A stretch of DNA of 64,000 nucleotides from Ylistrum balloti. Its lineage: Eukaryota. Shown here one piece after another: positions 1 to 64,000 of this stretch (its first letter is position 1; every line of letters begins with the position of its first letter). Position numbers and translations under genes: made by a program. A model generated the notes under the pieces. It worked only from the letters and a program-made list of their open reading frames with translations. It searched no databases and was not told where the DNA came from. The stretch spans positions 1,736,001-1,800,000 of the forward strand of contig NW_026782299.1 in NCBI RefSeq assembly GCF_031769215.1, in the 5' to 3' direction.

Positions 1-1258
1 CTTGAAAACCTTTCCAATCATATTGCCTAATCTACTTTATCACTTTACAAATGTCTACTGCTTTCTGTGATTCCACTCTAATCCTTCTGCATACATCTGT
101 TCTCTATACCGACTTTTATAGTTATATAAGTGATTTGTGTAAATTTGCTGATTTAGAAAGAGAGGTCTTGTGTAGCGTTTACTTGGTTTGTATATTTGTG
201 AGAACTGTTTATCTCTATTGCCCTGTACTACCTAACAGGGTTCCATATGCTACAAGCCATGGTACAAGACCCGAATTCGACTGCAAACCAGTCCATGACA
301 GTTGTGCCTGGAGATTCCCACTATGTTTAACGTGTAATTGACGTAGGGTCTTAAACATGGAGTTTGTTTGTGTATTTTGCCTTTAAGAGCGCGCGTGTTT
401 AATAATAAAACGGCGAATATGAGACGTTGTCACTTCCGGTATCAAACAACGTGCGTGTACCCAAATTGAAAAAAAGGGAAAAGGGGATAAAACACAACAC
501 AACAATTTATTCTGTCGAAAGTCATGATTTTCCAGAACAATTGAGACGTAAGTATATATTTTGAACCATATGATATTCATTACCTCATAATTTTACCTTA
601 AATATGGAAATGAAGATAGGCGCTGCCGTGCACAGTAATACGTGTACGCCGATCGACGTTACGTCATATATTGTTTACGGCATGTAAGTGTACATGTACA
701 CAAATACAACAAAACATTGTTGTGTTTTCTAATTATCTTAAATATAGAGTATGTTCTTTGTTCTTTGAAAAATCCATAAAAATTTAAGCAATTCCAAAGC
801 ATTTATCAGCAAACATCCGTTGGTCAGTCTCAGATAAGTAGCCTAGGTAACCAGAAACTGATGTTGTACCTTTACACCAAAATTTCTTGTACAGGGATTC
901 TATCATTTTAGAGATATTTGAAACAGATAATCCTTTTACGATTTTATTTTGATATCTTTTAAGTTAAATGGGTATTAATGCGCCAACCTCACAGAACTAG
1001 GCATAGTTTGGTTTGTACTACATTGTATATATTTTGTCCTAAATAAGCATATACACTTATATTATATGGATCGTATTCATAAAACACCTGTACTATAATA
1101 TGTATAAAATAATATAGATATGATATTTTAGAAATAGAGGTAGGTTATTTTATTACCTGGTTCATGCAGTTGGGAGGATGGAAGGGAGATAATCAGAGTC
1201 AAAATCTGGTTTGGGTGTAGTCAGTAATATGAAAGAATGCCTTATACTGAAAAAAAAG

Positions 1259-1800
1259 TGTTACATTGTGACTGTGACACGTGTATCTAAGTATGGAGCT
1301 CATCCTCAGCTGGTTACAATGTGACTGTGACACGTGCATCTAAGTATAGAGCTCATCCTCAGCTGGTTACAATGTGACTGTGACACGTGTATCTAAGTAA
1401 GGAGCTCATTCTCAGCTGGTTACACTGTGGATGTGACACGTATATCTAAGTATGGATCTAATTCTCAGCTGGTTACAATGTGACTGTAACACGTGTATCT
1501 AAGTATGGAGCTCATCATCAGCTGGTTACAATGTGACTGTGACACGTGTATCTAAAGAGGGAGCTCATCCTCAGCTGGTTACACTGAATGTGGCACGTGT
1601 ATCTAATGATCCAGCTCATCCTCAGCTGGATACACTGTGACTGTGACACGTGTATCTAAGTATAGAGCTCATCCTCAGCTGTTTACATTGTGACTGTGAC
1701 ACGTGTATCTAAGTATGGATCTAATTCTCAGCTGGATACACTGTGACTGTAACACGTGTATCTAAGTATAGAGCTCATCCTCAGCTGGTTACAATGTGGC
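1259..1800. repeat. 53-bp tandem repeat, about 10 copies
   Basis: Unit GTTACAATGTGACTGTGACACGTGTATCTAAGTATGGAGCTCATCCTCAGCTG; TTACA recurs at 1261, 1314, 1367 and onward. Confidence 0.95.
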
Positions 1801-2053
1801 TGGACTGATTTTCAAACGACATTCAACAACCATATGGCTTAGGTCACTTTCCTTGATCTAAAAATCATTTGACATTTGACAGCATTGTTTACTGCAAACT
1901 GCAGCTTGAATTAAGGTGAATTTGAAATAATATAAAAGTATAATAACAAATAAGTCATGTACTTATTTCGTTTTGAGTTTTCTTTTATTAGTAAAGGTCA
2001 AATGGCATTGAAGCATTCCATTGCATATAAAAAATGGAACCTTCATTACATCA

Positions 2054-3306
2054 GACGGGTAGAGTCAGGGATGTCGGTTCTATATATGTTTAATATGACG
2101 GGTACAGTCAGGGATGTAGGTTCTATATATGTTTAATATGACGGGTACAGTCAGGGATGTAGGTTCTATATATGTTTAATATGACGGGTACAGTCAGGGA
2201 TGTAGGTTCTATATATGTTTAATGTGACGGGTACAGTCTGGGATGTAGGTTCTATATATGTTTAATATGACGGGTAGAGTCAGGGATGTAGGTTCTATAT
2301 ATGTTTAATATGACGGGTACAGTCAGGGATGTAGGTTATATATATGTTTAATGTGACGGGTACAGTCAGGGATGTAGGTTCTATATATGTTTAATGTGAC
2401 GGATACAGTCAGGGATGTAGGTTCTATATATGTTTGATATGACGGGTACAGTCTGGGATGTAGGTTCTATATATGTTTAATGTGACGGGTACAGTCAGGG
2501 ATGTAGGTTCTATATATGTTTAATGTGACGGATACAGTCAGGGATGTAGGTTCTATATATGTTTGATATGACGGGTACAGTCTGGGATGTGGGTTCTATA
2601 TATGTTTAATGTGACGGGTAGAGTCAGGGATGTAGGTTCTATATATGTTTAATGTAAAGGGAGTGAAGTCAGGGGTGTAGGTTCTATATATGTTTGATAT
2701 GACGGTACAGTCAGGGATGTAGGTTCTATATATGTTTAATGTAAAGGGAGTGAAGTCAGGGATGTAGGTTCTATATATGTTTAATGTAAAGGGAGTGAAG
2801 TCAGGGGTGTAGGTTCTATATATGTTTAATGTAAAGGGAGTGAAGTCAGGGGTGTAGGTTCTATATATGTTTGATATGACGGTACAGTCAGGGATGTAGG
2901 TTCTATATATGTTTAATGTAAAGGGAGTGAAGTCAGGGATGTAGGTTCTATATATGTTTAATGTAAAGGGAGTGAAGTCAGGGATGTTGAACTTTTATAT
3001 ATGTTTAATGTAAAGGGAGTGAAGTCAGGGATGTAGGTTCTATATATGTTTAATGTGACTGGTACTGTCAGGGATGTAGGTTCTATATATGTTTAATGTG
3101 ACTGGTACTGTCAGGGATGTAGGTTCTATATATGTTTAATGTGACGGGTACAGTCTGGGATGTAGGTTCTATATATGTTTAATGTGACGGGTACAGTCTG
3201 GGATGTAGGTTCTATATATGTTTAATGTGACTGGTACTGTCAGGGATGTAGGTTCTATATATGTTTAATGTGACTGGTACTGTCAGGGATGTAGGTTCTA
3301 TATATG
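2054..3306. repeat. 43-bp (variant 45-bp) tandem repeat A, about 29 copies
   Basis: Unit GACGGGTACAGTCAGGGATGTAGGTTCTATATATGTTTAATAT; an internal block (about 2650-3030) carries the variant AATGTAAAGGGAGTGAAGTCAGGG. Confidence 0.95.
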
Positions 3307-3394
3307 TCATGTTGTGAATACAGGTTTATATATTTTCCTATCCATTTTATTACTGAACCTATAAATATAAGTACATAGGAACGATACATATTTT

Positions 3395-4268
3395 ATGTCA
3401 CGGGTACAAGTAAGTATGTGTTTCCTGTCCATGTTTTATGTTACGGGTACAGATAGGTATATACTTCCTGTCCATGTTTTATGTTACGGGTACAGATAGG
3501 TATATACTTCCTGTCCATGTTTTATGTTACGGGTACAGATAGGTATGTACTTCCTGTCCATGTTTTATGTTACGGGTACAGATAGGTATATACTTCCTGT
3601 CCATGTTTTATGTTACGGGTACAGATAGGTATGTACTTCCTGTCCATATCTTATGTTACGGGTACAGATAGGTATGTACTTCCTGTCCATGTTTTATGTT
3701 ACGGGTACAGATAGGTATATACTTCCTGTCCATGTTTTATGTTACGGGTACAGATAGGTATGTTCTTCCTGTCCATGTTTTATGTTATGGGTACAGATAG
3801 GTATGTACTTCCTGTCCATATCTTATGTTACGGGTACAGATAGGCATGTACTTCCTGTCCATAACTTATGTTACGGGTACAGATAGGTATGTACTTCCTG
3901 TCCATATCTTATGTCACGGCATGTACAGTTTTATGTTACAGGTATGTATGTACTTCCTGTCCATGTTTTATGTTACAGGTCTTATGTCACGGGTACAGAT
4001 AGGTATGTTCTTCCTGTCCATATCTTATGTCACGGGTACAGATAGGTATGTACTTCCTGTCCATATCTTATGTCACGGGTACAGATAGGTATGTACTTCC
4101 TGTCCATATCTTATGTCACGGGTACAGATAGGTATGTACTTCCTGTCCATGTTTTATGTTATGGGTACAGATAGGTATGTACTTCCTGTCCATGTTTTAT
4201 GTTACAGGTACAGACAGGTATGTACTTCCTGTCCATATCTTATGTTACGGGTACAGATAGGTATGTAC
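3395..4268. repeat. 43-bp tandem repeat B, about 20 copies
   Basis: Unit GTTACGGGTACAGATAGGTATGTACTTCCTGTCCATGTTTTAT; explains spurious ORF 3825-4088. Confidence 0.95.
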
Positions 4269-5290
4269 ATGTAGGTTTTAGGGGATGGATATAGATACAA
4301 TGTAAATAGGTATCATATTTCCTGTGCCTGTTTTATACGACTAACACCTTAAGTGTAGTTTGATGTGTACAATGAAGCTCACTTGCCCCAAGGTTTAATG
4401 CGACGAATTCTGTTAAGAAGTAGCTATATACACGTATTTTGATCATTTTTTAAACTACAAACCCCTCTACTTCTGACACGATTAGATTTCCTTAAGTATC
4501 ACCAGATATTTATATAACAAATGGACATATGTAATAAAAGTTTATAATTGGTCAAAACTCCTACGGCTTGTCATATTTGATAAATATATATGTTCTGTAA
4601 GCACTTCCAATATATGTATATATCATTCCTATACAATATTTGCTGGAATGGAAAAATTATCAGCAGAATTGAGAGATCATATCACATGCATATAGATTGC
4701 ACACTACAGTCCATATATGTTATGTTTTTTATTAAAACAAATCTGTCGTGGCCAAACACGTCACTTGGTCTATGCAGTATAGTCCGGAGACCAAGGACAC
4801 ACCCTACACAATCTCCAGTACCCACGCTTTACGAGATGATGTAGCTGACAGCTCCAAAGGTCGTGGAGTCTACGAAACCATCATACTGGACATACTTTGT
4901 AGTAGGCGACGATGTTAATGACCGCTGTCAGAGGTCTTGACCACTGACATTTAATCTGGACAAGGAATGTGGTCAGTTATGAGCAAGTGGCTACACGAGG
5001 GACTGAAAGGCCGAGTTTGACAGATGTAGGAGTGGCTTCGAACAATGGATGTGAAGCGTAGCGTTTAAAAGATATTTATTGTCCAGACAGTTGTATAACT
5101 ATTGGCTGGGTCATGACCACAGTTGTCCGCCAGCCCCGACACAAACAACAGCTGTCCCATACCGGCGGATTTACCTCAGAACTGTGCGTGGCTAAACTTG
5201 ATCAATGCTACACGACATATTCTCCAAAGCAAAAACATTTGGTATGTAAAAGTGGTGTTCTACAAATTACTGGAAATTAATTGATACAAG

Positions 5291-6799
5291 ATGGCGTTTA
5301 TTCCAGGGACACTGGTTTGTTGTTTGTCTGTATCACCGATTGTTATGCTCGGATGTGTAATAGTATTTTCGTTGGTTTGGGCATCTAGGAACCGGAAATC
5401 GGCCTCCACGGCACCTGGTCCGTTTCCTTGGCCTCTTATCGGAAATTTGGCAAGTCTTGGTAAAAAGCCTCATGAATATCTAACACAACTTCGAGCGAAG
5501 TATGGAGATGTGTTTCAAATCACAATGGGAAGTACTCCGACTATAGTATTGAATGGTCTTAAAACGATTCGGTCGGCCATGATTAAACAAGCCGAAGACT
5601 TTGCGGGTCGACCTGACTTTTATTCCTTCAAATTTATAGCCAACGGTAACAGTATGGGATTTGGAGATTTCGGACCTCGATGGAAAATGCATCGCCGAAT
5701 TGCCCAAAACTCTCTGGCCCTTTTCACCAATAAACGGAACAACCCAATAGAAATGGCCATAGCGTCGGAGGCAGACGTACTAACCAGCAATCTCATAGCC
5801 TCCGATGGCGCGCCGTTCAATCCCCACAACGAGATCTACCTGTCAGTTGGTAACATTATCTGTGCTCTGTGTTTCGGTAAACGTTACCAGCGGGACGATG
5901 AGGATTTCACTCATTTAATAAAAATGAATGATGAATTTATGGCATTCGCAGGTGCTGGCAACCCCGTCGACATCATGCCGTGGATGAGACATTTCACTAA
6001 AGGTTCGTTCAAAAAGTTTATTGGTATCTTGGACACCATGAACAAATTTAGCTTGAAGAAACGACAGGAACATTTAGACACGTATGACGCGTCTCAAATG
6101 CGGGATATAACCGACGCCCTTATCAAAGCAACCCACGATATCCCAGAGGAAGAAAAGGAGGCCGTCGGACTTACGAACGAGCACATCCTAACAACGGTTC
6201 AAGAACTGATTGGTGCAGGATTCGACACCATCGCCAGTAGTCTACAGTGGTCAGTGTTATTCATGGCCACGCATCCGGATGTTCAGGAAGCTGCGCACGC
6301 AGAAATCCGAGAGAAAGTCGGTCTCCGGCAAATTTCGTTTGACGATATAGAAAATCTGCCATACATTGAGGCATGTCTTTTCGAGACTATGCGTCACTCA
6401 TGCATCTTTCCCTTCGCATTGCCACACAGCACAACCCGGGATACTGTCCTTGACGGACATTTCATCAGAGCAAATACTCTGGTATTCGTCAATCTGTGGT
6501 CTGTCAATCGTGACCCGGAAGTGTTTAATAACCCCAATAAATTTGACCCTTCAAGATTTTTAGATTCTCAAGGAAATGTTGACAAGACCATGACTGACAT
6601 GTTCCTTCCGTTCGGCGCAGGAAGACGAAAATGTCCAGGAGAACAACTTGCAAGGATGGAGCTGTTTATGTTTTTCGCATCAATGATTCAAAAATGTTTA
6701 TTCAAAACGATCCCCGGAAAAAAGCCCGTTATTGACAGCAAATACGGACTAACGCTTAAACCGCTGGACTTCCAGGTGGCCGTATCTGTTAGACAATAG
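5291..6799 (+). CDS. CYP1: Cytochrome P450, CYP1-family-like (clan 2), uninterrupted 502-aa CDS
   Basis: N-terminal hydrophobic anchor, PGPFPWPLIGN hinge, FAGRPD, C-helix WKMHRR, I-helix AGFDT (typical of CYP1), K-helix ETMR, FDPSRF, heme motif FLPFGAGRRKCPGEQLA. Family assignment is from motifs; subfamily cannot be resolved. Confidence 0.93.
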   Translation: MAFIPGTLVCCLSVSPIVMLGCVIVFSLVWASRNRKSASTAPGPFPWPLIGNLASLGKKPHEYLTQLRAKYGDVFQITMGSTPTIVLNGLKTIRSAMIKQAEDFAGRPDFYSFKFIANGNSMGFGDFGPRWKMHRRIAQNSLALFTNKRNNPIEMAIASEADVLTSNLIASDGAPFNPHNEIYLSVGNIICALCFGKRYQRDDEDFTHLIKMNDEFMAFAGAGNPVDIMPWMRHFTKGSFKKFIGILDTMNKFSLKKRQEHLDTYDASQMRDITDALIKATHDIPEEEKEAVGLTNEHILTTVQELIGAGFDTIASSLQWSVLFMATHPDVQEAAHAEIREKVGLRQISFDDIENLPYIEACLFETMRHSCIFPFALPHSTTRDTVLDGHFIRANTLVFVNLWSVNRDPEVFNNPNKFDPSRFLDSQGNVDKTMTDMFLPFGAGRRKCPGEQLARMELFMFFASMIQKCLFKTIPGKKPVIDSKYGLTLKPLDFQVAVSVRQ

Positions 6800-7063
6800 G
6801 CAGATTTGTTTACGCGCGTGCAGTAACCACATTTCCACACGTCCGCCTTGATGATAGTAGTGCCTCGTTCGTCCTTTCGTCCGTCAAACTATTCACATTG
6901 TATGCAGAATATCGAGTTAAGTAACCTGACACGTATACGTGATCTTTACATCAAGGTCCCGAAATGAATAGGCAGTACTAATAGTGATATAATCCCCCCG
7001 ACCCCCAAGAATACTGATGCATGAGTAAAATAGCTGACAGATTAAGAATACAGGTCTTGAACG

Positions 7064-7223
7064 GGTCCCGGTTTCATGGATATTCCTTACTTTTTCCTTA
7101 ACTTGAAATTACTCAACGGAAAGCACAACATAAGTTACGAAACCCTCCTTAAATGTAAGGTAAGTAAATGTTTTTCTATCACAGTGAGTGAAGATGTTAA
7201 GGAATATCCACGAAACTGGGGCC
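7064..7223. mobile_element. MITE with about 26-bp terminal inverted repeats, in the probable CYP 3' UTR
   Basis: Left GGTCCCGGTTTCATGGATATTCCTTA versus reverse complement of right end GGCCCCAGTTTCGTGGATATTCCTTA; target-site duplication not clean. Confidence 0.75.
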
Positions 7224-7602
7224 TTGACGTGTGGTCACTATCCTATTTATAGGAGCTTTACATACTGCATGCTTCAGGTGCTTTATGAAACATACGACTG
7301 TTTTGTTTTCAAGGTTACAGAAGGTCACCGTCACTGTTTACAGAAAGTCAGTAACAATGCCATGCACGTCTGCTGCGTTTAACACAGTATTTTTGCAAAC
7401 ATTTTTAATTATATAAAATGTGTGTGCAGCTTTCTCAGTACAGTACGAATTGAGTTTTTTTTAACTTTACTCATTTATCTGTAACGGTAACGGAGTCATA
7501 TTGTTTTATGACAGACATGTTATGTGTTGTATGGGGTATATTTAATTGATATTACTATAAAGGACAGTAATATGTGTGTAACCTACTATGTTTTTTATAA
7601 AT

Positions 7603-7608
7603 AATAAA
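7603..7608 (+). promoter_or_regulatory. Candidate polyadenylation signal for the CYP gene
   Basis: AATAAA about 800 nt after the stop, followed by T-rich sequence. Confidence 0.45.
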
Positions 7609-9075
7609 TCATGTTTAACTCTTTAACGCATTGTTTTCATGTTATGTATTACCGCTAAATATAAGACCAGTAGAATGCAGCATATGCATGGTTTAATAAC
7701 GTGCTAAATAGGCATGCTCAACAGTCTGTCAAATGTATTACCTTATCAAAGCGAGTCATTTAAACTACGTTCTGTAAGGTGATTGGTCTTATCAATCACT
7801 ATTAGACTGATTTAATACATGAGACCTGTCAATTTGACATCAGGTTTTTGGTTCGGGTCTCACTAACAATTCACTAGAACAATTTAACAGGGATGAGTCA
7901 CAGAGACAAGAAATCTGCTAACACAAACAGCCACATTCCTGGCTGAGCTAGGACTCTTGGTTTCAAACCTTTAGACACAGTTGGGGAAGTTGATATTTTG
8001 CTGTACATGGGTATATATGCTGTTTAGAATTTTGATGTTTAACGCGAGAAAATTGTTTTGAATGTAAGACTCGGAGGATAAAACGTTCACCTATTAAAAT
8101 ACGTAAATAATACAACTGACTTTGAGTAAAACTACGACATTGAATTTATGTTTTATTGGAATATTTACATTTTTCCAAACAAATTTGCTCTTGACGTTGT
8201 TAGATGTTAAGAAGAATATAAACGTGCCATATTATTAATTTTGAACTGATTTATATTAATTATGTGTTAAAAGCCCTCCTGGAGGACCACAAGATCAAAA
8301 ATAGGAATTCTGATAAAGTTTTACTTTCTAGATAAGCCTGTTCAAGCTTTCGTATGCATGTGATTGGTCTGGTATTGGTTTAGTACGGATCGACGGTGAA
8401 GATCACTTCTCTGTAACTTATCATTCAGGATCTCACTAATTGTTTACAGATGGAAGAATGATTAACAAAACCATCAAGAGGACATTCTGTAAAAAAATCG
8501 TCCGACAAGTCTCATCAATGCCAGAAAGCCATTCTGCCTGGTACGTTTAAAAAACCAAACGTTCGTATAACTAATGACAATGAATAGTTAACTTCGTTTC
8601 GAATAATAGCAGTAATTTCAACGTAAGCTGTCAAAATCCAAGATGGCAGTCTGTTGGCCATCTTACTCGTCTAGTTATCCTTTGTAATGGATTTAACATA
8701 CTAGTACACATCTACGTTCCAAGTGGTACTCTACTTCGTCCAACGTATACGTGTATCAGTTATTTAGGGACTCAGATTCAGTCCCCTGGGCTGTGCTATG
8801 ATCTTCATTTCGGACTCGCTCAAAGCTTGTGGACCCAGAATATCTCTTGATATGGGACTCATTATTTTGGATATTGTGCCCTGATCTCGCTTGTAAAATT
8901 GTATATGGAAAGTACCGGAACGTAGAGCTATACACTAAATTAGCAGTATAATCGGCTATATTCCAAATATTGAACGTTCGATTCCTGAGATGAAGACGCT
9001 TTTAAACGGCTAGCCCAATGACGGATTTGAAATTCAACCATAATGTGATGATGGACTGAAACGGCTAAAAAACCA

Positions 9076-9968
9076 AAACAAGAGGCCCAAGGGGCCTTAA
9101 CGGTCACCTGAAGAATATATGTCAATAATCTGGAGAGATTAAAATGTTGCAAAAATGTAACAACACTTGTGCAGGACCATGTGTAAAACATCTGTACCAA
9201 GTTTGAAGATGAGAGGAAGTCCATAATGTCTTAGCCAAACAGAGGCCAGGGTGGCCATCTTGGATTTTGAATCGCCCCAGAAACTTGCCAGGACCTTGTG
9301 TAGAACATTTGTATCAAGTTTCCCCTTTTCCCCACTATTGGGGCCACGCCCTTTTTCTTCCCAAACTTGAAGCGGCTTCCCATGGGGATGCTTTGTGCCA
9401 AGTTTGGTTAAAATCCATTTAATGGTTCTTGAGAAGAAGTCATTTAAAGAAGGTTTTTACATATGGCCCCTTTTACTCCCCTTATGGGCCCCAAAGGGGA
9501 CATAATCTCTTTTTTCAACATAATTTCATATGTTCTTCACTAAGGGATGCTTTCTACCAAATTTGGTTAAAATTGGTCAAAGTTGAATTTTTGACCCTTT
9601 TGAGCGCCCCCTAGTGGGGCAGTTTTTGACCCGATTATTTTTTCATTCGCAAACTTTGTAGACCATGCCATAAGGACCGTAAATATCAAATAGGAACTAA
9701 ATCTGACTGTTGGTTCATGTGAAGAAGATTTTTAAAGATTTACCTAATTTTACCCCCTTTTTCCCCCTCCTGGGGCCCCTATTGGGGCCATGCCCTTTTC
9801 CTTCGCAAACTTGAAGCGGCTTCCCATGGGGATGCTTTGTGCCAAGTTTGGTCAAAATCCATTCAGTGGTTCTTGAGAAGAAGTCGAATATGTGAAAGTT
9901 TACGATGCACGACAGCATGTCATGATGGCAATAGGTCACCATGAGCCTTTGGCTCAGGCGACCTAAAA
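9076..9968 (+). mobile_element. Non-autonomous Helentron/HINE-like interspersed element
   Basis: Starts AAACAAGAGGCCC...GGTCACCTGA and ends GGTCACCATGAGCCTTTGGCTCAGGCGACCTAAAA (subterminal repeat plus hairpin); internal duplicated block at about 9340-9440 and 9782-9885. Architecture matches bivalve HINE/pearl-type elements. Confidence 0.7.
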
Positions 9969-12900
9969 AACCCATGGGCCATAACGGTCACCATAGATCT
10001 TCAGGCCATTTGACAGTTTTAGAATCTGTCCACAAGTCTCAGCTTTTGGGTGGCAGAATAGAACTGATATACGCATACTTACAAAGTGTTCTATTCTTTC
10101 TAAGTTGAAGGGCTTAAGTTTCAAACAGAACTGATAACACTGTGTGATGTCGTAGTTTAGCTTACTGACCCCTGTGACTTTGAATAAAGGCCAAAGTCAT
10201 CCATTTGAACAAACGTGAAAGACCTTCATCCCAGCATGCTACTGGCCTAATATCAGCATCCTGTGCCTTTTGGTTATTAAGAAGTCAATTGTTTACGACA
10301 GACTACAATGAAGCAAGGAAAAAAAAACTGCAAAATAAAATTCTCAAAACACCTGATGTGTCAAATTACTGGCTTTGATTAGTTACAATATGTTTCATCA
10401 AAATTAATCAAGGACTGATGAGCTTTTGTTGGCCATTAGTGACCTCGTTACCATAATAGCCAAATTTCTGTTGATAAAAAACCCTACATGTAAATCCTAC
10501 TAGTCCCTAACATCGTGTTATATAGTACACAACAAACACAAAGACAGGGCTACATAAATATCTTTATTGTGTAATATTACCACTGTGTATTACATTCAAT
10601 TAGCTTATTCACATGGTGTAACAAGTGTCATTTGAGAAGACAATCTCCTACATGATCAGTCGGTGAAAAAACAATTTTCTAAAGTGCTTTACAAATAAAT
10701 CCTCCAACCACTTTCACTAAAACATCAAACTTTTGGAAGTTTCAATATGTCACTAATTAAATGGATTACAAAAGGTAACTTATGAATCATAAAAACAGTG
10801 TGATTTGGCTTTATATTGCATCTACATAAAATGAAATGATATACAATGGCCTGTGCCCAGTGAAGCCTCCACAACCCACCGAGGTATCATCTTTCATCAT
10901 TAGAGACACAATGAAGTTACAAATTAGTGTACCTTGTACAATATAGTATGTCGTAAGTCATTAAGATAGTGAATTAATATTACTCATTAATCATGAAATG
11001 GAATAGGTTCATAGTTGAACTATTAATATGTCCGACTCAAATTGATAATGTATTAACTATGTCTGTTATTGCATTCTCATTATCACAGTGCAATCTTTTT
11101 TTTTGTTTTAGTTTTTTTTTCAAACATGCATAGATTTGAATACCGTGGAATATGAAGTATAGCAATGTTGGATCATTTTTAAGGATGATATCTTAGTATA
11201 AACCTATTTTGTGTTCAAGTTAATCTAAGCGATTGAACCAGCATAGTTTGTTTATGAAATAAGGACAGACCTACCTATCTATTTTGCTTTCTAACAGCCC
11301 TGACAGAGACAATGCAAGTCTTTAAAATGAGCAGGTCCGTCATGACTTAGAAGGTATACAGTAGGCTCACACCAGTACATGGACAGGAATTCCACAATAC
11401 AGGGGAGATAACTCCACAAAAAAAATAACAAAGGCACACAAAAATTGTAACAGATCTACACTTGCTCAGGGAAAACACCTGCATGTAGTTAACCATGTAC
11501 AAAAAGTCAGAAAAGCTTTTTTTATAACAATAATCTATAATAACATCATTTAACTCTTTGGTTGACAATTTATAGCAAATATAAGGGATCATTACACTAA
11601 TATTTCTATAATACCTGAACATTGAAACTTTCACCAATTTTATTTCTAAAATGAAAGTTAAACATGAAGTATATGTCCCAACTTCTCTTTTGTGCTTTTG
11701 GTTGTCATTAACATAAACATCTTGCATTATATTGCAAATGACACAAAAACACAGTTCTTAGGGTAAGATTTAAATTATTTCCTCAAAAGAAAAGATCTTT
11801 GTCAAATATAATAACCTGCATTAATCTGGAACACTCTCAATAATCAAACCTTATCTTTCTATCACAAAAACAACATTTTGGCAATTTTTTACACTCTTTT
11901 GATGTCAAATATCTCCATTTAACAGTCAATTCCTTGAATTGGAATGATGGTCATGAATAAGTCAGTTAGAGTACCAGACTCATGGATATGACATAGTATC
12001 AAACTTTCCTTTCATAACAAAGTGCTCAAATATATTGTATTGCAAGATTGACTTAGAAAGAATTATAAAGAATTTACAAATAACACTGATGCTTCAACAT
12101 CACAATTGTCAAAGAGCAAATTTGAATGGACTCAATATCTGCAGTAATTTGGTCTTAAAGAAAGAAGGAAAATCTCATGATCATAGTTACATATTTACCA
12201 ACAATCTTAATTGTTTCTATTACACTTTAAAAGTACATTTTTCTCGAAACCAAAAACAACAGACAAGATTTAGATATCATGCCAACCATAAAAATATAGC
12301 TAAACCTTTGTTCAACTTCGTTACTGAAAACTACTACTTGTAGTTTATAATGAAATAAAATCAAATTTTCTAACAAGCGAAAATTTTAAATTGTGTTTTC
12401 AGACAAAAAGTTTCACAGGAAGCAACTGATAAAATGACATAGGAAAAGATAAATCTGACCTATCAGCAGTAAATTATTACAGTTGATACAGACAATTTCC
12501 ATTTTTTAGATTGATAAAAATTTCAGATCTGACTAATCTACATCACTTTTGAAAGGTAATGATTTCAGGAAAATCTGATGTATCATAGATGTAAATATGA
12601 AATTCTTTTATATATTAAATGAATTTTAATATTCATAATTTGCTTTGAAATCATTCCAAAGAAAAAACATAATGAAGTCAAGCATTTGTTAACAAAACTT
12701 ACAGGTATATAAATCAAGCAATTGTAAAGAAAATTTACAGGTATTACTTGTGAAATGATGCAGTGCATATGGAAATATGGTGATCAGAAATACCACTGAA
12801 ACTCCTTTGGCAGGGGTGGAGCAATAATTTTAAGAAGAAATTGCCATCCTCCACTGGCTTTGCATGGTCAACATGACACATTGTATTCAGTGAACTTCAG

Positions 12901-15900
12901 AAATTTCATTTACAATAGTCTAGAGTGTCATTGATGATTGAAATTCCTTAATTGAAGTTATAAAGCTGTAATTGCCATCCTGACACCAAAATTAATTATC
13001 TTTCAGCTCTGAACCAAGCCAATATTGATTTTTTTGTAAAAACTGGAAAGAGCTAATATCAGGAGGATGACTGTGTCTTTCCTCCTCAAACAACACAAAA
13101 TGTCCTGTGTAAATACAGTTTAAAGAAAAATTAATTAGCTCAAATATTTTACATACAAGTCAATCCTAGTCCACAATAATTACACTGCTCAGATATCTAA
13201 ATTCTTTAATCCCAGATCTAATGTAACAAAATATAATGCACAAATATCAATAACACACTCAAACATCAATAACTGCACACATACACGCCCACACGTAATC
13301 GTGTACATACAAACACATGCAATAATGTACAGTAATAATTTATTGGCTATACCATTATACAACAATGAATATAAATTACTTCCTAGTACAGTCCAGCATC
13401 AACGACCCAATGGTGAGAAGTATCAGGATGTTCTGCAACATGATTCAATCATATACCTTAACATATACCTGGTACTTGACTATGGATTGTGAAAACTATG
13501 CTGAAAACATACTTAATTTGGTCCAACAAAAACTGAAATTTTGGACAAATTAACACCACAATGAATTCATGTATTTGCAATTATTTCTAAATTGACAACA
13601 TACAGGAAGTGCAATCTCTGTAGTGTAAAATGTGCTGAAATCAGATAACCATTAAAACAGGTGTTTACAGTGTAATGGACATGACAGGAAAATTCCTGAA
13701 AGTGGCTATGTTTTTGTCTGTGGTATAGTAAATTAAAGCATGGTCACTTCACACCCTGAATGGGCTTTATCACAGAAAATATTCAAAATCACTGTACAGA
13801 TTCTAGTATTTATCTGTAAATAGGCTCATGACTGGTTATAAGGTCATCCATATCTATTTGAATTAAACAAAAACACCAAAAGATGCTATTTAACTGTCCT
13901 ATAGTAAACACCCCCCCCCCCCTTCTCTCTCTCGCCTTGAGAAAAGATAATGTTTATACCCCATGAGCTTTAATTGCAGTATAAAATTTGGTTACCTTTT
14001 ACATTTATCATGTTTATATTTATTACCTACTAAGGTCTAAATATTGATATATCTACCAAAAATTGTGGCTATGTATTTAGCTTAAATCCCCTTACTGTCA
14101 AATATTCCCTATAACCATACATGTGAATTTATTTGACCTTTAATATTTACCATTCTCAAGCCCTTACATATCTATAAACATTATCTACCATTACCAACAC
14201 TGGGTGTGGACACTAGAACACTCTACAATAAGTAGGGGCATGCTAAGCTTATTAGGCTATAAATACTGTGGTAATTACATCTGACAAATAAATAACTTCA
14301 CAAATCAATGTTATCATCTGATCTGGGTTAGGCTGACATCCACAAAACTAACCTGTGATTTTCAAGACATGTGATGCACGGAAATTATCTGACCAAATAC
14401 AAGTGTCTTAAAGTTATAATTTAAAGTTCAACTTTATTTCATTTATCCTTTTTACTGGCTTGGATGGAAGTTCATGGTGGAGAAAGCCTGAAAACACTTA
14501 GAACTATGTGGTTTGGAATTTGACCCAATAATCTTACTAGTCAAATTGAGGTGGCCAAATTTTGATGAAAAGCAAGTGTGTTATCCAACACACCATATTA
14601 AATCTTAAGCCAGGTAAAAGCTTCTAATTTAGCTATGAAGAAAACAAAATCATACATAAGATAAAATACAGGAAAATGATCAATTTTCAAGGAGGATTTA
14701 TTGTTGCTTTTGTCGGTACTCTCAATCAATGAATTCATATGTCCTTAAAATTTTAAAAGTAGCTTTGTTAAGCAATATTTATCCACGAACATAAGGGTAC
14801 ATAAGATAGTGATTTATTGAAAAGAGAAACCATCACAAAAACTGAACCACACAAAAATATATGATTCTAAACTAATTCTTCTGTATTATTCCACACCTCA
14901 GATCATCAGTAGTTTACTTTATCAAAGCCAAGACAAGTCATTCTCACATCCTTAATATCAGTAGAATTAATACCTTATACTTTGTTCACTTGCGAAAAAA
15001 AACAATTTCTACAACAAAAGCACCATGTGTATGTTATCAAATCTGCGTGATCTACAATTAACAACTGTTATAATAAGGCCCCAAATTACACGACATAAAT
15101 ACATTCTGGTCTGATGTCCTGTATTGCACCGGTCAGTGTCTCATTTTCTCCTGTGTGTTTTTGTGAACTTTTGGCTTTAACTGCACAAGAAAAAATGCAC
15201 TACATAATTCTTGCATAAAATACTGTGAACCATGCCTTACAAATTACATACATATCAGAGACATAGTAAACCTTGCCTTACAAACTATGTACATATCAGA
15301 CATTGAAAAACTTGCCTCACACACTAATCATTAGACATGCTAATGACCTTAATGGTTGTGATGCTTAAATTTATGCAGATCCTTTCTTTTTGTCAATAAA
15401 CAAACAAGCTCTCTATATCCGGTACAGTGATCAGTTTACATACTTGCATACACAAGTTTCATGCCAAGTAGACATTGCAGATGGGGAGAACGTCTGAGAC
15501 AGCTGTGTTCAGCCAGCAGGTCACACTAAAAATATTTCTGTTCCACATTATTGTAAATCACTTATTCCTGTGATATTTTTTGACTTATAATTCCTGCAAA
15601 GAAAAAAATATCACTTCCAAGAAATCTCCTGAGTTTCCAAGACATAAGTTGAGGTGATATCAAAACTTGTTTCATGAATTTTATTTCCTTTTACGTAAGA
15701 CACAGCTAAGGAACAATCCAAAAGTCATGTTCTAATGACACTGATTATTGTTTTGAAAACTTTCACAGTACAGGATCCTTACACAACCTTCCTCCTGAAA
15801 TATTGTAACAACCTTTTTTGTGAATTTGCAAGATCACAAAAGAAATTGAATTTCTGTCATGATATCAGTCAAGTATCAAGACTAGCATTCAGTTGTAAAA

Positions 15901-15980
15901 ACTCACATTTACGAAATATAAAGAAAGGTATTTCTTGATCATATCAGATTGAAATAATCCCATCACTTTACTGTGCAATA

Positions 15981-16235
15981 CTATAGGTCAGTTTCCATAG
16001 GTTTTTCCTCCTGCAATTGATTGTCTGTTTCATCTGTATGTACAAGCTCCTCCCCATTTATTTTTGGCTCTTCCATCAGTTTATCACCGACCCCATTCTG
16101 TACAGGTTTTTCTTCTTGTGGACATTTGGTTTCTTCACCATTTACGATATCATCTTTTACCATTCCTGCTTCAACAGTTTTTTCGTTATTTTTGCCCTCC
16201 CCATTTGTCAACTCTTCTGGTTTTTCAGTCTTGGT
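15981..16235 (-). CDS. Multi-C2H2 zinc-finger gene, last coding exon (TKTEKPEELTNGEGK...PMETDL*)
   Basis: Acceptor TATAATTTCAG|ACC, phase 0, 85 codons to TAG; acidic low-complexity tail in frame with the upstream exons. Confidence 0.75.
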   Translation of the reverse strand, partial: TKTEKPEELTNGEGKNNEKTVEAGMVKDDIVNGEETKCPQEEKPVQNGVGDKLMEEPKINGEELVHTDETDNQLQEEKPMETDL

Positions 16236-17538
16236 CTGAAATTATACCAGAAATCACAGTCAAATTTTTTTTCACATACTCAAGGGAAACTTGAAAATAA
16301 TATCAGCGTCACAATACAAAAAAAAATGACTTCCTACGTCACAGAAATATAAAAAAAGGTATAAAACCATCAAATAAGAATAAATTCTACAACTACTCAG
16401 ATATTTATTATATAAAAACTTTTGTTGATATTGTGACTATAAACCAAAAAAAAAATAAAAATAGAATTCAACAAAAATAAAATCAAGATGAAATTCCTTA
16501 ATGTTATATATATAATGATTGTGGTTTCCATCTCGAAAAAGGTGCCTTAAGTTTTAAAAAAATCTCTTTTATAATGTAGCGTGCAACAAGAGGAAAAAAA
16601 CCACAATAAACACAAGATTAATACCATTTTATCGTGTAATAAGGAGTTTCTGACTCAAGTAATTGGGTAGGCATGTTACTGGACAATGAAACAGTATATG
16701 CATCTGTTAATAACACAGCAATATGGGATGGGCTTATTACCAGCCATTGGCTTATTGTCATGTATGTATGACATATCCATATAATTCCTATTCACTCTTT
16801 CGTAGGTATACACTGAATACTTATGATGAAACACATTGCATGGCCTATTAAGGGAAATATAGGATGATAATAGAGAAATCAATCTCTGAATCACAAATGA
16901 ATTCTCACTGGTTATGATTAAAAACTTAGGTGTGATAACCATTTTTATTCTGGAGGAGTTTCCCTATTTCTAACTATTACCACAGAATGGGATGAAAGGG
17001 AAGCTATATATGGAATCTGATGTAGAACTATCTTTGACTCTGGAAAAGTGATAGCACATATTAAGCTCTGTTACATTCAAATCCAAGAAGACCAAGTTCA
17101 GTCATTTTGGTCAGTGTCATTTAAATGACAATAGGCTAAAAAAGCTGTCAGGAATTCTCCATTTTTTTAATAAATGCGAAAATGTTAGCCAAGGTTTTTG
17201 CCCCCCACATAAAACTTTTCATTTTCATGCAGTACCAGCTTATCAAAGAATTTAAAAAAAAAAACTAGATTTTAGCTTAAACAAACTTGAGATCATATAA
17301 CATTTTTGTCCTGACAATAAAGGAAGAACAGTGCAAAAAATAAACTAAGGTTGCTTGTTTCTCTGTATACAGTAACACCATTCCTGGGCCTTTATACCAG
17401 TAACTCAAAACAAAATGGTGGCAACAGCCTGATAGTTTCTGGATAGAAAATACGCAGAAATATGTCATAGTAATAGATGCTTATAACAAATTTTTTGATT
17501 ATCCAAAGATTTTACAATGGAAACATATTTATACTCAC

Positions 17539-17559
17539 ATAACATTCCACAAGGTAGTC
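17539..17559 (-). CDS. Multi-C2H2 zinc-finger gene, putative 21-nt microexon (DYLVECY)
   Basis: TTTTGTGTATTTCAG|GACTACCTTGTGGAATGTTAT|GTGAGT; canonical sites, phase 0-0, frame preserving. Confidence 0.6.
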
Positions 17560-18055
17560 CTGAAATACACAAAATAAGGTCATTATTGTTTTTAAAAAGA
17601 TTCAGCTCAATATCAAAGATATAAATATAGGCTCTTATCCGCACAATCCGCTCAAAGTTTCTAAATCTACTGCCAATTACATAAATATCATCATTTATCA
17701 GTGTCTAATATCCATTTTAGATTATATTTTTTCAGTTGTGAAAATATAACATGGTTAAAATTTCAGTTTCAACTGCCAGGCTGGGTGAAATTTTTACATT
17801 GTAACCCTTATGATTGTCAAAATTCATATACAAGTTTTATTTAAATAAATACACTGTCACAATCACAAGCCTAATGCTCTTTGCTCTAGGTTTGTTGACA
17901 TTTTGATTGATTTACTAAATCTGTAGTTACCAGTATTACTTTTACAAAATATGACCTGGTGGGAATTTTGTTTGCTTTACATTTTTCAAAATTACAAACT
18001 ATGTTGAATTCTCCCTCTTGGTTGCTTTGTTCAAAAAGTGTAGTGAATAGCATAC

Positions 18056-21000
18056 CTTGAAGTTATTGCCAATCAGGTGCTGCATCTCATGCATAACAAG
18101 CTGTCCCGAGGCAGTAAATTCCCGATCACAGTACTGGCATATGTAACTGTCGACTTTACAAGGCTCCTCCAGTTTAACGTTGACCTCAGTGACCTCTGGT
18201 GAGTCAGTCAGCATAGCAGACTCTGTCTGACCATCTCCATTAGAAGATGTCCCATTCTCAACAGGACAGCTGGCTGCTTTTGATGTTTGGTTTAACTCAG
18301 GGGTTTCAACTTCTGAGGCAGTGTTGATTGCTTTTGAATCATCATCAACAGATGGGAGAGATACCTCAGTCTGGGAAACTTCAGAGCCATTGTCAGTAGA
18401 AGGCTTTTCTGTTGCAACATTCTCAACTTCTGTGGGTGACTTGACTGCCACTGGTTCTGTTGTTGACAAATGACAGTCCGAACTACTAGATGGGATGTCA
18501 GTCAGACTACACTCTGCAGTACTAGGGATCTGCTCTCCTGATTCATTCTTGGAGTGATCATTTTCCATATTTTTCCTACAGGCCTCTTTTTTTATCTCCC
18601 CTTGAAGTAACTGTGCCACATACAGAGCTTCTGTGATATCAGGTTCCTTTGACTGTTTCATTCGATCCATCTGTCCATTTTGAGCTAGCCAGTTGGAGAG
18701 CTCGGGTAGAGGAGAGAAGTGGACTTTGATGTGTTGAGTCAGTAGGTGTTGTTTGGATGCCGTGTAATCACAGTAGGGACATGCCAGGTCACTGCGAATC
18801 ATGTGGAATTTAAGGTGAGACAGCAAGTGGTCACGTCGAACATTAGCATAGGGACAGCGATCACAGCGATAGAGCTTTTTAGGTTCAGATTCGGAATCAG
18901 CTGAATTTTCAAACAGCTCCAGATGATCATGAGTGACATTGACAGTGAATGATTCTTTCGTGTCTAGAGGTGGCAGAGCACTGGCCAAAGCAACGTCTGC
19001 AGGGACCTCAGGTAGCTGTAGAAGATTTGATAAAGACTGGGCAACCATAAGATTCTGGTTGGGAGTTCTATGTAGCTTCTCATGCTGGGCTAACAGGTTC
19101 TGTGAAGGCACACTGTAGTCACAGTATCTACATCCACATCGCTGCTTACTGCCATGAAGTTCCACATGGTGCTCATAATGCGATCGTTTTGCACTGGCAT
19201 AGGGACATTTTTCACAGCTATATTTCTTGAACCTGGCTATCTCATAAAGTGTGTCCACTTTGCTCTCATATGGGATGTCAACGATATCTGACTTGTCATC
19301 TACATCCTCTTCTGCACCACCTCCTTCAATGGCTTCAAGGTCAGAGATTGTAGTGTCAGAGATATCCATCATGTATCCAGGCTGGTGCACCTTGAGATGA
19401 TGGGAAATTAAGCCCTTGGAACCTACATAATAGTCACAATGGGGACATTTCAACAGAGGGTTCCTTGATATCCGGACATTGTGCATCATTTCATGCAATT
19501 TGAGGTTCCTCAGACGAACAGTCATGTAGGGACATTTCTTACACTTCTGAAGTTTCTTGTAGACACCATTTCTGAACACATAACCAGGCTTGTTACCAAC
19601 TGAGCAGGCAATCTTCATGGGAGACATCAGGGGTTTCTGGGATATACTCGGCATTATCTTAGAGGCGATGACTTTCTGTTTGTAGTTGGCAAGCTGTACC
19701 ATATCATAGATACTACTGGACTCTGAAAAGTCCGATTTGCAGGGTGAGGATTGTGCTGAGCTGTTAGTGCTCTTTGCTGCAGGCGATTGGTGATTGATCT
19801 CATGTACTTTCATGTGCTGCTTAAGCAAACGTCGGTGTGTTACCCAGTAGTCACACAAATGACACTTGAACTCTGCATTCTCCTTTGGCTTGTGGAACTG
19901 CTTGTGGTAGAGGTAATCATTCTTACTATTACTGGTGTAAGGACACTTCTCACAGCGGTGACGCTTCGGAGTGGTAGGAATACTAGGCGCAACAGTCTTA
20001 ACGGGTGTTGTGGGAGTTGGGAAAACCACCTCTTTGGTAGTACTTGTAGTAGTTTCTTTATAAACATTTCCCTCATGAAGTTTGATATGCTGACGGAGAA
20101 GTCTCTGAGCCACAACAAAGTATGGACAATAAGGACACTTGACCTGTTGGGCACCTGGCTGGGCCTTGTGACAGCTCATGTGGAACTGCAGTAGGTTGGA
20201 CTTGTCAGTACGGTAGGGACATACATCACACTTGAATCGCCGCTCTGTGACACGAACCTCACCTTTGGATCTTTTTTCATCCTTGAAATACTTTCGTACT
20301 CTAAGCACTTTTCCTTTGCTTCCTCCACCTTTGTGTTTCTCGCGCAGATGCCTTGTGACACAAGATCTCCAGCTGGACTGAAATCCACACAATTTGCACT
20401 TGAACATATCATAATGATCATCTGGCTCTGCGTCCTTCCAGTCAAAGTCCTCCCTTTCTCTGTTGTCAATTGGCTCCATCATCTGCCCATCCTTGCCTTG
20501 CTTGACACATTTGATAGCAGACCTACAGAGGGACAAATTTTCACTATGATGCCTGACCCGAATATGTCTACAGGCAGAGCTTCGATAGTTGGTGGCATAG
20601 TTACAGATAGAACATTTGTAGGCCTTCACATTGTGCATACTAAGATGGTTGATCACAACAGTTCTGTCAAGATTTTTGAATGAACATTTTCCACACTTCC
20701 ATATATTTGATAGACCACTGTTGTTTTTCGACTGAGAATTTTCATCAGCCTCTCTTTTTTTCCTTGGATTGTAGTTATATTCCATCAATGACACTTTTGC
20801 CTCCTCTGTATCCATGACAACCAGTCTGGAGCGCCCGCCATGTTTACGTTTCGTGTGGCGTACAATGTCACTTCGCCAGTTAGATCTGTAAGGACATCCA
20901 GAGCATTTGAATTGCTTGTAGACTCCCTTGCTAGGTACATTTTGTGGACTTGTTGTCTTGGTTGCCTTCTCAGCTTCCTGCATTACTGCCTTTTTGTATG

Positions 21001-24000
21001 CACTGGAGACATGAGTGGTCTGGCTGAACTGTGCCATATACTCATCATGGGTAGCACGAGCATCTGCCTCTGTCAGTGCGATCATATGGGCTGTCGTACT
21101 GCCAGGATGTTTCATTCTAATGTGTTTATTTAGGTCCCATTTCCAGTTGGACCGGCGTCCACAGTCAGAGCACTGGAATGGCTTACAGTAGCCAAATACT
21201 TTCGGATCAGCTGAAGCAATAGGCAGTCCTCCAGGATAATTACTATAAGGCCGTCTGCCAGGTGAAGGCCCCTTTGCTGGAGATGAGACAGGAGTTGTTG
21301 GACTGTTTGGTACCGTGGTATTAAATCTGTCATGTGGTGCATTTGGATTTTCTTGGTAAAACACCCTTACCTCCAATCCTGGATGGATATAGTTATAGTG
21401 CTTCTTAATATCTGCCTTTGTAGCACTACGTTTTCCACAATCCCCACACATAAATGGTTTAATAAGACTAGCTGCCGAGACCCGGTTCTGTGCAAACTCA
21501 GGGGTCTGTTTCTCTGGAGTGGCTTCTACATCATTCATTACGCCCTTGCTGGGGGTCTTTTCAATCTCGCGCATGCTTGAGGTGGATGAGGATGATGACA
21601 ACTTCCTTTTGTTGTTGCGTGGTATGGGAGGTTCTTCTGGAAGCATCTTAGTCCCACTATCGTCAGTGTACCAAATTTTGATAGGCTGGTTAGGATGCCT
21701 ATAATGGTAGTGTTTTCTAATGTCGGCTTTAATATTTCCAGTTTTTCCACATTCCACACATTTGTAAGGCTTGTCTTTATCTCCTGGTTCTGATACATAA
21801 AATGGTGGAAGATTGCTTGTGGAAGTATCAGAAGCCACTACTGGAGTGGACATCTTAGGCTCCGTAGGTAAGCTCATACGTGGGATTTTTATCTGGATTT
21901 CTTCATCTACATCTTCTTCGACCAAGCAGATGATGTCTACATTCAAACCACTGTGTGAGTTACGAATGTGTCTACTCACAGCGACACGAGTACTAGAGTT
22001 GTAATCACAGGCACTACAGACAAAACTGTTGCCAGGTTTGCCTGCCTCTCCATCCTCCTCATTGGTAGCAGGAACATTGAGGTGGTGATCTCGACGCACC
22101 ACTGGCATGGTGTCCAAATACGTCTGGATGGTGGCTTCAGCCTCCTGCCGGCTGAGTTTTACCACGTCAAGGACAGTGTCTGGATGATCCTTTCTAATGT
22201 GTTTCCTGATGTCCCACTTCCAGTTGGCACGTCGTCCACATACAGGACACATGTATTGCTTCAGGTTTGTATGGGTTGATACATGTGCTTTTAGCTTGGA
22301 TTTCGCATTGGTAATAAAGTCACAGTAATTGCAGCGATATAGACCTGACGGCGATGCTTTCAATGGTGAGGACTCTGAATCACTGTCATCATCATCATCT
22401 TCATCAAATACCTGGTCTGTGTCACGACTAGAATTGCTTTCAATCTCCATTTTCTCACCATCCAATGGTTCAGTAACATCCTTGTCCTTTCCTGGTAGCT
22501 TGTCTGTCAGGATGGTGATAACATCATCCAATACTACATCATCCACCATGACAGCCGGGTGATGTTTGTACATGTGTCTGCGAATGTCGCCCTTCCAGTG
22601 TGTCTGGTATACACAATGTTTGCAACAGAAGGGTTTGTCACCCTTATGGAGTTTGGAGTGTCTATCAACCTCTGACTTCCATGGAGATGTGAACGAACAA
22701 GATGGACATTTAAATATAGCAGGTGAGGACTTGCGGTTAGGAATAGTAGGAACCTTAACATGTTTGACTGAGCCAGGCTCTTTTTTGTGATCCCGTCTGA
22801 GGTGGACATTAAGGTCACCAACATACTTGTATTGTTTATTACAGTGTGGACACTTATATCGTTTCTCTACAGTGTGAACGACCATGTGACGTTGCAGATC
22901 ACTGGGCCACTTTGCGATATAGGTACAGTAGCAGCATTTGAGACTGTCCTTGTCCGTAATATCATCTACATCTTTGGAGGACACAGAAAGGTCCAATGGT
23001 CCATCCCCAGCCTCCTCTTGCTGCTGCTCAACCTCTGCTTCTGCTAGATTTGGCGCTGAAGTATTTGCATATAGGTCAATATCACGTAGATACTGTTTCA
23101 CAGTCATCTTATGCTTTAATTTCATGTGGCGATTCAGGTCAGAAGAACGTTTGTACTTGAGCCCACAAAGGGGACAGAAGAAGCTTCCCTCTACTGTCTG
23201 AAGGCTAGGAATTCCCTCACTTAAAATTTCACTGTCAGATATATTCAAAGATGTACCTTTCTGTTTGCCAAGAACTGGTGAGGCTACTGTAAGCTTCACA
23301 CCATCGGGAGGAGCTTCATCAATAGTACATTCAACAGAAGTGTCAGCATCAGGGAAAATCAGGGACACATTTTCAGCACTGTTAGTGTGATTGTTGGCCA
23401 TATGACGCTTGACAGTACCCTCATGGTCACATGAGTAGGTACAGAATTTACACTTGATGCTGTAATTGTTGGTGTGGTTGAGTCTGTGACGGTCTAAATT
23501 TGGTTTGAAGTCAGAAGTATAGTCGCACTCCATACACTTGTATGCAGTTTTACCGCTGTGTTTGGACTTGTGGGAATAATAGTCTTTCTTCTTAACCGTA
23601 GTAAAGCTGCAGATGTTACATTTGTAGGTCCTTGCATTGATGTGTATACACTGTACATGTTTAGACACACGATACTTGTCAGCATTGTTGAACAGACAGT
23701 ATTTGCACTTGAAGAGTTTCTTGCCTCCTGATGTCAGCTCCACTATGTGGTTTTCATAGCCAACAGGTAAGATGTCTTTACCGCGGGCTGCTTGTCGACC
23801 GGCAGTAGTTGTCAGGGCAATTTTCACTTTCAGTGGAGCAATGTTTTTAACAGGGCTTTCTGCTGGTGTTTTTGGAGATTTGCTCTTGTAATTGGCAGCT
23901 GCAATTTCAGTTTGGTATTCAATTTTGACATCATCAATATCAATATTGTAGCGGTGAACTAACTTAAGGTGGCGCTGTACTTTGTGGCGGTGCTTGCAGG

Positions 24001-24478
24001 CATACTCACAGAAGTTACAGGAGAAGATACTGAGGTTTTTATGATGGGTGTTAATAAGGTGATACAGGAAAGTCTTTGACTTGTTGGTCCAGTAAGTGCA
24101 CTCTGTACAACGGTATGTTCTACAATATACATTTCCTTTTCGATAGGTTTCAGTTGGTGGTGAACTGATAGAAGCTGGTTCTTCTTCAGTCTGATTATTG
24201 CAGTCACTCGATTCCAAAGGCAATTCAACGCCCTCATCTGCTGGAGAACTGGGCTCTTCTAGTTCAAGTTTTGGTAATCTGGATGTTGAGGCTGATGCAA
24301 ACAATGAGGCACCTGAAAATTTTAATTTCACCTTGTCTTGTTTAGGGGCATGGGCCTCTGTGTACCTCTCACGTTTACATCGGATCTTGTGGCGCTTGAA
24401 GATATAGGCATTCTTGGTAGAAAACATACAGCACAGGTCACATTTTAACAGGGTCAGCATGGAGTTTTTCTTCCCCAT
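18056..24478 (-). CDS. Large multi-C2H2 zinc-finger protein (about 33 fingers, REST/ZNF462/hunchback-like finger style), main exon
   Basis: Acceptor TTTTGTATTTTTCAG|GCTCCAACATG at 24486, so ATG is 24478 (the first 36 codons of the track ORF are intronic). Donor AAG|GTATGC after ...GNNFK at 18056. Repeated C-x2-C-x12-H-x3/4-H motifs; no KRAB, BTB or SCAN domain seen. Confidence 0.92.
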
Positions 24479-24599
24479 GTTGGAGCCTGAAAAATACAAA
24501 AGAAATAAAGAGGGAATAAAAACAGATGTTCGACTGAACAATTTTACAGCAATAGAAAAATGAACATTCCAAATTTTCGAAAACATTTTAAAAATAACA

Positions 24600-25030
24600 G
24601 AATGATGACAACCTAACAGATCACAGAGGGAGCTTGGTGCCCAATGAACATTGTTGAGTTTTTATTTGGTTCAAAACTTTTGCTTCCTTTTGTCTTCTTT
24701 TCTTTGTTTAAGCTCAAATATCACATTTGAAAATTCCTCTTAATAATCTACAACTGACAAATCCAAGATGGTCCCCTGTCAGCTCTTTGTTTTTCTGATC
24801 AGTTTCAAAATCATAAACATTCATCTAGAGACAGAGACAAACCTATGAATGCAGTTTGAGAAAGATTATTCCAATGTTACTAATGAAATAGCAATTTAGA
24901 ACAAGCTTACATTGTCAAAAACCAAGATGGCCAAAGGTTTACTTTGATCAGTCCCAAAATCAAAACAGCACAACTAAGGTGAGCTACATATAAAACTGAG
25001 AAAAAACCATCCAGTACTTCTCAAATAATA
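24600..25030 (+). mobile_element. Degenerate HINE-like repeat fragment
   Basis: CAAGATGG motifs, AAAATCA...AACA repeats and GGTGAGCTACAT...AAAAACCATCCAGTACTTC resemble the other HINE copies in the window. Confidence 0.45.
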
Positions 25031-27728
25031 GCAATAACTCTAATTGTTCATGGATAGACGACAAAATACAGAGTCAGGGTGATTTGGATAGCACACCATC
25101 TAGTATGGGCTAAAAACTTAATATTGTGCATGTACACAAAGGAAATGACTTGATGCCAATATACCGATGTCGAGTAATGACATAAGTCAAAAGTATCAAT
25201 TTGTTCTCTCATATATATACATAAACGATAACCGTGATTTTTGGGGCTCAGATATTTAAGTCCTGGAATCATGCTTCACTCTGTGGTCATCACAATTTTG
25301 GAATGGGTGTTCTAGACTCTCTTGGCACAATTCTACTAATTTAAACCTCAATGAATAAGTGTCTTAAAAGTAGCATCAGAATGGGTAACCGCGGTTTATG
25401 GTTCAGTCAGTACCTCCTGATGAGATTATCCAGCATTTCAACTTTCTGATATTATCAGTTATGATAGTTGTAATCACAGTCAACTTCCTGTACAGCAAAA
25501 GCCCCTCTCACCCCTATTCAATTTTCCATATCCAGACCTCATGTTGATGAAAATAGAATGCACACATCCTCTAAAGTATAACTACTTATTGGTTTTGTTT
25601 TATTTGAATTGTAGCTGTCAAGACTGTAGTAAAATGTACATTATAGACCATTATGAGACCTACCGTGTATATGTCTGATCGAGGGCAGCAATATTTCTGT
25701 TAGTTAAACACTGAACCACATGTACATTACATTCGCAATCTCAACAACAAACGACACAAATGTAGAGTTTTGTCATTGATATGCATAAAAAACATTTGGG
25801 CTTCTTTGAGAGGTTATATCTATAAGTCAATATTGTAGCCAAATTATCATCAAATATCACTAGTATCAGAATATATCAACATGTATCTCCAGAACACATT
25901 GGTAGTTGAAAAGTGAAAGTACAAAATGTAAACATAAGGGTTGGTGACTGTTTACTTAAAACTGATCTTCACTGATCTATATAATCCATAATGTTTATAA
26001 CCATATAAACTAATTCAGTCATTTTTCATCTATGTTCAAATAATAATAGAAATAACAAAACAGAAAAACAATGAAATACTTCATTATTTGACAAAATATG
26101 TTTTAAAATAATCCTGAAATGGCCTGATTTGTTTACAGAGTTGTTACTGGGATACCGCAATGTAGTCAGGGAGAGATTTTTTTACAACTGGTGAAGATCC
26201 AAGGTGCATGGTTCAACACTTCCTCTTTGTGGCAATTTGTATTTCTCAAAAAGAACAGAAATGAGCCAGTTTGTATTGACATGATTGTGTCCTTTAACTT
26301 GTACAATACAGCTTAACCTAAATGTTCTGGATGGCATGTGACAGGCCTATCATAGGTTATTCAGTGAGATAGCCAGCGTGTAACAAGGAGACTCTTTCTC
26401 AAAACTGACCCTACAGACTGTCCTTTGGGGCAATACAGTTATTGCAAAGCTAGCACGCAATAAGCAACAAACAAAAAATCTGAACCAGTAAATAACAGAA
26501 CGAGTGTTTTTATCTAATCAGGATATAAACATTTACAAAGTATAATTAAGTACAATAAGATTAAATCACAGTTCATAATTATCTACTCATCAATTAAGTC
26601 ATAGTAAGCTTAACTAATACATGTATAAGTTTACATTTGTACATACCAGGAATCAGGTACCGGACCCACCCCCCCCCCCCCCCACCAAACTTCCTCTTCA
26701 ATATCTCATGAGTTTTACACAAATAGGAAAAATGTGCATTTGAGACGACAATTTCATGGTTTGTTGTGTTCCTGGTATGCATACACGTATATGTAGTAAT
26801 GATTTCATTGTAGAAGTTTTATTCATAGCCATGAGGAACAATCTTTTGAATGTGTCCATCAATCCAATGAACATTGTTTTGTAATGCTTTGAGCAAATAT
26901 TGATGTTCACAATATTAAATGTAGATCAGGAGGAAAAAATTTAATTAATCCTTGAAGTTCATGATATTGATGTTTACCATAGGCAAAATTTCATTGTACC
27001 TATGACCTCATGCAATTGCCTTAAATCCAAATGACATGGTTTTATATCTTTTCACGTAAATGATGATTGAGAAAAAGTTGATATCTATGACCAGTCACTT
27101 GAAACTTAATTTCACCCTGACTGTGTGTACATGTGAGACAATTACAGTGCTATACAGATATCTGAAGTTATGTTAATTAACATTGCCAAACAAATCAAGT
27201 TACATGTTAATGTATGTATGCAAATGTAGTAAAGGACTTTTATACTTGTACTTTTACGTCTGTGATGAAGCAACCAAGAAATCTAAGGGAATTTTTGTGT
27301 TATTGATTAGGGTTTAATAGGAACTAGTCAGACATGTACAGGTGTATTCTGACTTTTAAGATTATATCACTGTCATGTAATACAAAGACCAGGAAGATGT
27401 AAATAACTTGGAGTGTGCAACACAATTACTTCACACATTTCATTTCCATATCTTCATCCTGGACGGAGAAGTAAATGAAACTGACGAGTTTGATTTAACA
27501 AAATATAAACTTAACTTAATTTATGAATTATTTCCCTTAAAAAAAGTAGTACTAATTTAAAATATTTTACAGTGTAATCACATTAACATTAATTAGTCTA
27601 AAATTATTTGTATTCCTTAATCAATAATTATGTCTGAACTTAAAAATAGCATTTCTTTATCATTAACAGGAAAATGTTGATAGAAAATGTACATTTGGGA
27701 GTAATCACAGTATTACTTGCATACCCAG

Positions 27729-27967
27729 GCCCAACTTGTATAAAACATCTCATCTTGAGATTTCCTCAAGTCAAGATTTTCCTCAGCTAATATCTCCTTG
27801 AAAATATCTTGTATGAAAATTCCTCAAGGAATTTCAGGACATCCTAGCCGATGCCTTCCTCCTGTTCCTTGAGAAAATTTTATACAAGCCGTTTTTGACG
27901 AGATATCAGATGAGGAAAATCTCGACTTGAGGAAATCTCAAGTTGAGATGTTTTATACAAGTGGGGC
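27729..27967. mobile_element. PIF/Harbinger-like MITE, about 68-bp terminal inverted repeats, CAG target-site duplication
   Basis: CAG|GCCCAACTTGTATAAAACATCTCATCTTGAG...CTCAAGTTGAGATGTTTTATACAAGTGGGGC|CAG; 3-bp CWG duplications are known for some Harbinger elements. Confidence 0.8.
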
Positions 27968-28174
27968 CAGGTATATATCAGTATATAGTTTGTTTGCTGG
28001 GTTAATCGTCCCATTGACAGTCAGGGTCATTTTCTGGCAGGCTCTCAGCTGGTGACTGCCTCACCGAACAACATCTGGGAGGCTTGTCACATGCCATTGA
28101 CAGCAATTCAGATGAAAAATGTGTCTTGCCCAAACAGACAGTCATGACACTTACTAGACAGTTTCTCAATATCT

Positions 28175-29030
28175 GCACTGTAATTAATAAGTTACCAGAT
28201 CTGTTTCTCAGTTTCAGTATTGTAATTAGTAAGTTACTAGATCTGTTTCTCAGTTTCAGTATTGTAATTAGTAAGTTACTAGATCTGTTTCTCAGTTTCA
28301 GTATTGTAATTAGTAAGTTACCAGATCTATTTCTCAGTTTCAGTATCGTAATTAGTAAGTTACTAGATCTGTTTCTCAGTTTCAGTACTGTAATTGATAA
28401 GTTACCAGATCTGTTTCTCAGTTTCAGTATTGTAATTAGTAAGTTACCAGATCTGTTTCTCAGTTTCAGTACTGTAATTGATAAGTTACCAGATCTGTTT
28501 CTCAGTTTCAGTATTGTAATTAGTAAGTTACTAGATCTGTTTCTCAGTTTCAGTATTGTAATTAGTAAGTTACCAGATCTGTTTCTCAGTTTCAGTACTG
28601 TAATTGATAAGTTACCAGATCTGTTTCTCTGTTTCAGTACTGTAATTGATAAGTTACCAGATCTGTTTCTCTGTTTCAGTACTGTAATTGATAAGTTACC
28701 AGATCTGTTTCTCAGTTTCAGTATTGTAATTAGTAAGTTACCAGATCTGTTTCTCAGTTTCAGTATTGTAATTAGTAAGTTACCAGATCTGTTTCTCAGT
28801 TCCAGTACTGTAATTGATAAGTTACCAGATCTGTTTCTCAGTTTCAGTATTGTAATTAGTAAGTTACCAGATCTGTTTCTCTGTTTCAGTACTGTAATTG
28901 ATAAGTTACCAGATCTGTTTCTCTGTTTCAGTACTGTAATTGATAAGTTACCAGATCTGTTTCTCTGTTTCAGTACTGTAATTGATAAGTTACCAGATCT
29001 GTTTCTCTGTTTCAGTACTGTAATTAGTAA
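28175..29030. repeat. 42-bp tandem repeat, about 20 copies
   Basis: Unit AAGTTACCAGATCTGTTTCTCAGTTTCAGTATTGTAATTAGT; produces the repetitive ORF 28084-29046. Confidence 0.95.
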
Positions 29031-29109
29031 GATGATTCACATATGACTGTTTATAATCTTTAAAGTTCTTCATTTGATTGCTGATATTATCAGTGTGATT
29101 GGTACATAT

Positions 29110-29700
29110 ATATTGTGAACTTTGAAAAAGACATTGATGTCAGTAAAGACAAAAAATTGTCATTTGATAAACACATATCCGAGAAAGAGAATAAAGTTCT
29201 CAATAATGCAGCTCCACAGCAAACAATAGAGTATAAAAACTTGGAGAGCTTTAAGTTGTTGTATACGTATTTGGCACATTGAATATGCAAATCAAGTCTG
29301 GTGCCATTACCAAGAAAAGCACACAGAAACAATGGAAAATGTTCAACGTCAAGTAACAAAGCAAGTACATGTGTCTAAACGACATATTATACACCGAGAG
29401 ACTACAGAAACTACCAACACTAGCATATAGGAGATTTTTTAGTGATTTGATCGAGGTCTACAAAATACTGTCTATGAAATATGATTGTGAAGTGTCAGAC
29501 ATATTTCAAATCAGGAAAGATTCATCAACATGTGGACAGGAGTTTAAGAATTATAAAAAAAAAATTTAGATTAAATATCAAATATTTTTCATTTACACAA
29601 ACAACTGCTGATAAATATGGAACAATCTTCTGTCAAATGTTGTCAATTCAAGCACTGTTAAGCAATTTGAATATAAATCAGATGAATACTGGAAATATCA
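29110..29700 (+). mobile_element. Degenerate CR1-like LINE 3' fragment (reverse-transcriptase C-terminal region)
   Basis: Broken frames give EKDI, LSFDKHI, IEYANQVW, MENVQRQVTK, YTERLQKLPTLAYRR, DLIEVYKIL and WNNL, the usual CR1 ORF2 C-terminal motif order, with frameshifts and stops. Confidence 0.85.
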
Positions 29701-30364
29701 AGCACAAAATATTTGTTTTAAAGGACAAATCAAACTGTAAATGTTACAACATTTTAAAGTGATATTTTTATTTCAGAGCTGACTGTTAAGGATTGTAAAA
29801 ACCTATTTTGTTAAAATAGAATCTATGCATCTATCTATGTATTGTGAAGCATGGTGAAATGGGTCACAGCTCATTTAAACATTATGATGAACTAAACACC
29901 CCTCCTCTCCCAACATTTCCAATGGTAGACTGAAGCTGCCTTATATTTTGTCTTCAGCTGATTTTTTTTCATTTCATTTTTGTCAGTTTACTTCAGTTTC
30001 TTCACACATGATAGCACTTGAAATAACAGGAACAGGGTAGGAACATCTAGGGCGAGGCAGTGGACCTCGCTTTAACATCACTGTCAAGTGAAACATTTTA
30101 CTATCTATCATTACATTACATTATTAGTAATTAACCTTAACATCTAGGGTGGACCTCATTTAACCATTGCGGTGAAACACATTACTATTTTACTAATTAA
30201 CCTCAAAATCTAAGGTGGGGCCATGGTGCTCACTTAATCATTATAATTCATTATAATTTCCCTACTACTGTTCTATATTATCGTACATGTGGACAAACAT
30301 AATTAAATAAGCTTAAAAGAAGTGAAGTTAAGACGCATCAAACATTTTAATTAACCCTAATGAT

Positions 30365-30600
30365 ACACTGAACAGCAGTTCACTTTACCATTGGATTTAC
30401 TTCACTATGCAGATTTTATTTCACCCCAACGGTACATTGAACTGCAGTTCACTTTACCATTTGCTTCATTTCACTATGCAGGTTTTATTTCACCCCATGG
30501 TACATTGAACTGCGGTTCACTTTACCATTGGTGTCACTTCCCTATGCTGGTTTTATTTCACCCCAACGGTACATTGAATTGCAGATCACTTTACCATAGG
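30365..30600. repeat. About 69-bp tandem repeat, about 3.5 copies
   Basis: ACATTGAACTGCAGTTCACTTTACCAT... recurs at 30365, 30434, 30502 and 30571. Confidence 0.85.
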
Positions 30601-32212
30601 CTTCACTCTGCCATACTACATCCAGATTTGACCATTGTAGGAGACATGGTCGATTTCTAATCAATAGGATTTAAAGATCTTAAACAGGTAAAAAGTGCAA
30701 ATTACATAAAAAAAAACAAAAAAAACAGAAATAACAAAAAACATTAAAAAATTCAAATTTCAACATAATAAGTTTCCTTTTTTCAATTCCTTACCTATTT
30801 TTGCTCATTTACAATAATAATGAAATAACTTTCCCTAACTTGTGACACTTTGCAATAAACTTACATTTATCCTGCAACTGGTATTGCCATTTAAGGAATA
30901 CAACTGCCACATATATTTTTGCTGTATTCAGCAGTGACAAAAAACAACTGTAATTTAGAATGTGCAGTATTTTGAAAGAATTACTCTCTGAATTTACTTC
31001 AATGTTACAATTAGAAATATAAATAGTTGTTGAAATAGGCGATTTTACATGTTGAAATAATAAACATGTTGATTTATGAAAATTTGTAAAAAAGCTGTTA
31101 TATCCAGGTAAACAAAGTTTTAACAACAATTCTGCTTGATTCAATAGTCTGATTTTCAATCAATGTTGTAGGATGAATAGAAGATATGGTCAGTGTGTTA
31201 AAATATAAGCTGTATATATCATAATGTCAAAAATACAATTAGATAAAAAATTTAATATGTCCAGGTACAGTCACTGGCTACTTGTTCAATATTCATTCAT
31301 ACAGCCTATGCTTGTTTACAAACTTGTAGTGTTATGTCCTTTACATTTAGAACCTAAACAGAAACAACAAAGAGAAATAATTAATTGTGAATTAAGTGGG
31401 GGGAAAACTACCTGTATCAAGCAAAAACTGAAATAAATACTTCCAATGAACTAGTAGAGCTGATCATGAGATTTCTTTTAGACACCTGTTGGTCAATTTC
31501 GTCACTGATATCTTGAATAATATGTTCGGGCCTAAAGTTAAACATGATAAACACAGTAACAAAGAGGACGACACATAATGGCTCAGAGAGTCTCCCAAGC
31601 CTAGCTGGAGGAGCAAGTTACGAACACAATAACATTGCAATGCTTGTTGATGTTACGGACTTTGCAGTATGGCAACAAAGAGTCTTGTCGACTTTCCTAC
31701 ACCTTCAATGCGGTGTAGCTGGCATTGCAGACGTATGAAATACGAGCCGTGATACGTGCATATCAATGGCCGCATGTATACACACACCGGCATCCTCGCA
31801 CGGCTGACAGCCCAAATGTTCAGAAAGTCGTTCCGAAAGTTACAACATAACAATGGTTTAGTAATGATATACTCTATACATTTAAAAATGTACAAGTATT
31901 ATCAATGGTTAACAACACGTAAGGTATATAACACAATCGATCTGTTGGTGATTAATCCAAGTGACTATGTTAGCGAAGGGCACACAAAGAGAGAAAGAAG
32001 CCATCTTTGCTGGCAAGAGAGAGCTCACACGGTTGCCCATGCTGCAAACATGTCGATACTATGGTCGAATCAGGCATGTATCATACATGAAAAAGATACA
32101 GGAACAAACAGGAATAACCTATCTTTAACATGACATAAGATAATTACGTAATTGTATCCAAAACGAGAAGAAATACACATACAAATGAACAGGAAGGCAA
32201 CCGTACACTTAC

Positions 32213-32340
32213 CTCGAGCGGCTCGGCTTGCTCCGTGTCACGGCGAGGCCGCTTAGGTCATTCGCATATTGATTAGAGCCGTAAACGGGACGAGTGCCCA
32301 AATCGAAGGTAGGCCTACTGCCAATTCCTGTTCAAAGACA
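32213..32340 (-). other. Probable non-coding first exon and promoter of the zinc-finger gene
   Basis: CpG-rich patch ending in donor CGAG|GTAAGT at 32213; would give a 7.7-kb first intron to the 24486 acceptor. Upstream boundary is approximate. Confidence 0.5.
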
Positions 32341-35086
32341 CTACAAGATGACGCCTGATGTAAATAATATTTCCACAAATATTTAAGTAGAATTAATGAA
32401 ATCGTTTTATACAATAAATGTACATTCATTTCAAAAGTTTAGGTGAGCTACATGCAAGATTGTGCAGGCCTAACTTCTAACACTCTTTGATAAATTTTTG
32501 GCGCTACGGAAAAAAACATCAAAACAAACGGGTTTTAGATTACAAAGAATCCGTCGAAAATTCCAAGCATACCTTAAGTGGTATTAAGTTTAAACAATCG
32601 CCGAGCATGGGTATTACAGCCACTTTTTTACCGATATCCATAAAGCAACTGAATACCCATAAGTCATGTACGGATGTCCATAAATTATTTCAGATACTAA
32701 TAACTATATTTATTGATAATGTAGAGTAGCCTTCCCATCATTAGATAGAACCACATGATGACAACGAAACCTTGGTTGGCATTACATTGGTCACATGAAG
32801 TACAGAGACGTACATAATTAAGGTAAAAATGACTGATTATAACGGTGAATAGTCAGTAACATTTTGGGGATGTGCTCTGGATTTCTACAGTACCGATAGC
32901 TATTTATCTGAACAACATGCAGGAAGTTTGTCGCATGCTATTAATAGGTGTGTAAGATATATTGCCTGTTTTTGTTTTGTGAGTAGGGTAGTGTGGTATG
33001 GATGAGAGGTTTATGCCGGAATATCTTGATAAGTGAAAAATCAAATCGGCATACAATGACCAAAAGCTATTTCACGTATTTAAGAAATATTGAGTGTGCT
33101 AAAACGGATGTTTATCACCACAAAGACGGTGATTGGTTAAGAAGGATATCCTAGACCATAACCTTACTCAATATAATTTACTTTAAAGATTCGGATAGAT
33201 TCTCCAAGCCTGAGTTAAGTAATATCCGTAACAAATCAGAAATGACCTTGTCGTGGTTGATAATCTTATATATTACACATCCTTTATGTCAATAATTTGT
33301 CAAACCCCGGTGAACATATGGAACAATTAATATATCTTATTTACACAGGTCAACATGTCCGTGACACGATGTTAGAAATGATTTACCATACAATTTCTAT
33401 TTGATTATTATAAATACAGAACTGTTGATGGCAGTACATAGCATAGGAAAGTAAACAGAATGCTGTTTGTTTATCAGAAAATTATATTATTTTTGAGTTT
33501 AAAAAACCAAATTACACACAAATATCTATACAAATATATTACATACATACAATCATTAATTTTTTTTGGATCAGTGGATTGTCATCCCGGGTAACTGATT
33601 AGAGTAATTTAATTAATGGATTGGAGAGAATTTTTAATTTATGTCTACTTTAATTTCCCTCAGATAAATCTATCATCATCACATGGTATATATATATATA
33701 GATCGTGTTAAAATCAATAGACTGGGTAAAGTTTTACATTCTCGTATTAATAAATTATCATTCCTGTAGCAGACTCGTAAATTGAAGAATGACATGGATC
33801 TTTGTCTGTCTCTAGGCTAGTAAAGGCATCGAAGGATTAACATACCAAACAAATACAATGGATGACAGATTTCGATGCCTGACATAAAATATATTGTACT
33901 GAAATCTACGTAAGGACCTTGGAAATATTGATGGATATATGGGTCTTTTTTTATAACCCAGTACAAAGCCGAATTCTTAAAAAAAATATTTTAGTCAATA
34001 TTCGCCAGACAAGTAAACAAGAGGTTCCATGATCGAACCCTGGCAGAGGCATTGAAAGATAATATTAATTGATTTTCATTAAATATGAGTAAACCAGTAG
34101 ATCTCGCCTTGGTAGTCGATAGTTCGTGATCTCGTTTTTTATTCATATATTTACATATTGTCATTCCAGAAGCTATGTTAAAAAAGAGGCCATGGAACCC
34201 TGTTGGGTAAATCACGCGTGTTTCTACGTACAAGATTGTATTAAATCTGCCATTGGAGTGACGTCATCGCATTTTCACTTATATACGAAAAGATGCATTT
34301 TGATATCCCAGAGTTACCGCCCTTCGTTTCACTGTGACGTCATAGCCATAAGAATGGAACGGCGTTGTTGTTTTTCAAGCTCATAAAAACGGATCGTTTC
34401 AAATAATTAGATTTACCACCAGTGGTATTATATGGGAAAATACCCGTAGATATACCATTATGAACTGAAGATCCTTTATCTGTAGACTCGGAAGGGTTTG
34501 GCTATATTGGAATTAAGCATGTTTTTATTACATGTCATTTGTAATAGGATTGGGAACAAGTCTTACAACTTATACAAAGCCCTATCAGTAGACAGATAAT
34601 CTCAACCTGTGGTCGAATCGCAGTTTGAAAGTGATCGAACTGACTACAGTTTACGGATCTTCTTCATACATAGCAGTACTTCCAAGTGGTCCGAGGATTG
34701 GCTGTGTGACTCGACTGTAGGTTCTGTTGTATAAAAAAGGAACATTGTTATTCTTAGGCTTCGCTTATGGAAATAGACCTGCCTCGGGAAACCCAGAATT
34801 TTTTATGCCCCTCCCCCGTCCACGCTACCACTATCATATATTTAGATCAAATGATATAATGACTTAAATTGTACGTGTTTTTTTTGCGTAAAATAACAAT
34901 GCCAGCTTTAGATAAATAGATAAATAAATAAATAAAGTAACGCCTATACAACAGCATTTTAAGAAACATATTTGTTTAAACTTGTATTGTTTGATTTTAT
35001 TTCTTTGTTTAAAAATGCCATGACATAATGATATATATACTCTTTATTTTAAACAGAGTTACGGTTCTTTGCGGTCAGTCTGATCC

Positions 35087-35166
35087 ACCTCACTATTAAG
35101 ACCGCCTCGCTATTAAGACCACTTTTGTCCAGTCCCCAAAGTGGTCTTAATAGTGAGGTTTCACTG
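35087..35166. mobile_element. Small inverted-repeat (MITE) remnant
   Basis: CCTCACTATTAAGACC...GGTCTTAATAGTGAGG-TTTCACTG; the right end reads CAGTGAAACC in reverse, a Tc1/mariner-like terminus. Confidence 0.55.
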
Positions 35167-36469
35167 ATTCAGATTATAAAATAATTCAAAATCATTAATA
35201 AGATATCCAAATAATGAAGCATGTTATTGAGGCCAAGATATGTTAATTTCGTGTTTATATGTCTCGGATGATTGTAGGGTAGGAACAAAGAGAAATGCAG
35301 AAGACATTGTTGACAGAGGAATTCATTGAAATGTTGAATTTAAGAGGAATTCTTCCTGGTCCCATTCAGATTATCAAATTCTTTTCAACTTTAAGTTTAT
35401 TTTACTTTACATTTATTTATTTTCGTTTTCATTCGCTGAATAGCTGAAGCTGTCATACATACACGTAGTACCCGACAGAATAGTATGGCGGAATTCATTG
35501 CACAGTTTGTCAGATATAGTTTAATTCCAAGTAACTACACTGTCCTTTTTTAACAGTTAATGTGATTTAACTAATTCAATAATTACAACTCATTTTTCTC
35601 CTATATTCGTCAGTAAGATTTATAATGATTTAAAATGAACTGATACCAAGGATTAATGACTTAAGTGATATGTACACTTCCTTGATTCACCCTAGTTAGC
35701 CAAAAAAAGTATAGTGAGAGTTGTTTCCCTTCAGTCATGACTGTTGTACGAGACAAAATGTACACGGTTTTAATAAACCGTTTAGTAAAATTTATGTAAC
35801 CCGGCCTCTCTGTTATCCAAAAATATATACATTCTCATAGGATGAGTTAGTCCTAGCACAATCAATATATGTACCGCTCTCAATTAGAAAAAAATGTAGT
35901 GTTTGTGATATTTCAAAAGATTTTGTTAGAGTTTTGCATATGTGTTTATTGGTTTAATTACAATCGTTTGGCACTTCAGGCGAATTATGCTTCTAGTTGG
36001 AAATTATTCAACTTAAAGACGCCAAAAGTGTTTTTTCTCCTCTCTGGTTATAATTATTTCTATTCTAGTGTACTTGTACCTATGATATTGCAATTGTCTT
36101 TCAATCAGCCTCTATTGGCAGTTGAGACACCGTTATTTAAGTCATGGTCTTGTTTTGAAAATCAAGAAACTCTGAATAGAAATCTAGATAGGTTAAACTC
36201 GTTGGCTAAAACTTGGTTTTATATTGAAGTTAGACAAGTGAGACGTGTACTACCAACGATGTAGGTAGTGTGCGAGATGGTCAGGAATCGACTCACTTTT
36301 TCAGCTGTACAATAATCCAATGTACACTAACCACACTAACCACACTGGTAGTTTGTCTGATGAAAGTGACCGTGTAGTCATCTAAACGTCACACTCTAAT
36401 CTTCCGTTGTTTTAAACCTTGTTCGCATGTGCGAACGTGACATTGCTTACTTGGATTGACCAAGGTTTA

Positions 36470-36900
36470 CCTAGCGGATGTCGCCAATGAAGCAGAAGAC
36501 GCTTACTCTTCAGAAACACGTGGTCTTATTCTCCTTGTACTTTTTCAGGAAGCTCCCTGTAAATCTTTATTTTGTTCACATTTTGCCCCAGTTTTATGGA
36601 ATTTGAGTTTAAATTATGATTATGTTGTCATAGTGGTATTTTCTTGATTAAAAAAAAGTATAGTACAATTTGTGAATGGTGACAGCCCACCAGTGATGCA
36701 TAAACAACACGCTGGATTGAAGCTTGTTGTCCTTGTGGAACACATTATCTTATTCTACTCACGTGCTTTCCTGATATGGTATTCTCGTTTAATTAAATTG
36801 CTATTTTGGATTTCGACTGTGTTAACATTCCTGTTCTTTCTATATTGTCGCCATAAGGTGAACCTTTCTAATATTCATTGATGTAAATTGGTACTAGGAA
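36470..36900 (+). repeat. Interspersed repeat family copies (GACGCTTACTCT...AACACCTGGTCTTATTC motif)
   Basis: Related reverse-strand copies at about 40680-40900 and 50330-50540; ORF-track peptides LWNLSLNYDYVVIVVFS and LLNLSLDYNYVLILVFS are homologous. Class uncertain, possibly derived from a Penelope-like element. Confidence 0.6.
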
Positions 36901-36924
36901 GTGTAGCATTGCTATATTGACACT

Positions 36925-38207
36925 AGGTAATGAACCAGTCTTTTATAGACACCAGGTGGTGAACTATTTCTATAAAGACACTAGGCGGTGAACTATTCTA
37001 TATAGACACCAAGTGGTGAACTATTTATTTTTACACACCAGATGGTGAACTATTCTATATAGACACCAGGTGGTGAACTATTTCTATAAAGACACTAGGT
37101 GGTGAACTATTTCTATATAGACACTAGGTGGTGAACTATTTCTATATAGACACCAGGTGGTGAACTATTTATTTTTACACACCAGATGGTGAATTATTTC
37201 TATATAGACACCAGATGGTGAACTATTTCTATATAGACACCAGGTGGTGAGCTATTTCTATATAGACACAGGTGGTGAACTATTTCTATATAGACACTAG
37301 TTGGTGAACTATTTATTTTTACACACCAGATGGTGAACTATTTTTATATAGACACCAGGTGGTGAGCTATTTCTATATAGACACTAGGTGGTGAACTATT
37401 TCTATATAGACACCAGATGGTGAACTATTTTTATATAGACACCAGGTGGTGAGCTATTTCTATATAGACACTAGGTGGTGAACTATTTCTATATAGACAC
37501 CAGGTGGTGAACTATTTATTTTTACACACCAGATGGTGAAGTATTTCTATATAGACACCAGGTGGTGAGCTATTTCTATATAGACACAGGTGGTGAACTA
37601 TTTTTATATAGACACTAGTTGGTGAACTATTTATTTTTACACACCAGATGGTGAACTATTTTTATATAGACACCAGGTGGTGAGCTATTTCTATATAGAC
37701 ACTAGGTGGTGAACTATTTATTTTTACACACCAGATGGTGAACTATTTTTATATAGACATTAGGTGTTAAACTATTTCTATATAGACACCAGGTGGTGAA
37801 CTATTTCTATATAGACACCAGGTGGTAAACTATTTCTATATAGACATTAGGTGTTAAACTATTTCTATATAGACACCAGGTGGTGAACTATTTCTATATA
37901 GACACCAGGTGGTAAACTATTTCTATATAGACACCAGGTGGTAAACTATTTCTATATAGATACCAGGTGGTGATTTATTTCTATATAGACACCTAGTGGT
38001 GAACTATTTCTATATAGACACCAAGTGGTGAACTATTTCTATATAGATACCAGGTGGTGAATTATTTCTATATAGATACCAGGTGGTGAACTATTTCTAT
38101 ATAGACACCAAGTGGTGAATTATTCCTATATAGACACCAAGTGGTGAACTATTCCTATATAGACACCAAGTGGTGAACTATTTCTATATAGACACCAGGT
38201 GGTGAAC
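36925..38207. repeat. About 29-bp tandem repeat, about 44 copies
   Basis: Unit AGACACCAGGTGGTGAACTATTTCTATAT, with recurring variant TATTTATTTTTACACACCAGATGGTG. Confidence 0.95.
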
Positions 38208-38580
38208 CATCCATTTAATGACCACCTCTACGTTGACCAATCCAATATTCTTCTTCAAAGAAAAATAAGAGAGAACTCTCAGCAGTTAAATGTACTTGTA
38301 GGCCAGTCGATTTTCGGATATGACGGTACCAACATAATATACCTGCTGTTTGGATTAAAAAAAAACGACATACACGTGTATATAACAGCAAATAGTTACC
38401 GGTTCAACGTTACCCACACGTGACCGTATTCTTGGTCAGTCAGAGTTTTACAAATGCTCGTATATCTCGTTATCTCCTTAGATCTACGTATTTCCCATTA
38501 TCTTTTATACGAGCCTTAAATACGAACTCTGACCTCTATCGATCCTTATCCTACTTGATATTCCACCAGTGCCTAACAAA

Positions 38581-38791
38581 ATGTACCGTTATGTCCTTGC
38601 ACTGTCCTTCGTGTACCTCGTAGGTCCGACCTCCGCCAAGGACCGTCGTATTTTGATGACCGATCCCGCTTATGTGGCCCATGAACTAGACCGTCTAGAG
38701 TCCGAACTACAACAGCTCCAAGCTAAAGTCACCACCCAACAACACACCATAGACAGCCAACAGTCGACTATCACCACACTTACCAGTCAAG
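38581..38791 (+). CDS. Short-chain collagen C4-like (spongin SSCC NC1-domain) protein, exon 1: signal peptide and coiled coil
   Basis: MYRYVLALSFVYLVGPTSA signal-like segment, heptad-like ELDRLESELQQLQAKVTTQQHTI; donor CAAG|GTATGT, phase 1. Confidence 0.85.
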
Positions 38792-39476
38792 GTATGTATC
38801 AGTTGTTTCCGTCAAAAATAACCAATAAACCTTAAGTGTTTATGTCAGATGGAATGAAAAGCGGGTGTCAGTTGTTAATTATATAACAGATCTCTTACAA
38901 AAACTCTTCAAAGCAGTATACTTTACAAATGTATATGAAAACATCGAACTGCTTTCAGTTGACCACCATAGGCCAACAAGGTAAGGCCAAGTTCAATGCA
39001 GCACTATGATGAATTTGATTTTATGCAGTTGGAATCTGAAATGCCGCGATACGCCAATTACGGGTAGTTCAATGGGCATATAGTTTATCATTTTCAAGGG
39101 AAGACAACTTTAGTTAGTTTCTTTCCATAGTCCTGCGTTAATGACTGTTAGTAATGCAAAAAATTAACTTTGGTTCTTCACTTGTATGTCTGAAGTACAA
39201 TCTTTAAGATAGTCGGTGGTAGACACTGCTGGTGGACTTTAAGTCCTCGAGGTTTGCTGTAACCTGCTTGCCACATTTAAATGCATTCGAATAGTGGCAC
39301 TGTTCAGAAAATATACGCGTAATTGATGCTTTTCTAAAATTATCTACTGTATGACAATTACAAAATTTATCTTATTATGGGGCTGCTGTACCTCCCAGTC
39401 TAGAGTTTGACTTTTTCGCTGATCATTTTGGATTTTCCTTAGTTGCTTCCATGGCTTCAAAATTTAGGCCTTTAGC

Positions 39477-39915
39477 ATCACTGACGAGTCCTAGAAGGCC
39501 GAACCAGCTGTAGGATATAAAATCACTGACAAGTCCTAGAAGGACGAAACAGCTGTATGATATAGAATCACTGACGAGTCCTAGAAGGCCGAACCAGCTG
39601 TAGGATATAAAATCACTGACAAGTCCTAGAAGGCCGAACCAGCTGTAGGATATAAAATCACTGACAAGTCCTAGAAGGACGAAACAGCTGTATGATATAG
39701 AATCACTGACGAGTCCTAGAAGACCGAACCAGCTGTATGATATAGAATTACTGACGAGTCCTAGAAGGACGAAACAGCTGTATGATATAGAATCACTGAC
39801 GAGTCCTAGAAGGACGAAACAGCTGTATGATATAGAATCACTGACGAGTCCTAGAAGGACGAAACAGCTGTATGATATAGAATCACTGACGAGTCCTAGA
39901 AGGACGAAACAGCTA
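39477..39915 (+). ncRNA. Tandem array of ten 45-bp minimal hammerhead ribozyme units (Penelope-type)
   Basis: Unit ATCA-CTGACGA-GTCC-TAGAA-GGAC-GAAA-CAGCTG-TA-TGAT-ATAGA contains the CUGANGA core, stem II, GAAA, palindromic stem III, GUA cleavage triplet and ATCA/TGAT stem I. Units 7-10 have intact cores. Activity is untested. Confidence 0.85.
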
Positions 39916-41881
39916 TGTTATGCAGTTTAATTGGTTATTTGGCTCTACTGTATCTCACTCTAAATTATGAAATGGTGCTATTCAATTTTGTGTCTTTTGT
40001 ACAATCTTTGGTAAGGTTACACGGTAACAATGTTATAGAGGTCATTATCTATTTAACCAACCCCCCCCCCCCCCCCCCCCACCCCCCACCCCCCAAATAA
40101 GGTATAAAGAGTGAAGTTCTCTCTAGCTGAGAGGAGTTACATGCATCCCTCTCAAGGAAATTAAATCGTTCTCGAGTTTCCCGGGGTTGTAACGATGCTT
40201 GTGAATAACGCTAAATGATATTCTCGAGAGCCACATTGCCTGTCAATGTCAAAGGTCATTGTTTATTTCAATGTATCGATAAGATAAGAACACAGGACGT
40301 CCGGTTCACATGGTTGACCTTTAACCGATGGATCTAAAGAGAGGTTCTCTCTAGCCGAATGGCGGTTAGTAATTTACCAGGGTTACACCTGTTGGTAAAA
40401 AAAAAAAACAACCCAAAAGCAAACAAACAAAATCGTAAGTTTGAAGATAGAAATCCATTTCGGCACTAGGTAAAGTAGCGTTTCAATGCAAAATGTTATC
40501 TAATTTTCCCTGCAGGTTTCCATCTCAATGTGTCCAGCGCTCCACATGACCTAATCTGTTGATGAAGTAGATGCAATAAAACCATATATTGAATTAAACG
40601 TTGAAGTCTCTCTTTAAAAAAAGGCATGAAAATACCAACATGTCATCATAATCGTAATCAAAGCTGTGAACAAAAGAAAGACTTAAACGGAGACTCCTGA
40701 AGAAGGGAATAAGACCAGGTGTTCCGACAGAGTAAGCGTCCTGACTACAGTAAAACTTCCCCATAACTAAAAATTACTGAACAGCCTCTATCTACACACT
40801 TATCTCTTATTGTAACAACATTGATAAGGTATGGAACTATATTGGATGGAATCCTGCTATATCAATGTCTGTTCATGTGTAAATGATTAGCAAGAAAAAG
40901 GAAAGGTATTTCAAATGGGAATTATGATAAAGTTAAGGAACTTTTTTACGCTTTTAAATGTTGGCCTCGACATGGTAAGAGAACTGCTGTTTATCCATCT
41001 CACGCCTCTTTTGGCACAACAGGTCCTAGGTCACACACTTTACTCAAACGTCTTTCAAAGATATATATTTATATCCTGTCATGAATTACTCACATGGGTG
41101 ACCTAAATAATGACAAAACCATTATAATCCATCTGAAAAGTGAGAATAGCTCACCTCTGAATCTCAAACTTGCTGGTTCTAGGTTTCATATTGCGAAGAA
41201 CAAAAAATCGTTTGAAATCTTGATTAAGAAATTAGTTATTAAGTAAAACGTATGGCCAAAGCTGTGAACTTAGATTATACAGAAAGGAAAACATCATCAG
41301 GCCGACCAATATCGGAAATTAACAGATCCGGATACCCTTCCTTTAGCGGAATATGGAGATAGCGAACAGGGTTTTTGATTATCTAGAATATCACAGCTGT
41401 TTTAATAATTTAATAATCATTCACATTACCATTACTGCTATTATGTCGTTTACACGTCTTCGGCAGATGTCAGTTCGACCTCTACTATTTAAAATTTAGA
41501 TTGATATTAAGCATAAAATAAAGTTTAGAATGACTTTAATACGTCCATTAAACAACACAATAATAAACATACTTCCATTTGTCCTAGAATATCATGAGAA
41601 ACATTTTCTATGTCTAGCATTCAAACGTGCCTAGCTACGTTTGTCCCGATAGCGATTTCCGATGAGCTCTTGAGAGAGAAAATTATTACACAGACGAGAC
41701 GACTCCTATTAGCAATGTCAAATGGGTCATGCAAAACGGTTTTACAAGTCTCGACCGACACAGTCTGCAAGATAAATGTTGATCAATTTGAAAGCAATAA
41801 AAATAAGAGTTGCGATCAATTCAAAATATTCTTGAAGGATCAATATGGTACTTACAGCATTTCGTTTTTTTTTGTTTACAG

Positions 41882-41959
41882 GGGGTCGAGGCGTGGTTTA
41901 CACCAGATGGGGCAGAAAAGACTGTCCCGAGGGCAGTGGGAACCAGCTGGTCTACTCTG
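41882..41959 (+). CDS. Short-chain collagen C4-like protein, exon 2 (GRGVVYTRWGRKDCPEGSGNQLVYS)
   Basis: Acceptor TTTGTTTACAG|GG, donor TCTG|GTACGG, phase 1-1; YxRWGRxxCP is the family's NC1 start motif. Confidence 0.88.
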
Positions 41960-43039
41960 GTACGGCGCGATTACGTAATTGCTATGAAAAAGTTGTTTAT
42001 TATACGCATCGCATGCATTGTCTATGTGAATCTTAATGTTTAATGGTCAAGGTAATATTGCTGATCCCCATTTCGAATGCCGATCATTTCTTCCATTAGT
42101 TTTGAAATAGACGCATTTTAATGAATGTTTTTGTTCTGTTAAATCCTAAAATATATTTTAACGAGCTATGTTTGACAATATGACCAATGGCTCTGCATCG
42201 CATGCCTTGTATGGAATTTTTTTTAAAATTTTTTTTTTTCAAATGCACAATATCACCGTATGGGAACGACACCGGATATTGGTATCAAGAGAAGCGGCAA
42301 GGGTTTGTCAGCAGGCAAGCATCCTCGATAATCTTGGGGTTAGGATCACTTTCGCATGTCATGGTAAAGCCTATGGAAAGGCGAAAAGACTAGATTGATT
42401 CTTTGATGCTCATCAAACGATTCTCGAGGTCGCGTAACGATATATTGTAATGGCTTTGTAGTTTTCTGTCGCTCCTTTGTAATCCTCAAAAGGAGCATAT
42501 CATGTTCCAGGGAACGAAAATGATCGTAACTCCTGGAGTATCCATAAGATATCGAGAGAAAACTATATCTTAAGAACCACTCAACACCAGGTTAGATATG
42601 TTGATGTTTTAACGATTTCCGCAGTCAACAAAACCAAACAAACAACAGGCCTTCTAGTACTGACAAAATATTTGAGCATTCATTTTTAGCTACATTCATG
42701 CTTATTATGTCGTTTCTTTTCTAGTATTTCTGCTATAAACGTAGATTGAACATAGTTCCTGCTGATAATTCAAATTGACGTCAAAATCGCAAAGAAAAGT
42801 TGTTTTTCGTTTTTTTTTCGAAAATGTACGGCGACTAAGAGGTATTGTGTACGGCTGCTTGATGTTACCTAAGGTAGGCGGCGTCTTAATAAACACAAAT
42901 AATCAAAAGCCACAAACACAGTTTAAGGATTTTCCTAATTGATACCACGAGGCAACGATATTAAGTCCCTTTAAAAACGCGTGTGTTACATGTCTTCTCA
43001 CCGTGCTCCCCTCTTTTGTGTTCATCTCGTTTATGTTTA

Positions 43040-43544
43040 CAGGGAAATGTACCCTGATACGGAATTATACTCTCTGGTTGAAGCCCAGTAACAGTATACG
43101 TTCCTATGGGTTGGCTATTTCAAAGATTTTAACCAGAAACTGCGCGCCGGGGCCAGACCCCAGGGTCAATTCTTATATCATGATTGAGGTTTTCCTTGAT
43201 GCCTAGTAGTTCTATACATGGTTATGGGGTGGGGATCTCTACCGTTTCTACGATATAACCCAGAAATTAAGTCCCGAGGGGACACCCCAGGGCCAATTCC
43301 TACGTCGTGAATGTGGATATGGGGTGGGGATCTCAACTGTTTGACCAATTCCATCTTTACCCCCTCCAAGCCTGCGCTAGGAAACGAAGACCCACCTTTT
43401 TCACGAAATTTATTCCCCTTCGCCCAAACATGCATCAAACCGATTTGGGCAAAATTCAATTGTTCGTACAAGAACAGTAGGATTTCAAAAGAATTTGCTC
43501 TGTTGCCCTTTTGGCCCTTGGCCTTCGGGCAACGCGAGCTAAAA
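43040..43544 (+). mobile_element. HINE-like element in SSCC intron 2
   Basis: Ends GGCCCTTGGCCTTCGGGCAACGCGAGCTAAAA; interior resembles 59370-59800 (GGGGxCAGACxCCAGGG, AxTTGGGCAAAAT). Confidence 0.6.
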
Positions 43545-44553
43545 TGCAAATAACTGGCGTTATTTCTATGCATAGCATACACAGTATGAGAATATATGGT
43601 ATCTAGCAAATTTCAATCTGTTTCAAATCAATATGCCGTACACAAATTTTTCAACAATTTTCAAATCACCAGTTTCCAAAATATTTTTTTTTAAGATTTT
43701 GAATTTGATTTGAATTGCCTCCAGGAATAATGGACAATCTATGTTAATATTGTTCATACTGAAACAGAAACCACTTTATGGACGATATGGAAGATTATGC
43801 CACTCCATCACTATTAGTTCTGGTTATGCTGGCGACGAAAATCGTTTTAAATAAACGTTGCAAATACAGTTCATGTGTGACCCTTAAAAATAACTATTCT
43901 AGTAATTTCCCGATATGTTACCTCTCGTTCGGCCCGCATGAAAGTTCCGGCCGCTTCGCTTAGTACCAATATCCTGTGTGGCTACCATACGGTGATTTAT
44001 TTACGTAAACATAATTCATAATTAAAATTCAAAGTGGATAATATAACTCCTCCTTAAACCAGTATTCTTTCAATGTAAGGCAAACATTGTTTGTCTACAA
44101 TAATTTTGATCCTATCTTATTTTCGTGTTAACGAAGGTGACCACGCCCACTAACATTCCGGTCAAATATAATGCTCATAAGCCTTAATGCTAACTCATTT
44201 GGTTTTTTTTTTTTTTTTTAAATTTGAAGACCTTGAAAGCGTGTTAAAAGTCACTTCCTATCGCAAAGCGTCATACAGGGAACCTACCAGCCAATTCCGT
44301 GATTCCAGGCCAGGTCTTGTTGTAATTGTTCAATGTTTTTGACCAGAACCCCAGGAAGGTTCCAGTCAGTCAGCTAAACATTGACAAACATTTATGGTTT
44401 TTGACAGTAATCCAATCTAAGCACTGAAAAGATATTCTAAATGGAAACTGGTGAAGACCGGACTTTTAAGATTCCTTCGTTGCCATTAGTAGACAAGTTT
44501 TGGATACCGACAATGAAAAACAAACAGAAAATCATTATATATTTCTTTATCAG

Positions 44554-45029
44554 GTTATGCCGGTGGATCCTGGTACAGCGCTGCTGGTCCGGCTGCCAAT
44601 CCACTGTGCATGCCCCCTGACCCTACGTGGGGGCCACACAAAAATACATCCCTCACCTATCCATCCTACTTGTATGGCGCCGAGTATGACGACACAACCG
44701 TGTTCGGTATGGCTGATTTTAGTGAAGACGTACCGTGCGCCGTGTGTAGAAGTTCAGCCCACTCCATCATCAACATGATACCTGGTCGTACCTCGTGCTA
44801 CCCAGGTTGGACTGTGGCATATGAAGGTCTACTGACATCCGGGTACCCAAAAAGTAATTCTGGTAACGAATTCATTTGTATGGACGGTCATCCTCAGGCT
44901 GTTCTTGGTGGAGGTAATACGAACGATAACGGGCTTCTGTTCTATGCTGTTCTGTCCCAATGTGGATCTCTTCCTTGTCCTCCATATGAGAATAACAAAG
45001 TATTGTCATGTGTTGTCTGTATGATGTAA
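44554..45029 (+). CDS. Short-chain collagen C4-like protein, exon 3 (NC1-like domain to stop)
   Basis: Acceptor TTTCTTTATCAG|GT; GYAGGSWY..ANPLCMPPDP..LYGAEY..DVPCAVC..MIPGRTSCYPGWTVAYEGLL..EFICMD..CGSLPCPPYENNKVLSCVVCMM*; AATAAA at 45030-45035 directly after the stop. Total CDS 765 nt, 254 aa. Confidence 0.92.
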
Positions 45030-45472
45030 AATAAAGATACACAATACAATTTAAGTAATTTTGTCGTGTTCCATTTCTTCTTCAGCTGATACATGATTCA
45101 AGCGCTCGTTCTACCTTTCATTGTTAGATAATACGAAAACGTCTAAGGATTTTGATTTTAACATTCTGTAAGGAATTAGTACACAAGTTTGGTTTATATT
45201 GCTTAACATATTACCAACAATTATGTTAATTTTTGGGCTGCTTGCCGGTTAGTGTAAGTATTGAATAGGTCTTCGTGTGAAGCTTTCTTGTGTGAAAGTA
45301 TGAAAGTGTAACCAACTTGATACTGTTACCACAACACAACTTGTGTACTTAATACTGCCGTCTTCTACCAACGTCTTCCGTTGTACACTTCACTTAGACA
45401 CGTGGTACTGATGACGGGTGAACCACTCGTGAGCCAGTATCATAATGCTGAACATTAACATATTTAAAATAT

Positions 45473-45496
45473 GAGAGAGAGAGAGAGAGAGAGAGA
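45473..45496. repeat. (GA)n microsatellite
   Basis: About 12 GA dinucleotides. Confidence 0.9.
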
Positions 45497-46829
45497 TAAC
45501 TGATGAACATGCATGGATTGTACAAGAAAAGATACGAATGATCTAGATCCCATGTATGTAAATATGAATCGAATCTGTTGAGAGGTTCATAAGATATGGC
45601 ACTGACTGTTCGCTATGGTTATAATAACTTATGTGACGCAGCGACCTATGTGAACTTATGTGACGCAGCGACCTATGTCCCAACAGGACAGACACCTTAT
45701 ACCTGGCATAAAGCATATTTACTTTATCAGAACAATTTGGTTAGATTTTGCGGGGTTTTTTTTTCGTTGTATATTTTCAAACGTCAAGTGTACTCTTTAG
45801 TTATCCAATTTTTTTATCTTACATTTGTATAGAATTTTTTTTATCTATTTAATAAAATTATTTCCGAACCTATACTTTTCCAGACTAGTTAACACGAATT
45901 TCCACTCTCTAGTATCAAAGGCTTTTGCAAAATCTACATATACGCATAAAAAGTAAACTTCCTTGAAAAATCTATGGTGTCCGGTAACTGCCTAACATCA
46001 CATACGATGTTTCTACTTATCAAAACATATGCTGCAATTTTGCAGTCTGTATTCAAAAGTGTTTGGGTCTCCATCTCGTTAGTTAATTTATACACACACA
46101 TATATATATTTTTTTCAAATTAATGTGGCTAAGCCAAGTTGCTCGTATCCTTCATTCAATTAGGCAATTACCATATTTTTAACGATATTCCCTTCATTTT
46201 CGATTTGTGTCAATGTTTTTGATGTTTCAGTGTTTTGATGATGTCCTTTTATTATGTGTATTAGGACTTGTTGATTTATATGAATTTTCATAGAACAATT
46301 TAATCGTATAAAGGATTTAATAACAATTTTTTTATCTTTATTATTCTATTTTTTAAAAGTATTTTAAGTTAAAAATAATCAATGTTTATATCCGGCTTGC
46401 AACCCGGTTTATTCTCGATTTATTTGTGGTCCCCGTTTCAGTTTCTCGTAAAAGGTTTCCAGTCTCTTCTCACTAGCGTCTCTTGCAGTTTTTTCAATCC
46501 CATGCGAGGCTTGTTTTCATATTTAAAATTGCTAATCTTTTCTCAAAGTTGCTTATGCTAATATTTTGGTCTTTATTATTATTTATATTTACAACATTCT
46601 ATTGTATTTTTAAAGCTTGTTTTACGATATAAACATTTACATAAAATATTCTCATAACACCTCATCATATCTAAAATGTATTCTTTTCATTCAGTATTGT
46701 ATTATTAATTTGCCATAACCCTTGCCCGCATCAATTGTCCTTCCCTATATTTAGTTTAATTGATATTGCCAGATGATCCAATGTATTTAATTAGTGCGCA
46801 TGTCTGAAGATTTACTGGCAATCGGTCTC

Positions 46830-47812
46830 TATAGAGTTACTGAGAGTCAGTGTCTCTCTGTAGACTAATTGGGAATCGGTGTCTGCAGACTTACTGGGAA
46901 TCAGTGTGTCTATTTGTAGACTATCAGCGCGTGTGCATTCACTGAAAATTATTACGTCAGTCTGGGAATCGGTGTCTGTCTATAGACTTGCTGACAATCA
47001 ATCGCTTTGTAGCCTTGCTAGGAATCGGTGTACATCCATTAGGAATCGGTGTCTGTCTGCAGATTTACTGGGAATTATTGTCCGTCTGTAGACTAATTGA
47101 GATCCAGTCTGTCCATCTGTAGATTTAATCTGTAGACTTACTGGGAGAAAGTGTCTGTAGACTAATTGGGAATTCGTGTGTCAATCTGTGGAATTACTGG
47201 GAATCAGTGTCCGTCTATAGACTTACTGGGAATCAGTGCCTGTCTGTAGATTTTCTGGGAATCAGTGTTTGTCTGTAGACTTTCTGGGAATCAGTGCCTG
47301 TCTGTAGACTTTCTGGGAATCAGTGTCTGTCTGTAGACTTTCTGGGAATCAGTGTCTGGCTGTAGACTTTCTGGGAAACAGTGTCTATAGACTTTCTGGG
47401 AATCAGTGCCTGTCTGCAGATTTTCTGGGAATGAGTGTCTGTCTGTAGACTTTCTGGGAATCAGTGTCTGTAGGATTTCTGGGAATCGGTGTCTATAAAC
47501 TTTCTGGGAATCAGTGTCTGTCTGTAGGATTTCTGGGAATCGGTGTCTATAAACTTTCTTTGAATCAGTGTCTGTAGACTTTCTGGGAATCAGTGCCTGT
47601 CTGTAGACTTTCTGCGAATCAGTGTCCGTAGGATTTCTGGGAATCGGTGTCTATAAACTTTCTTTGAATCAGTGTCTGTAGACTTTCTGGGAATCAGTGC
47701 CTGTCTGTAGACTTTCTGCGAATCAGTGTCCGTAGGATTTCTGGGAATCGGTGTCTGTCTGTAGGATTTCTGGGAATCAGTGTCTATAAACTTTCTAGGA
47801 ATCAGTGTCTAT
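46830..47812. repeat. 25/29-bp tandem repeat with degenerate 5' part
   Basis: Unit GACTTTCTGGGAATCAGTGTCTGTCTGTA; length varies by a CTGT tetramer; 104-bp higher-order duplication at 47531-47738. Confidence 0.93.
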
Positions 47813-49612
47813 AAACACAATTTTGTATACAGTTTACTCATCCCAATATTATGCATTGATTCTGAATCAAGTTCTACATGTCATGGTCTTGTGTATCCCT
47901 GAAAGCCAATAGGTTCCATCCTTTTACCAGATTTATGGTCCTTAACACTGCTAAATGTAACAATGTTTGTGCTAACAGAAACATGGAGGTATGACAGTTC
48001 TTAATGGATCTATATCTCAGAAATGGTAGGTATTTTGTATACAAATAATAGGAAATTAAACTTACTACAAAGTGCACATAAACTTCTAAGGTCATCAGGT
48101 CAAAGGACAAACTTGACAGATGCATTGCAGTTCTGAAAGCCAATTATCTTTGAAATAATTGGTATTTTCACTTCCAATACATTAGAGTTCAGTAGGCCTT
48201 TACAAGCTCCTCTTTGAGAAGCTTCTGGAGACAAAAGATTAAGGCTTAACTGCCGCAAAGGAATTTGGACCAAATTCATTGATTCTGAAAAGTTCTACGT
48301 TTGTGTGTCATGGTCTTGTGTATCCCTCGGGACAAAGAAACAGGCCCTTTAGAAGAAATAGATGTAAATCTTAAGAAGAGGTCCAAGTGCCTTTTACCAG
48401 ATTTATGGTCCTTACCAATTGCTAAATGCAAACAATAAAGTGTGGAATGACATATTAAGATTTTCAAAGAATGTGAAAAAGTACCATATTTGAGCCCCAT
48501 AATTCCACTCTATATGGGGAGCAGGGGACCCCTTTTTTTACCAGAAGCAAATATTGTTTACGAAAGTCACATCATACACAAAATATGAACCAAGTATTTA
48601 TAAATGTGACGAAAATGAGAGCGAAACAGCCAACCACATGGTTGTGGGAAAAAACTCATCATAATGTTGATATGTTAATGTCAATTACCAGTATTTTATT
48701 TGTAACTGTTTTACTTTTTTTTTTTAACAATATCTTATCATAAACAAGGCACAGCAAACAATAGAAATAACCTCCCAATTCAACTATGATTGATGCAAAC
48801 TAAATGATGGAGGAGTGTGTGAAGTTTGATCCAAATCTTTCAAGGATTGAAGCCTTCAGTAACAAGGTTTTTCTGAAATAGTAAATGTGACCATGATCCT
48901 ACAATACACACTGTCTGAAATATTGTGATTCATCTGAAGAATGTGAAGAAGTATCCTTATTGGTGAATATAGATGTCTGCATCAATTACTTCAATTTTAG
49001 AAATTTTGTGTCTGCTTTATTTAACTTTTCAAAGTTCAGAAAACCTGAAATATAAAAATAGAGATATATTTTTATATAACTACTGACTGCTATCATAGGA
49101 ACAAAAGGCCAGATCTAGTACTCAATCTCTGTTTTCTGCGTTTCCTGTTGGAAGCTCCCTGTTTGTCAACAAACGTAATGATTCAAGATAAAGCATTGTG
49201 TAACATTCAAATTACAAAAATAATGTCCATCCTCCGCAGATATTAAACATAAACTTCAAGTTATGTAACGCTTCTTTTCATTGGATAATTTCCAAGATTT
49301 AATCCCTGATATACTCATGAAATCTGAAGCTAACCCAAAGGCGGCAGTTATTTTTCCAGCTGAGGCAGATGATCGACATTAGCATTGATGGAATTTGCTA
49401 TGAAGCCATGCTTAAATGTGTCATCGAATTTTAAGTGGAAGATATTTTAAGTTTGTCCATAATGTAAGAATGCCAATGAAAACACAGATTAGATCACAAA
49501 TTTTGTTGTTTCAAAACTCGTCGGTGTCTAATGTTCAAATCTCCAGTATATGCATGAAACAAGCTACAATACCCTAACCCAAATCACTGTTTTTAAACTA
49601 AATAGATGTCTA

Positions 49613-49729
49613 CTATTTCTGTGAATAATAATCAGCAATCTGATTTAACAGTCTGTCACAAAATTTCAGTTCAAGCAACTTTCTTCCTGTTTCTGTCCGT
49701 GCAGGAATGTCTGTAAGTGAAGCAAGCAG
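49613..49729 (-). CDS. ACD: TPP1/ACD shelterin subunit, last exon (LLASLTD...KLLELKFCDRLLNQIADYYSQK*)
   Basis: Acceptor GGTCTTTTTCAG|CTG, phase 0; the C-terminal amphipathic segment sits where the vertebrate TIN2-binding motif lies. Confidence 0.7.
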   Translation of the reverse strand: MLASLTDIPARTETGRKLLELKFCDRLLNQIADYYSQK

Positions 49730-51136
49730 CTGAAAAAGACCGAAATCAAAAGTTGAAAAAAGCATGCTTCCACAAAAACACCAATAACCTGGAATATCAT
49801 ATTTGTAGTTTTAGAACCAAACAATGTATAATTTTATCTTCTTTTAAGTAGCTGTGAAATGTCAGGGTTATCTGCTATTTTTAGCTCATTTGGACTTCAG
49901 GGATTTTATATTCTGTCCTAATTTGGTTTGAAGCATCCTTGGATGAAGAGGGGTATCAATTTTGTATAAACAAGAGGTCTCCACCTTAAACATGAGGGGC
50001 TCCGCCTAATAGGGGTAGGAATGTCCGGATTTTGTCACAATTTAGTCTGATGTGTCCTCTGGTATGTGGAAATCAATATTGTTTCAATGATAGTTCTATA
50101 CCCTTTGAGGCAGGAAGGGTGGGTGTAGGAATGTGTAGCTTCTTTCCCAAGTTTGTCAAAAGCATACTTTCATGAAGGAGACTTTTGTTAAATGGTTTGG
50201 CTGACCCCCTAGGCTCTGATGGTTGAGGTCAAAAGGGCATTCCTTTTCCCTTTGTTGGGATAGAGCAGTTAAAGCCATAAAAACCCAGCTGAGTGATTAA
50301 GACCCCATGGACCTTTTGTTTCAAGATTATAAACAACAATACTGAAGCAAAACATGTCTTCTACAGCCCCCACATAAAAACAACAAGAAAATACCAATAT
50401 GAGCACATAATTGTAATCTAAACTCAAATTCAATAAAACTCTATCAAAACATGAACAATTATGCAGATTTATGTGGATATTCTTGAAAAAGTAACAAGAG
50501 AATAATACCAGGTGTTCCAAAAGAATAATCATCTTCAACCCTCAATCAAAAGAGGTAAGATGCAGCTGTTTGAAATTAACTCATCATAATACAGATTTTA
50601 AAGAACTTGCTCTATGTCCACTATTTGGCCACCATTTGATCCCAATGGGCCAGATCCCACTGTTCATACATAATTGATCTCCTTTTTCCTAACATGTCTC
50701 GCACCAAATTGGGACAGAATAAAGGGAACTGTAAAGATTCTAAAAGTTTAATTTTAATTTCCCCTTTTTGGCCTGCCCCTCATGTCTCCTTAGGATTTAT
50801 CAACTTTTCTTTAACAATTTACAACCCCTACCTCCATATGAAGGTGCTTAAGATCAAATTTGGTTAAAATCTATGCAGTGGTTATTTAGGCTGTTGAGCT
50901 AGTAATTACATGGCGGGTGTCGTCTATGAAACAGATACCTGGAATCTGGAATACTACATTTGCTTTGTCAGATAACTGGATATACTTAATGCTAAACTGA
51001 CTTCAAAGTACTGTTTTCTTCAAGTGTGATGTCATCTTCATTCTGAATCAGATGTCAATACAACATTCATTGTTGATGTGAACTCCTTACTATTTTTAAC
51101 TTTGTTCAATATCAAAGATTCCTACTTTTTACATAC

Positions 51137-51462
51137 CTTGGACTTGTCTGTGGGGAAAGATACATTCTGTGATTGGCTGGGTTGTACCTGTAGAGACAGG
51201 TTCTGTGATTGGCTGGGTTGTACCTGTAGAGACATGTTCTGTGATTGACTGGGTTGTACCTGTAGAGACAGGTTCTGTGATTGGCTGGGTTGTACCTGTA
51301 GAGACAGGTTCTGTGATTGACTGGGTTGTACCTGTAGAGACAGGTTCTGTGACTGGCTGGGTTGTACCTGTAGAGACAGGTTCTGTGATTGGCTGGCTGA
51401 CTGGAGAGATTCGTCCTCTGATAAATCATTCTGATCCTCAATCCTATTTTTATACTTTAAGA
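51137..51462 (-). CDS. ACD: TPP1/ACD exon 11, with six 36-bp repeats encoding QNLSLQVQPSQS
   Basis: Acceptor TCTTGATTTTTACAG|TC (phase 1), donor CAAG|GTATGT (phase 0). Confidence 0.72.
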
Positions 51463-51489
51463 CTGTAAAAATCAAGAGTATTGATGAAA

Positions 51490-53600
51490 CAATGAATGCT
51501 TTCCGAAAATCACTTGATGTGACACAAAATTTTAACAATGCGCAATAATTATGTAAGTGAGGGATTTCAGATCCTGAATTTGGTATACAAAGTGCAATGC
51601 CTCTAAAACTGAAGGGTCGAGGGCCCTGAATTTGGTATACTGCCAATTCTCTTATTATGACCAATGTATACATAAAGTTTCTTAACCCGAATTTTAATGC
51701 AAGCGAAGTTATGCTCATGAAACAAAATTTTAATAACGGACAACAAATCTATGATTTAAGGGTTTGCAGACCCTAAAATTGATACACTGCACTTTGTTTT
51801 AGTGTGATAAATGTATAAACCAAGTTTTGTTATCCTGGCTTAAATGAATACAAAGTTATGCTATGGACAAAACAATTCTTACAAAAGGGTAATAAATTAT
51901 GTAATTAAAGGGTCTAAGGCCTTGTGTTTGCTTCACTGTGCACTGCACACTGTCTTAACATCAACAATGTATACACTAAGTTTCATTATCCATGTTTAAT
52001 TGTGGGGTAAGATATGCTAAAAACAAGACATTTTTAACAATGGGTAATAACTCTGTAATTGGAGAGTTGAGAGGCCCCAGAATTTAGCATATGGCAAATT
52101 GTCTTAGAATGCTTCATTATTCTAGTTTATATGCAAACAATTTAAAACTATGCTCTGCCCACTAAATTTTAACAAAGGTCAGGAACTCTAATCAAGGTGT
52201 TGAGGACCCTGAATTATGTACAATGCACATCGTTTTAGTATAATCAATGTATACACTAAGTTTCATTTCCCAAGTTTGAAAGCAAAGAAATTTAAAAAAA
52301 AAAGGGCAATAACTCCGTAATGGAGGTGTCAAAAGCCCTGAATTTGGTGCACTGTACAGTGCTCTTTGCCATAGTATGAAAAATTACTGTATACACCAAG
52401 TTTTATGATCCTTGCTGAACTTTTGGCAAAGTTATGCTCCAGACATGAAAAGATAGATGGAAAGACCGCAAAATGGATAGATACACAAAGCTGCAACTCT
52501 ACGCTTCCCCAAAATATTTGGGGGGAGCATACAAAAAAAAAAAAAAAAAACCATGAGAAACAGTGAAACTGAAGAATGCACGCCCTAAAATGACTTCACT
52601 GGACACAAAATTTTAAGAAAGGGCCATAACTCTCTAATTTTGGGGTCAAGGGCCCTTAATTTGGTACAAAGTATATTGTCTTATTATGATCAAATGTATA
52701 CACCAAGTTTCATGATTCTGGTTTAAATGCAAGCAAAGTTATGCTCATATCTAAATTTTTATTAATGGCCAATAATTCTGTTCTGAGAGGCCTGGGACAC
52801 CAACTTTGCTACACTGCATCTTGCTTTAGAATAACTGATGTATATATTATATTTCAATATCCTAGTTTAAACACAGTCAAAGTAATGCTCTGAACACAAA
52901 ATTTTAACAAAATGCCATAACTATTCAATTTAGAGGTCAATGGCACTGAATTTGGTACACAGCATATTGTCTAAGTATCATCAATGATTACACCAAGTTT
53001 CATGATAATTGCTTAACTGTTGGCAAAGTTCTGCTCCGCACAAATTTTTTTAACAAAGGGCAATAATTCTGAAACTGAGGAGTCAAAAGCCCTGAAGTTG
53101 GTACACTGGACATTGTGTATTCATAAAGTTTCATTATGCTAGTCTAAATGCAAGCAATCTAAAAGTGTGCTCTAGACACAAAATTTTAACATTAGACATA
53201 AACTCTGTTATTAAGGGGTTGCAGGCCTGAGTTTGGTATATTGTACATCATATTAGTACAATCAAAGTATATGCCATGCTTTGTTATCCTAGTTTTAATG
53301 CAAGCAAAGCTCTGCACATGACAAGATTTAATAAAGGCCAATGACTCTGTTCTGAGGGGGTCAGGGGCCCTGACTTGCCTACAATGCATCTTGCTTTTGT
53401 ATAACAGATGTATACATCATGTTTCAATATCCTAGTTTAAATGCAGGCAAAGTAACCCTCCAGACACAAATTTTTAACAAAGGGCAATAGACTTTGTAAT
53501 CAAGGGGTTGTGGGCCCTTACATTGGTACACTGCACATTGTCTTCCTATAATCAATGTATACATTAAGTTTCATTATCCTGCCTTTTTCATATTATGCAT
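51490..53600 (+). mobile_element. Stacked HINE-like elements with diverged internal satellite units of about 145 bp
   Basis: GCCCTGAATTTGG / TGTATACACxAAGTTTCAT / GCAAAGTTATGCTC recur every 135-155 bp; terminal hairpin GCTTCCCC...GGGGGAGC plus A-run at 52503-52550. Confidence 0.7.
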
Positions 53601-53939
53601 AATTAAGATGCAATTGCCAAATGCATTCATTCTTCAGCAAATTCTGGATAAGTGAGGTGAATTAGTTTGAAGCTATGAAAAAAAGGAGGAAAATATTAGT
53701 GTAACCAAGAATACATTATTTTTCTATGAACATTGCACACACAGCCAGCTGATTATGTAACTGGTTAAATACAATGAAAAGCCTAACAGATTTTAACAGA
53801 TAGTCAATCATCCTATCTAACAAATTTCCCATCACTATGATGTAGTGACTCCAGTAATGTCCCATTGTGACCGTAATGCAGTAAGTTCCCAAGAATGACT
53901 GGCTGTAGCCTTACACAAAGATATGATCAGGTGGGAATA

Positions 53940-54770
53940 TTCAGTTGTGACACCACCTGAAGCAGTGACCTAGGACGGTTGAGTTGTAACTTGACATGAA
54001 GTAGTGAACAAAGCATTTCAAGTTGTAACATTACCTGAAGTTGGGACCAAGGAATGTCCAGTTGTGACCTTACCAGAGGTATTTCGGAACATTTTTTCAG
54101 GTTGATATAGTCAACAGAATAATTTCTTATAATACAACCAGTAGAGATTAAAATGTCACATTTTGTTCACAACTTTATCACCTTCATCAGAATGAAGTGT
54201 ATTATCATTAATGTATGGGACGCCTGAGATGGTAAAGAACTGACAGACAAGAGGTAGTGATCCTGTAACGTCAAGTTGTAAAATTACACTGAGCCCAGGA
54301 ATGTCCAGTTGTGACCGTACCTGAAGTAGTGACCCAAGCATATCTAGTTGTGATCTTACCCTAGGTAGAGACCCAAGAATGTCTAGTTGCAACATCACAT
54401 GAGGAAGTGACAAAGGAATGTCCAGTTGTGACCGTACCTGATGTAGTGACCCAAGCATATCTAGTTGTGATCTTACCCTAGGTAGAGACCCAGGAATGTC
54501 TAGTTGCAACATCACATGAGGAAGTGACAAAGGAATGTCCAGTTGTGACCGTACCTGATGTAGTGACCCAAGCATATCTAGTTGTGATCTTACCCTAGGT
54601 AGAAACCCAGGAATGTCTAGTTGCAACATCACATGAGGAAGTGACAAAGAAATGTCCAGTTGTGACCGTACCTGAAGTAGGGACCCAAGAATGTCTAATT
54701 GCAACCAAACACAAATTTGTGACAAGAAGAAATATCCAGTTACAACTTTACATGAAGTGGAGAACACTTA
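53940..54770. repeat. 39-bp repeat arranged as a 117-bp trimer (about 3 copies) with degenerate flanks, intronic
   Basis: Three alternating 39-bp subunits (ATGTCCAGTTGTGACCGTACC.., ATATCTAGTTGTGATCTTACC.., ATGTCTAGTTGCAACATCACA..); explains ORF 54156-54767. Confidence 0.88.
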
Positions 54771-54959
54771 CAAACCATAGCATAGAAAACTTACTGCATG
54801 AAATAATCCTGTGATTATGTCCATTTGCAACTTTTCTTGAACGCTTACTCAAATGGCTGTTGTTAGGAATGTCCTTTTTTACCAGCAGATCAGAGAGTGA
54901 CCATCAGACCTTTACTGTCCAAGAGTGACATCCACACCTTTACTGTCCACACCACTTAC

Positions 54960-55830
54960 CTGATTGGCTTACTTCAGAAGATGTACTGTCATGGCTACTG
55001 TTGATGATGATAGCCTCATTAAACGAGTCCATAACAGATTGTGCTTCACCAGTCATACAGTGGTCTTCATCAGCACTCCTTGATATTGTCTCTTTGATTG
55101 CTGACCTATCCTTGCCTATTATTGCAGATTCTGGGGAGTTGTTCAAAATCTCTATAGATTCGTCCCCAAGATTTGGTTGGCCAGAAATGTCTTTGCTAAT
55201 CAAGGCTGTGTCTTCACTTCTTTCTAAAGAAGATCTTCCTCTTTTTCGTTTAGCACCAGAGAAAAATAGACGTCGCTTTGTTAATTGACTATCAGGTTCA
55301 CTGTCTGTTTGGGAAGATGGTGTCTCATCTTTAGTTACTTTATTGCTCACATCTTGATGTTTAACTGAAAGGAGTTGATCTTCTGTTTGATATCCATTAC
55401 AATTTGTTTGGAGCACATCTAGATCTTTTAAAGATGACATTTGCCTGTATAAAGTTGTCTCTGGCAATGATACCCTACACTGAGAGAAACTTTTACTGGG
55501 TGTAGCCAGTTTTTCTAGTCTCTCATCTTCCTCTCTTTCTAAAGCTTCCAAATATGCCTTGCATCGAGTTGGTGACACTGCATCTGCAATACTGGTGATC
55601 CTTTTTCTGTTGAAATCTACGATGGATCCATTCTCAGGGGACAGACACGGGACAAAGTGCTGGGACTCCTGATTAACTGGCATCTGTAATGACTGTGAAA
55701 TACTGATATTAGATCTCTTAATTGATCTTTGTTTTTTAGAAGGAGTAACTTCAAGTTCCGCATCAGCTAAAACCACATTTGAGCTCGTTGTTTTATCTGT
55801 ATTAACATCAATTTCAGCTAGAGGCAGATT
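54960..55830 (-). CDS. ACD: TPP1/ACD exon 10 (Ser/Thr-rich linker)
   Basis: Long open frame (track ORF 54940-55866), donor TCAG|GTAAGT phase 1; the phase-0 acceptor at 55830 is the least certain boundary of the model. Confidence 0.75.
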
Positions 55831-56004
55831 CTGTGTTTGATTGATTAAAGGACTGATGCTGGACAATGACCCACAGATTCAAGATGATTTGAACAATACA
55901 TTGCAATGACAGAATTGTGATAGATTGAATAAACAGATAAGTGATATATATGACATTAAAGATTAAATGATATTAACCATTAAGGCAAACTTTAAGTCAC
56001 TTAC

Positions 56005-56045
56005 ATGATTATCTGTTCTTTCCTCTGGTGTAACATCCTTTCTCC
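56005..56045 (-). CDS. ACD: TPP1/ACD exon 9 (GRKDVTPEERTDNH)
   Basis: TTTTAATAG|GG ... CAT|GTAAGT, phase 1-0. Confidence 0.7.
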
Positions 56046-56350
56046 CTATTAAAATCAAATGCCGATCTTACTTTTGACATCTGTAGTCAGCCCTGTTAGT
56101 CTGATATAATTCCAAACAGTGACAGACCTATCTTATCAACAATTAAACAAACTTGTCACAAGCAACAATATTGAAGAAATTATTTGTGCACCCCGATTTC
56201 AGCCATTTCATAACAACATTATCATGCAACTATGGTATTTATTATCAAACATAACTTTGCAAATGTAGAAAAGCATTTGATTTTGCCTTTATTTATTTTT
56301 ATACAAATACCGACCTTATACCTCAAACTAACGATGGTTTACATCGATAC

Positions 56351-56503
56351 CTTTTTTCAGAGATGATGGTTGACATAATGTCTCCATGCTTGATACATCA
56401 TCCACTAACGTGTGCGTCACATAGCTGACAGTCTTGTCACTAGAGCCCGTCTCCTCTGAACTGGCTGTTACACCAATTTCTGGCATGTAACCTTCTTTCC
56501 ACT
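56351..56503 (-). CDS. ACD: TPP1/ACD exon 8 (EWKEGYMPEIG...SSLKK)
   Basis: TGTTGTAAG|AG ... AAAG|GTATCG, phase 1-1, open frame. Confidence 0.72.
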
Positions 56504-57408
56504 CTTACAACATAATTATGTTATGGTATAAATGTTACAATATTGAACTTTCATGTTGACTTTAAACTACTACAGTCTTTGTAATCAAAATAACTACAAT
56601 TTCGTGAAAATGGAGATAAAAACTGACTGATGATTACAAATTATCAAAATAGGATTGATTGACTTGTAAACTACTAAAAACCTCTTAAACAAGGCTGAAA
56701 TCAGTCAGCAATATAAGACTATTCATTTCAAGTACCTGTGCACTTAATAAATATAACAGTACTGTTAAAGTGGTTTTATTTTGGGTCTTTTTTGGCTGGA
56801 TAAATTTTTTGTCCTTTGGATGTGCAAAAACAATTAAGCATTAAAAACAGACTTTAGAGTTCAATATTGCCTGGCAAATTCCTACTTCCAAAAGTCAGTA
56901 AAAAAACACCTTTTGAAATGATATCTGAATTAAAAAAAAAAACAATTTGAGAAATTTTCAAAGTCCTTGCTTCACTTGCATGGCTCCAAGAATCAGTGCA
57001 ATGATGGAGCATGAAATCCATTGATCAGGTAAATATGTTATCTATAAGGGACTCAATTTTCACAAGAACTGTATTTTGCAGTTGAAATATAATTGCGGAA
57101 AATTATGAAAATTCGAAACACATAAAAATAACAACTTGTGGTTTAATATAACAAGAACTGATGTTAGCTGACAATTCCGCTTATCAACTTCTTTTCTCTA
57201 AACATTCCAAGAGATTTTAGATTTGGTGACATTTGCTTACTATGTATCTGGTACAAAAACTAAGATCAAATTTGAACTCAAAATCAACACATGATTGGTA
57301 AATAGCTTCAACAAAACAACCAAATACACAGGCTAAATCTATAATTTGTGTATATCCAACAGCTGACTACAGAGTTTAGGAATGACTTTGTAAAGACAAC
57401 ACGCTCAC

Positions 57409-57519
57409 CTGCAATATCCTGTAAAATAACCTGCTCATGTTCTGGTATCAAGAAATCTCTAACTATAAATGGTCTTCTCAAATCCTCGGTAATGGACAGT
57501 TCTTTGTTGTATACCATCT
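57409..57519 (-). CDS. ACD: TPP1/ACD exon 7 (MVYNKE...DFLIPEHEQVILQDIA)
   Basis: GCGTTTTCAG|AG ... GCAG|GTGAGC; FLIPEHEQVILQDI resembles human TPP1 LCISENDQLILSSL of the POT1-binding region (recalled sequence). Confidence 0.8.
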
Positions 57520-57670
57520 CTGAAAACGCATAGAAATAGCATAGTTAATTCCACTTAAGTTTGAGGAAGTTTAAAATCTTTATACAAGGGCATGAATCAA
57601 ATCATATTTTCTTCCCATTTAAATATCTTAAAAAGAAAATCACCCCTGCAACACATCTGTATTTATTGTA

Positions 57671-58260
57671 AAACAAGAGGCCCACTGAGCCAGCGTTGCT
57701 CACCCAGAACTCATTGTTGCCTTGTATATGAATCATGAACATCTCTTTCTGAAAACTTTGTTAGGCTCCATCCTAGGTGACTACAAACCATATATCATGA
57801 TCTAACCATGATGTAGACTTTTACAGATTTGTTAATCAGGCCATCATTTGAATGTTGTGGCCTTTAATATGGATCATTTATTTTTTGCAAACTTCATTTG
57901 GCATCATCCTACCAACCTACCACATCATCATCAAAGTATTTTATTGCAGTTGATCAGAAGAAATTGTTTTGAAGGTTTTAACTTATTTGACACCTGTGTC
58001 CTTGAAAATGGGTCAAGGATAATTCTTTTCAGAAATTTTGTTGGGCTTCATTGCAGGAACCTGTCAGCTAACATCATTATTCTAGACCTTGTAGTTAATT
58101 AGCAGAAGTTGTTTAATGGGTTTGGCCTATGATTTCTGTGAGCTTGAATATGGGTCATGGTCACTCCTTTCTGCAAATTTTGATGGGGTTTACTCAAAGG
58201 AGCCTAATGTCAAATACAGGCTGGACTTATTGATGGATAACACCTCATGGAATAAGCTAA
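57671..58260 (+). mobile_element. HINE-like element fragment in a TPP1 intron
   Basis: Starts AAACAAGAGGCCC, as the 9076 copy does; internal TTGGCxTCAT...CTAxTGTCAxxTAxCA repeats. Confidence 0.55.
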
Positions 58261-58377
58261 CTTGCCATTTAGATGAACTAAAACAATAGCTTTATCAAAT
58301 TCATCTTTTGTTTTCTTTTGCACTTGAATCTGTACCATATAAACGCCATATGGCAATCAAAACACTTAAGACCTTAC

Positions 58378-58730
58378 GTTTCCATGTTGTCTTTCTCGTC
58401 GTTTTCTCCCGACTTCCATGCATTACTGTATCTTCATCCATTTCAGCCAAGTCTTTCTTCTTACCCTGCCAAACTTTTTCATCTTGTATATGCAAACTGT
58501 CTGTAACCCTTTTTGTGCTTTGTCCGGTTGCCATGTTTTTTGATCCCTCCATAGTCCTTTTCTTGGTTTTTTTCTTTGGAGTCACATCTTTTGGTGTATC
58601 ATTGACATCTTTTGCGATTTCCTCCAGAAGTTGTGTAACAGAAATACTAGACATTGATTCATTTTGTTGTGATAAATCTGATGTTATTGGCATGGTATTT
58701 CTCAGCACTTCTTCTCTTTGCCATTCAATT
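58378..58730 (-). CDS. ACD: TPP1/ACD exon 6 (IEWQREEV...SISVTQLLEEIAKD...TTWK)
   Basis: CCTTTTCAG|A ... AAAC|GTAAGG; ISVTQLLEEI resembles human LSLSQLLDEM (recalled sequence). Confidence 0.82.
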
Positions 58731-58789
58731 CTGAAAAGGTGAAGAAAATTGGTACTTTTTCTGGTATCCAAATAAAAACAATAAATCAG

Positions 58790-59900
58790 AGAAAACCAAA
58801 AAAATGTACCAGTTAGAGTTGGGTCTAAAGTCACACCTCACAGATAAAGGAAAGTCCAAAATTGAAAGATATATCAAAAAAGTAAGGTACGAGTCCGGGA
58901 AATTACTGACATATCAGTTGTAATGAGGTCATAGGTGGGGCCAAATCTTATCCTATCATAAATCTCCATACGAGGTAGTCTAAGGGTTAAAAATATTAAA
59001 TATTATCTCTGTTTTCCTGGCTATTGTTTCATAACATTGTCAACAAACGGAGATATCTCACTGGTCAAAGTCACCAGTATCTCTGGTCAAAGTAAGGTAC
59101 GACAATCTATCCAAGATAGTAGACATTAGAGTTCAAGGGGAGTGCTTGCAACTAAGTCCTCCCTACCTCTGATCAATATGGTTTTCACCAGGGGATGAAG
59201 ATTATTTGAGGTAAAATACATTAAATGCAGGAAAGTCTCACAAAGTGGGACAAGTGGCCATTACTCACCTGGATTTTAAAGCCTAGCAATGGTATACATG
59301 CCTAAAGGTTAGGTATTTCAAATATTTTCAAATTACAGCTCAGTCACTTATCCCCTTTGGTAAGACCAATGGGTAAATTCTTATCTCCCGACCGTTTCCT
59401 TCTTTTGATTACTGCTCTACTGCTTCAAAGATGTAACACTAAAACTTAGTCTCTTCAGGTGGGGTCAGACTCCAGGGCAAATTCTTACATCACAGTTTTG
59501 TTTAACTCTCTATTCCCAACAATGCTATATATGGTTGTGGAGAGGAGATCTTGACTATTTCAAAGATATAGCCAATTTCCAGGATTGGGTCCCTTTTACC
59601 CAAAGTGCTTCACACCAAATTTGGGCAAAATCTAATCATTCCTACAGGAGGAGCAGGATTTTATAGAACTTCTGAAACTCCCCTTTTGGGCTCTGCCCCT
59701 CAGGCCCTGGGGGATCAGGACACATCATTTATATTAAATATGTTCCATTTCTCTCAAGGATGCTTTTGACCAAAGTTGGTCGAAATCTGCTCAGTCATTC
59801 AAGACTAGTAGTGATTTTTAGAAGAAGTTGATAGATGATGTCTGATGGATGGTAGACCCCACACCATGCACCAAAAGCAAAATGTCAGCTCTCAAAGAAC
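58790..59900 (+). mobile_element. HINE-like element(s) in TPP1 intron 5
   Basis: GGTCAAAGTCACC, CACCAAATTTGG and GACCAAAGTTGG motifs and a GATAGATGATG...GATGGATGG tail; related to 43040-43544. Confidence 0.55.
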
Positions 59901-60008
59901 CATTTTTTTTTGTGCAGGAATCATCAACCTGCATGAACATCACTAGCAAGGACAACTTTCTGGTTTCCTTCCCTGCTCTATCATTTTACGCTAGAGAGGA
60001 CAACTCAC

Positions 60009-60062
60009 TGCTTTTCTTCCCATAGGTCTTTCATTTTCCTTTGTATTCTTGCATCTTGATCA
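60009..60062 (-). CDS. ACD: TPP1/ACD exon 5 (CDQDARIQRKMKDLWEEK)
   Basis: TTTTATTGCAG|T ... AGCA|GTGAGT; resembles human CNQDLDVQKKLYDCLEEH (recalled sequence); the split codon restores the Cys. Confidence 0.85.
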
Positions 60063-61137
60063 CTGCAATAAAAATGTTTTGTCTGTGAACAATTGTGATG
60101 ATAATAAGACTTAAGGGTAACTATGGACAAATGATAGACACAATTAGTAACCCTTTTAGTCGTGCTTAATGTGATTATAAAACAGAATAAAGATTTCAAG
60201 AGGTCGTCATTTGTACTAAAATTAGTTGATGTTACAGAATATATGGATAGCAGTTAATCATTTGCTGTCAAAATGTCTTCAAATCCACAGCATCATTTTT
60301 TGAAATCAATAAAACACTTATTATGACAATTTAAAATTTTGGTTCCATAACTAGACAGGTACAAACTGATATAACCTGCAAATAAGAGAAATGTCTGTGT
60401 ATTTACAGGGATATCACTTATACCAAATCTGGCTCCTCAGCCAAAATAACAGATATGTGTAAAGAAAGTGCTTCATATTCTAGTGAAAACAAGCTCATCA
60501 ACTACCTCTCAATCCATTAGCTATACATAAATGAACAAAGCTGTTGATATTACATTAACACTGAGCCAAACTCACATAATCATTCATCCAAGTAAATATG
60601 AATTATTTTTCCCACAATGCAATATGTTAGCAATGAAATATACCAGGAAAAAAAGAAAAAAAAAAGCTGCTGGTGTCAAGGTAAAGATAGTGTTTTTATT
60701 AAACTACATTTTAATTTAAGGGGAAACAAAGCCTACTATAGTTCAGAGTCTTTAAAGAACAGATAAGAGATTGTTGGTGTCCTACAACAAGCATCTATTT
60801 TATATATATTTCAGTCATGATCAATTGTTTAGCTAAAATCGACAAGCCAAATATTAACATCAATTCTGTATTTTCCCAAGTAAGCACACCTGATCCTGTT
60901 ATCTGGTTTTTTAAGGGGCTTAATATTTCAAATGCAATATCTTTCAGAACTGTCAGGAATTAGGTCCACAGCTCAGTATAAAGAACCCTTAACCGGTGTA
61001 AAATGGTAATTCTGTCTCGTTAATTTTCCAACAATAAAAAAGTGTAGTACAGTTCTGTGGTGAAAAGTAGTGCATTAGTTTGTTGGATGAACAGATGTGT
61101 TTTCTGTAAGAAAGTAATTTATGGAGGGATATAGTAC

Positions 61138-61226
61138 CAGTGGATGAGTCTGTGTTTTCTTTGGAAGCCTTCCTGCAGATCCCAGAGTCTGAAGTTGTCA
61201 ATATGGAGAACAAATTCACACTTGGC
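61138..61226 (-). CDS. ACD: TPP1/ACD exon 4 (AKCEFVLHIDNFRLWDLQEGFQRKHRLIH)
   Basis: TTGTTTCCACAG|GCC; EFVLHIDNFRL resembles human EFYLQVDRFSL. Donor TG|GTACTA is weak but gives the correct phase. Confidence 0.82.
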
Positions 61227-61510
61227 CTGTGGAAACAATTACCATCAGCATTACCCTATTGGGAATACCAGTGTTATCCAGCATTTTATAGTCATTTCTG
61301 ATTATCTGTTCCAACAGAATATTGATCAATAAGAATCTAATAGAAGCGGATATGCTTTACATGGTCAACTGTCATCAGATTATAAAGAAGTGATTCAATT
61401 TCATATTAAAGAAATATTCACTCATGGTCATCATGAATTTCAGATCTGGCTTAAAATCTAAGCAGTTTTGCAGGAAAATATATTGATGACATTTTCATGG
61501 AAATAAATAC

Positions 61511-61604
61511 CAGATTTTTGTGAGGTCGAAATTCTGTGTGGTACTTGCAGACCAGCAGTAAAGCCTGGTTCCATTCTACAGGGCAGCTGTTGGAATCCTC
61601 CAGT
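61511..61604 (-). CDS. ACD: TPP1/ACD exon 3 (LEDSNSCPVEWNQALLLVCKYHTEFRPHKNL)
   Basis: GTGTTGCAG|A ... CTG|GTATTT, phase 2-0. Confidence 0.82.
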
Positions 61605-62319
61605 CTGCAACACACGAGTTGGTATAAATATGAATAACTACGAGGTGTTTAACCATTCTCAAGATTTGTTATCAAAACAAGATGAACAGTAACATATGTC
61701 AACAAATACCATACATGCATCTGTAATGCTAAGCCGTAATCATTTATCTTGAGTGGAAAATTGTACAGCATCAGACTTTGCAACATCAGGTGATATTTAA
61801 TCTCTCCTCCAGTGGTTCATATTCCTCAGAAAGCTGATATTACAGGCAATCCCTGTGCTGTTGTGGTTGCGTCAATATTTTATTTGAATTACTATAGCTC
61901 TGGTTAACATTAAACAGACCTCCCACACAATGATGATGTTCAGTAATGTAGCCACAAACTACACAAGACCGCACCTCAAAAGGACTCTGCATAGCAACAA
62001 GGAGAAACACAGCCAACCAACAAAATTGAAAGTTTCAATACTAGAATTTGTCTTTTCTTCTTTTCTCTTACAAACATGATGCCATACCTGATCCAATAAG
62101 TCTAATGTGAATAAAGATACTTCAAACAATTATTAATAACTGACTTTTTTATAAGTTAATAAAGATTTGTTGTGCCTGCCACAACCTCATGAAATATCAC
62201 ATGATTTCTGATTTGAAGAAGGCAAAACTCAAATGTTGGATATCTTCATATTGCATTTTAAAAGTTTAGAATAAAGTTACAAATATTGCCTTAGACATAC
62301 TAATGCAACATTAACTCAC

Positions 62320-62426
62320 TCCTGTCTAAATTTCTGCACAGCATCTGCTGAGAAGACAGCTCTAATGATAACCTCTCTGTCTGCAACGTCTCGCACCACA
62401 CTGCCATCACCCAGTATCTCTATATC
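62320..62426 (-). CDS. ACD: TPP1/ACD exon 2 (DIEILGDGSVVRDVADREVIIRAVFSADAVQKFRQE)
   Basis: GTTCTTGCAG|GAT ... AGGA|GTGAGT; VADREVIIRAVFSADAV resembles human VSDGTHSVRCLVTREAL of the OB fold. Confidence 0.85.
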
Positions 62427-63134
62427 CTGCAAGAACAATCAATAATTATTTTGTGCTCAACTTCACATTTTCAATGACTACATTACAATTAAGTGTATAT
62501 GGATAATAATCAGTTGTCGACTGACGCTTCGTTGTATATCTACATCAATAACCCCAACCAGAAAACTGCAGCAATCAAACCGATACCTTTTCACTTTATA
62601 AAATACTCATAGACATATACATGTTTGTGTGCTTCAATCATAAAGTAATCATCTTGACCAGGTCTACCATTGATCATAACATGATACCAGTAAATAGATA
62701 TGACCAAATAGGGGTATTTACTTACAATACAAAAGCAGTAAATTTTGAAAATAATTTGAATTCTTTTAAATATGCAAGTTATTCCTGGCATCACATCATT
62801 TGGTTTTAGAATATGTCATCAAATACATACTTTATATGTTGTTTTTTTGAGTCCGGTGAAGAGTATTTGTCTAATCCTGGACAGGAAATCAATTTAACTT
62901 GAAGTAGTTTTTTTCGTGTGTCGAGTCTGTTTTCTTTATTTTGGGAGCTTTTTTCGAATTCATATTTGCATTTAGCTCAAATAAATACTTTCTCAATCAC
63001 GAACGGAAACATTTTGGCATGTGTGCAAGATCTGGGTGAATATGAGAAAGACTTTGGCATTTAGTGGTACCGTTCGGACCCTTTCTAATCCCTTACCACC
63101 TTGTAACTAAAGTCGTGAGTATCGGGACACGTAC

Positions 63135-63251
63135 TCTAATTACGTCAATGGTTTGACTTTTCTGTTTTCGTGTTGGACTGCAAATACAATTGACAATCCA
63201 TGGGTGTTGTTTTAAAGAACAGTTATGTGAACCAAATTTCGATCGAGACAT
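63135..63251 (-). CDS. ACD: TPP1/ACD exon 1 (MSRSKF...QHPWIVNCI...SQTIDVIR)
   Basis: ATG at 63251, donor AGA|GTACGT; PWI motif typical of the TPP1/Est3 N-terminus. Confidence 0.82.
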
Positions 63252-63482
63252 CTTGAATCCATCACAACTCTTTTTGGATCTTTCCCGCCATCTTGTGCAA
63301 ATAATACTCTTCAACAAATGTTTCGGGTTAAATGCATAATATTTCGAACGTATTTTCTTTTTCAGCAAGTCATCTATCTCTAATGAAAAATATTTTTAAC
63401 GAACCTTTAATTATTTGATTAGCCAGAGTTATATATATATTTCGAAATAGCAATGTTTCAAGGATAGTTCACCAATAGGTTC

Positions 63483-63496
63483 TGACGTCACCGGAA
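63483..63496. promoter_or_regulatory. CRE (TGACGTCA) next to an ETS-like CCGGAA, about 230 bp upstream of the TPP1 ATG
   Basis: TGACGTCACCGGAA; motif match and position only. Confidence 0.4.
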
Positions 63497-64000
63497 AGCG
63501 CTTACTCAAACATAAAAAAATATTGTTGTTGGAATCTGCTTCAGAAATTGCCCTTTTGGGGCTTAAACTTCACTATGTCGAGGACTGCACGGATGCCACA
63601 TAGGCAGCAGAACGGAATGGTGGAAGTGAAAAGCAAGGTATGACAGAACAATGCATATGAACTTAGTTGAATATACAGGTAACTCCGTTAAAGCTACACA
63701 AGGTGTGTCGTTGAGACCCACTTCCTGGGATCTATTTTTAGCTCACTTCCATTTGTTTACATTACTGATTAAACCATCAATTTACAATAAGTATTAATTG
63801 AAAACCATATTGTTTATATGATTGAATCGTTTCTTTTCTCACACAATTAGTAAGGCATATGGAGCAATTGTAATATAATGAATATCTGCTTCTGCGAAGT
63901 CGGCTCTAATGGCAATTTGTCGATAAAATCACAACCGATCGTCTGTGACATTAGATTTTCTATGTTAATTTGTTACTTGTTTAATCATTCTTTATTTGAA

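What the first reader, a model, noticed from the sequence alone, without database searches (positions are those of the whole stretch)
39477..39915. Intronic satellite made almost entirely of hammerhead ribozymes: ten 45-bp units that complete each other's fold
Seen: the unit is ATCA|CTGACGA|GTCC-TAGAA-GGAC|GAAA|CAGCTG|TA|TGAT-ATAGA. This is a full hammerhead: CUGANGA core, G10.1-C11.1 stem II, GAAA, GUA cleavage triplet. Alone, stem III (CAG/CTG, no loop) cannot fold. Across a junction, CAGCTG of unit n pairs with CAGCTG of unit n+1 (6 bp) and TGAT-ATAGA-ATCA closes stem I, giving a complete 51-nt type III hammerhead (e.g. 39775-39825, predicted cut after A39782). Up to four intact sites are predicted (after 39737, 39782, 39827, 39872). 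Established: minimal Penelope-associated hammerheads with palindromic stem III cleave as dimers, and hammerhead satellites/retrozymes with longer monomers occur in animals. Inference: this array lies on the sense strand of intron 1 of the SSCC gene, so the pre-mRNA could cut itself and release 45-nt RNAs with 5'-OH and 2',3'-cyclic phosphate ends. These could circularise or alter splicing and expression of the host gene.
Basis: partly seen in the sequence, partly recalled or inferred. Interest (0 to 1): 0.92.

Follow-up and report, generated by a model that had tools for sequence, protein, structure and literature searches.

The report
Transposon-borne hammerhead ribozyme minisatellite
A real 45-bp tandem repeat in a scallop gene intron has a hammerhead self-cleaving RNA motif as every unit, but it is one partly decayed copy of a mobile-element family scattered through scallop genomes, not a device of the host gene.

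Summary
There is a 45-bp x 9.8 array at 39473-39914 (+). Each unit is a hammerhead motif, and units 7-10 have intact cores. The four junction-spanning type III sites (after 39737, 39782, 39827, 39872) check out. The array lies on the sense strand of intron 1 of an annotated Ylistrum balloti short-chain collagen C4-like gene.

The interpretation needs correcting. The array is the amplified ribozyme module of a dispersed repeat family (tail, head, hammerhead). I found six copies in 260 kb of scallop DNA, in both orientations. One is a 49-bp x 15.7 array in a different gene of Pecten maximus with homologous flanks. Orthologous introns in Pecten and Argopecten lack the array.

The ribozyme consensus is nearly identical between the two genera, and helices I and II covary, so the family preserves a true hammerhead. 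Within arrays most units are dead (6 of 10 here), and dead units were copied in blocks.

Units completing each other's fold is the known double-hammerhead principle. In multimer transcripts the competent fold is a 0.2-0.7% conformer.

The scan had already noted many 45-bp hammerhead arrays elsewhere in this genome (unchecked notes).

Verdict: a new variant of a known kind, of moderate interest. Cleavage and any effect on the host gene are untested.

The parts
39155..39218 (+). Partial 'tail' block at the 5' end of the element. It is a terminal direct repeat of 39966-40008, which makes the copy slightly longer than one unit.
   Evidence: Alignments A3 and A6. The same block is continuous with the head in L008:21295-21425 (-).
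39219..39476 (+). 'Head' of the dispersed repeat family. It ends in TTTAGGCCTTTAGC, which supplies the outer part of helix I (GCAUCA) for the first hammerhead.
   Evidence: Homologous to Pecten L004:20307-20507, Ylistrum L009 (-) and L008 (-). No tRNA-like part. The RNA is not unusually structured (z +0.87).
39477..39746 (+). Hammerhead units 1-6, all with inactivating changes (G8->A in 2, 4, 5; A15.1->C plus a helix II mismatch in 1, 3, 4, 6). Units 1-2 recur as units 4-5, a 135-bp block duplication.
39747..39881 (+). Hammerhead units 7-9: complete motifs with core, helix II, GAAA, palindromic helix III and a GUA site.
   Evidence: 68.8-72.5 bits with model R1.
39882..39914 (+). Unit 10: intact catalytic core, but its own GUA site and helix I 3' strand have been lost where it merges into the tail.
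39730..39915 (+). Stretch holding the four predicted junction-spanning (type III register) hammerheads. Predicted cuts after 39737, 39782, 39827 and 39872 would release three 45-nt RNAs.
   Evidence: The cuts are predicted only; no cleavage data exist.
39915..40008 (+). 'Tail' of the family, starting right after the position of the hammerhead cleavage site (motifs ..GCAGTTTAATT.., ..TTTGGCTCTACTGTATC.., ..GTGTCTTTTGTACAATCTTT).
   Evidence: Shared with L004:21277-21330, L008 (three places) and L009.
38581..38791 (+). Host gene exon 1 (ATG at 38581; donor GT at 38792), short-chain collagen C4-like.
   Evidence: P0001 residues 1-70.
41882..41959 (+). Host gene exon 2 (acceptor AG at 41880-41881).
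44554..45029 (+). Host gene exon 3 (acceptor AG at 44552-44553; stop codon included).

Best explanation
The array is the internally amplified ribozyme module of a non-coding dispersed repeat family of scallops. The basic unit of about 350-400 bp is tail, head and one canonical type I hammerhead: helix I GCAUCA/UGAUGC, helix II GUCC/GGAC, and a short palindromic helix III. This layout is closest to the non-LTR retrozymes and Penelope-like-element-derived repeats of animals. One such element (about 39155-40008) sits in intron 1 of a Ylistrum balloti collagen C4-like gene. Shown here: the element's anatomy; its multiple copies in two genera; near-identity of the ribozyme consensus between genera; compensatory changes in helices I and II; decay and block duplication of dead units within arrays; and absence from the orthologous introns. 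Inferred: the family spreads through an RNA copy in which the hammerhead is needed, which is why the consensus stays a ribozyme. The 45-bp unit arose by tandem duplication of the hammerhead plus a few flanking bases and then grew by unequal exchange at the DNA level. After insertion each copy decays neutrally. In this copy, transcripts of the host gene would carry three or four potentially competent hammerheads that fold across unit junctions, as in the double-hammerhead model, but cleavage is probably slow and of little consequence for the gene.
For: Array and motif. Host gene and strand. Second array (49 bp x 15.7) in intron 1 of a paralogue in Pecten maximus, with flanks 77-80% identical although that paralogue's exon 3 is only 67% identical. 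Further family copies: L009 (head plus one decayed unit, antisense in an intron), L008 about 12300-13140 (58-bp hammerhead-derived units with the same tail, antisense), L011 (69-bp units), L008 about 21250-21400 (tail-to-head junction, intergenic). Orthologous introns lack it. Copy of more than unit length. Consensus ribozyme conserved between genera while the loop 1/spacer differs by an indel. Covariation: 85.6% of cells paired against 42% or less when partners are slid, 3 helix I pairs and 1 helix II pair changed on both sides. One Pecten unit reaches Rfam's type I gathering score (34.6 against 34). Same helix II and helix III in a classical 565-bp tandem retrozyme-like repeat from lake metagenomes. 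Block duplications that include dead units. Literature: tandem type I hammerheads with a palindromic helix III act as dimers (PMC4209133, PMC6765202); mussel retrozymes are 350-390 bp (PMC7229834); retrozymes derive from the terminal repeats of Penelope-like elements (bioRxiv 10.64898/2026.07.22.740005). Lead only: 258 unchecked scan notes mention hammerheads in this genome, many describing 45-bp arrays.
Against: No long tandem array of the full ~400-bp monomer was seen in my sample, and no target-site duplication or empty site could be defined. The spacer RNA of this copy is not unusually self-paired (z +0.87), unlike described retrozyme circles. No reverse transcriptase or Penelope-like ORF lies in the window, and no link to an autonomous partner was tested. 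Homology to the metagenome retrozyme outside the ribozyme is weak. Five of six copies lie inside collagen C4-like gene bodies (about 23% of the sampled DNA). That is odd, although the sample is centred on those genes. There are no RNA data at all.
Confidence: 0.72

Rival explanations
1. Fragment of the terminal repeat (pLTR) of an autonomous Penelope-like element, whose minimal hammerheads are known to occur in tandem.
For: Reviews state that these elements carry minimal type I hammerheads in tandem that may cleave as dimers (PMC7761336; PMC7229834). Copies of more than unit length and short tails are typical of Penelope-like insertions (PMC8557442).
Against: No RT or GIY-YIG ORF lies near any of the six copies or anywhere in the window. 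Helix II is 4 bp and helix III is of the canonical short-stem/palindromic-loop type, not the 7-8-bp helix II and absent helix III described for minimal hammerheads of Penelope-like elements (PMC4209133). This rival overlaps with the best explanation if retrozymes are derivatives of those terminal repeats.
Confidence: 0.12
2. Non-autonomous DNA transposon (Helentron- or MITE-type) carrying an internal tandem repeat, an architecture common in bivalves. The repeat would happen to derive from a captured hammerhead.
For: The layout is head + internal tandem repeat + tail. Several modules of the family form satellites. Oysters carry satellite-like repeats inside Helentron-derived elements (PMC7492417, listed).
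Against: No terminal inverted repeats or terminal hairpin at the element ends. The terminal direct redundancy and the continuous tail-to-head junction point to a tandem or circular template. Strong conservation of the ribozyme between genera, with compensatory changes, suggests the RNA fold matters for propagation.
Confidence: 0.08
3. One reading: a host-gene device. The intronic array cuts the pre-mRNA, releases 45-nt RNAs, and tunes splicing or expression of the collagen C4-like gene.
For: Sense orientation in intron 1. Three or four motifs are intact on paper. A paralogue in Pecten also has a sense array in intron 1.
Against: Orthologues in Pecten and Argopecten lack it. Other family copies are antisense or intergenic. 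Six of ten units are dead, and dead units were duplicated. The competent fold is 0.2-0.7% of the ensemble in multimers. Comparable hammerheads are slow in vitro (PMC4209133).
Confidence: 0.05
4. An ordinary minisatellite that resembles a hammerhead by chance.
For: All Rfam matches in the window are below gathering score.
Against: Zero matches in shuffles. The same motif is conserved in a second genus with different spacer and period. Compensatory changes occur in helices I and II. One Pecten unit is above Rfam's type I threshold. The core and helices are identical to those of a classical tandem retrozyme-like repeat.
Confidence: 0.01

Closest known systems
Animal non-LTR retrozymes (type I hammerhead tandem repeats of coral, mussel and axolotl; Cervera & De la Pena 2020, PMC7229834)
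   Same: Canonical type I hammerhead (6-bp helix I in the monomer context, 4-bp helix II, short palindromic helix III). Non-coding and low in GC. Family monomer of about 350-400 bp, like the mussel repeats. Copies of more than unit length. Dispersed in many copies in a bivalve genome.
   Different: Here the ribozyme module alone is amplified into arrays with a 45-49-bp period, so the repeat unit is essentially nothing but the ribozyme. Described monomers are 150-450 bp with one hammerhead each. No long arrays of the full monomer were seen, the spacer is not highly self-paired in this copy, and circular RNAs are untested.
Minimal hammerheads of Penelope-like elements that cleave as dimers (Cervera & De la Pena 2014, PMC4209133; Lunse et al. 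2017 as cited in PMC6765202)
   Same: A weak or palindromic helix III that is completed by a second copy. Tandem copies. Low expected activity. Association with retroelement-like repeats.
   Different: Helix II is 4 bp (not 7-8), and helix III keeps a C-G pair and an AGCU loop. No Penelope-like ORF is nearby. The units are directly adjacent, so the 'dimer' is intramolecular and equals a type III permutation.
Double-hammerhead of newt satellite 2 and avocado sunblotch viroid (Forster et al. 1988, as cited in PMC4209133 and PMC3088659)
   Same: Two neighbouring hammerheads share one extended helix III. Monomers are inactive and multimers are active.
   Different: In those cases the repeats are about 250-330 nt, with one ribozyme per unit.
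Hammerhead satellites: Dolichopoda pDo500 (PMC2837043) and Schistosoma Sm-alpha
   Same: Satellite or SINE-like repeats that encode a hammerhead conserved across species.
   Different: Their units are hundreds of bp, and the hammerhead is a small part of each unit.

Membership tests
Hammerhead ribozyme (motif) | Conserved core: CUGANGA, GAAA, and an NUH cleavage triplet | tested here: met
   Units 7-9 are complete and unit 10 has the core only. Units 1-6 fail (G8->A or A15.1->C).
Hammerhead ribozyme (motif) | Three helices around the core, including G10.1-C11.1 and A15.1-U16.1, supported by covariation | tested here: met
   The 51-mer folds as a three-way junction. 85.6% of cells are paired, against 42% or less in slid controls. 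Helix I has 3 pairs and helix II 1 pair changed on both sides. Caveat: the sequences are related and the structure was taken from the consensus.
Hammerhead ribozyme (motif) | Score at or above the Rfam gathering threshold (RF00163 / RF00008) | tested here: not met
   Window: 39.4 against 48.5 (type III) and 32 against 34 (type I). One homologous Pecten unit passes type I (34.6 against 34).
Hammerhead ribozyme (motif) | Mg2+-dependent self-cleavage at the predicted site | not testable with these tools
   Only thermodynamics could be computed: the competent fold is 15-53% of the ensemble in isolated 51-mers and 0.2-0.7% or less in multimers.
Hammerhead ribozyme (motif) | Loop 1/loop 2 tertiary contacts that give fast cleavage at physiological Mg2+ | tested here: inconclusive
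   In the array helix I is only 4 bp with a 5-nt loop. No recognisable contact motif was examined. By architecture it looks like a minimal, slow hammerhead.
Non-LTR retrozyme | Canonical type I hammerhead (helix I about 6 bp, helix II 4 bp, short palindromic helix III) | tested here: met
   In the monomer context the head ends in GCATCA and the tail starts with TGATGC. Helices II and III as.
Non-LTR retrozyme | Head-to-tail tandem repeats of a 150-450-bp non-coding monomer | tested here: inconclusive
   Monomer of about 350-400 bp inferred. Seen: a copy of more than unit length, a tail-to-head junction, and hammerhead-spacer-hammerhead in L008. No multimer of the full unit was seen in 260 kb.
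Non-LTR retrozyme | Low GC (<45%) and no ORF | tested here: met
   GC 0.38-0.43. No meaningful ORF.
Non-LTR retrozyme | Unit RNA highly self-paired | tested here: not met
   Head/spacer 39155-39476: z +0.87 against shuffles. This is one possibly decayed copy.
Non-LTR retrozyme | Expressed as linear and circular unit-length RNAs with hammerhead-made ends | not testable with these tools
   No transcript data are available.
Penelope-like element minimal hammerhead | Located in the terminal repeat of an element with an RT + GIY-YIG ORF | tested here: not met
   No such ORF in the window or next to the other copies (gene tables).
Penelope-like element minimal hammerhead | Helix III reduced to conserved nucleotides; helix II 7-8 bp; helix I 4-5 bp (PMC4209133) | tested here: not met
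   Helix III keeps C-G plus an AGCU loop, and helix II is 4 bp. Only the short helix I of the internal units fits.
Minisatellite evolving by unequal exchange | Tandem units with higher-order blocks and propagated variants | tested here: met
   Units 1-2 recur as units 4-5 (135-bp offset). In Pecten a 7-unit (343-bp) block recurs.

The most novel reading that the evidence does not exclude
The 45-nt unit is the smallest natural self-processing retrozyme. [quoted passage not shown] These would be ligated into mini-circles and copied by rolling-circle reverse transcription, presumably by a Penelope-like RT. That would be how arrays of 9 to about 100 units arise and spread, and sense intronic copies such as this one would measurably sever host pre-mRNAs.
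Probability: 0.1. Interest if true: 0.8.

Novelty: new variant of a known kind. Interest (0 to 1): 0.42.

Why it matters
Hammerhead-bearing repeats of animals (retrozymes, terminal repeats of Penelope-like elements, classical satellites) are known with units of 150-450 bp. Here the repeat unit has collapsed to the ribozyme itself: 45 bp in Ylistrum and 49 bp in Pecten, with 58- and 69-bp relatives. It recurs at many loci. I found no such hammerhead-only arrays in the papers I could search.

These arrays are natural intramolecular double hammerheads. They give a simple system for asking whether weak-helix-III hammerheads work in vivo, since the products would be discrete 45/90/135-nt RNAs. They also show how a transposable-element module turns into a minisatellite.

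For the host gene, the evidence points to a passenger insertion, so no gene-regulation story should be built on it without RNA data.

Tried and rejected
- **Rfam at gathering score:** no match in the window. Only sub-threshold hammerhead matches appeared with permissive filters.
- **An ancient, conserved intron-1 element of the collagen C4-like family:** considered because Pecten's paralogue also has a sense array in intron 1. Rejected for four reasons. The true orthologues lack it. The flank identity (77-80%) exceeds that of the paralogous exons (67%). Other copies are antisense or intergenic. The Mizuhopecten gene most similar to the Pecten paralogue has none.
- **SINE with a tRNA-like head:** ARAGORN found nothing.
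- **DNA transposon ends:** no terminal inverted repeats at the element boundaries.
- **Self-paired retrozyme-like spacer:** not seen.
- **Autonomous partner in the window:** no RT or endonuclease ORF; the long ORFs are a P450 and a zinc-finger protein.
- **Homology to the 565-bp metagenome retrozyme beyond the ribozyme:** only weak.
- **Not available:** a circular-monomer folding script timed out. Lunse et al. 2017 and the Terminon paper are not held. There was no record for P0027.
- **Sigma-70/terminator scan:** irrelevant for a eukaryote and uninformative.

Full report

Yes. Tandem Repeats Finder reports one array at 39473-39914 with period 45, 9.8 copies, 93% matches and no indels.

The per-unit table shows:
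- Units 7-10 keep an intact CUGANGA box, a 4-bp helix II and GAAA.
- Units 1, 3, 4 and 6 have A15.1->C plus a helix II mismatch.
- Units 2, 4 and 5 have G8->A.
- Unit 10 has lost its own GUA where it merges into the flank.

The last has one C/A mismatch at the outer end of helix III. The 51-mer 39775-39825 folds as the expected three-way junction (MFE -13.9 kcal/mol, z -3.4).

Rfam finds nothing at gathering score. With permissive filters the only families matched are hammerheads: type III at 39.4 bits against 48.5, and type I at 32 against 34. E is 5e-5 and 5e-4 for the whole window. The core-plus-helix II pattern occurs four times, against none in 100 shuffles.

A15.1-U16.1 and C15.2-G16.2 can close a palindromic AGCU loop, which is the canonical short helix III of metazoan type I hammerheads (PMC4209133).

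**2. Host gene**

An ORF with a signal peptide and coiled coil (exon 1, 38581-38791, donor GT at 38792), a short exon (41882-41959) and a Cys-rich exon (44554-45029) splice in phase. Together they give exactly the 254-aa protein P0001, named 'short-chain collagen C4-like [Ylistrum balloti]' by NCBI. The array therefore lies on the sense strand of intron 1 (38792-41881), 686 bp downstream of exon 1. No transcript data were available.

**3. The decisive comparison**

I fetched the orthologous genes of Pecten maximus (P0002, L004:10001-13702) and Argopecten irradians (P0003, L005:10001-13293). Their intron 1 has no hammerhead and no similar repeat.

The next gene in Pecten is a paralogue (P0005; exons at L004:17528-17758, 21804-21887 and 22478-22960). 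It carries a 49-bp x 15.7 hammerhead array at 20508-21276, also in intron 1 and in sense. The sequences flanking the two arrays are homologous: window 39221-39303 matches L004 20307-20388 at 80%, and window 39460-39954 matches L004 20492-21314 at 77-79%. Yet exon 3 of the two genes is only 67% identical, and the rest of the introns cannot be aligned. That pattern fits a mobile element rather than inherited intron sequence.

**4. More copies**

In 260 kb of scallop DNA fetched around members of this gene family, blast, a regular expression and a covariance model built from the units found these:
- L009, Ylistrum, minus strand: the same head followed by one decayed hammerhead unit, antisense in an intron.
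- L008, about 12300-13140, minus strand: a hammerhead end plus tail, then a head-length spacer (only weakly alignable to the other heads), then 57-58-bp hammerhead-derived units, then a tail, antisense in an intron.
- L011, Pecten: 69-bp units with a damaged core.
- L008, about 21250-21400, minus strand: a continuous tail-to-head junction without a hammerhead, intergenic.

Alignments A3-A6 define the family:
- **Tail:** about 95 bp, starting directly after the cleavage-site position.
- **Head:** about 260-300 bp, ending in TTTAGGCCTTTAGC.
- **Hammerhead:** in this monomer context helix I is a canonical 6 bp (GCAUCA/UGAUGC).

The whole unit is about 350-400 bp, the size of mussel retrozymes (PMC7229834).

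The window's copy starts inside a tail at about 39155 and ends with a full tail at about 40008, so it is slightly more than one unit long. That is expected for copies made from a tandem or circular template.

The short repeat units have different boundaries in different copies:
- 45 bp: hammerhead plus TAGA.
- 49 bp: hammerhead plus GTCCCTAG.
- 58 bp: hammerhead plus tail start plus head end.
- 69 bp in L011.

So hammerhead-centred short tandem units arose repeatedly.

**5. Is the ribozyme maintained?**

At family level, yes. The consensus units of Ylistrum and Pecten are nearly identical from helix I through the core, helix II, GAAA and CAGCTGTA. The loop 1/spacer part differs by an indel, even though the orthologous introns of these genera are unalignable.

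In a gap-free 44-nt type I alignment of 29 units from Ylistrum, Pecten and a lake-metagenome retrozyme-like repeat, the counts are as follows:
- 85.6% of cells are standard pairs, against 11-42% when partners are slid.
- Three helix I pairs and one helix II pair change on both sides.
- No shuffle out of 500 reached the observed covariation score.
- The usual caveats apply: the sequences are related, and the structure was taken from the consensus.

One Pecten unit passes Rfam's curated type I threshold (34.6 against 34).

Within arrays, no. Only 4 of 10 (Ylistrum) and 6 of 16 (Pecten) units keep the core plus helix II. Dead units were copied in blocks: units 1-2 recur as 4-5 here, and a 7-unit block recurs in Pecten. 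This is ordinary minisatellite turnover without selection for catalysis in place.

**6. How it would work as RNA**

The palindrome ACAGCUGU of neighbouring units can form one extended helix III. UGAU-AUAGA-AUCA then closes helix I, and the result is half of the classical double hammerhead. This principle is already in the literature for tandem hammerheads (PMC4209133 Fig. 1A; PMC3088659 Fig. S8 legend; PMC6765202).

Constrained partition-function calculations give the competent fold the following share of the ensemble:
- 15-53% in isolated 51-mers.
- About 0.2-0.7% at the best sites in 96-601-nt multimer transcripts, and as low as about 1e-5 to 1e-6 at the weakest.

The reason is that each unit prefers a hairpin in which core C3-U4-G5 pairs with the CAG of helix III.

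The energy model ignores the tertiary structure of the core and co-transcriptional folding, so activity is not excluded. However, comparable minimal or dimeric hammerheads cleave weakly in vitro (PMC4209133). I therefore rate efficient cutting of the pre-mRNA as unlikely.

**7. What it is not**

- There is no tRNA-like head.
- There are no terminal inverted repeats.
- There is no RT or endonuclease ORF in the window.
- The spacer RNA of this copy is not unusually self-paired (z +0.87).
- The motif does not meet the description of the minimal hammerheads of Penelope-like elements. Those have a long helix II and no helix III.
- A lake-metagenome repeat (L001-L003) is a classical 565-bp tandem unit with a type I hammerhead that has the same helix II and the same GAAACAGCTGTA. 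Similarity outside the ribozyme is weak.

**8. Earlier notes of this scan**

The index lists 258 notes containing 'hammerhead' for this genome. Many describe 45-bp arrays whose whole unit is a hammerhead (9 to about 105 copies; one in a guanylyl-cyclase intron). Others describe 63-bp relatives and solo intergenic hammerheads. They are unchecked leads. They agree with my own sampling and suggest a genome-wide family. So the scan has found this before on other DNA of the same genome.

**9. Literature**

Searches for tandem, minisatellite, bivalve or scallop hammerheads found retrozymes with 150-450-bp units, hammerheads of Penelope-like elements 'in tandem', and classical hammerhead satellites. 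None described arrays whose unit is only the ribozyme. Two key papers (Lunse et al. 2017; Arkhipova et al. 2017) could not be read, so a precedent cannot be excluded. A 2026 preprint reports that vertebrate retrozymes are depleted from introns. That fits the view that intronic copies are tolerated passengers.

**10. Verdict**

- Best explanation (0.72): a retrozyme-like dispersed repeat whose hammerhead module is amplified into a minisatellite. The family as a whole keeps a working ribozyme design, and individual copies decay.
- Novelty: a new variant of a known kind.
- Interest: moderate (0.42).
- Bolder reading (about 0.1): 45-nt self-processing mini-circles that spread by rolling-circle reverse transcription.

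Noticed in passing
window 36908-38207: A 29-bp x 45 minisatellite about 370 bp upstream of the collagen C4-like gene's ATG. Its core (TAGACACCAGGTGGTGAACT) resembles the head motif of the hammerhead element (GGTAGACACTGCTGGTGGACT at about 39217-39240). If so, two different modules of one repeat family formed satellites within 3 kb. The similarity is short and was not significant by blast.
   Followed up: partly
L011:24703-24991 and L008:21277-21314: A Pecten 38-bp x 7.7 satellite clearly matches the element's head motif (92% over 26 nt). Ylistrum L008 has the same motif as 13 bp x 2.9. The family seems generally prone to internal tandem amplification.
   Followed up: partly
L001-L003 (lake metagenome contigs): A classical retrozyme-like tandem repeat of 565 bp, with a type I hammerhead (6-bp helix I GCAAUG/CAUUGC) that shares helix II and helix III with the scallop units. 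The source organism is unknown, possibly a freshwater invertebrate.
   Followed up: partly
All six element copies (window, L004, L008 twice, L009, L011): Five of six copies lie inside gene bodies of the collagen C4-like family, which make up only about 23% of the sampled DNA. This is probably a sampling effect of loci centred on these genes, but it is not explained.
   Followed up: no
L004:18476-19947, L004:14085-14500, L011:23566-24604: Further unrelated minisatellites (59 bp x 25, 35 bp x 11.9, 47 bp x 22) in and around Pecten genes of the same family. These introns are rich in tandem repeats.
   Followed up: no
window 40061-40094: A poly-C run of 34 nt, about 50 bp downstream of the element's end.
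   Followed up: no
window 5291-6799 (+): An intronless 502-aa ORF that is a full-length cytochrome P450 (Pfam E 8e-115).
   Followed up: no
window 17999-24586 (-): A single uninterrupted 2195-aa ORF with many C2H2 zinc fingers.
   Followed up: no
L005:1-5317: Next to the Argopecten orthologue lie a YqaJ/viral alkaline exonuclease-type gene and a DDE_Tnp_4 (Harbinger/PIF-type) transposase gene.
   Followed up: no

What the first reader, a model, noticed from the sequence alone, without database searches (positions are those of the whole stretch)
49613..63251. Hidden 12-exon TPP1/ACD (shelterin, telomerase-recruiting) gene
Seen: twelve segments with canonical splice sites join in consistent phase into a 2433-nt frame (810 aa): 63251-63135, 62426-62320, 61604-61511, 61226-61138, 60062-60009, 58730-58378, 57519-57409, 56503-56351, 56045-56005, 55830-54960, 51462-51137, 49729-49613. 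Motifs occur in the same order as in human TPP1 as I recall it: PWI; VADREVIIRAVFS (VSDGTHSVRCLVT); ALLLV (RLLLL); EFVLHIDNFRL (EFYLQVDRFSL); CDQDARIQRKM (CNQDLDVQKKL); VTQLLEEI (LSQLLDEM); LIPEHEQVIL (CISENDQLIL); and a C-terminal helix like the TIN2-binding motif. An acidic QELED loop aligns with the TEL-patch WEEKE knuckle. TPP1 diverges fast and can be missed in invertebrates, so this would support a vertebrate-like shelterin bridge in this animal.
Basis: partly seen in the sequence, partly recalled or inferred. Interest (0 to 1): 0.75.

Follow-up and report, generated by a model that had tools for sequence, protein, structure and literature searches.

The report
Scallop TPP1/ACD telomere gene, already predicted
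The 12-exon gene is real and is the scallop version of TPP1/ACD, the telomere protein that links the chromosome-end cap to telomerase, but public databases already predict it and such invertebrate genes are already described, so it is a correct, ordinary identification.

Summary
The twelve minus-strand segments all have GT..AG borders and join into one open 2433-nt frame of 810 aa.

The window is from the scallop Ylistrum balloti. RefSeq already predicts this gene as XP_060075230.1, "uncharacterized protein".

The TPP1/ACD reading is supported by:
- Pfam PF10341 above its gathering score.
- Human TPP1 OB-fold chains as the seven best PDB sequence hits.
- TPP1/Est3 as the best structural matches.
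- A head-to-head Par-6 neighbour 324 bp away, as for human ACD and PARD6A.

No RNA run exists for this species. However, DNA conservation is confined to the exons and substitutions favour third codon positions.

The proposed POT1-binding and TIN2-binding motifs lie in conserved blocks, but no search could tie them to the human motifs. The TEL patch is mostly not conserved.

The Mizuhopecten orthologue is already named ACD-like, and Myler et al. 2021 describe invertebrate TPP1. This scan also noted the gene's 5' end before (s1-232066).

The parts
63135..63251 (-). Exon 1 (aa 1-39): start codon and N-terminal part of the OB domain, including the PWI motif
   Evidence: ATG with A at -3. Orthologues start at the same codon.
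62320..62426 (-). Exon 2 (aa 40-75): OB strands and the start of the QELED loop
   Evidence: On its own it gives a single Pfam hit, to TPP1 PF10341 (E 0.06).
61511..61604 (-). Exon 3 (aa 75-106): OB fold
   Evidence: 82% DNA identity to Mizuhopecten, confined to the exon.
61138..61226 (-). Exon 4 (aa 107-136): OB fold, EFVLHIDNFRL strand
60009..60062 (-). Exon 5 (aa 136-154): start of the C-terminal helix of the OB domain
58378..58730 (-). Exon 6 (aa 154-271): end of the OB helix, conserved LTQLLEE motif, then a variable basic stretch
57409..57519 (-). Exon 7 (aa 272-308): first half of the conserved block 284-358, the candidate POT1-binding (recruitment) domain
   Evidence: The block is 64-75% identical among scallops. 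Function is inferred.
56351..56503 (-). Exon 8 (aa 309-359): second half of the conserved block (IAEWKEGYMPE, SYV.HT..DD.SS.ET)
56005..56045 (-). Exon 9 (41 nt, aa 360-373)
   Evidence: present in the RefSeq protein. Too short for tblastn.
54960..55830 (-). Exon 10 (aa 374-663): serine/glutamine-rich variable linker. RefSeq uses an alternative acceptor at 55692, which drops the first 46 aa.
   Evidence: The 46 aa align with coding sequence of Pecten and Mizuhopecten. Both acceptors end in CAG.
51137..51462 (-). Exon 11 (aa 664-772): linker with a coding minisatellite (51165-51396, 6.4 copies of 36 nt, 12-aa unit SQSQNLSLQVQP)
   Evidence: The repeat is degenerate in Argopecten and absent from Mizuhopecten.
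49613..49729 (-). Exon 12 (aa 773-810 plus TAG): most of a conserved C-terminal three-helix module, the candidate TIN2-binding motif
   Evidence: AlphaFold2 pLDDT 88.5 with three helices. 60-62% identity among scallops. The TIN2 role is inferred only.
63252..63575 (.). 324-bp spacer between the two start codons: presumed shared bidirectional promoter of TPP1 and Par-6
   Evidence: 70.5% DNA identity to Mizuhopecten across 63127-63763. Promoter function is inferred.
63576..63638 (+). First coding exon of the divergent neighbour Par-6 (ends ...MVEVKSK, followed by GT)
   Evidence: The called neighbour is a 340-aa PB1 + PDZ protein, and the same is true in Mizuhopecten.

Best explanation
This is the Ylistrum balloti orthologue of TPP1/ACD, the shelterin subunit. 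The 810-aa protein (764 aa in the RefSeq isoform) has these parts:
- An N-terminal OB fold of the TPP1/Est3/TEBP-beta type, about aa 15-155.
- A short conserved helix motif, LTQLLEE.
- A strongly conserved block at aa 284-358.
- A long serine/glutamine-rich linker of about 400 aa that is poorly conserved (about 41% identity among scallops) and carries a 12-aa coding repeat.
- A conserved C-terminal module of three short helices.

By analogy with mammalian TPP1, three functions are inferred:
- The OB fold would contact telomerase.
- The 284-358 block would bind the C-terminal OB fold of POT1.
- The C-terminal helices would tether the protein to TIN2.
The protein would thereby bridge the single-strand and double-strand parts of the telomere cap.

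Shown here: gene structure, coding constraint, family membership of the OB fold, orthology by synteny, and the pattern of conserved islands. Inferred only: every interaction and the telomere function.
For: Gene model:
- All introns are GT-AG and the frame is open.
- The model is identical to XP_060075230.1 apart from one acceptor.
- Orthologue tblastn hits fall on the same exon borders.
- DNA conservation is limited to exons.
- Substitutions are in excess at third codon positions, p = 7e-10.

Family:
- PF10341 TPP1 scores 28.0 bits against a cutoff of 26.5 on P0001, and 33.0 bits on the Mizuhopecten orthologue.
- Exon 2 alone has TPP1 as its only Pfam hit.
- phmmer of aa 1-200 against the PDB gives human TPP1/ACD as the seven best hits, E from 0.002, covering the whole OB domain.
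- ESM Atlas, by features: the three nearest clusters carry TPP1/Est3/TEBP_beta families (0.93, 0.93, 0.91). By structure: TM 0.78 over residues 9-160 to the chordate TPP1/Est3 cluster, ahead of RPA OB folds.
- Foldseek with my own model: the seven hits at E <= 0.001 are six human TPP1 chains and one chain of the yeast telomerase holoenzyme. Est3, Tetrahymena telomerase chains and TEBP-beta follow.

Orthology:
- Par-6 (PB1 + PDZ) lies head-to-head 324 bp away in Ylistrum and in Mizuhopecten.
- Human ACD and PARD6A are listed 132 bp apart (PMC8220202).

Architecture:
- Three conserved islands (OB 63-75%, block 284-358 64-75%, C-terminus 60-62%) are separated by regions of 32-42% identity.
- This matches the OB / recruitment domain / variable linker of 50-700 aa / C-terminal TIN2 site layout described by Myler et al. 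2021.
Against: - The Pfam score is only just above threshold, and the Pecten orthologue falls below it (22.3 bits).
- A profile of the four scallop OB domains did not recover TPP1 from the PDB; its top hit was an unrelated dioxygenase at E 0.07.
- My AlphaFold2 model of the OB region has low confidence (mean pLDDT 48), so Foldseek TM-scores are only about 0.3.
- No RNA run exists for this species, so no junction is confirmed by transcripts.
- The candidate POT1-binding and TIN2-binding regions gave no match to human TPP1 by sequence, profile, fold or language-model search.
- Only 2 of the 7 human TEL-patch residues are identical in the alignment.
Confidence: 0.9

Rival explanations
1. A member of the wider TPP1/Est3/TEBP-beta OB superfamily that no longer works in a shelterin-like bridge. 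For example, it may have kept only a telomerase-related or unrelated nuclear role, and the conserved block and C-terminal helices bind other partners.
For: No search linked the 284-358 block or the C-terminus to the human POT1-binding or TIN2-binding motifs. Myler et al. did not find the TIN2-binding helix in most invertebrates. The TEL patch is mostly not conserved.
Against: The conserved islands stand in the same order and positions as in TPP1. Synteny with Par-6 argues for one-to-one orthology with ACD. Myler et al. report all five invertebrate shelterin subunits.
Confidence: 0.06
2. A generic OB-fold (RPA70N-like) or merely OB-like domain at the head of a disordered nuclear protein. On this reading the TPP1 hits are near-threshold chance.
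For: The Pfam score is marginal and one orthologue is below threshold. The scallop profile failed to hit TPP1. RPA N-terminal OB folds also appear in both structural lists.
Against: TPP1-family entries rank first in four different kinds of search, and RPA folds rank clearly lower. The Par-6 neighbourhood matches human ACD.
Confidence: 0.03
3. The gene is not expressed as modelled: it is a pseudogene, or the model is chimeric.
For: There are no RNA runs for this species.
Against: The frame is open across 12 exons. Conservation is exon-limited and substitutions favour third positions. The same exon set is found in three other scallops.
Confidence: 0.01

Closest known systems
Human TPP1/ACD (PDB 2I46, 7TRE chain C, 7QXA chain O)
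   Same: The N-terminal OB fold aligns over its full length, and the best structural matches are TPP1. The order OB, conserved mid block, long disordered linker, C-terminal helices is the same. The immediate neighbour is Par-6/PARD6A.
   Different: Identity in the OB domain is only about 20%. There is no counterpart of the human N-terminal extension before Met87. Of the TEL-patch residues, only E168 and L183 are identical and E171 becomes D. The linker is about 400 aa and carries a 12-aa repeat. The POT1-binding and TIN2-binding motifs are not detectably similar.
Mizuhopecten yessoensis OWF48206.1 'Adrenocortical dysplasia protein-like' / XP_021357963.1
   Same: Full-length orthologue: 47% identity overall and 73-75% in the OB domain. 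It has the same exon borders and the same head-to-head Par-6 neighbour.
   Different: It lacks the 12-aa repeat array of exon 11 and has a longer insert at the start of exon 10.
Invertebrate TPP1 as described by Myler et al. 2021 (PMC8653790)
   Same: An OB fold matching pfam10341, a recruitment domain, and a variable linker of 50-700 aa.
   Different: That paper did not find the C-terminal TIN2-binding helix in most invertebrates, two starfish excepted. Scallops do have a conserved, confidently helical C-terminal module, but its equivalence to that motif is untested.
Yeast Est3 and ciliate TEBP-beta / Tetrahymena p50
   Same: Same OB-fold superfamily. They appear among the nearest matches by language-model features and by structure.
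   Different: They are single-domain or differently built proteins without the long linker and C-terminal module, and they rank below human TPP1.

Membership tests
TPP1/ACD (Pfam PF10341) | Scores at or above Pfam's gathering threshold for PF10341 | tested here: met
   P0001 (N-terminus identical to the window's product) scores 28.0 bits against 26.5. The Mizuhopecten orthologue scores 33.0. The Pecten orthologue scores 22.3, below threshold.
TPP1/ACD | N-terminal OB fold structurally closest to TPP1/Est3/TEBP-beta rather than to other OB families | tested here: met
   The Atlas model has TM 0.78 over residues 9-160 to the chordate TPP1/Est3 cluster, with RPA folds lower. The top Foldseek hits are human TPP1 and a yeast telomerase holoenzyme chain, followed by Est3. 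Caveat: both models have low confidence.
TPP1/ACD | POT1-binding motif or recruitment domain directly after the OB fold | tested here: inconclusive
   A strongly conserved block lies at aa 284-358, with a conserved helix motif at 185-193, in the right position. No sequence, profile or Atlas match to human TPP1 residues 266-320 was found. Two collinear motif mappings are possible.
TPP1/ACD | C-terminal TIN2-binding motif | tested here: inconclusive
   The last 48 aa are conserved in three scallops and fold into three helices at pLDDT 88.5. No match to the human motif was found by phmmer, profile, Foldseek or Atlas.
TPP1/ACD | TEL-patch residues that bind the TERT TEN domain (human E168, E169, E171, R180, L183, L212, E215) | tested here: not met
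   In the alignment these map to E75, L76, D78, N87, L90, W121 and Q124: two identical and one conservative. Myler et al. state that these residues are not conserved outside mammals, so this does not define the family.
TPP1/ACD orthology | Conserved genomic neighbourhood with Par-6/PARD6A | tested here: met
   A PB1 + PDZ gene lies divergent at 324 bp in Ylistrum and in Mizuhopecten, and adjacent in Pecten. Human ACD and PARD6A lie 132 bp apart. Their divergent orientation in human is from my own knowledge.
Shelterin subunit | Physical binding to POT1 and TIN2, and localisation to telomeric repeats | not testable with these tools
   This needs co-folding with the scallop partners, or experiments.

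The most novel reading that the evidence does not exclude
Scallop TPP1 keeps a conserved C-terminal three-helix module that is the true counterpart of the vertebrate TIN2-binding motif. Myler et al. 2021 did not find that motif in most invertebrates. If so, the TIN2-TPP1 tether predates the split between protostomes and deuterostomes. In addition, the TPP1/Par-6 head-to-head gene pair, with a spacer of a few hundred bases, would be conserved from bivalves to humans.
Probability: 0.4. Interest if true: 0.4.

Novelty: new member of a known kind. Interest (0 to 1): 0.2.

Why it matters
It gives a name and a slightly better gene model to an unnamed RefSeq gene in Ylistrum balloti. The longer exon 10 is supported by orthologues. 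It also shows that the Argopecten orthologue's name, 'serine-rich adhesin for platelets-like', does not fit the family assignment made here.

It adds nothing new in principle, because invertebrate shelterin with TPP1 is already published. Two small points could interest telomere biologists:
- A conserved, confidently helical C-terminal module in a clade where the TIN2-binding helix was reported as not found.
- The apparent conservation of the ACD/PARD6 divergent gene pair between bivalves and humans.

Tried and rejected
- Spliced protein: it has no reference, so it could not be handed to the search tools. I worked with exon pieces, and then with the RefSeq protein P0001, which is identical outside the 46-aa segment.
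- Word search with exon 10: blank because of the length filter. Two further word searches found only the four scallops, so no deep alignment could be built.
- RNA evidence: one unlabelled run holds the DNA and none is on record as RNA. I therefore did not use read laying.
- PDB profile searches: the full-length scallop profile found nothing. The OB-only profile hit unrelated proteins.
- Mid region and C-terminus: single-sequence, profile, Foldseek and Atlas searches all found nothing related.
- Possible missed exon: the open 203-aa frame over the 39/117-nt repeat in intron 10 (54156-54767) is hit by no orthologue protein, so I rejected it as coding.
- Bidirectional pair: a literature search for a description of ACD/PARD6A as a bidirectional pair found nothing. 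Only a coordinate table shows their adjacency.
The human motif strings for the POT1-binding and TIN2-binding regions therefore rest on memory. I checked them only against the residue numbers quoted in PMC5394241 and PMC8262337.
Full report
**1. Observation**

Every internal exon is preceded by AG and followed by GT. The phases join, and the product is a 2433-nt frame from ATG (63251) to TAG (49613), encoding 810 aa without an internal stop.

**2. Source and existing annotation**

The spliced protein has no reference, so I first scanned the exon pieces. Exon 2 alone (35 aa) has one Pfam hit among 24,736 families, and it is TPP1 PF10341 at E 0.06. A word search with exon 10 was blank because of its length filter.

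The exhaustive HMMER search with exon 10 then returned five related proteins, four of them from scallops.
- P0001 is XP_060075230.1, "uncharacterized protein LOC132554918" of Ylistrum balloti.
- The others are from Mizuhopecten yessoensis, Argopecten irradians and Pecten maximus, plus one unnamed fragment assembled from a public sequencing run.

It lacks only 46 aa at the start of exon 10, because RefSeq uses an acceptor at 55692 rather than 55830. So the gene is not hidden: it is predicted but unnamed.

The Mizuhopecten orthologue OWF48206.1 is deposited as "Adrenocortical dysplasia protein-like". The Argopecten orthologue is named "serine-rich adhesin for platelets-like", a name that does not fit the family assignment made below.

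**3. Is the model a real, selected gene?**

No RNA run is on record for this organism, so I did not use read laying and looked for signs of selection instead.
Exon 9, at 41 nt, is too short to detect. Nothing else in the 15 kb is hit.
- blastn against the Mizuhopecten locus aligns essentially only the exons. Beyond those it aligns one dispersed repeat and the promoter region.
- The 46 aa that RefSeq omits align with coding sequence in Pecten and Mizuhopecten (for example NLPLAEIDVN against NLPLTENDTA). The Mizuhopecten protein aligns from about 55833.

Both acceptors may be used.

**4. Identity**

On P0001, whose first 373 aa are identical to the window's product, the evidence is as follows.
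- Pfam: PF10341 scores 28.0 bits (gathering score 26.5) over residues 31-152. The Mizuhopecten orthologue scores 33.0 and the Pecten orthologue 22.3.
- PDB by sequence: phmmer of residues 1-200 returns human TPP1/ACD as the seven best hits, with E from 0.002.
- ESM Atlas by features: the three nearest clusters carry the TPP1, Est3 or TEBP-beta families (0.93, 0.93, 0.91).
- ESM Atlas by structure: the best match is the chordate "Shelterin complex subunit TPP1/Est3" cluster (TM 0.78 over residues 9-160), then Est3. RPA OB folds score lower.
- My own AlphaFold2 model, built from four sequences, is poor (mean pLDDT 48). It still has the strand-strand-strand, helix, strand-strand, C-terminal helix order of an OB fold.
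- Foldseek with that model: the seven hits at E <= 0.001 are six human TPP1 chains and one chain of the yeast telomerase holoenzyme. Est3, Tetrahymena telomerase chains and Oxytricha TEBP-beta follow. The TM-scores are about 0.3, so I use only the ranking.

Against this, a profile of the four scallop OB domains did not find TPP1 in the PDB. The likely reason is that an ungapped profile penalises the insertions of about ten residues in the human protein.

**5. Orthology by neighbourhood**

The + strand at 63576-63638 encodes a short first exon ending in MVEVKSK, followed by GT. The public annotation of this contig places a 340-aa PB1 + PDZ protein, which is Par-6, divergent from the TPP1 gene with 324 bp between them.
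- The same arrangement holds in Mizuhopecten, and Par-6 is adjacent in Pecten.
- The spacer and both first exons form one conserved DNA block, 70.5% identical over 665 nt.
- A table in PMC8220202 lists human ACD ending at 67,694,718 and PARD6A starting at 67,694,850 on chromosome 16, which is 132 bp apart. That the human pair is divergent is from my own knowledge.

An earlier first-stage note of this scan (s1-232066) proposed this synteny, and I confirm it.

**6. Architecture and likely mechanism**

Among four scallops, identity to the Ylistrum protein varies by region.

| Region (aa) | Identity |
|---|---|
| OB domain, 1-165 | 63-75% |
| 166-283 | 32-40% |
| Conserved block, 284-358 | 64-75% |
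| Linker | about 41% |
| Last 48 aa | 60-62% |

The linker is rich in serine and glutamine. It carries 6.4 copies of a 36-nt coding repeat in exon 11.

This is the layout that Myler et al. 2021 describe for metazoan TPP1: OB fold, recruitment domain that binds POT1, a variable linker of 50-700 aa, and a C-terminal TIN2 site.

I therefore infer that the protein bridges POT1 and TIN2 and presents its OB fold to telomerase. None of these interactions is shown here.

**7.

*TEL patch.* The QELED loop does align with the human WEEKE knuckle. The seven human TEL-patch residues map to E75, L76, D78, N87, L90, W121 and Q124, which is two identical and one conservative. This agrees with the published statement that these residues are not conserved outside mammals.

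*POT1-binding region.* No search links residues 155-360 to human TPP1.
The human string is from memory and is consistent with the residue numbers in PMC5394241.
- A second collinear mapping is equally possible. It pairs the invariant W310 with human W293, and the SYV..SSM stretch with human V305-S316.

*TIN2-binding motif.* The last 48 aa fold confidently into three helices (pLDDT 88.5). They match nothing related by phmmer, profile, Foldseek or Atlas. Myler et al. did not find this helix in most invertebrates. A conserved helical C-terminus in scallops is therefore a small new point, but its equivalence to the motif is untested.

**8. Verdict**

Novelty is low: the gene is already predicted, its sister orthologue is already named ACD-like, and invertebrate shelterin has been described. 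What this work adds is a name for an unnamed gene, a better-supported exon 10, and two modest leads (the C-terminal helical module and the ancient TPP1/Par-6 pair).

No human contig was handled, no N was filled, and no step needed referral.

Noticed in passing
window 63127-63763 and L002 9488-10125: One conserved DNA block (70.5% over 665 nt between Ylistrum and Mizuhopecten) spans TPP1 exon 1, the 324-bp spacer and Par-6 exon 1. This suggests a shared bidirectional promoter under constraint. Human ACD and PARD6A are likewise 132 bp apart.
   Followed up: partly
window 54294-54701 (also 53934-54081): Intron 10 holds a 39/117-nt tandem repeat whose period is a multiple of three. It keeps a 203-aa frame open on the gene's strand (54156-54767). 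No orthologue protein matches it, so it looks non-coding. Its unit, like the 36-nt coding repeat of exon 11, contains CAGGTA.
   Followed up: partly
window 57954-58182: A 230-nt element in intron 6 matches, on the opposite strand, a tandem array of at least six copies downstream of the Mizuhopecten gene (L002 28713-29655). It is probably a dispersed or satellite repeat shared by scallops.
   Followed up: no
window 51165-51396: The coding minisatellite in exon 11 (12-aa unit SQSQNLSLQVQP, 6.4 copies, 95% matches) is degenerate in Argopecten and absent from Mizuhopecten, so the linker length changes quickly between scallops.
   Followed up: partly
window 5291-6799 (+): An uninterrupted 502-aa frame encodes a full-length cytochrome P450 (PF00067, E 8e-115), apparently without introns.
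   Followed up: no
window 17999-24586 (-): A single 2195-aa open frame with many C2H2 zinc fingers lies in a stretch of higher GC (0.44 against about 0.35 around it).
   Followed up: no
window 2001-4000: Strong GC skew (+0.40) and AT skew (-0.17) over 2 kb, unlike the rest of the window. I did not examine it.
   Followed up: no
L003 (Pecten maximus LR736848.1): The Pecten gene model for the orthologue spans 30 kb and has the Par-6 gene nested inside it. Its protein stops at 526 aa without the C-terminal module. This looks like an annotation problem rather than biology. Argopecten also has a second, 542-aa copy on a 62-kb contig (P0009), perhaps a haplotig.
   Followed up: no
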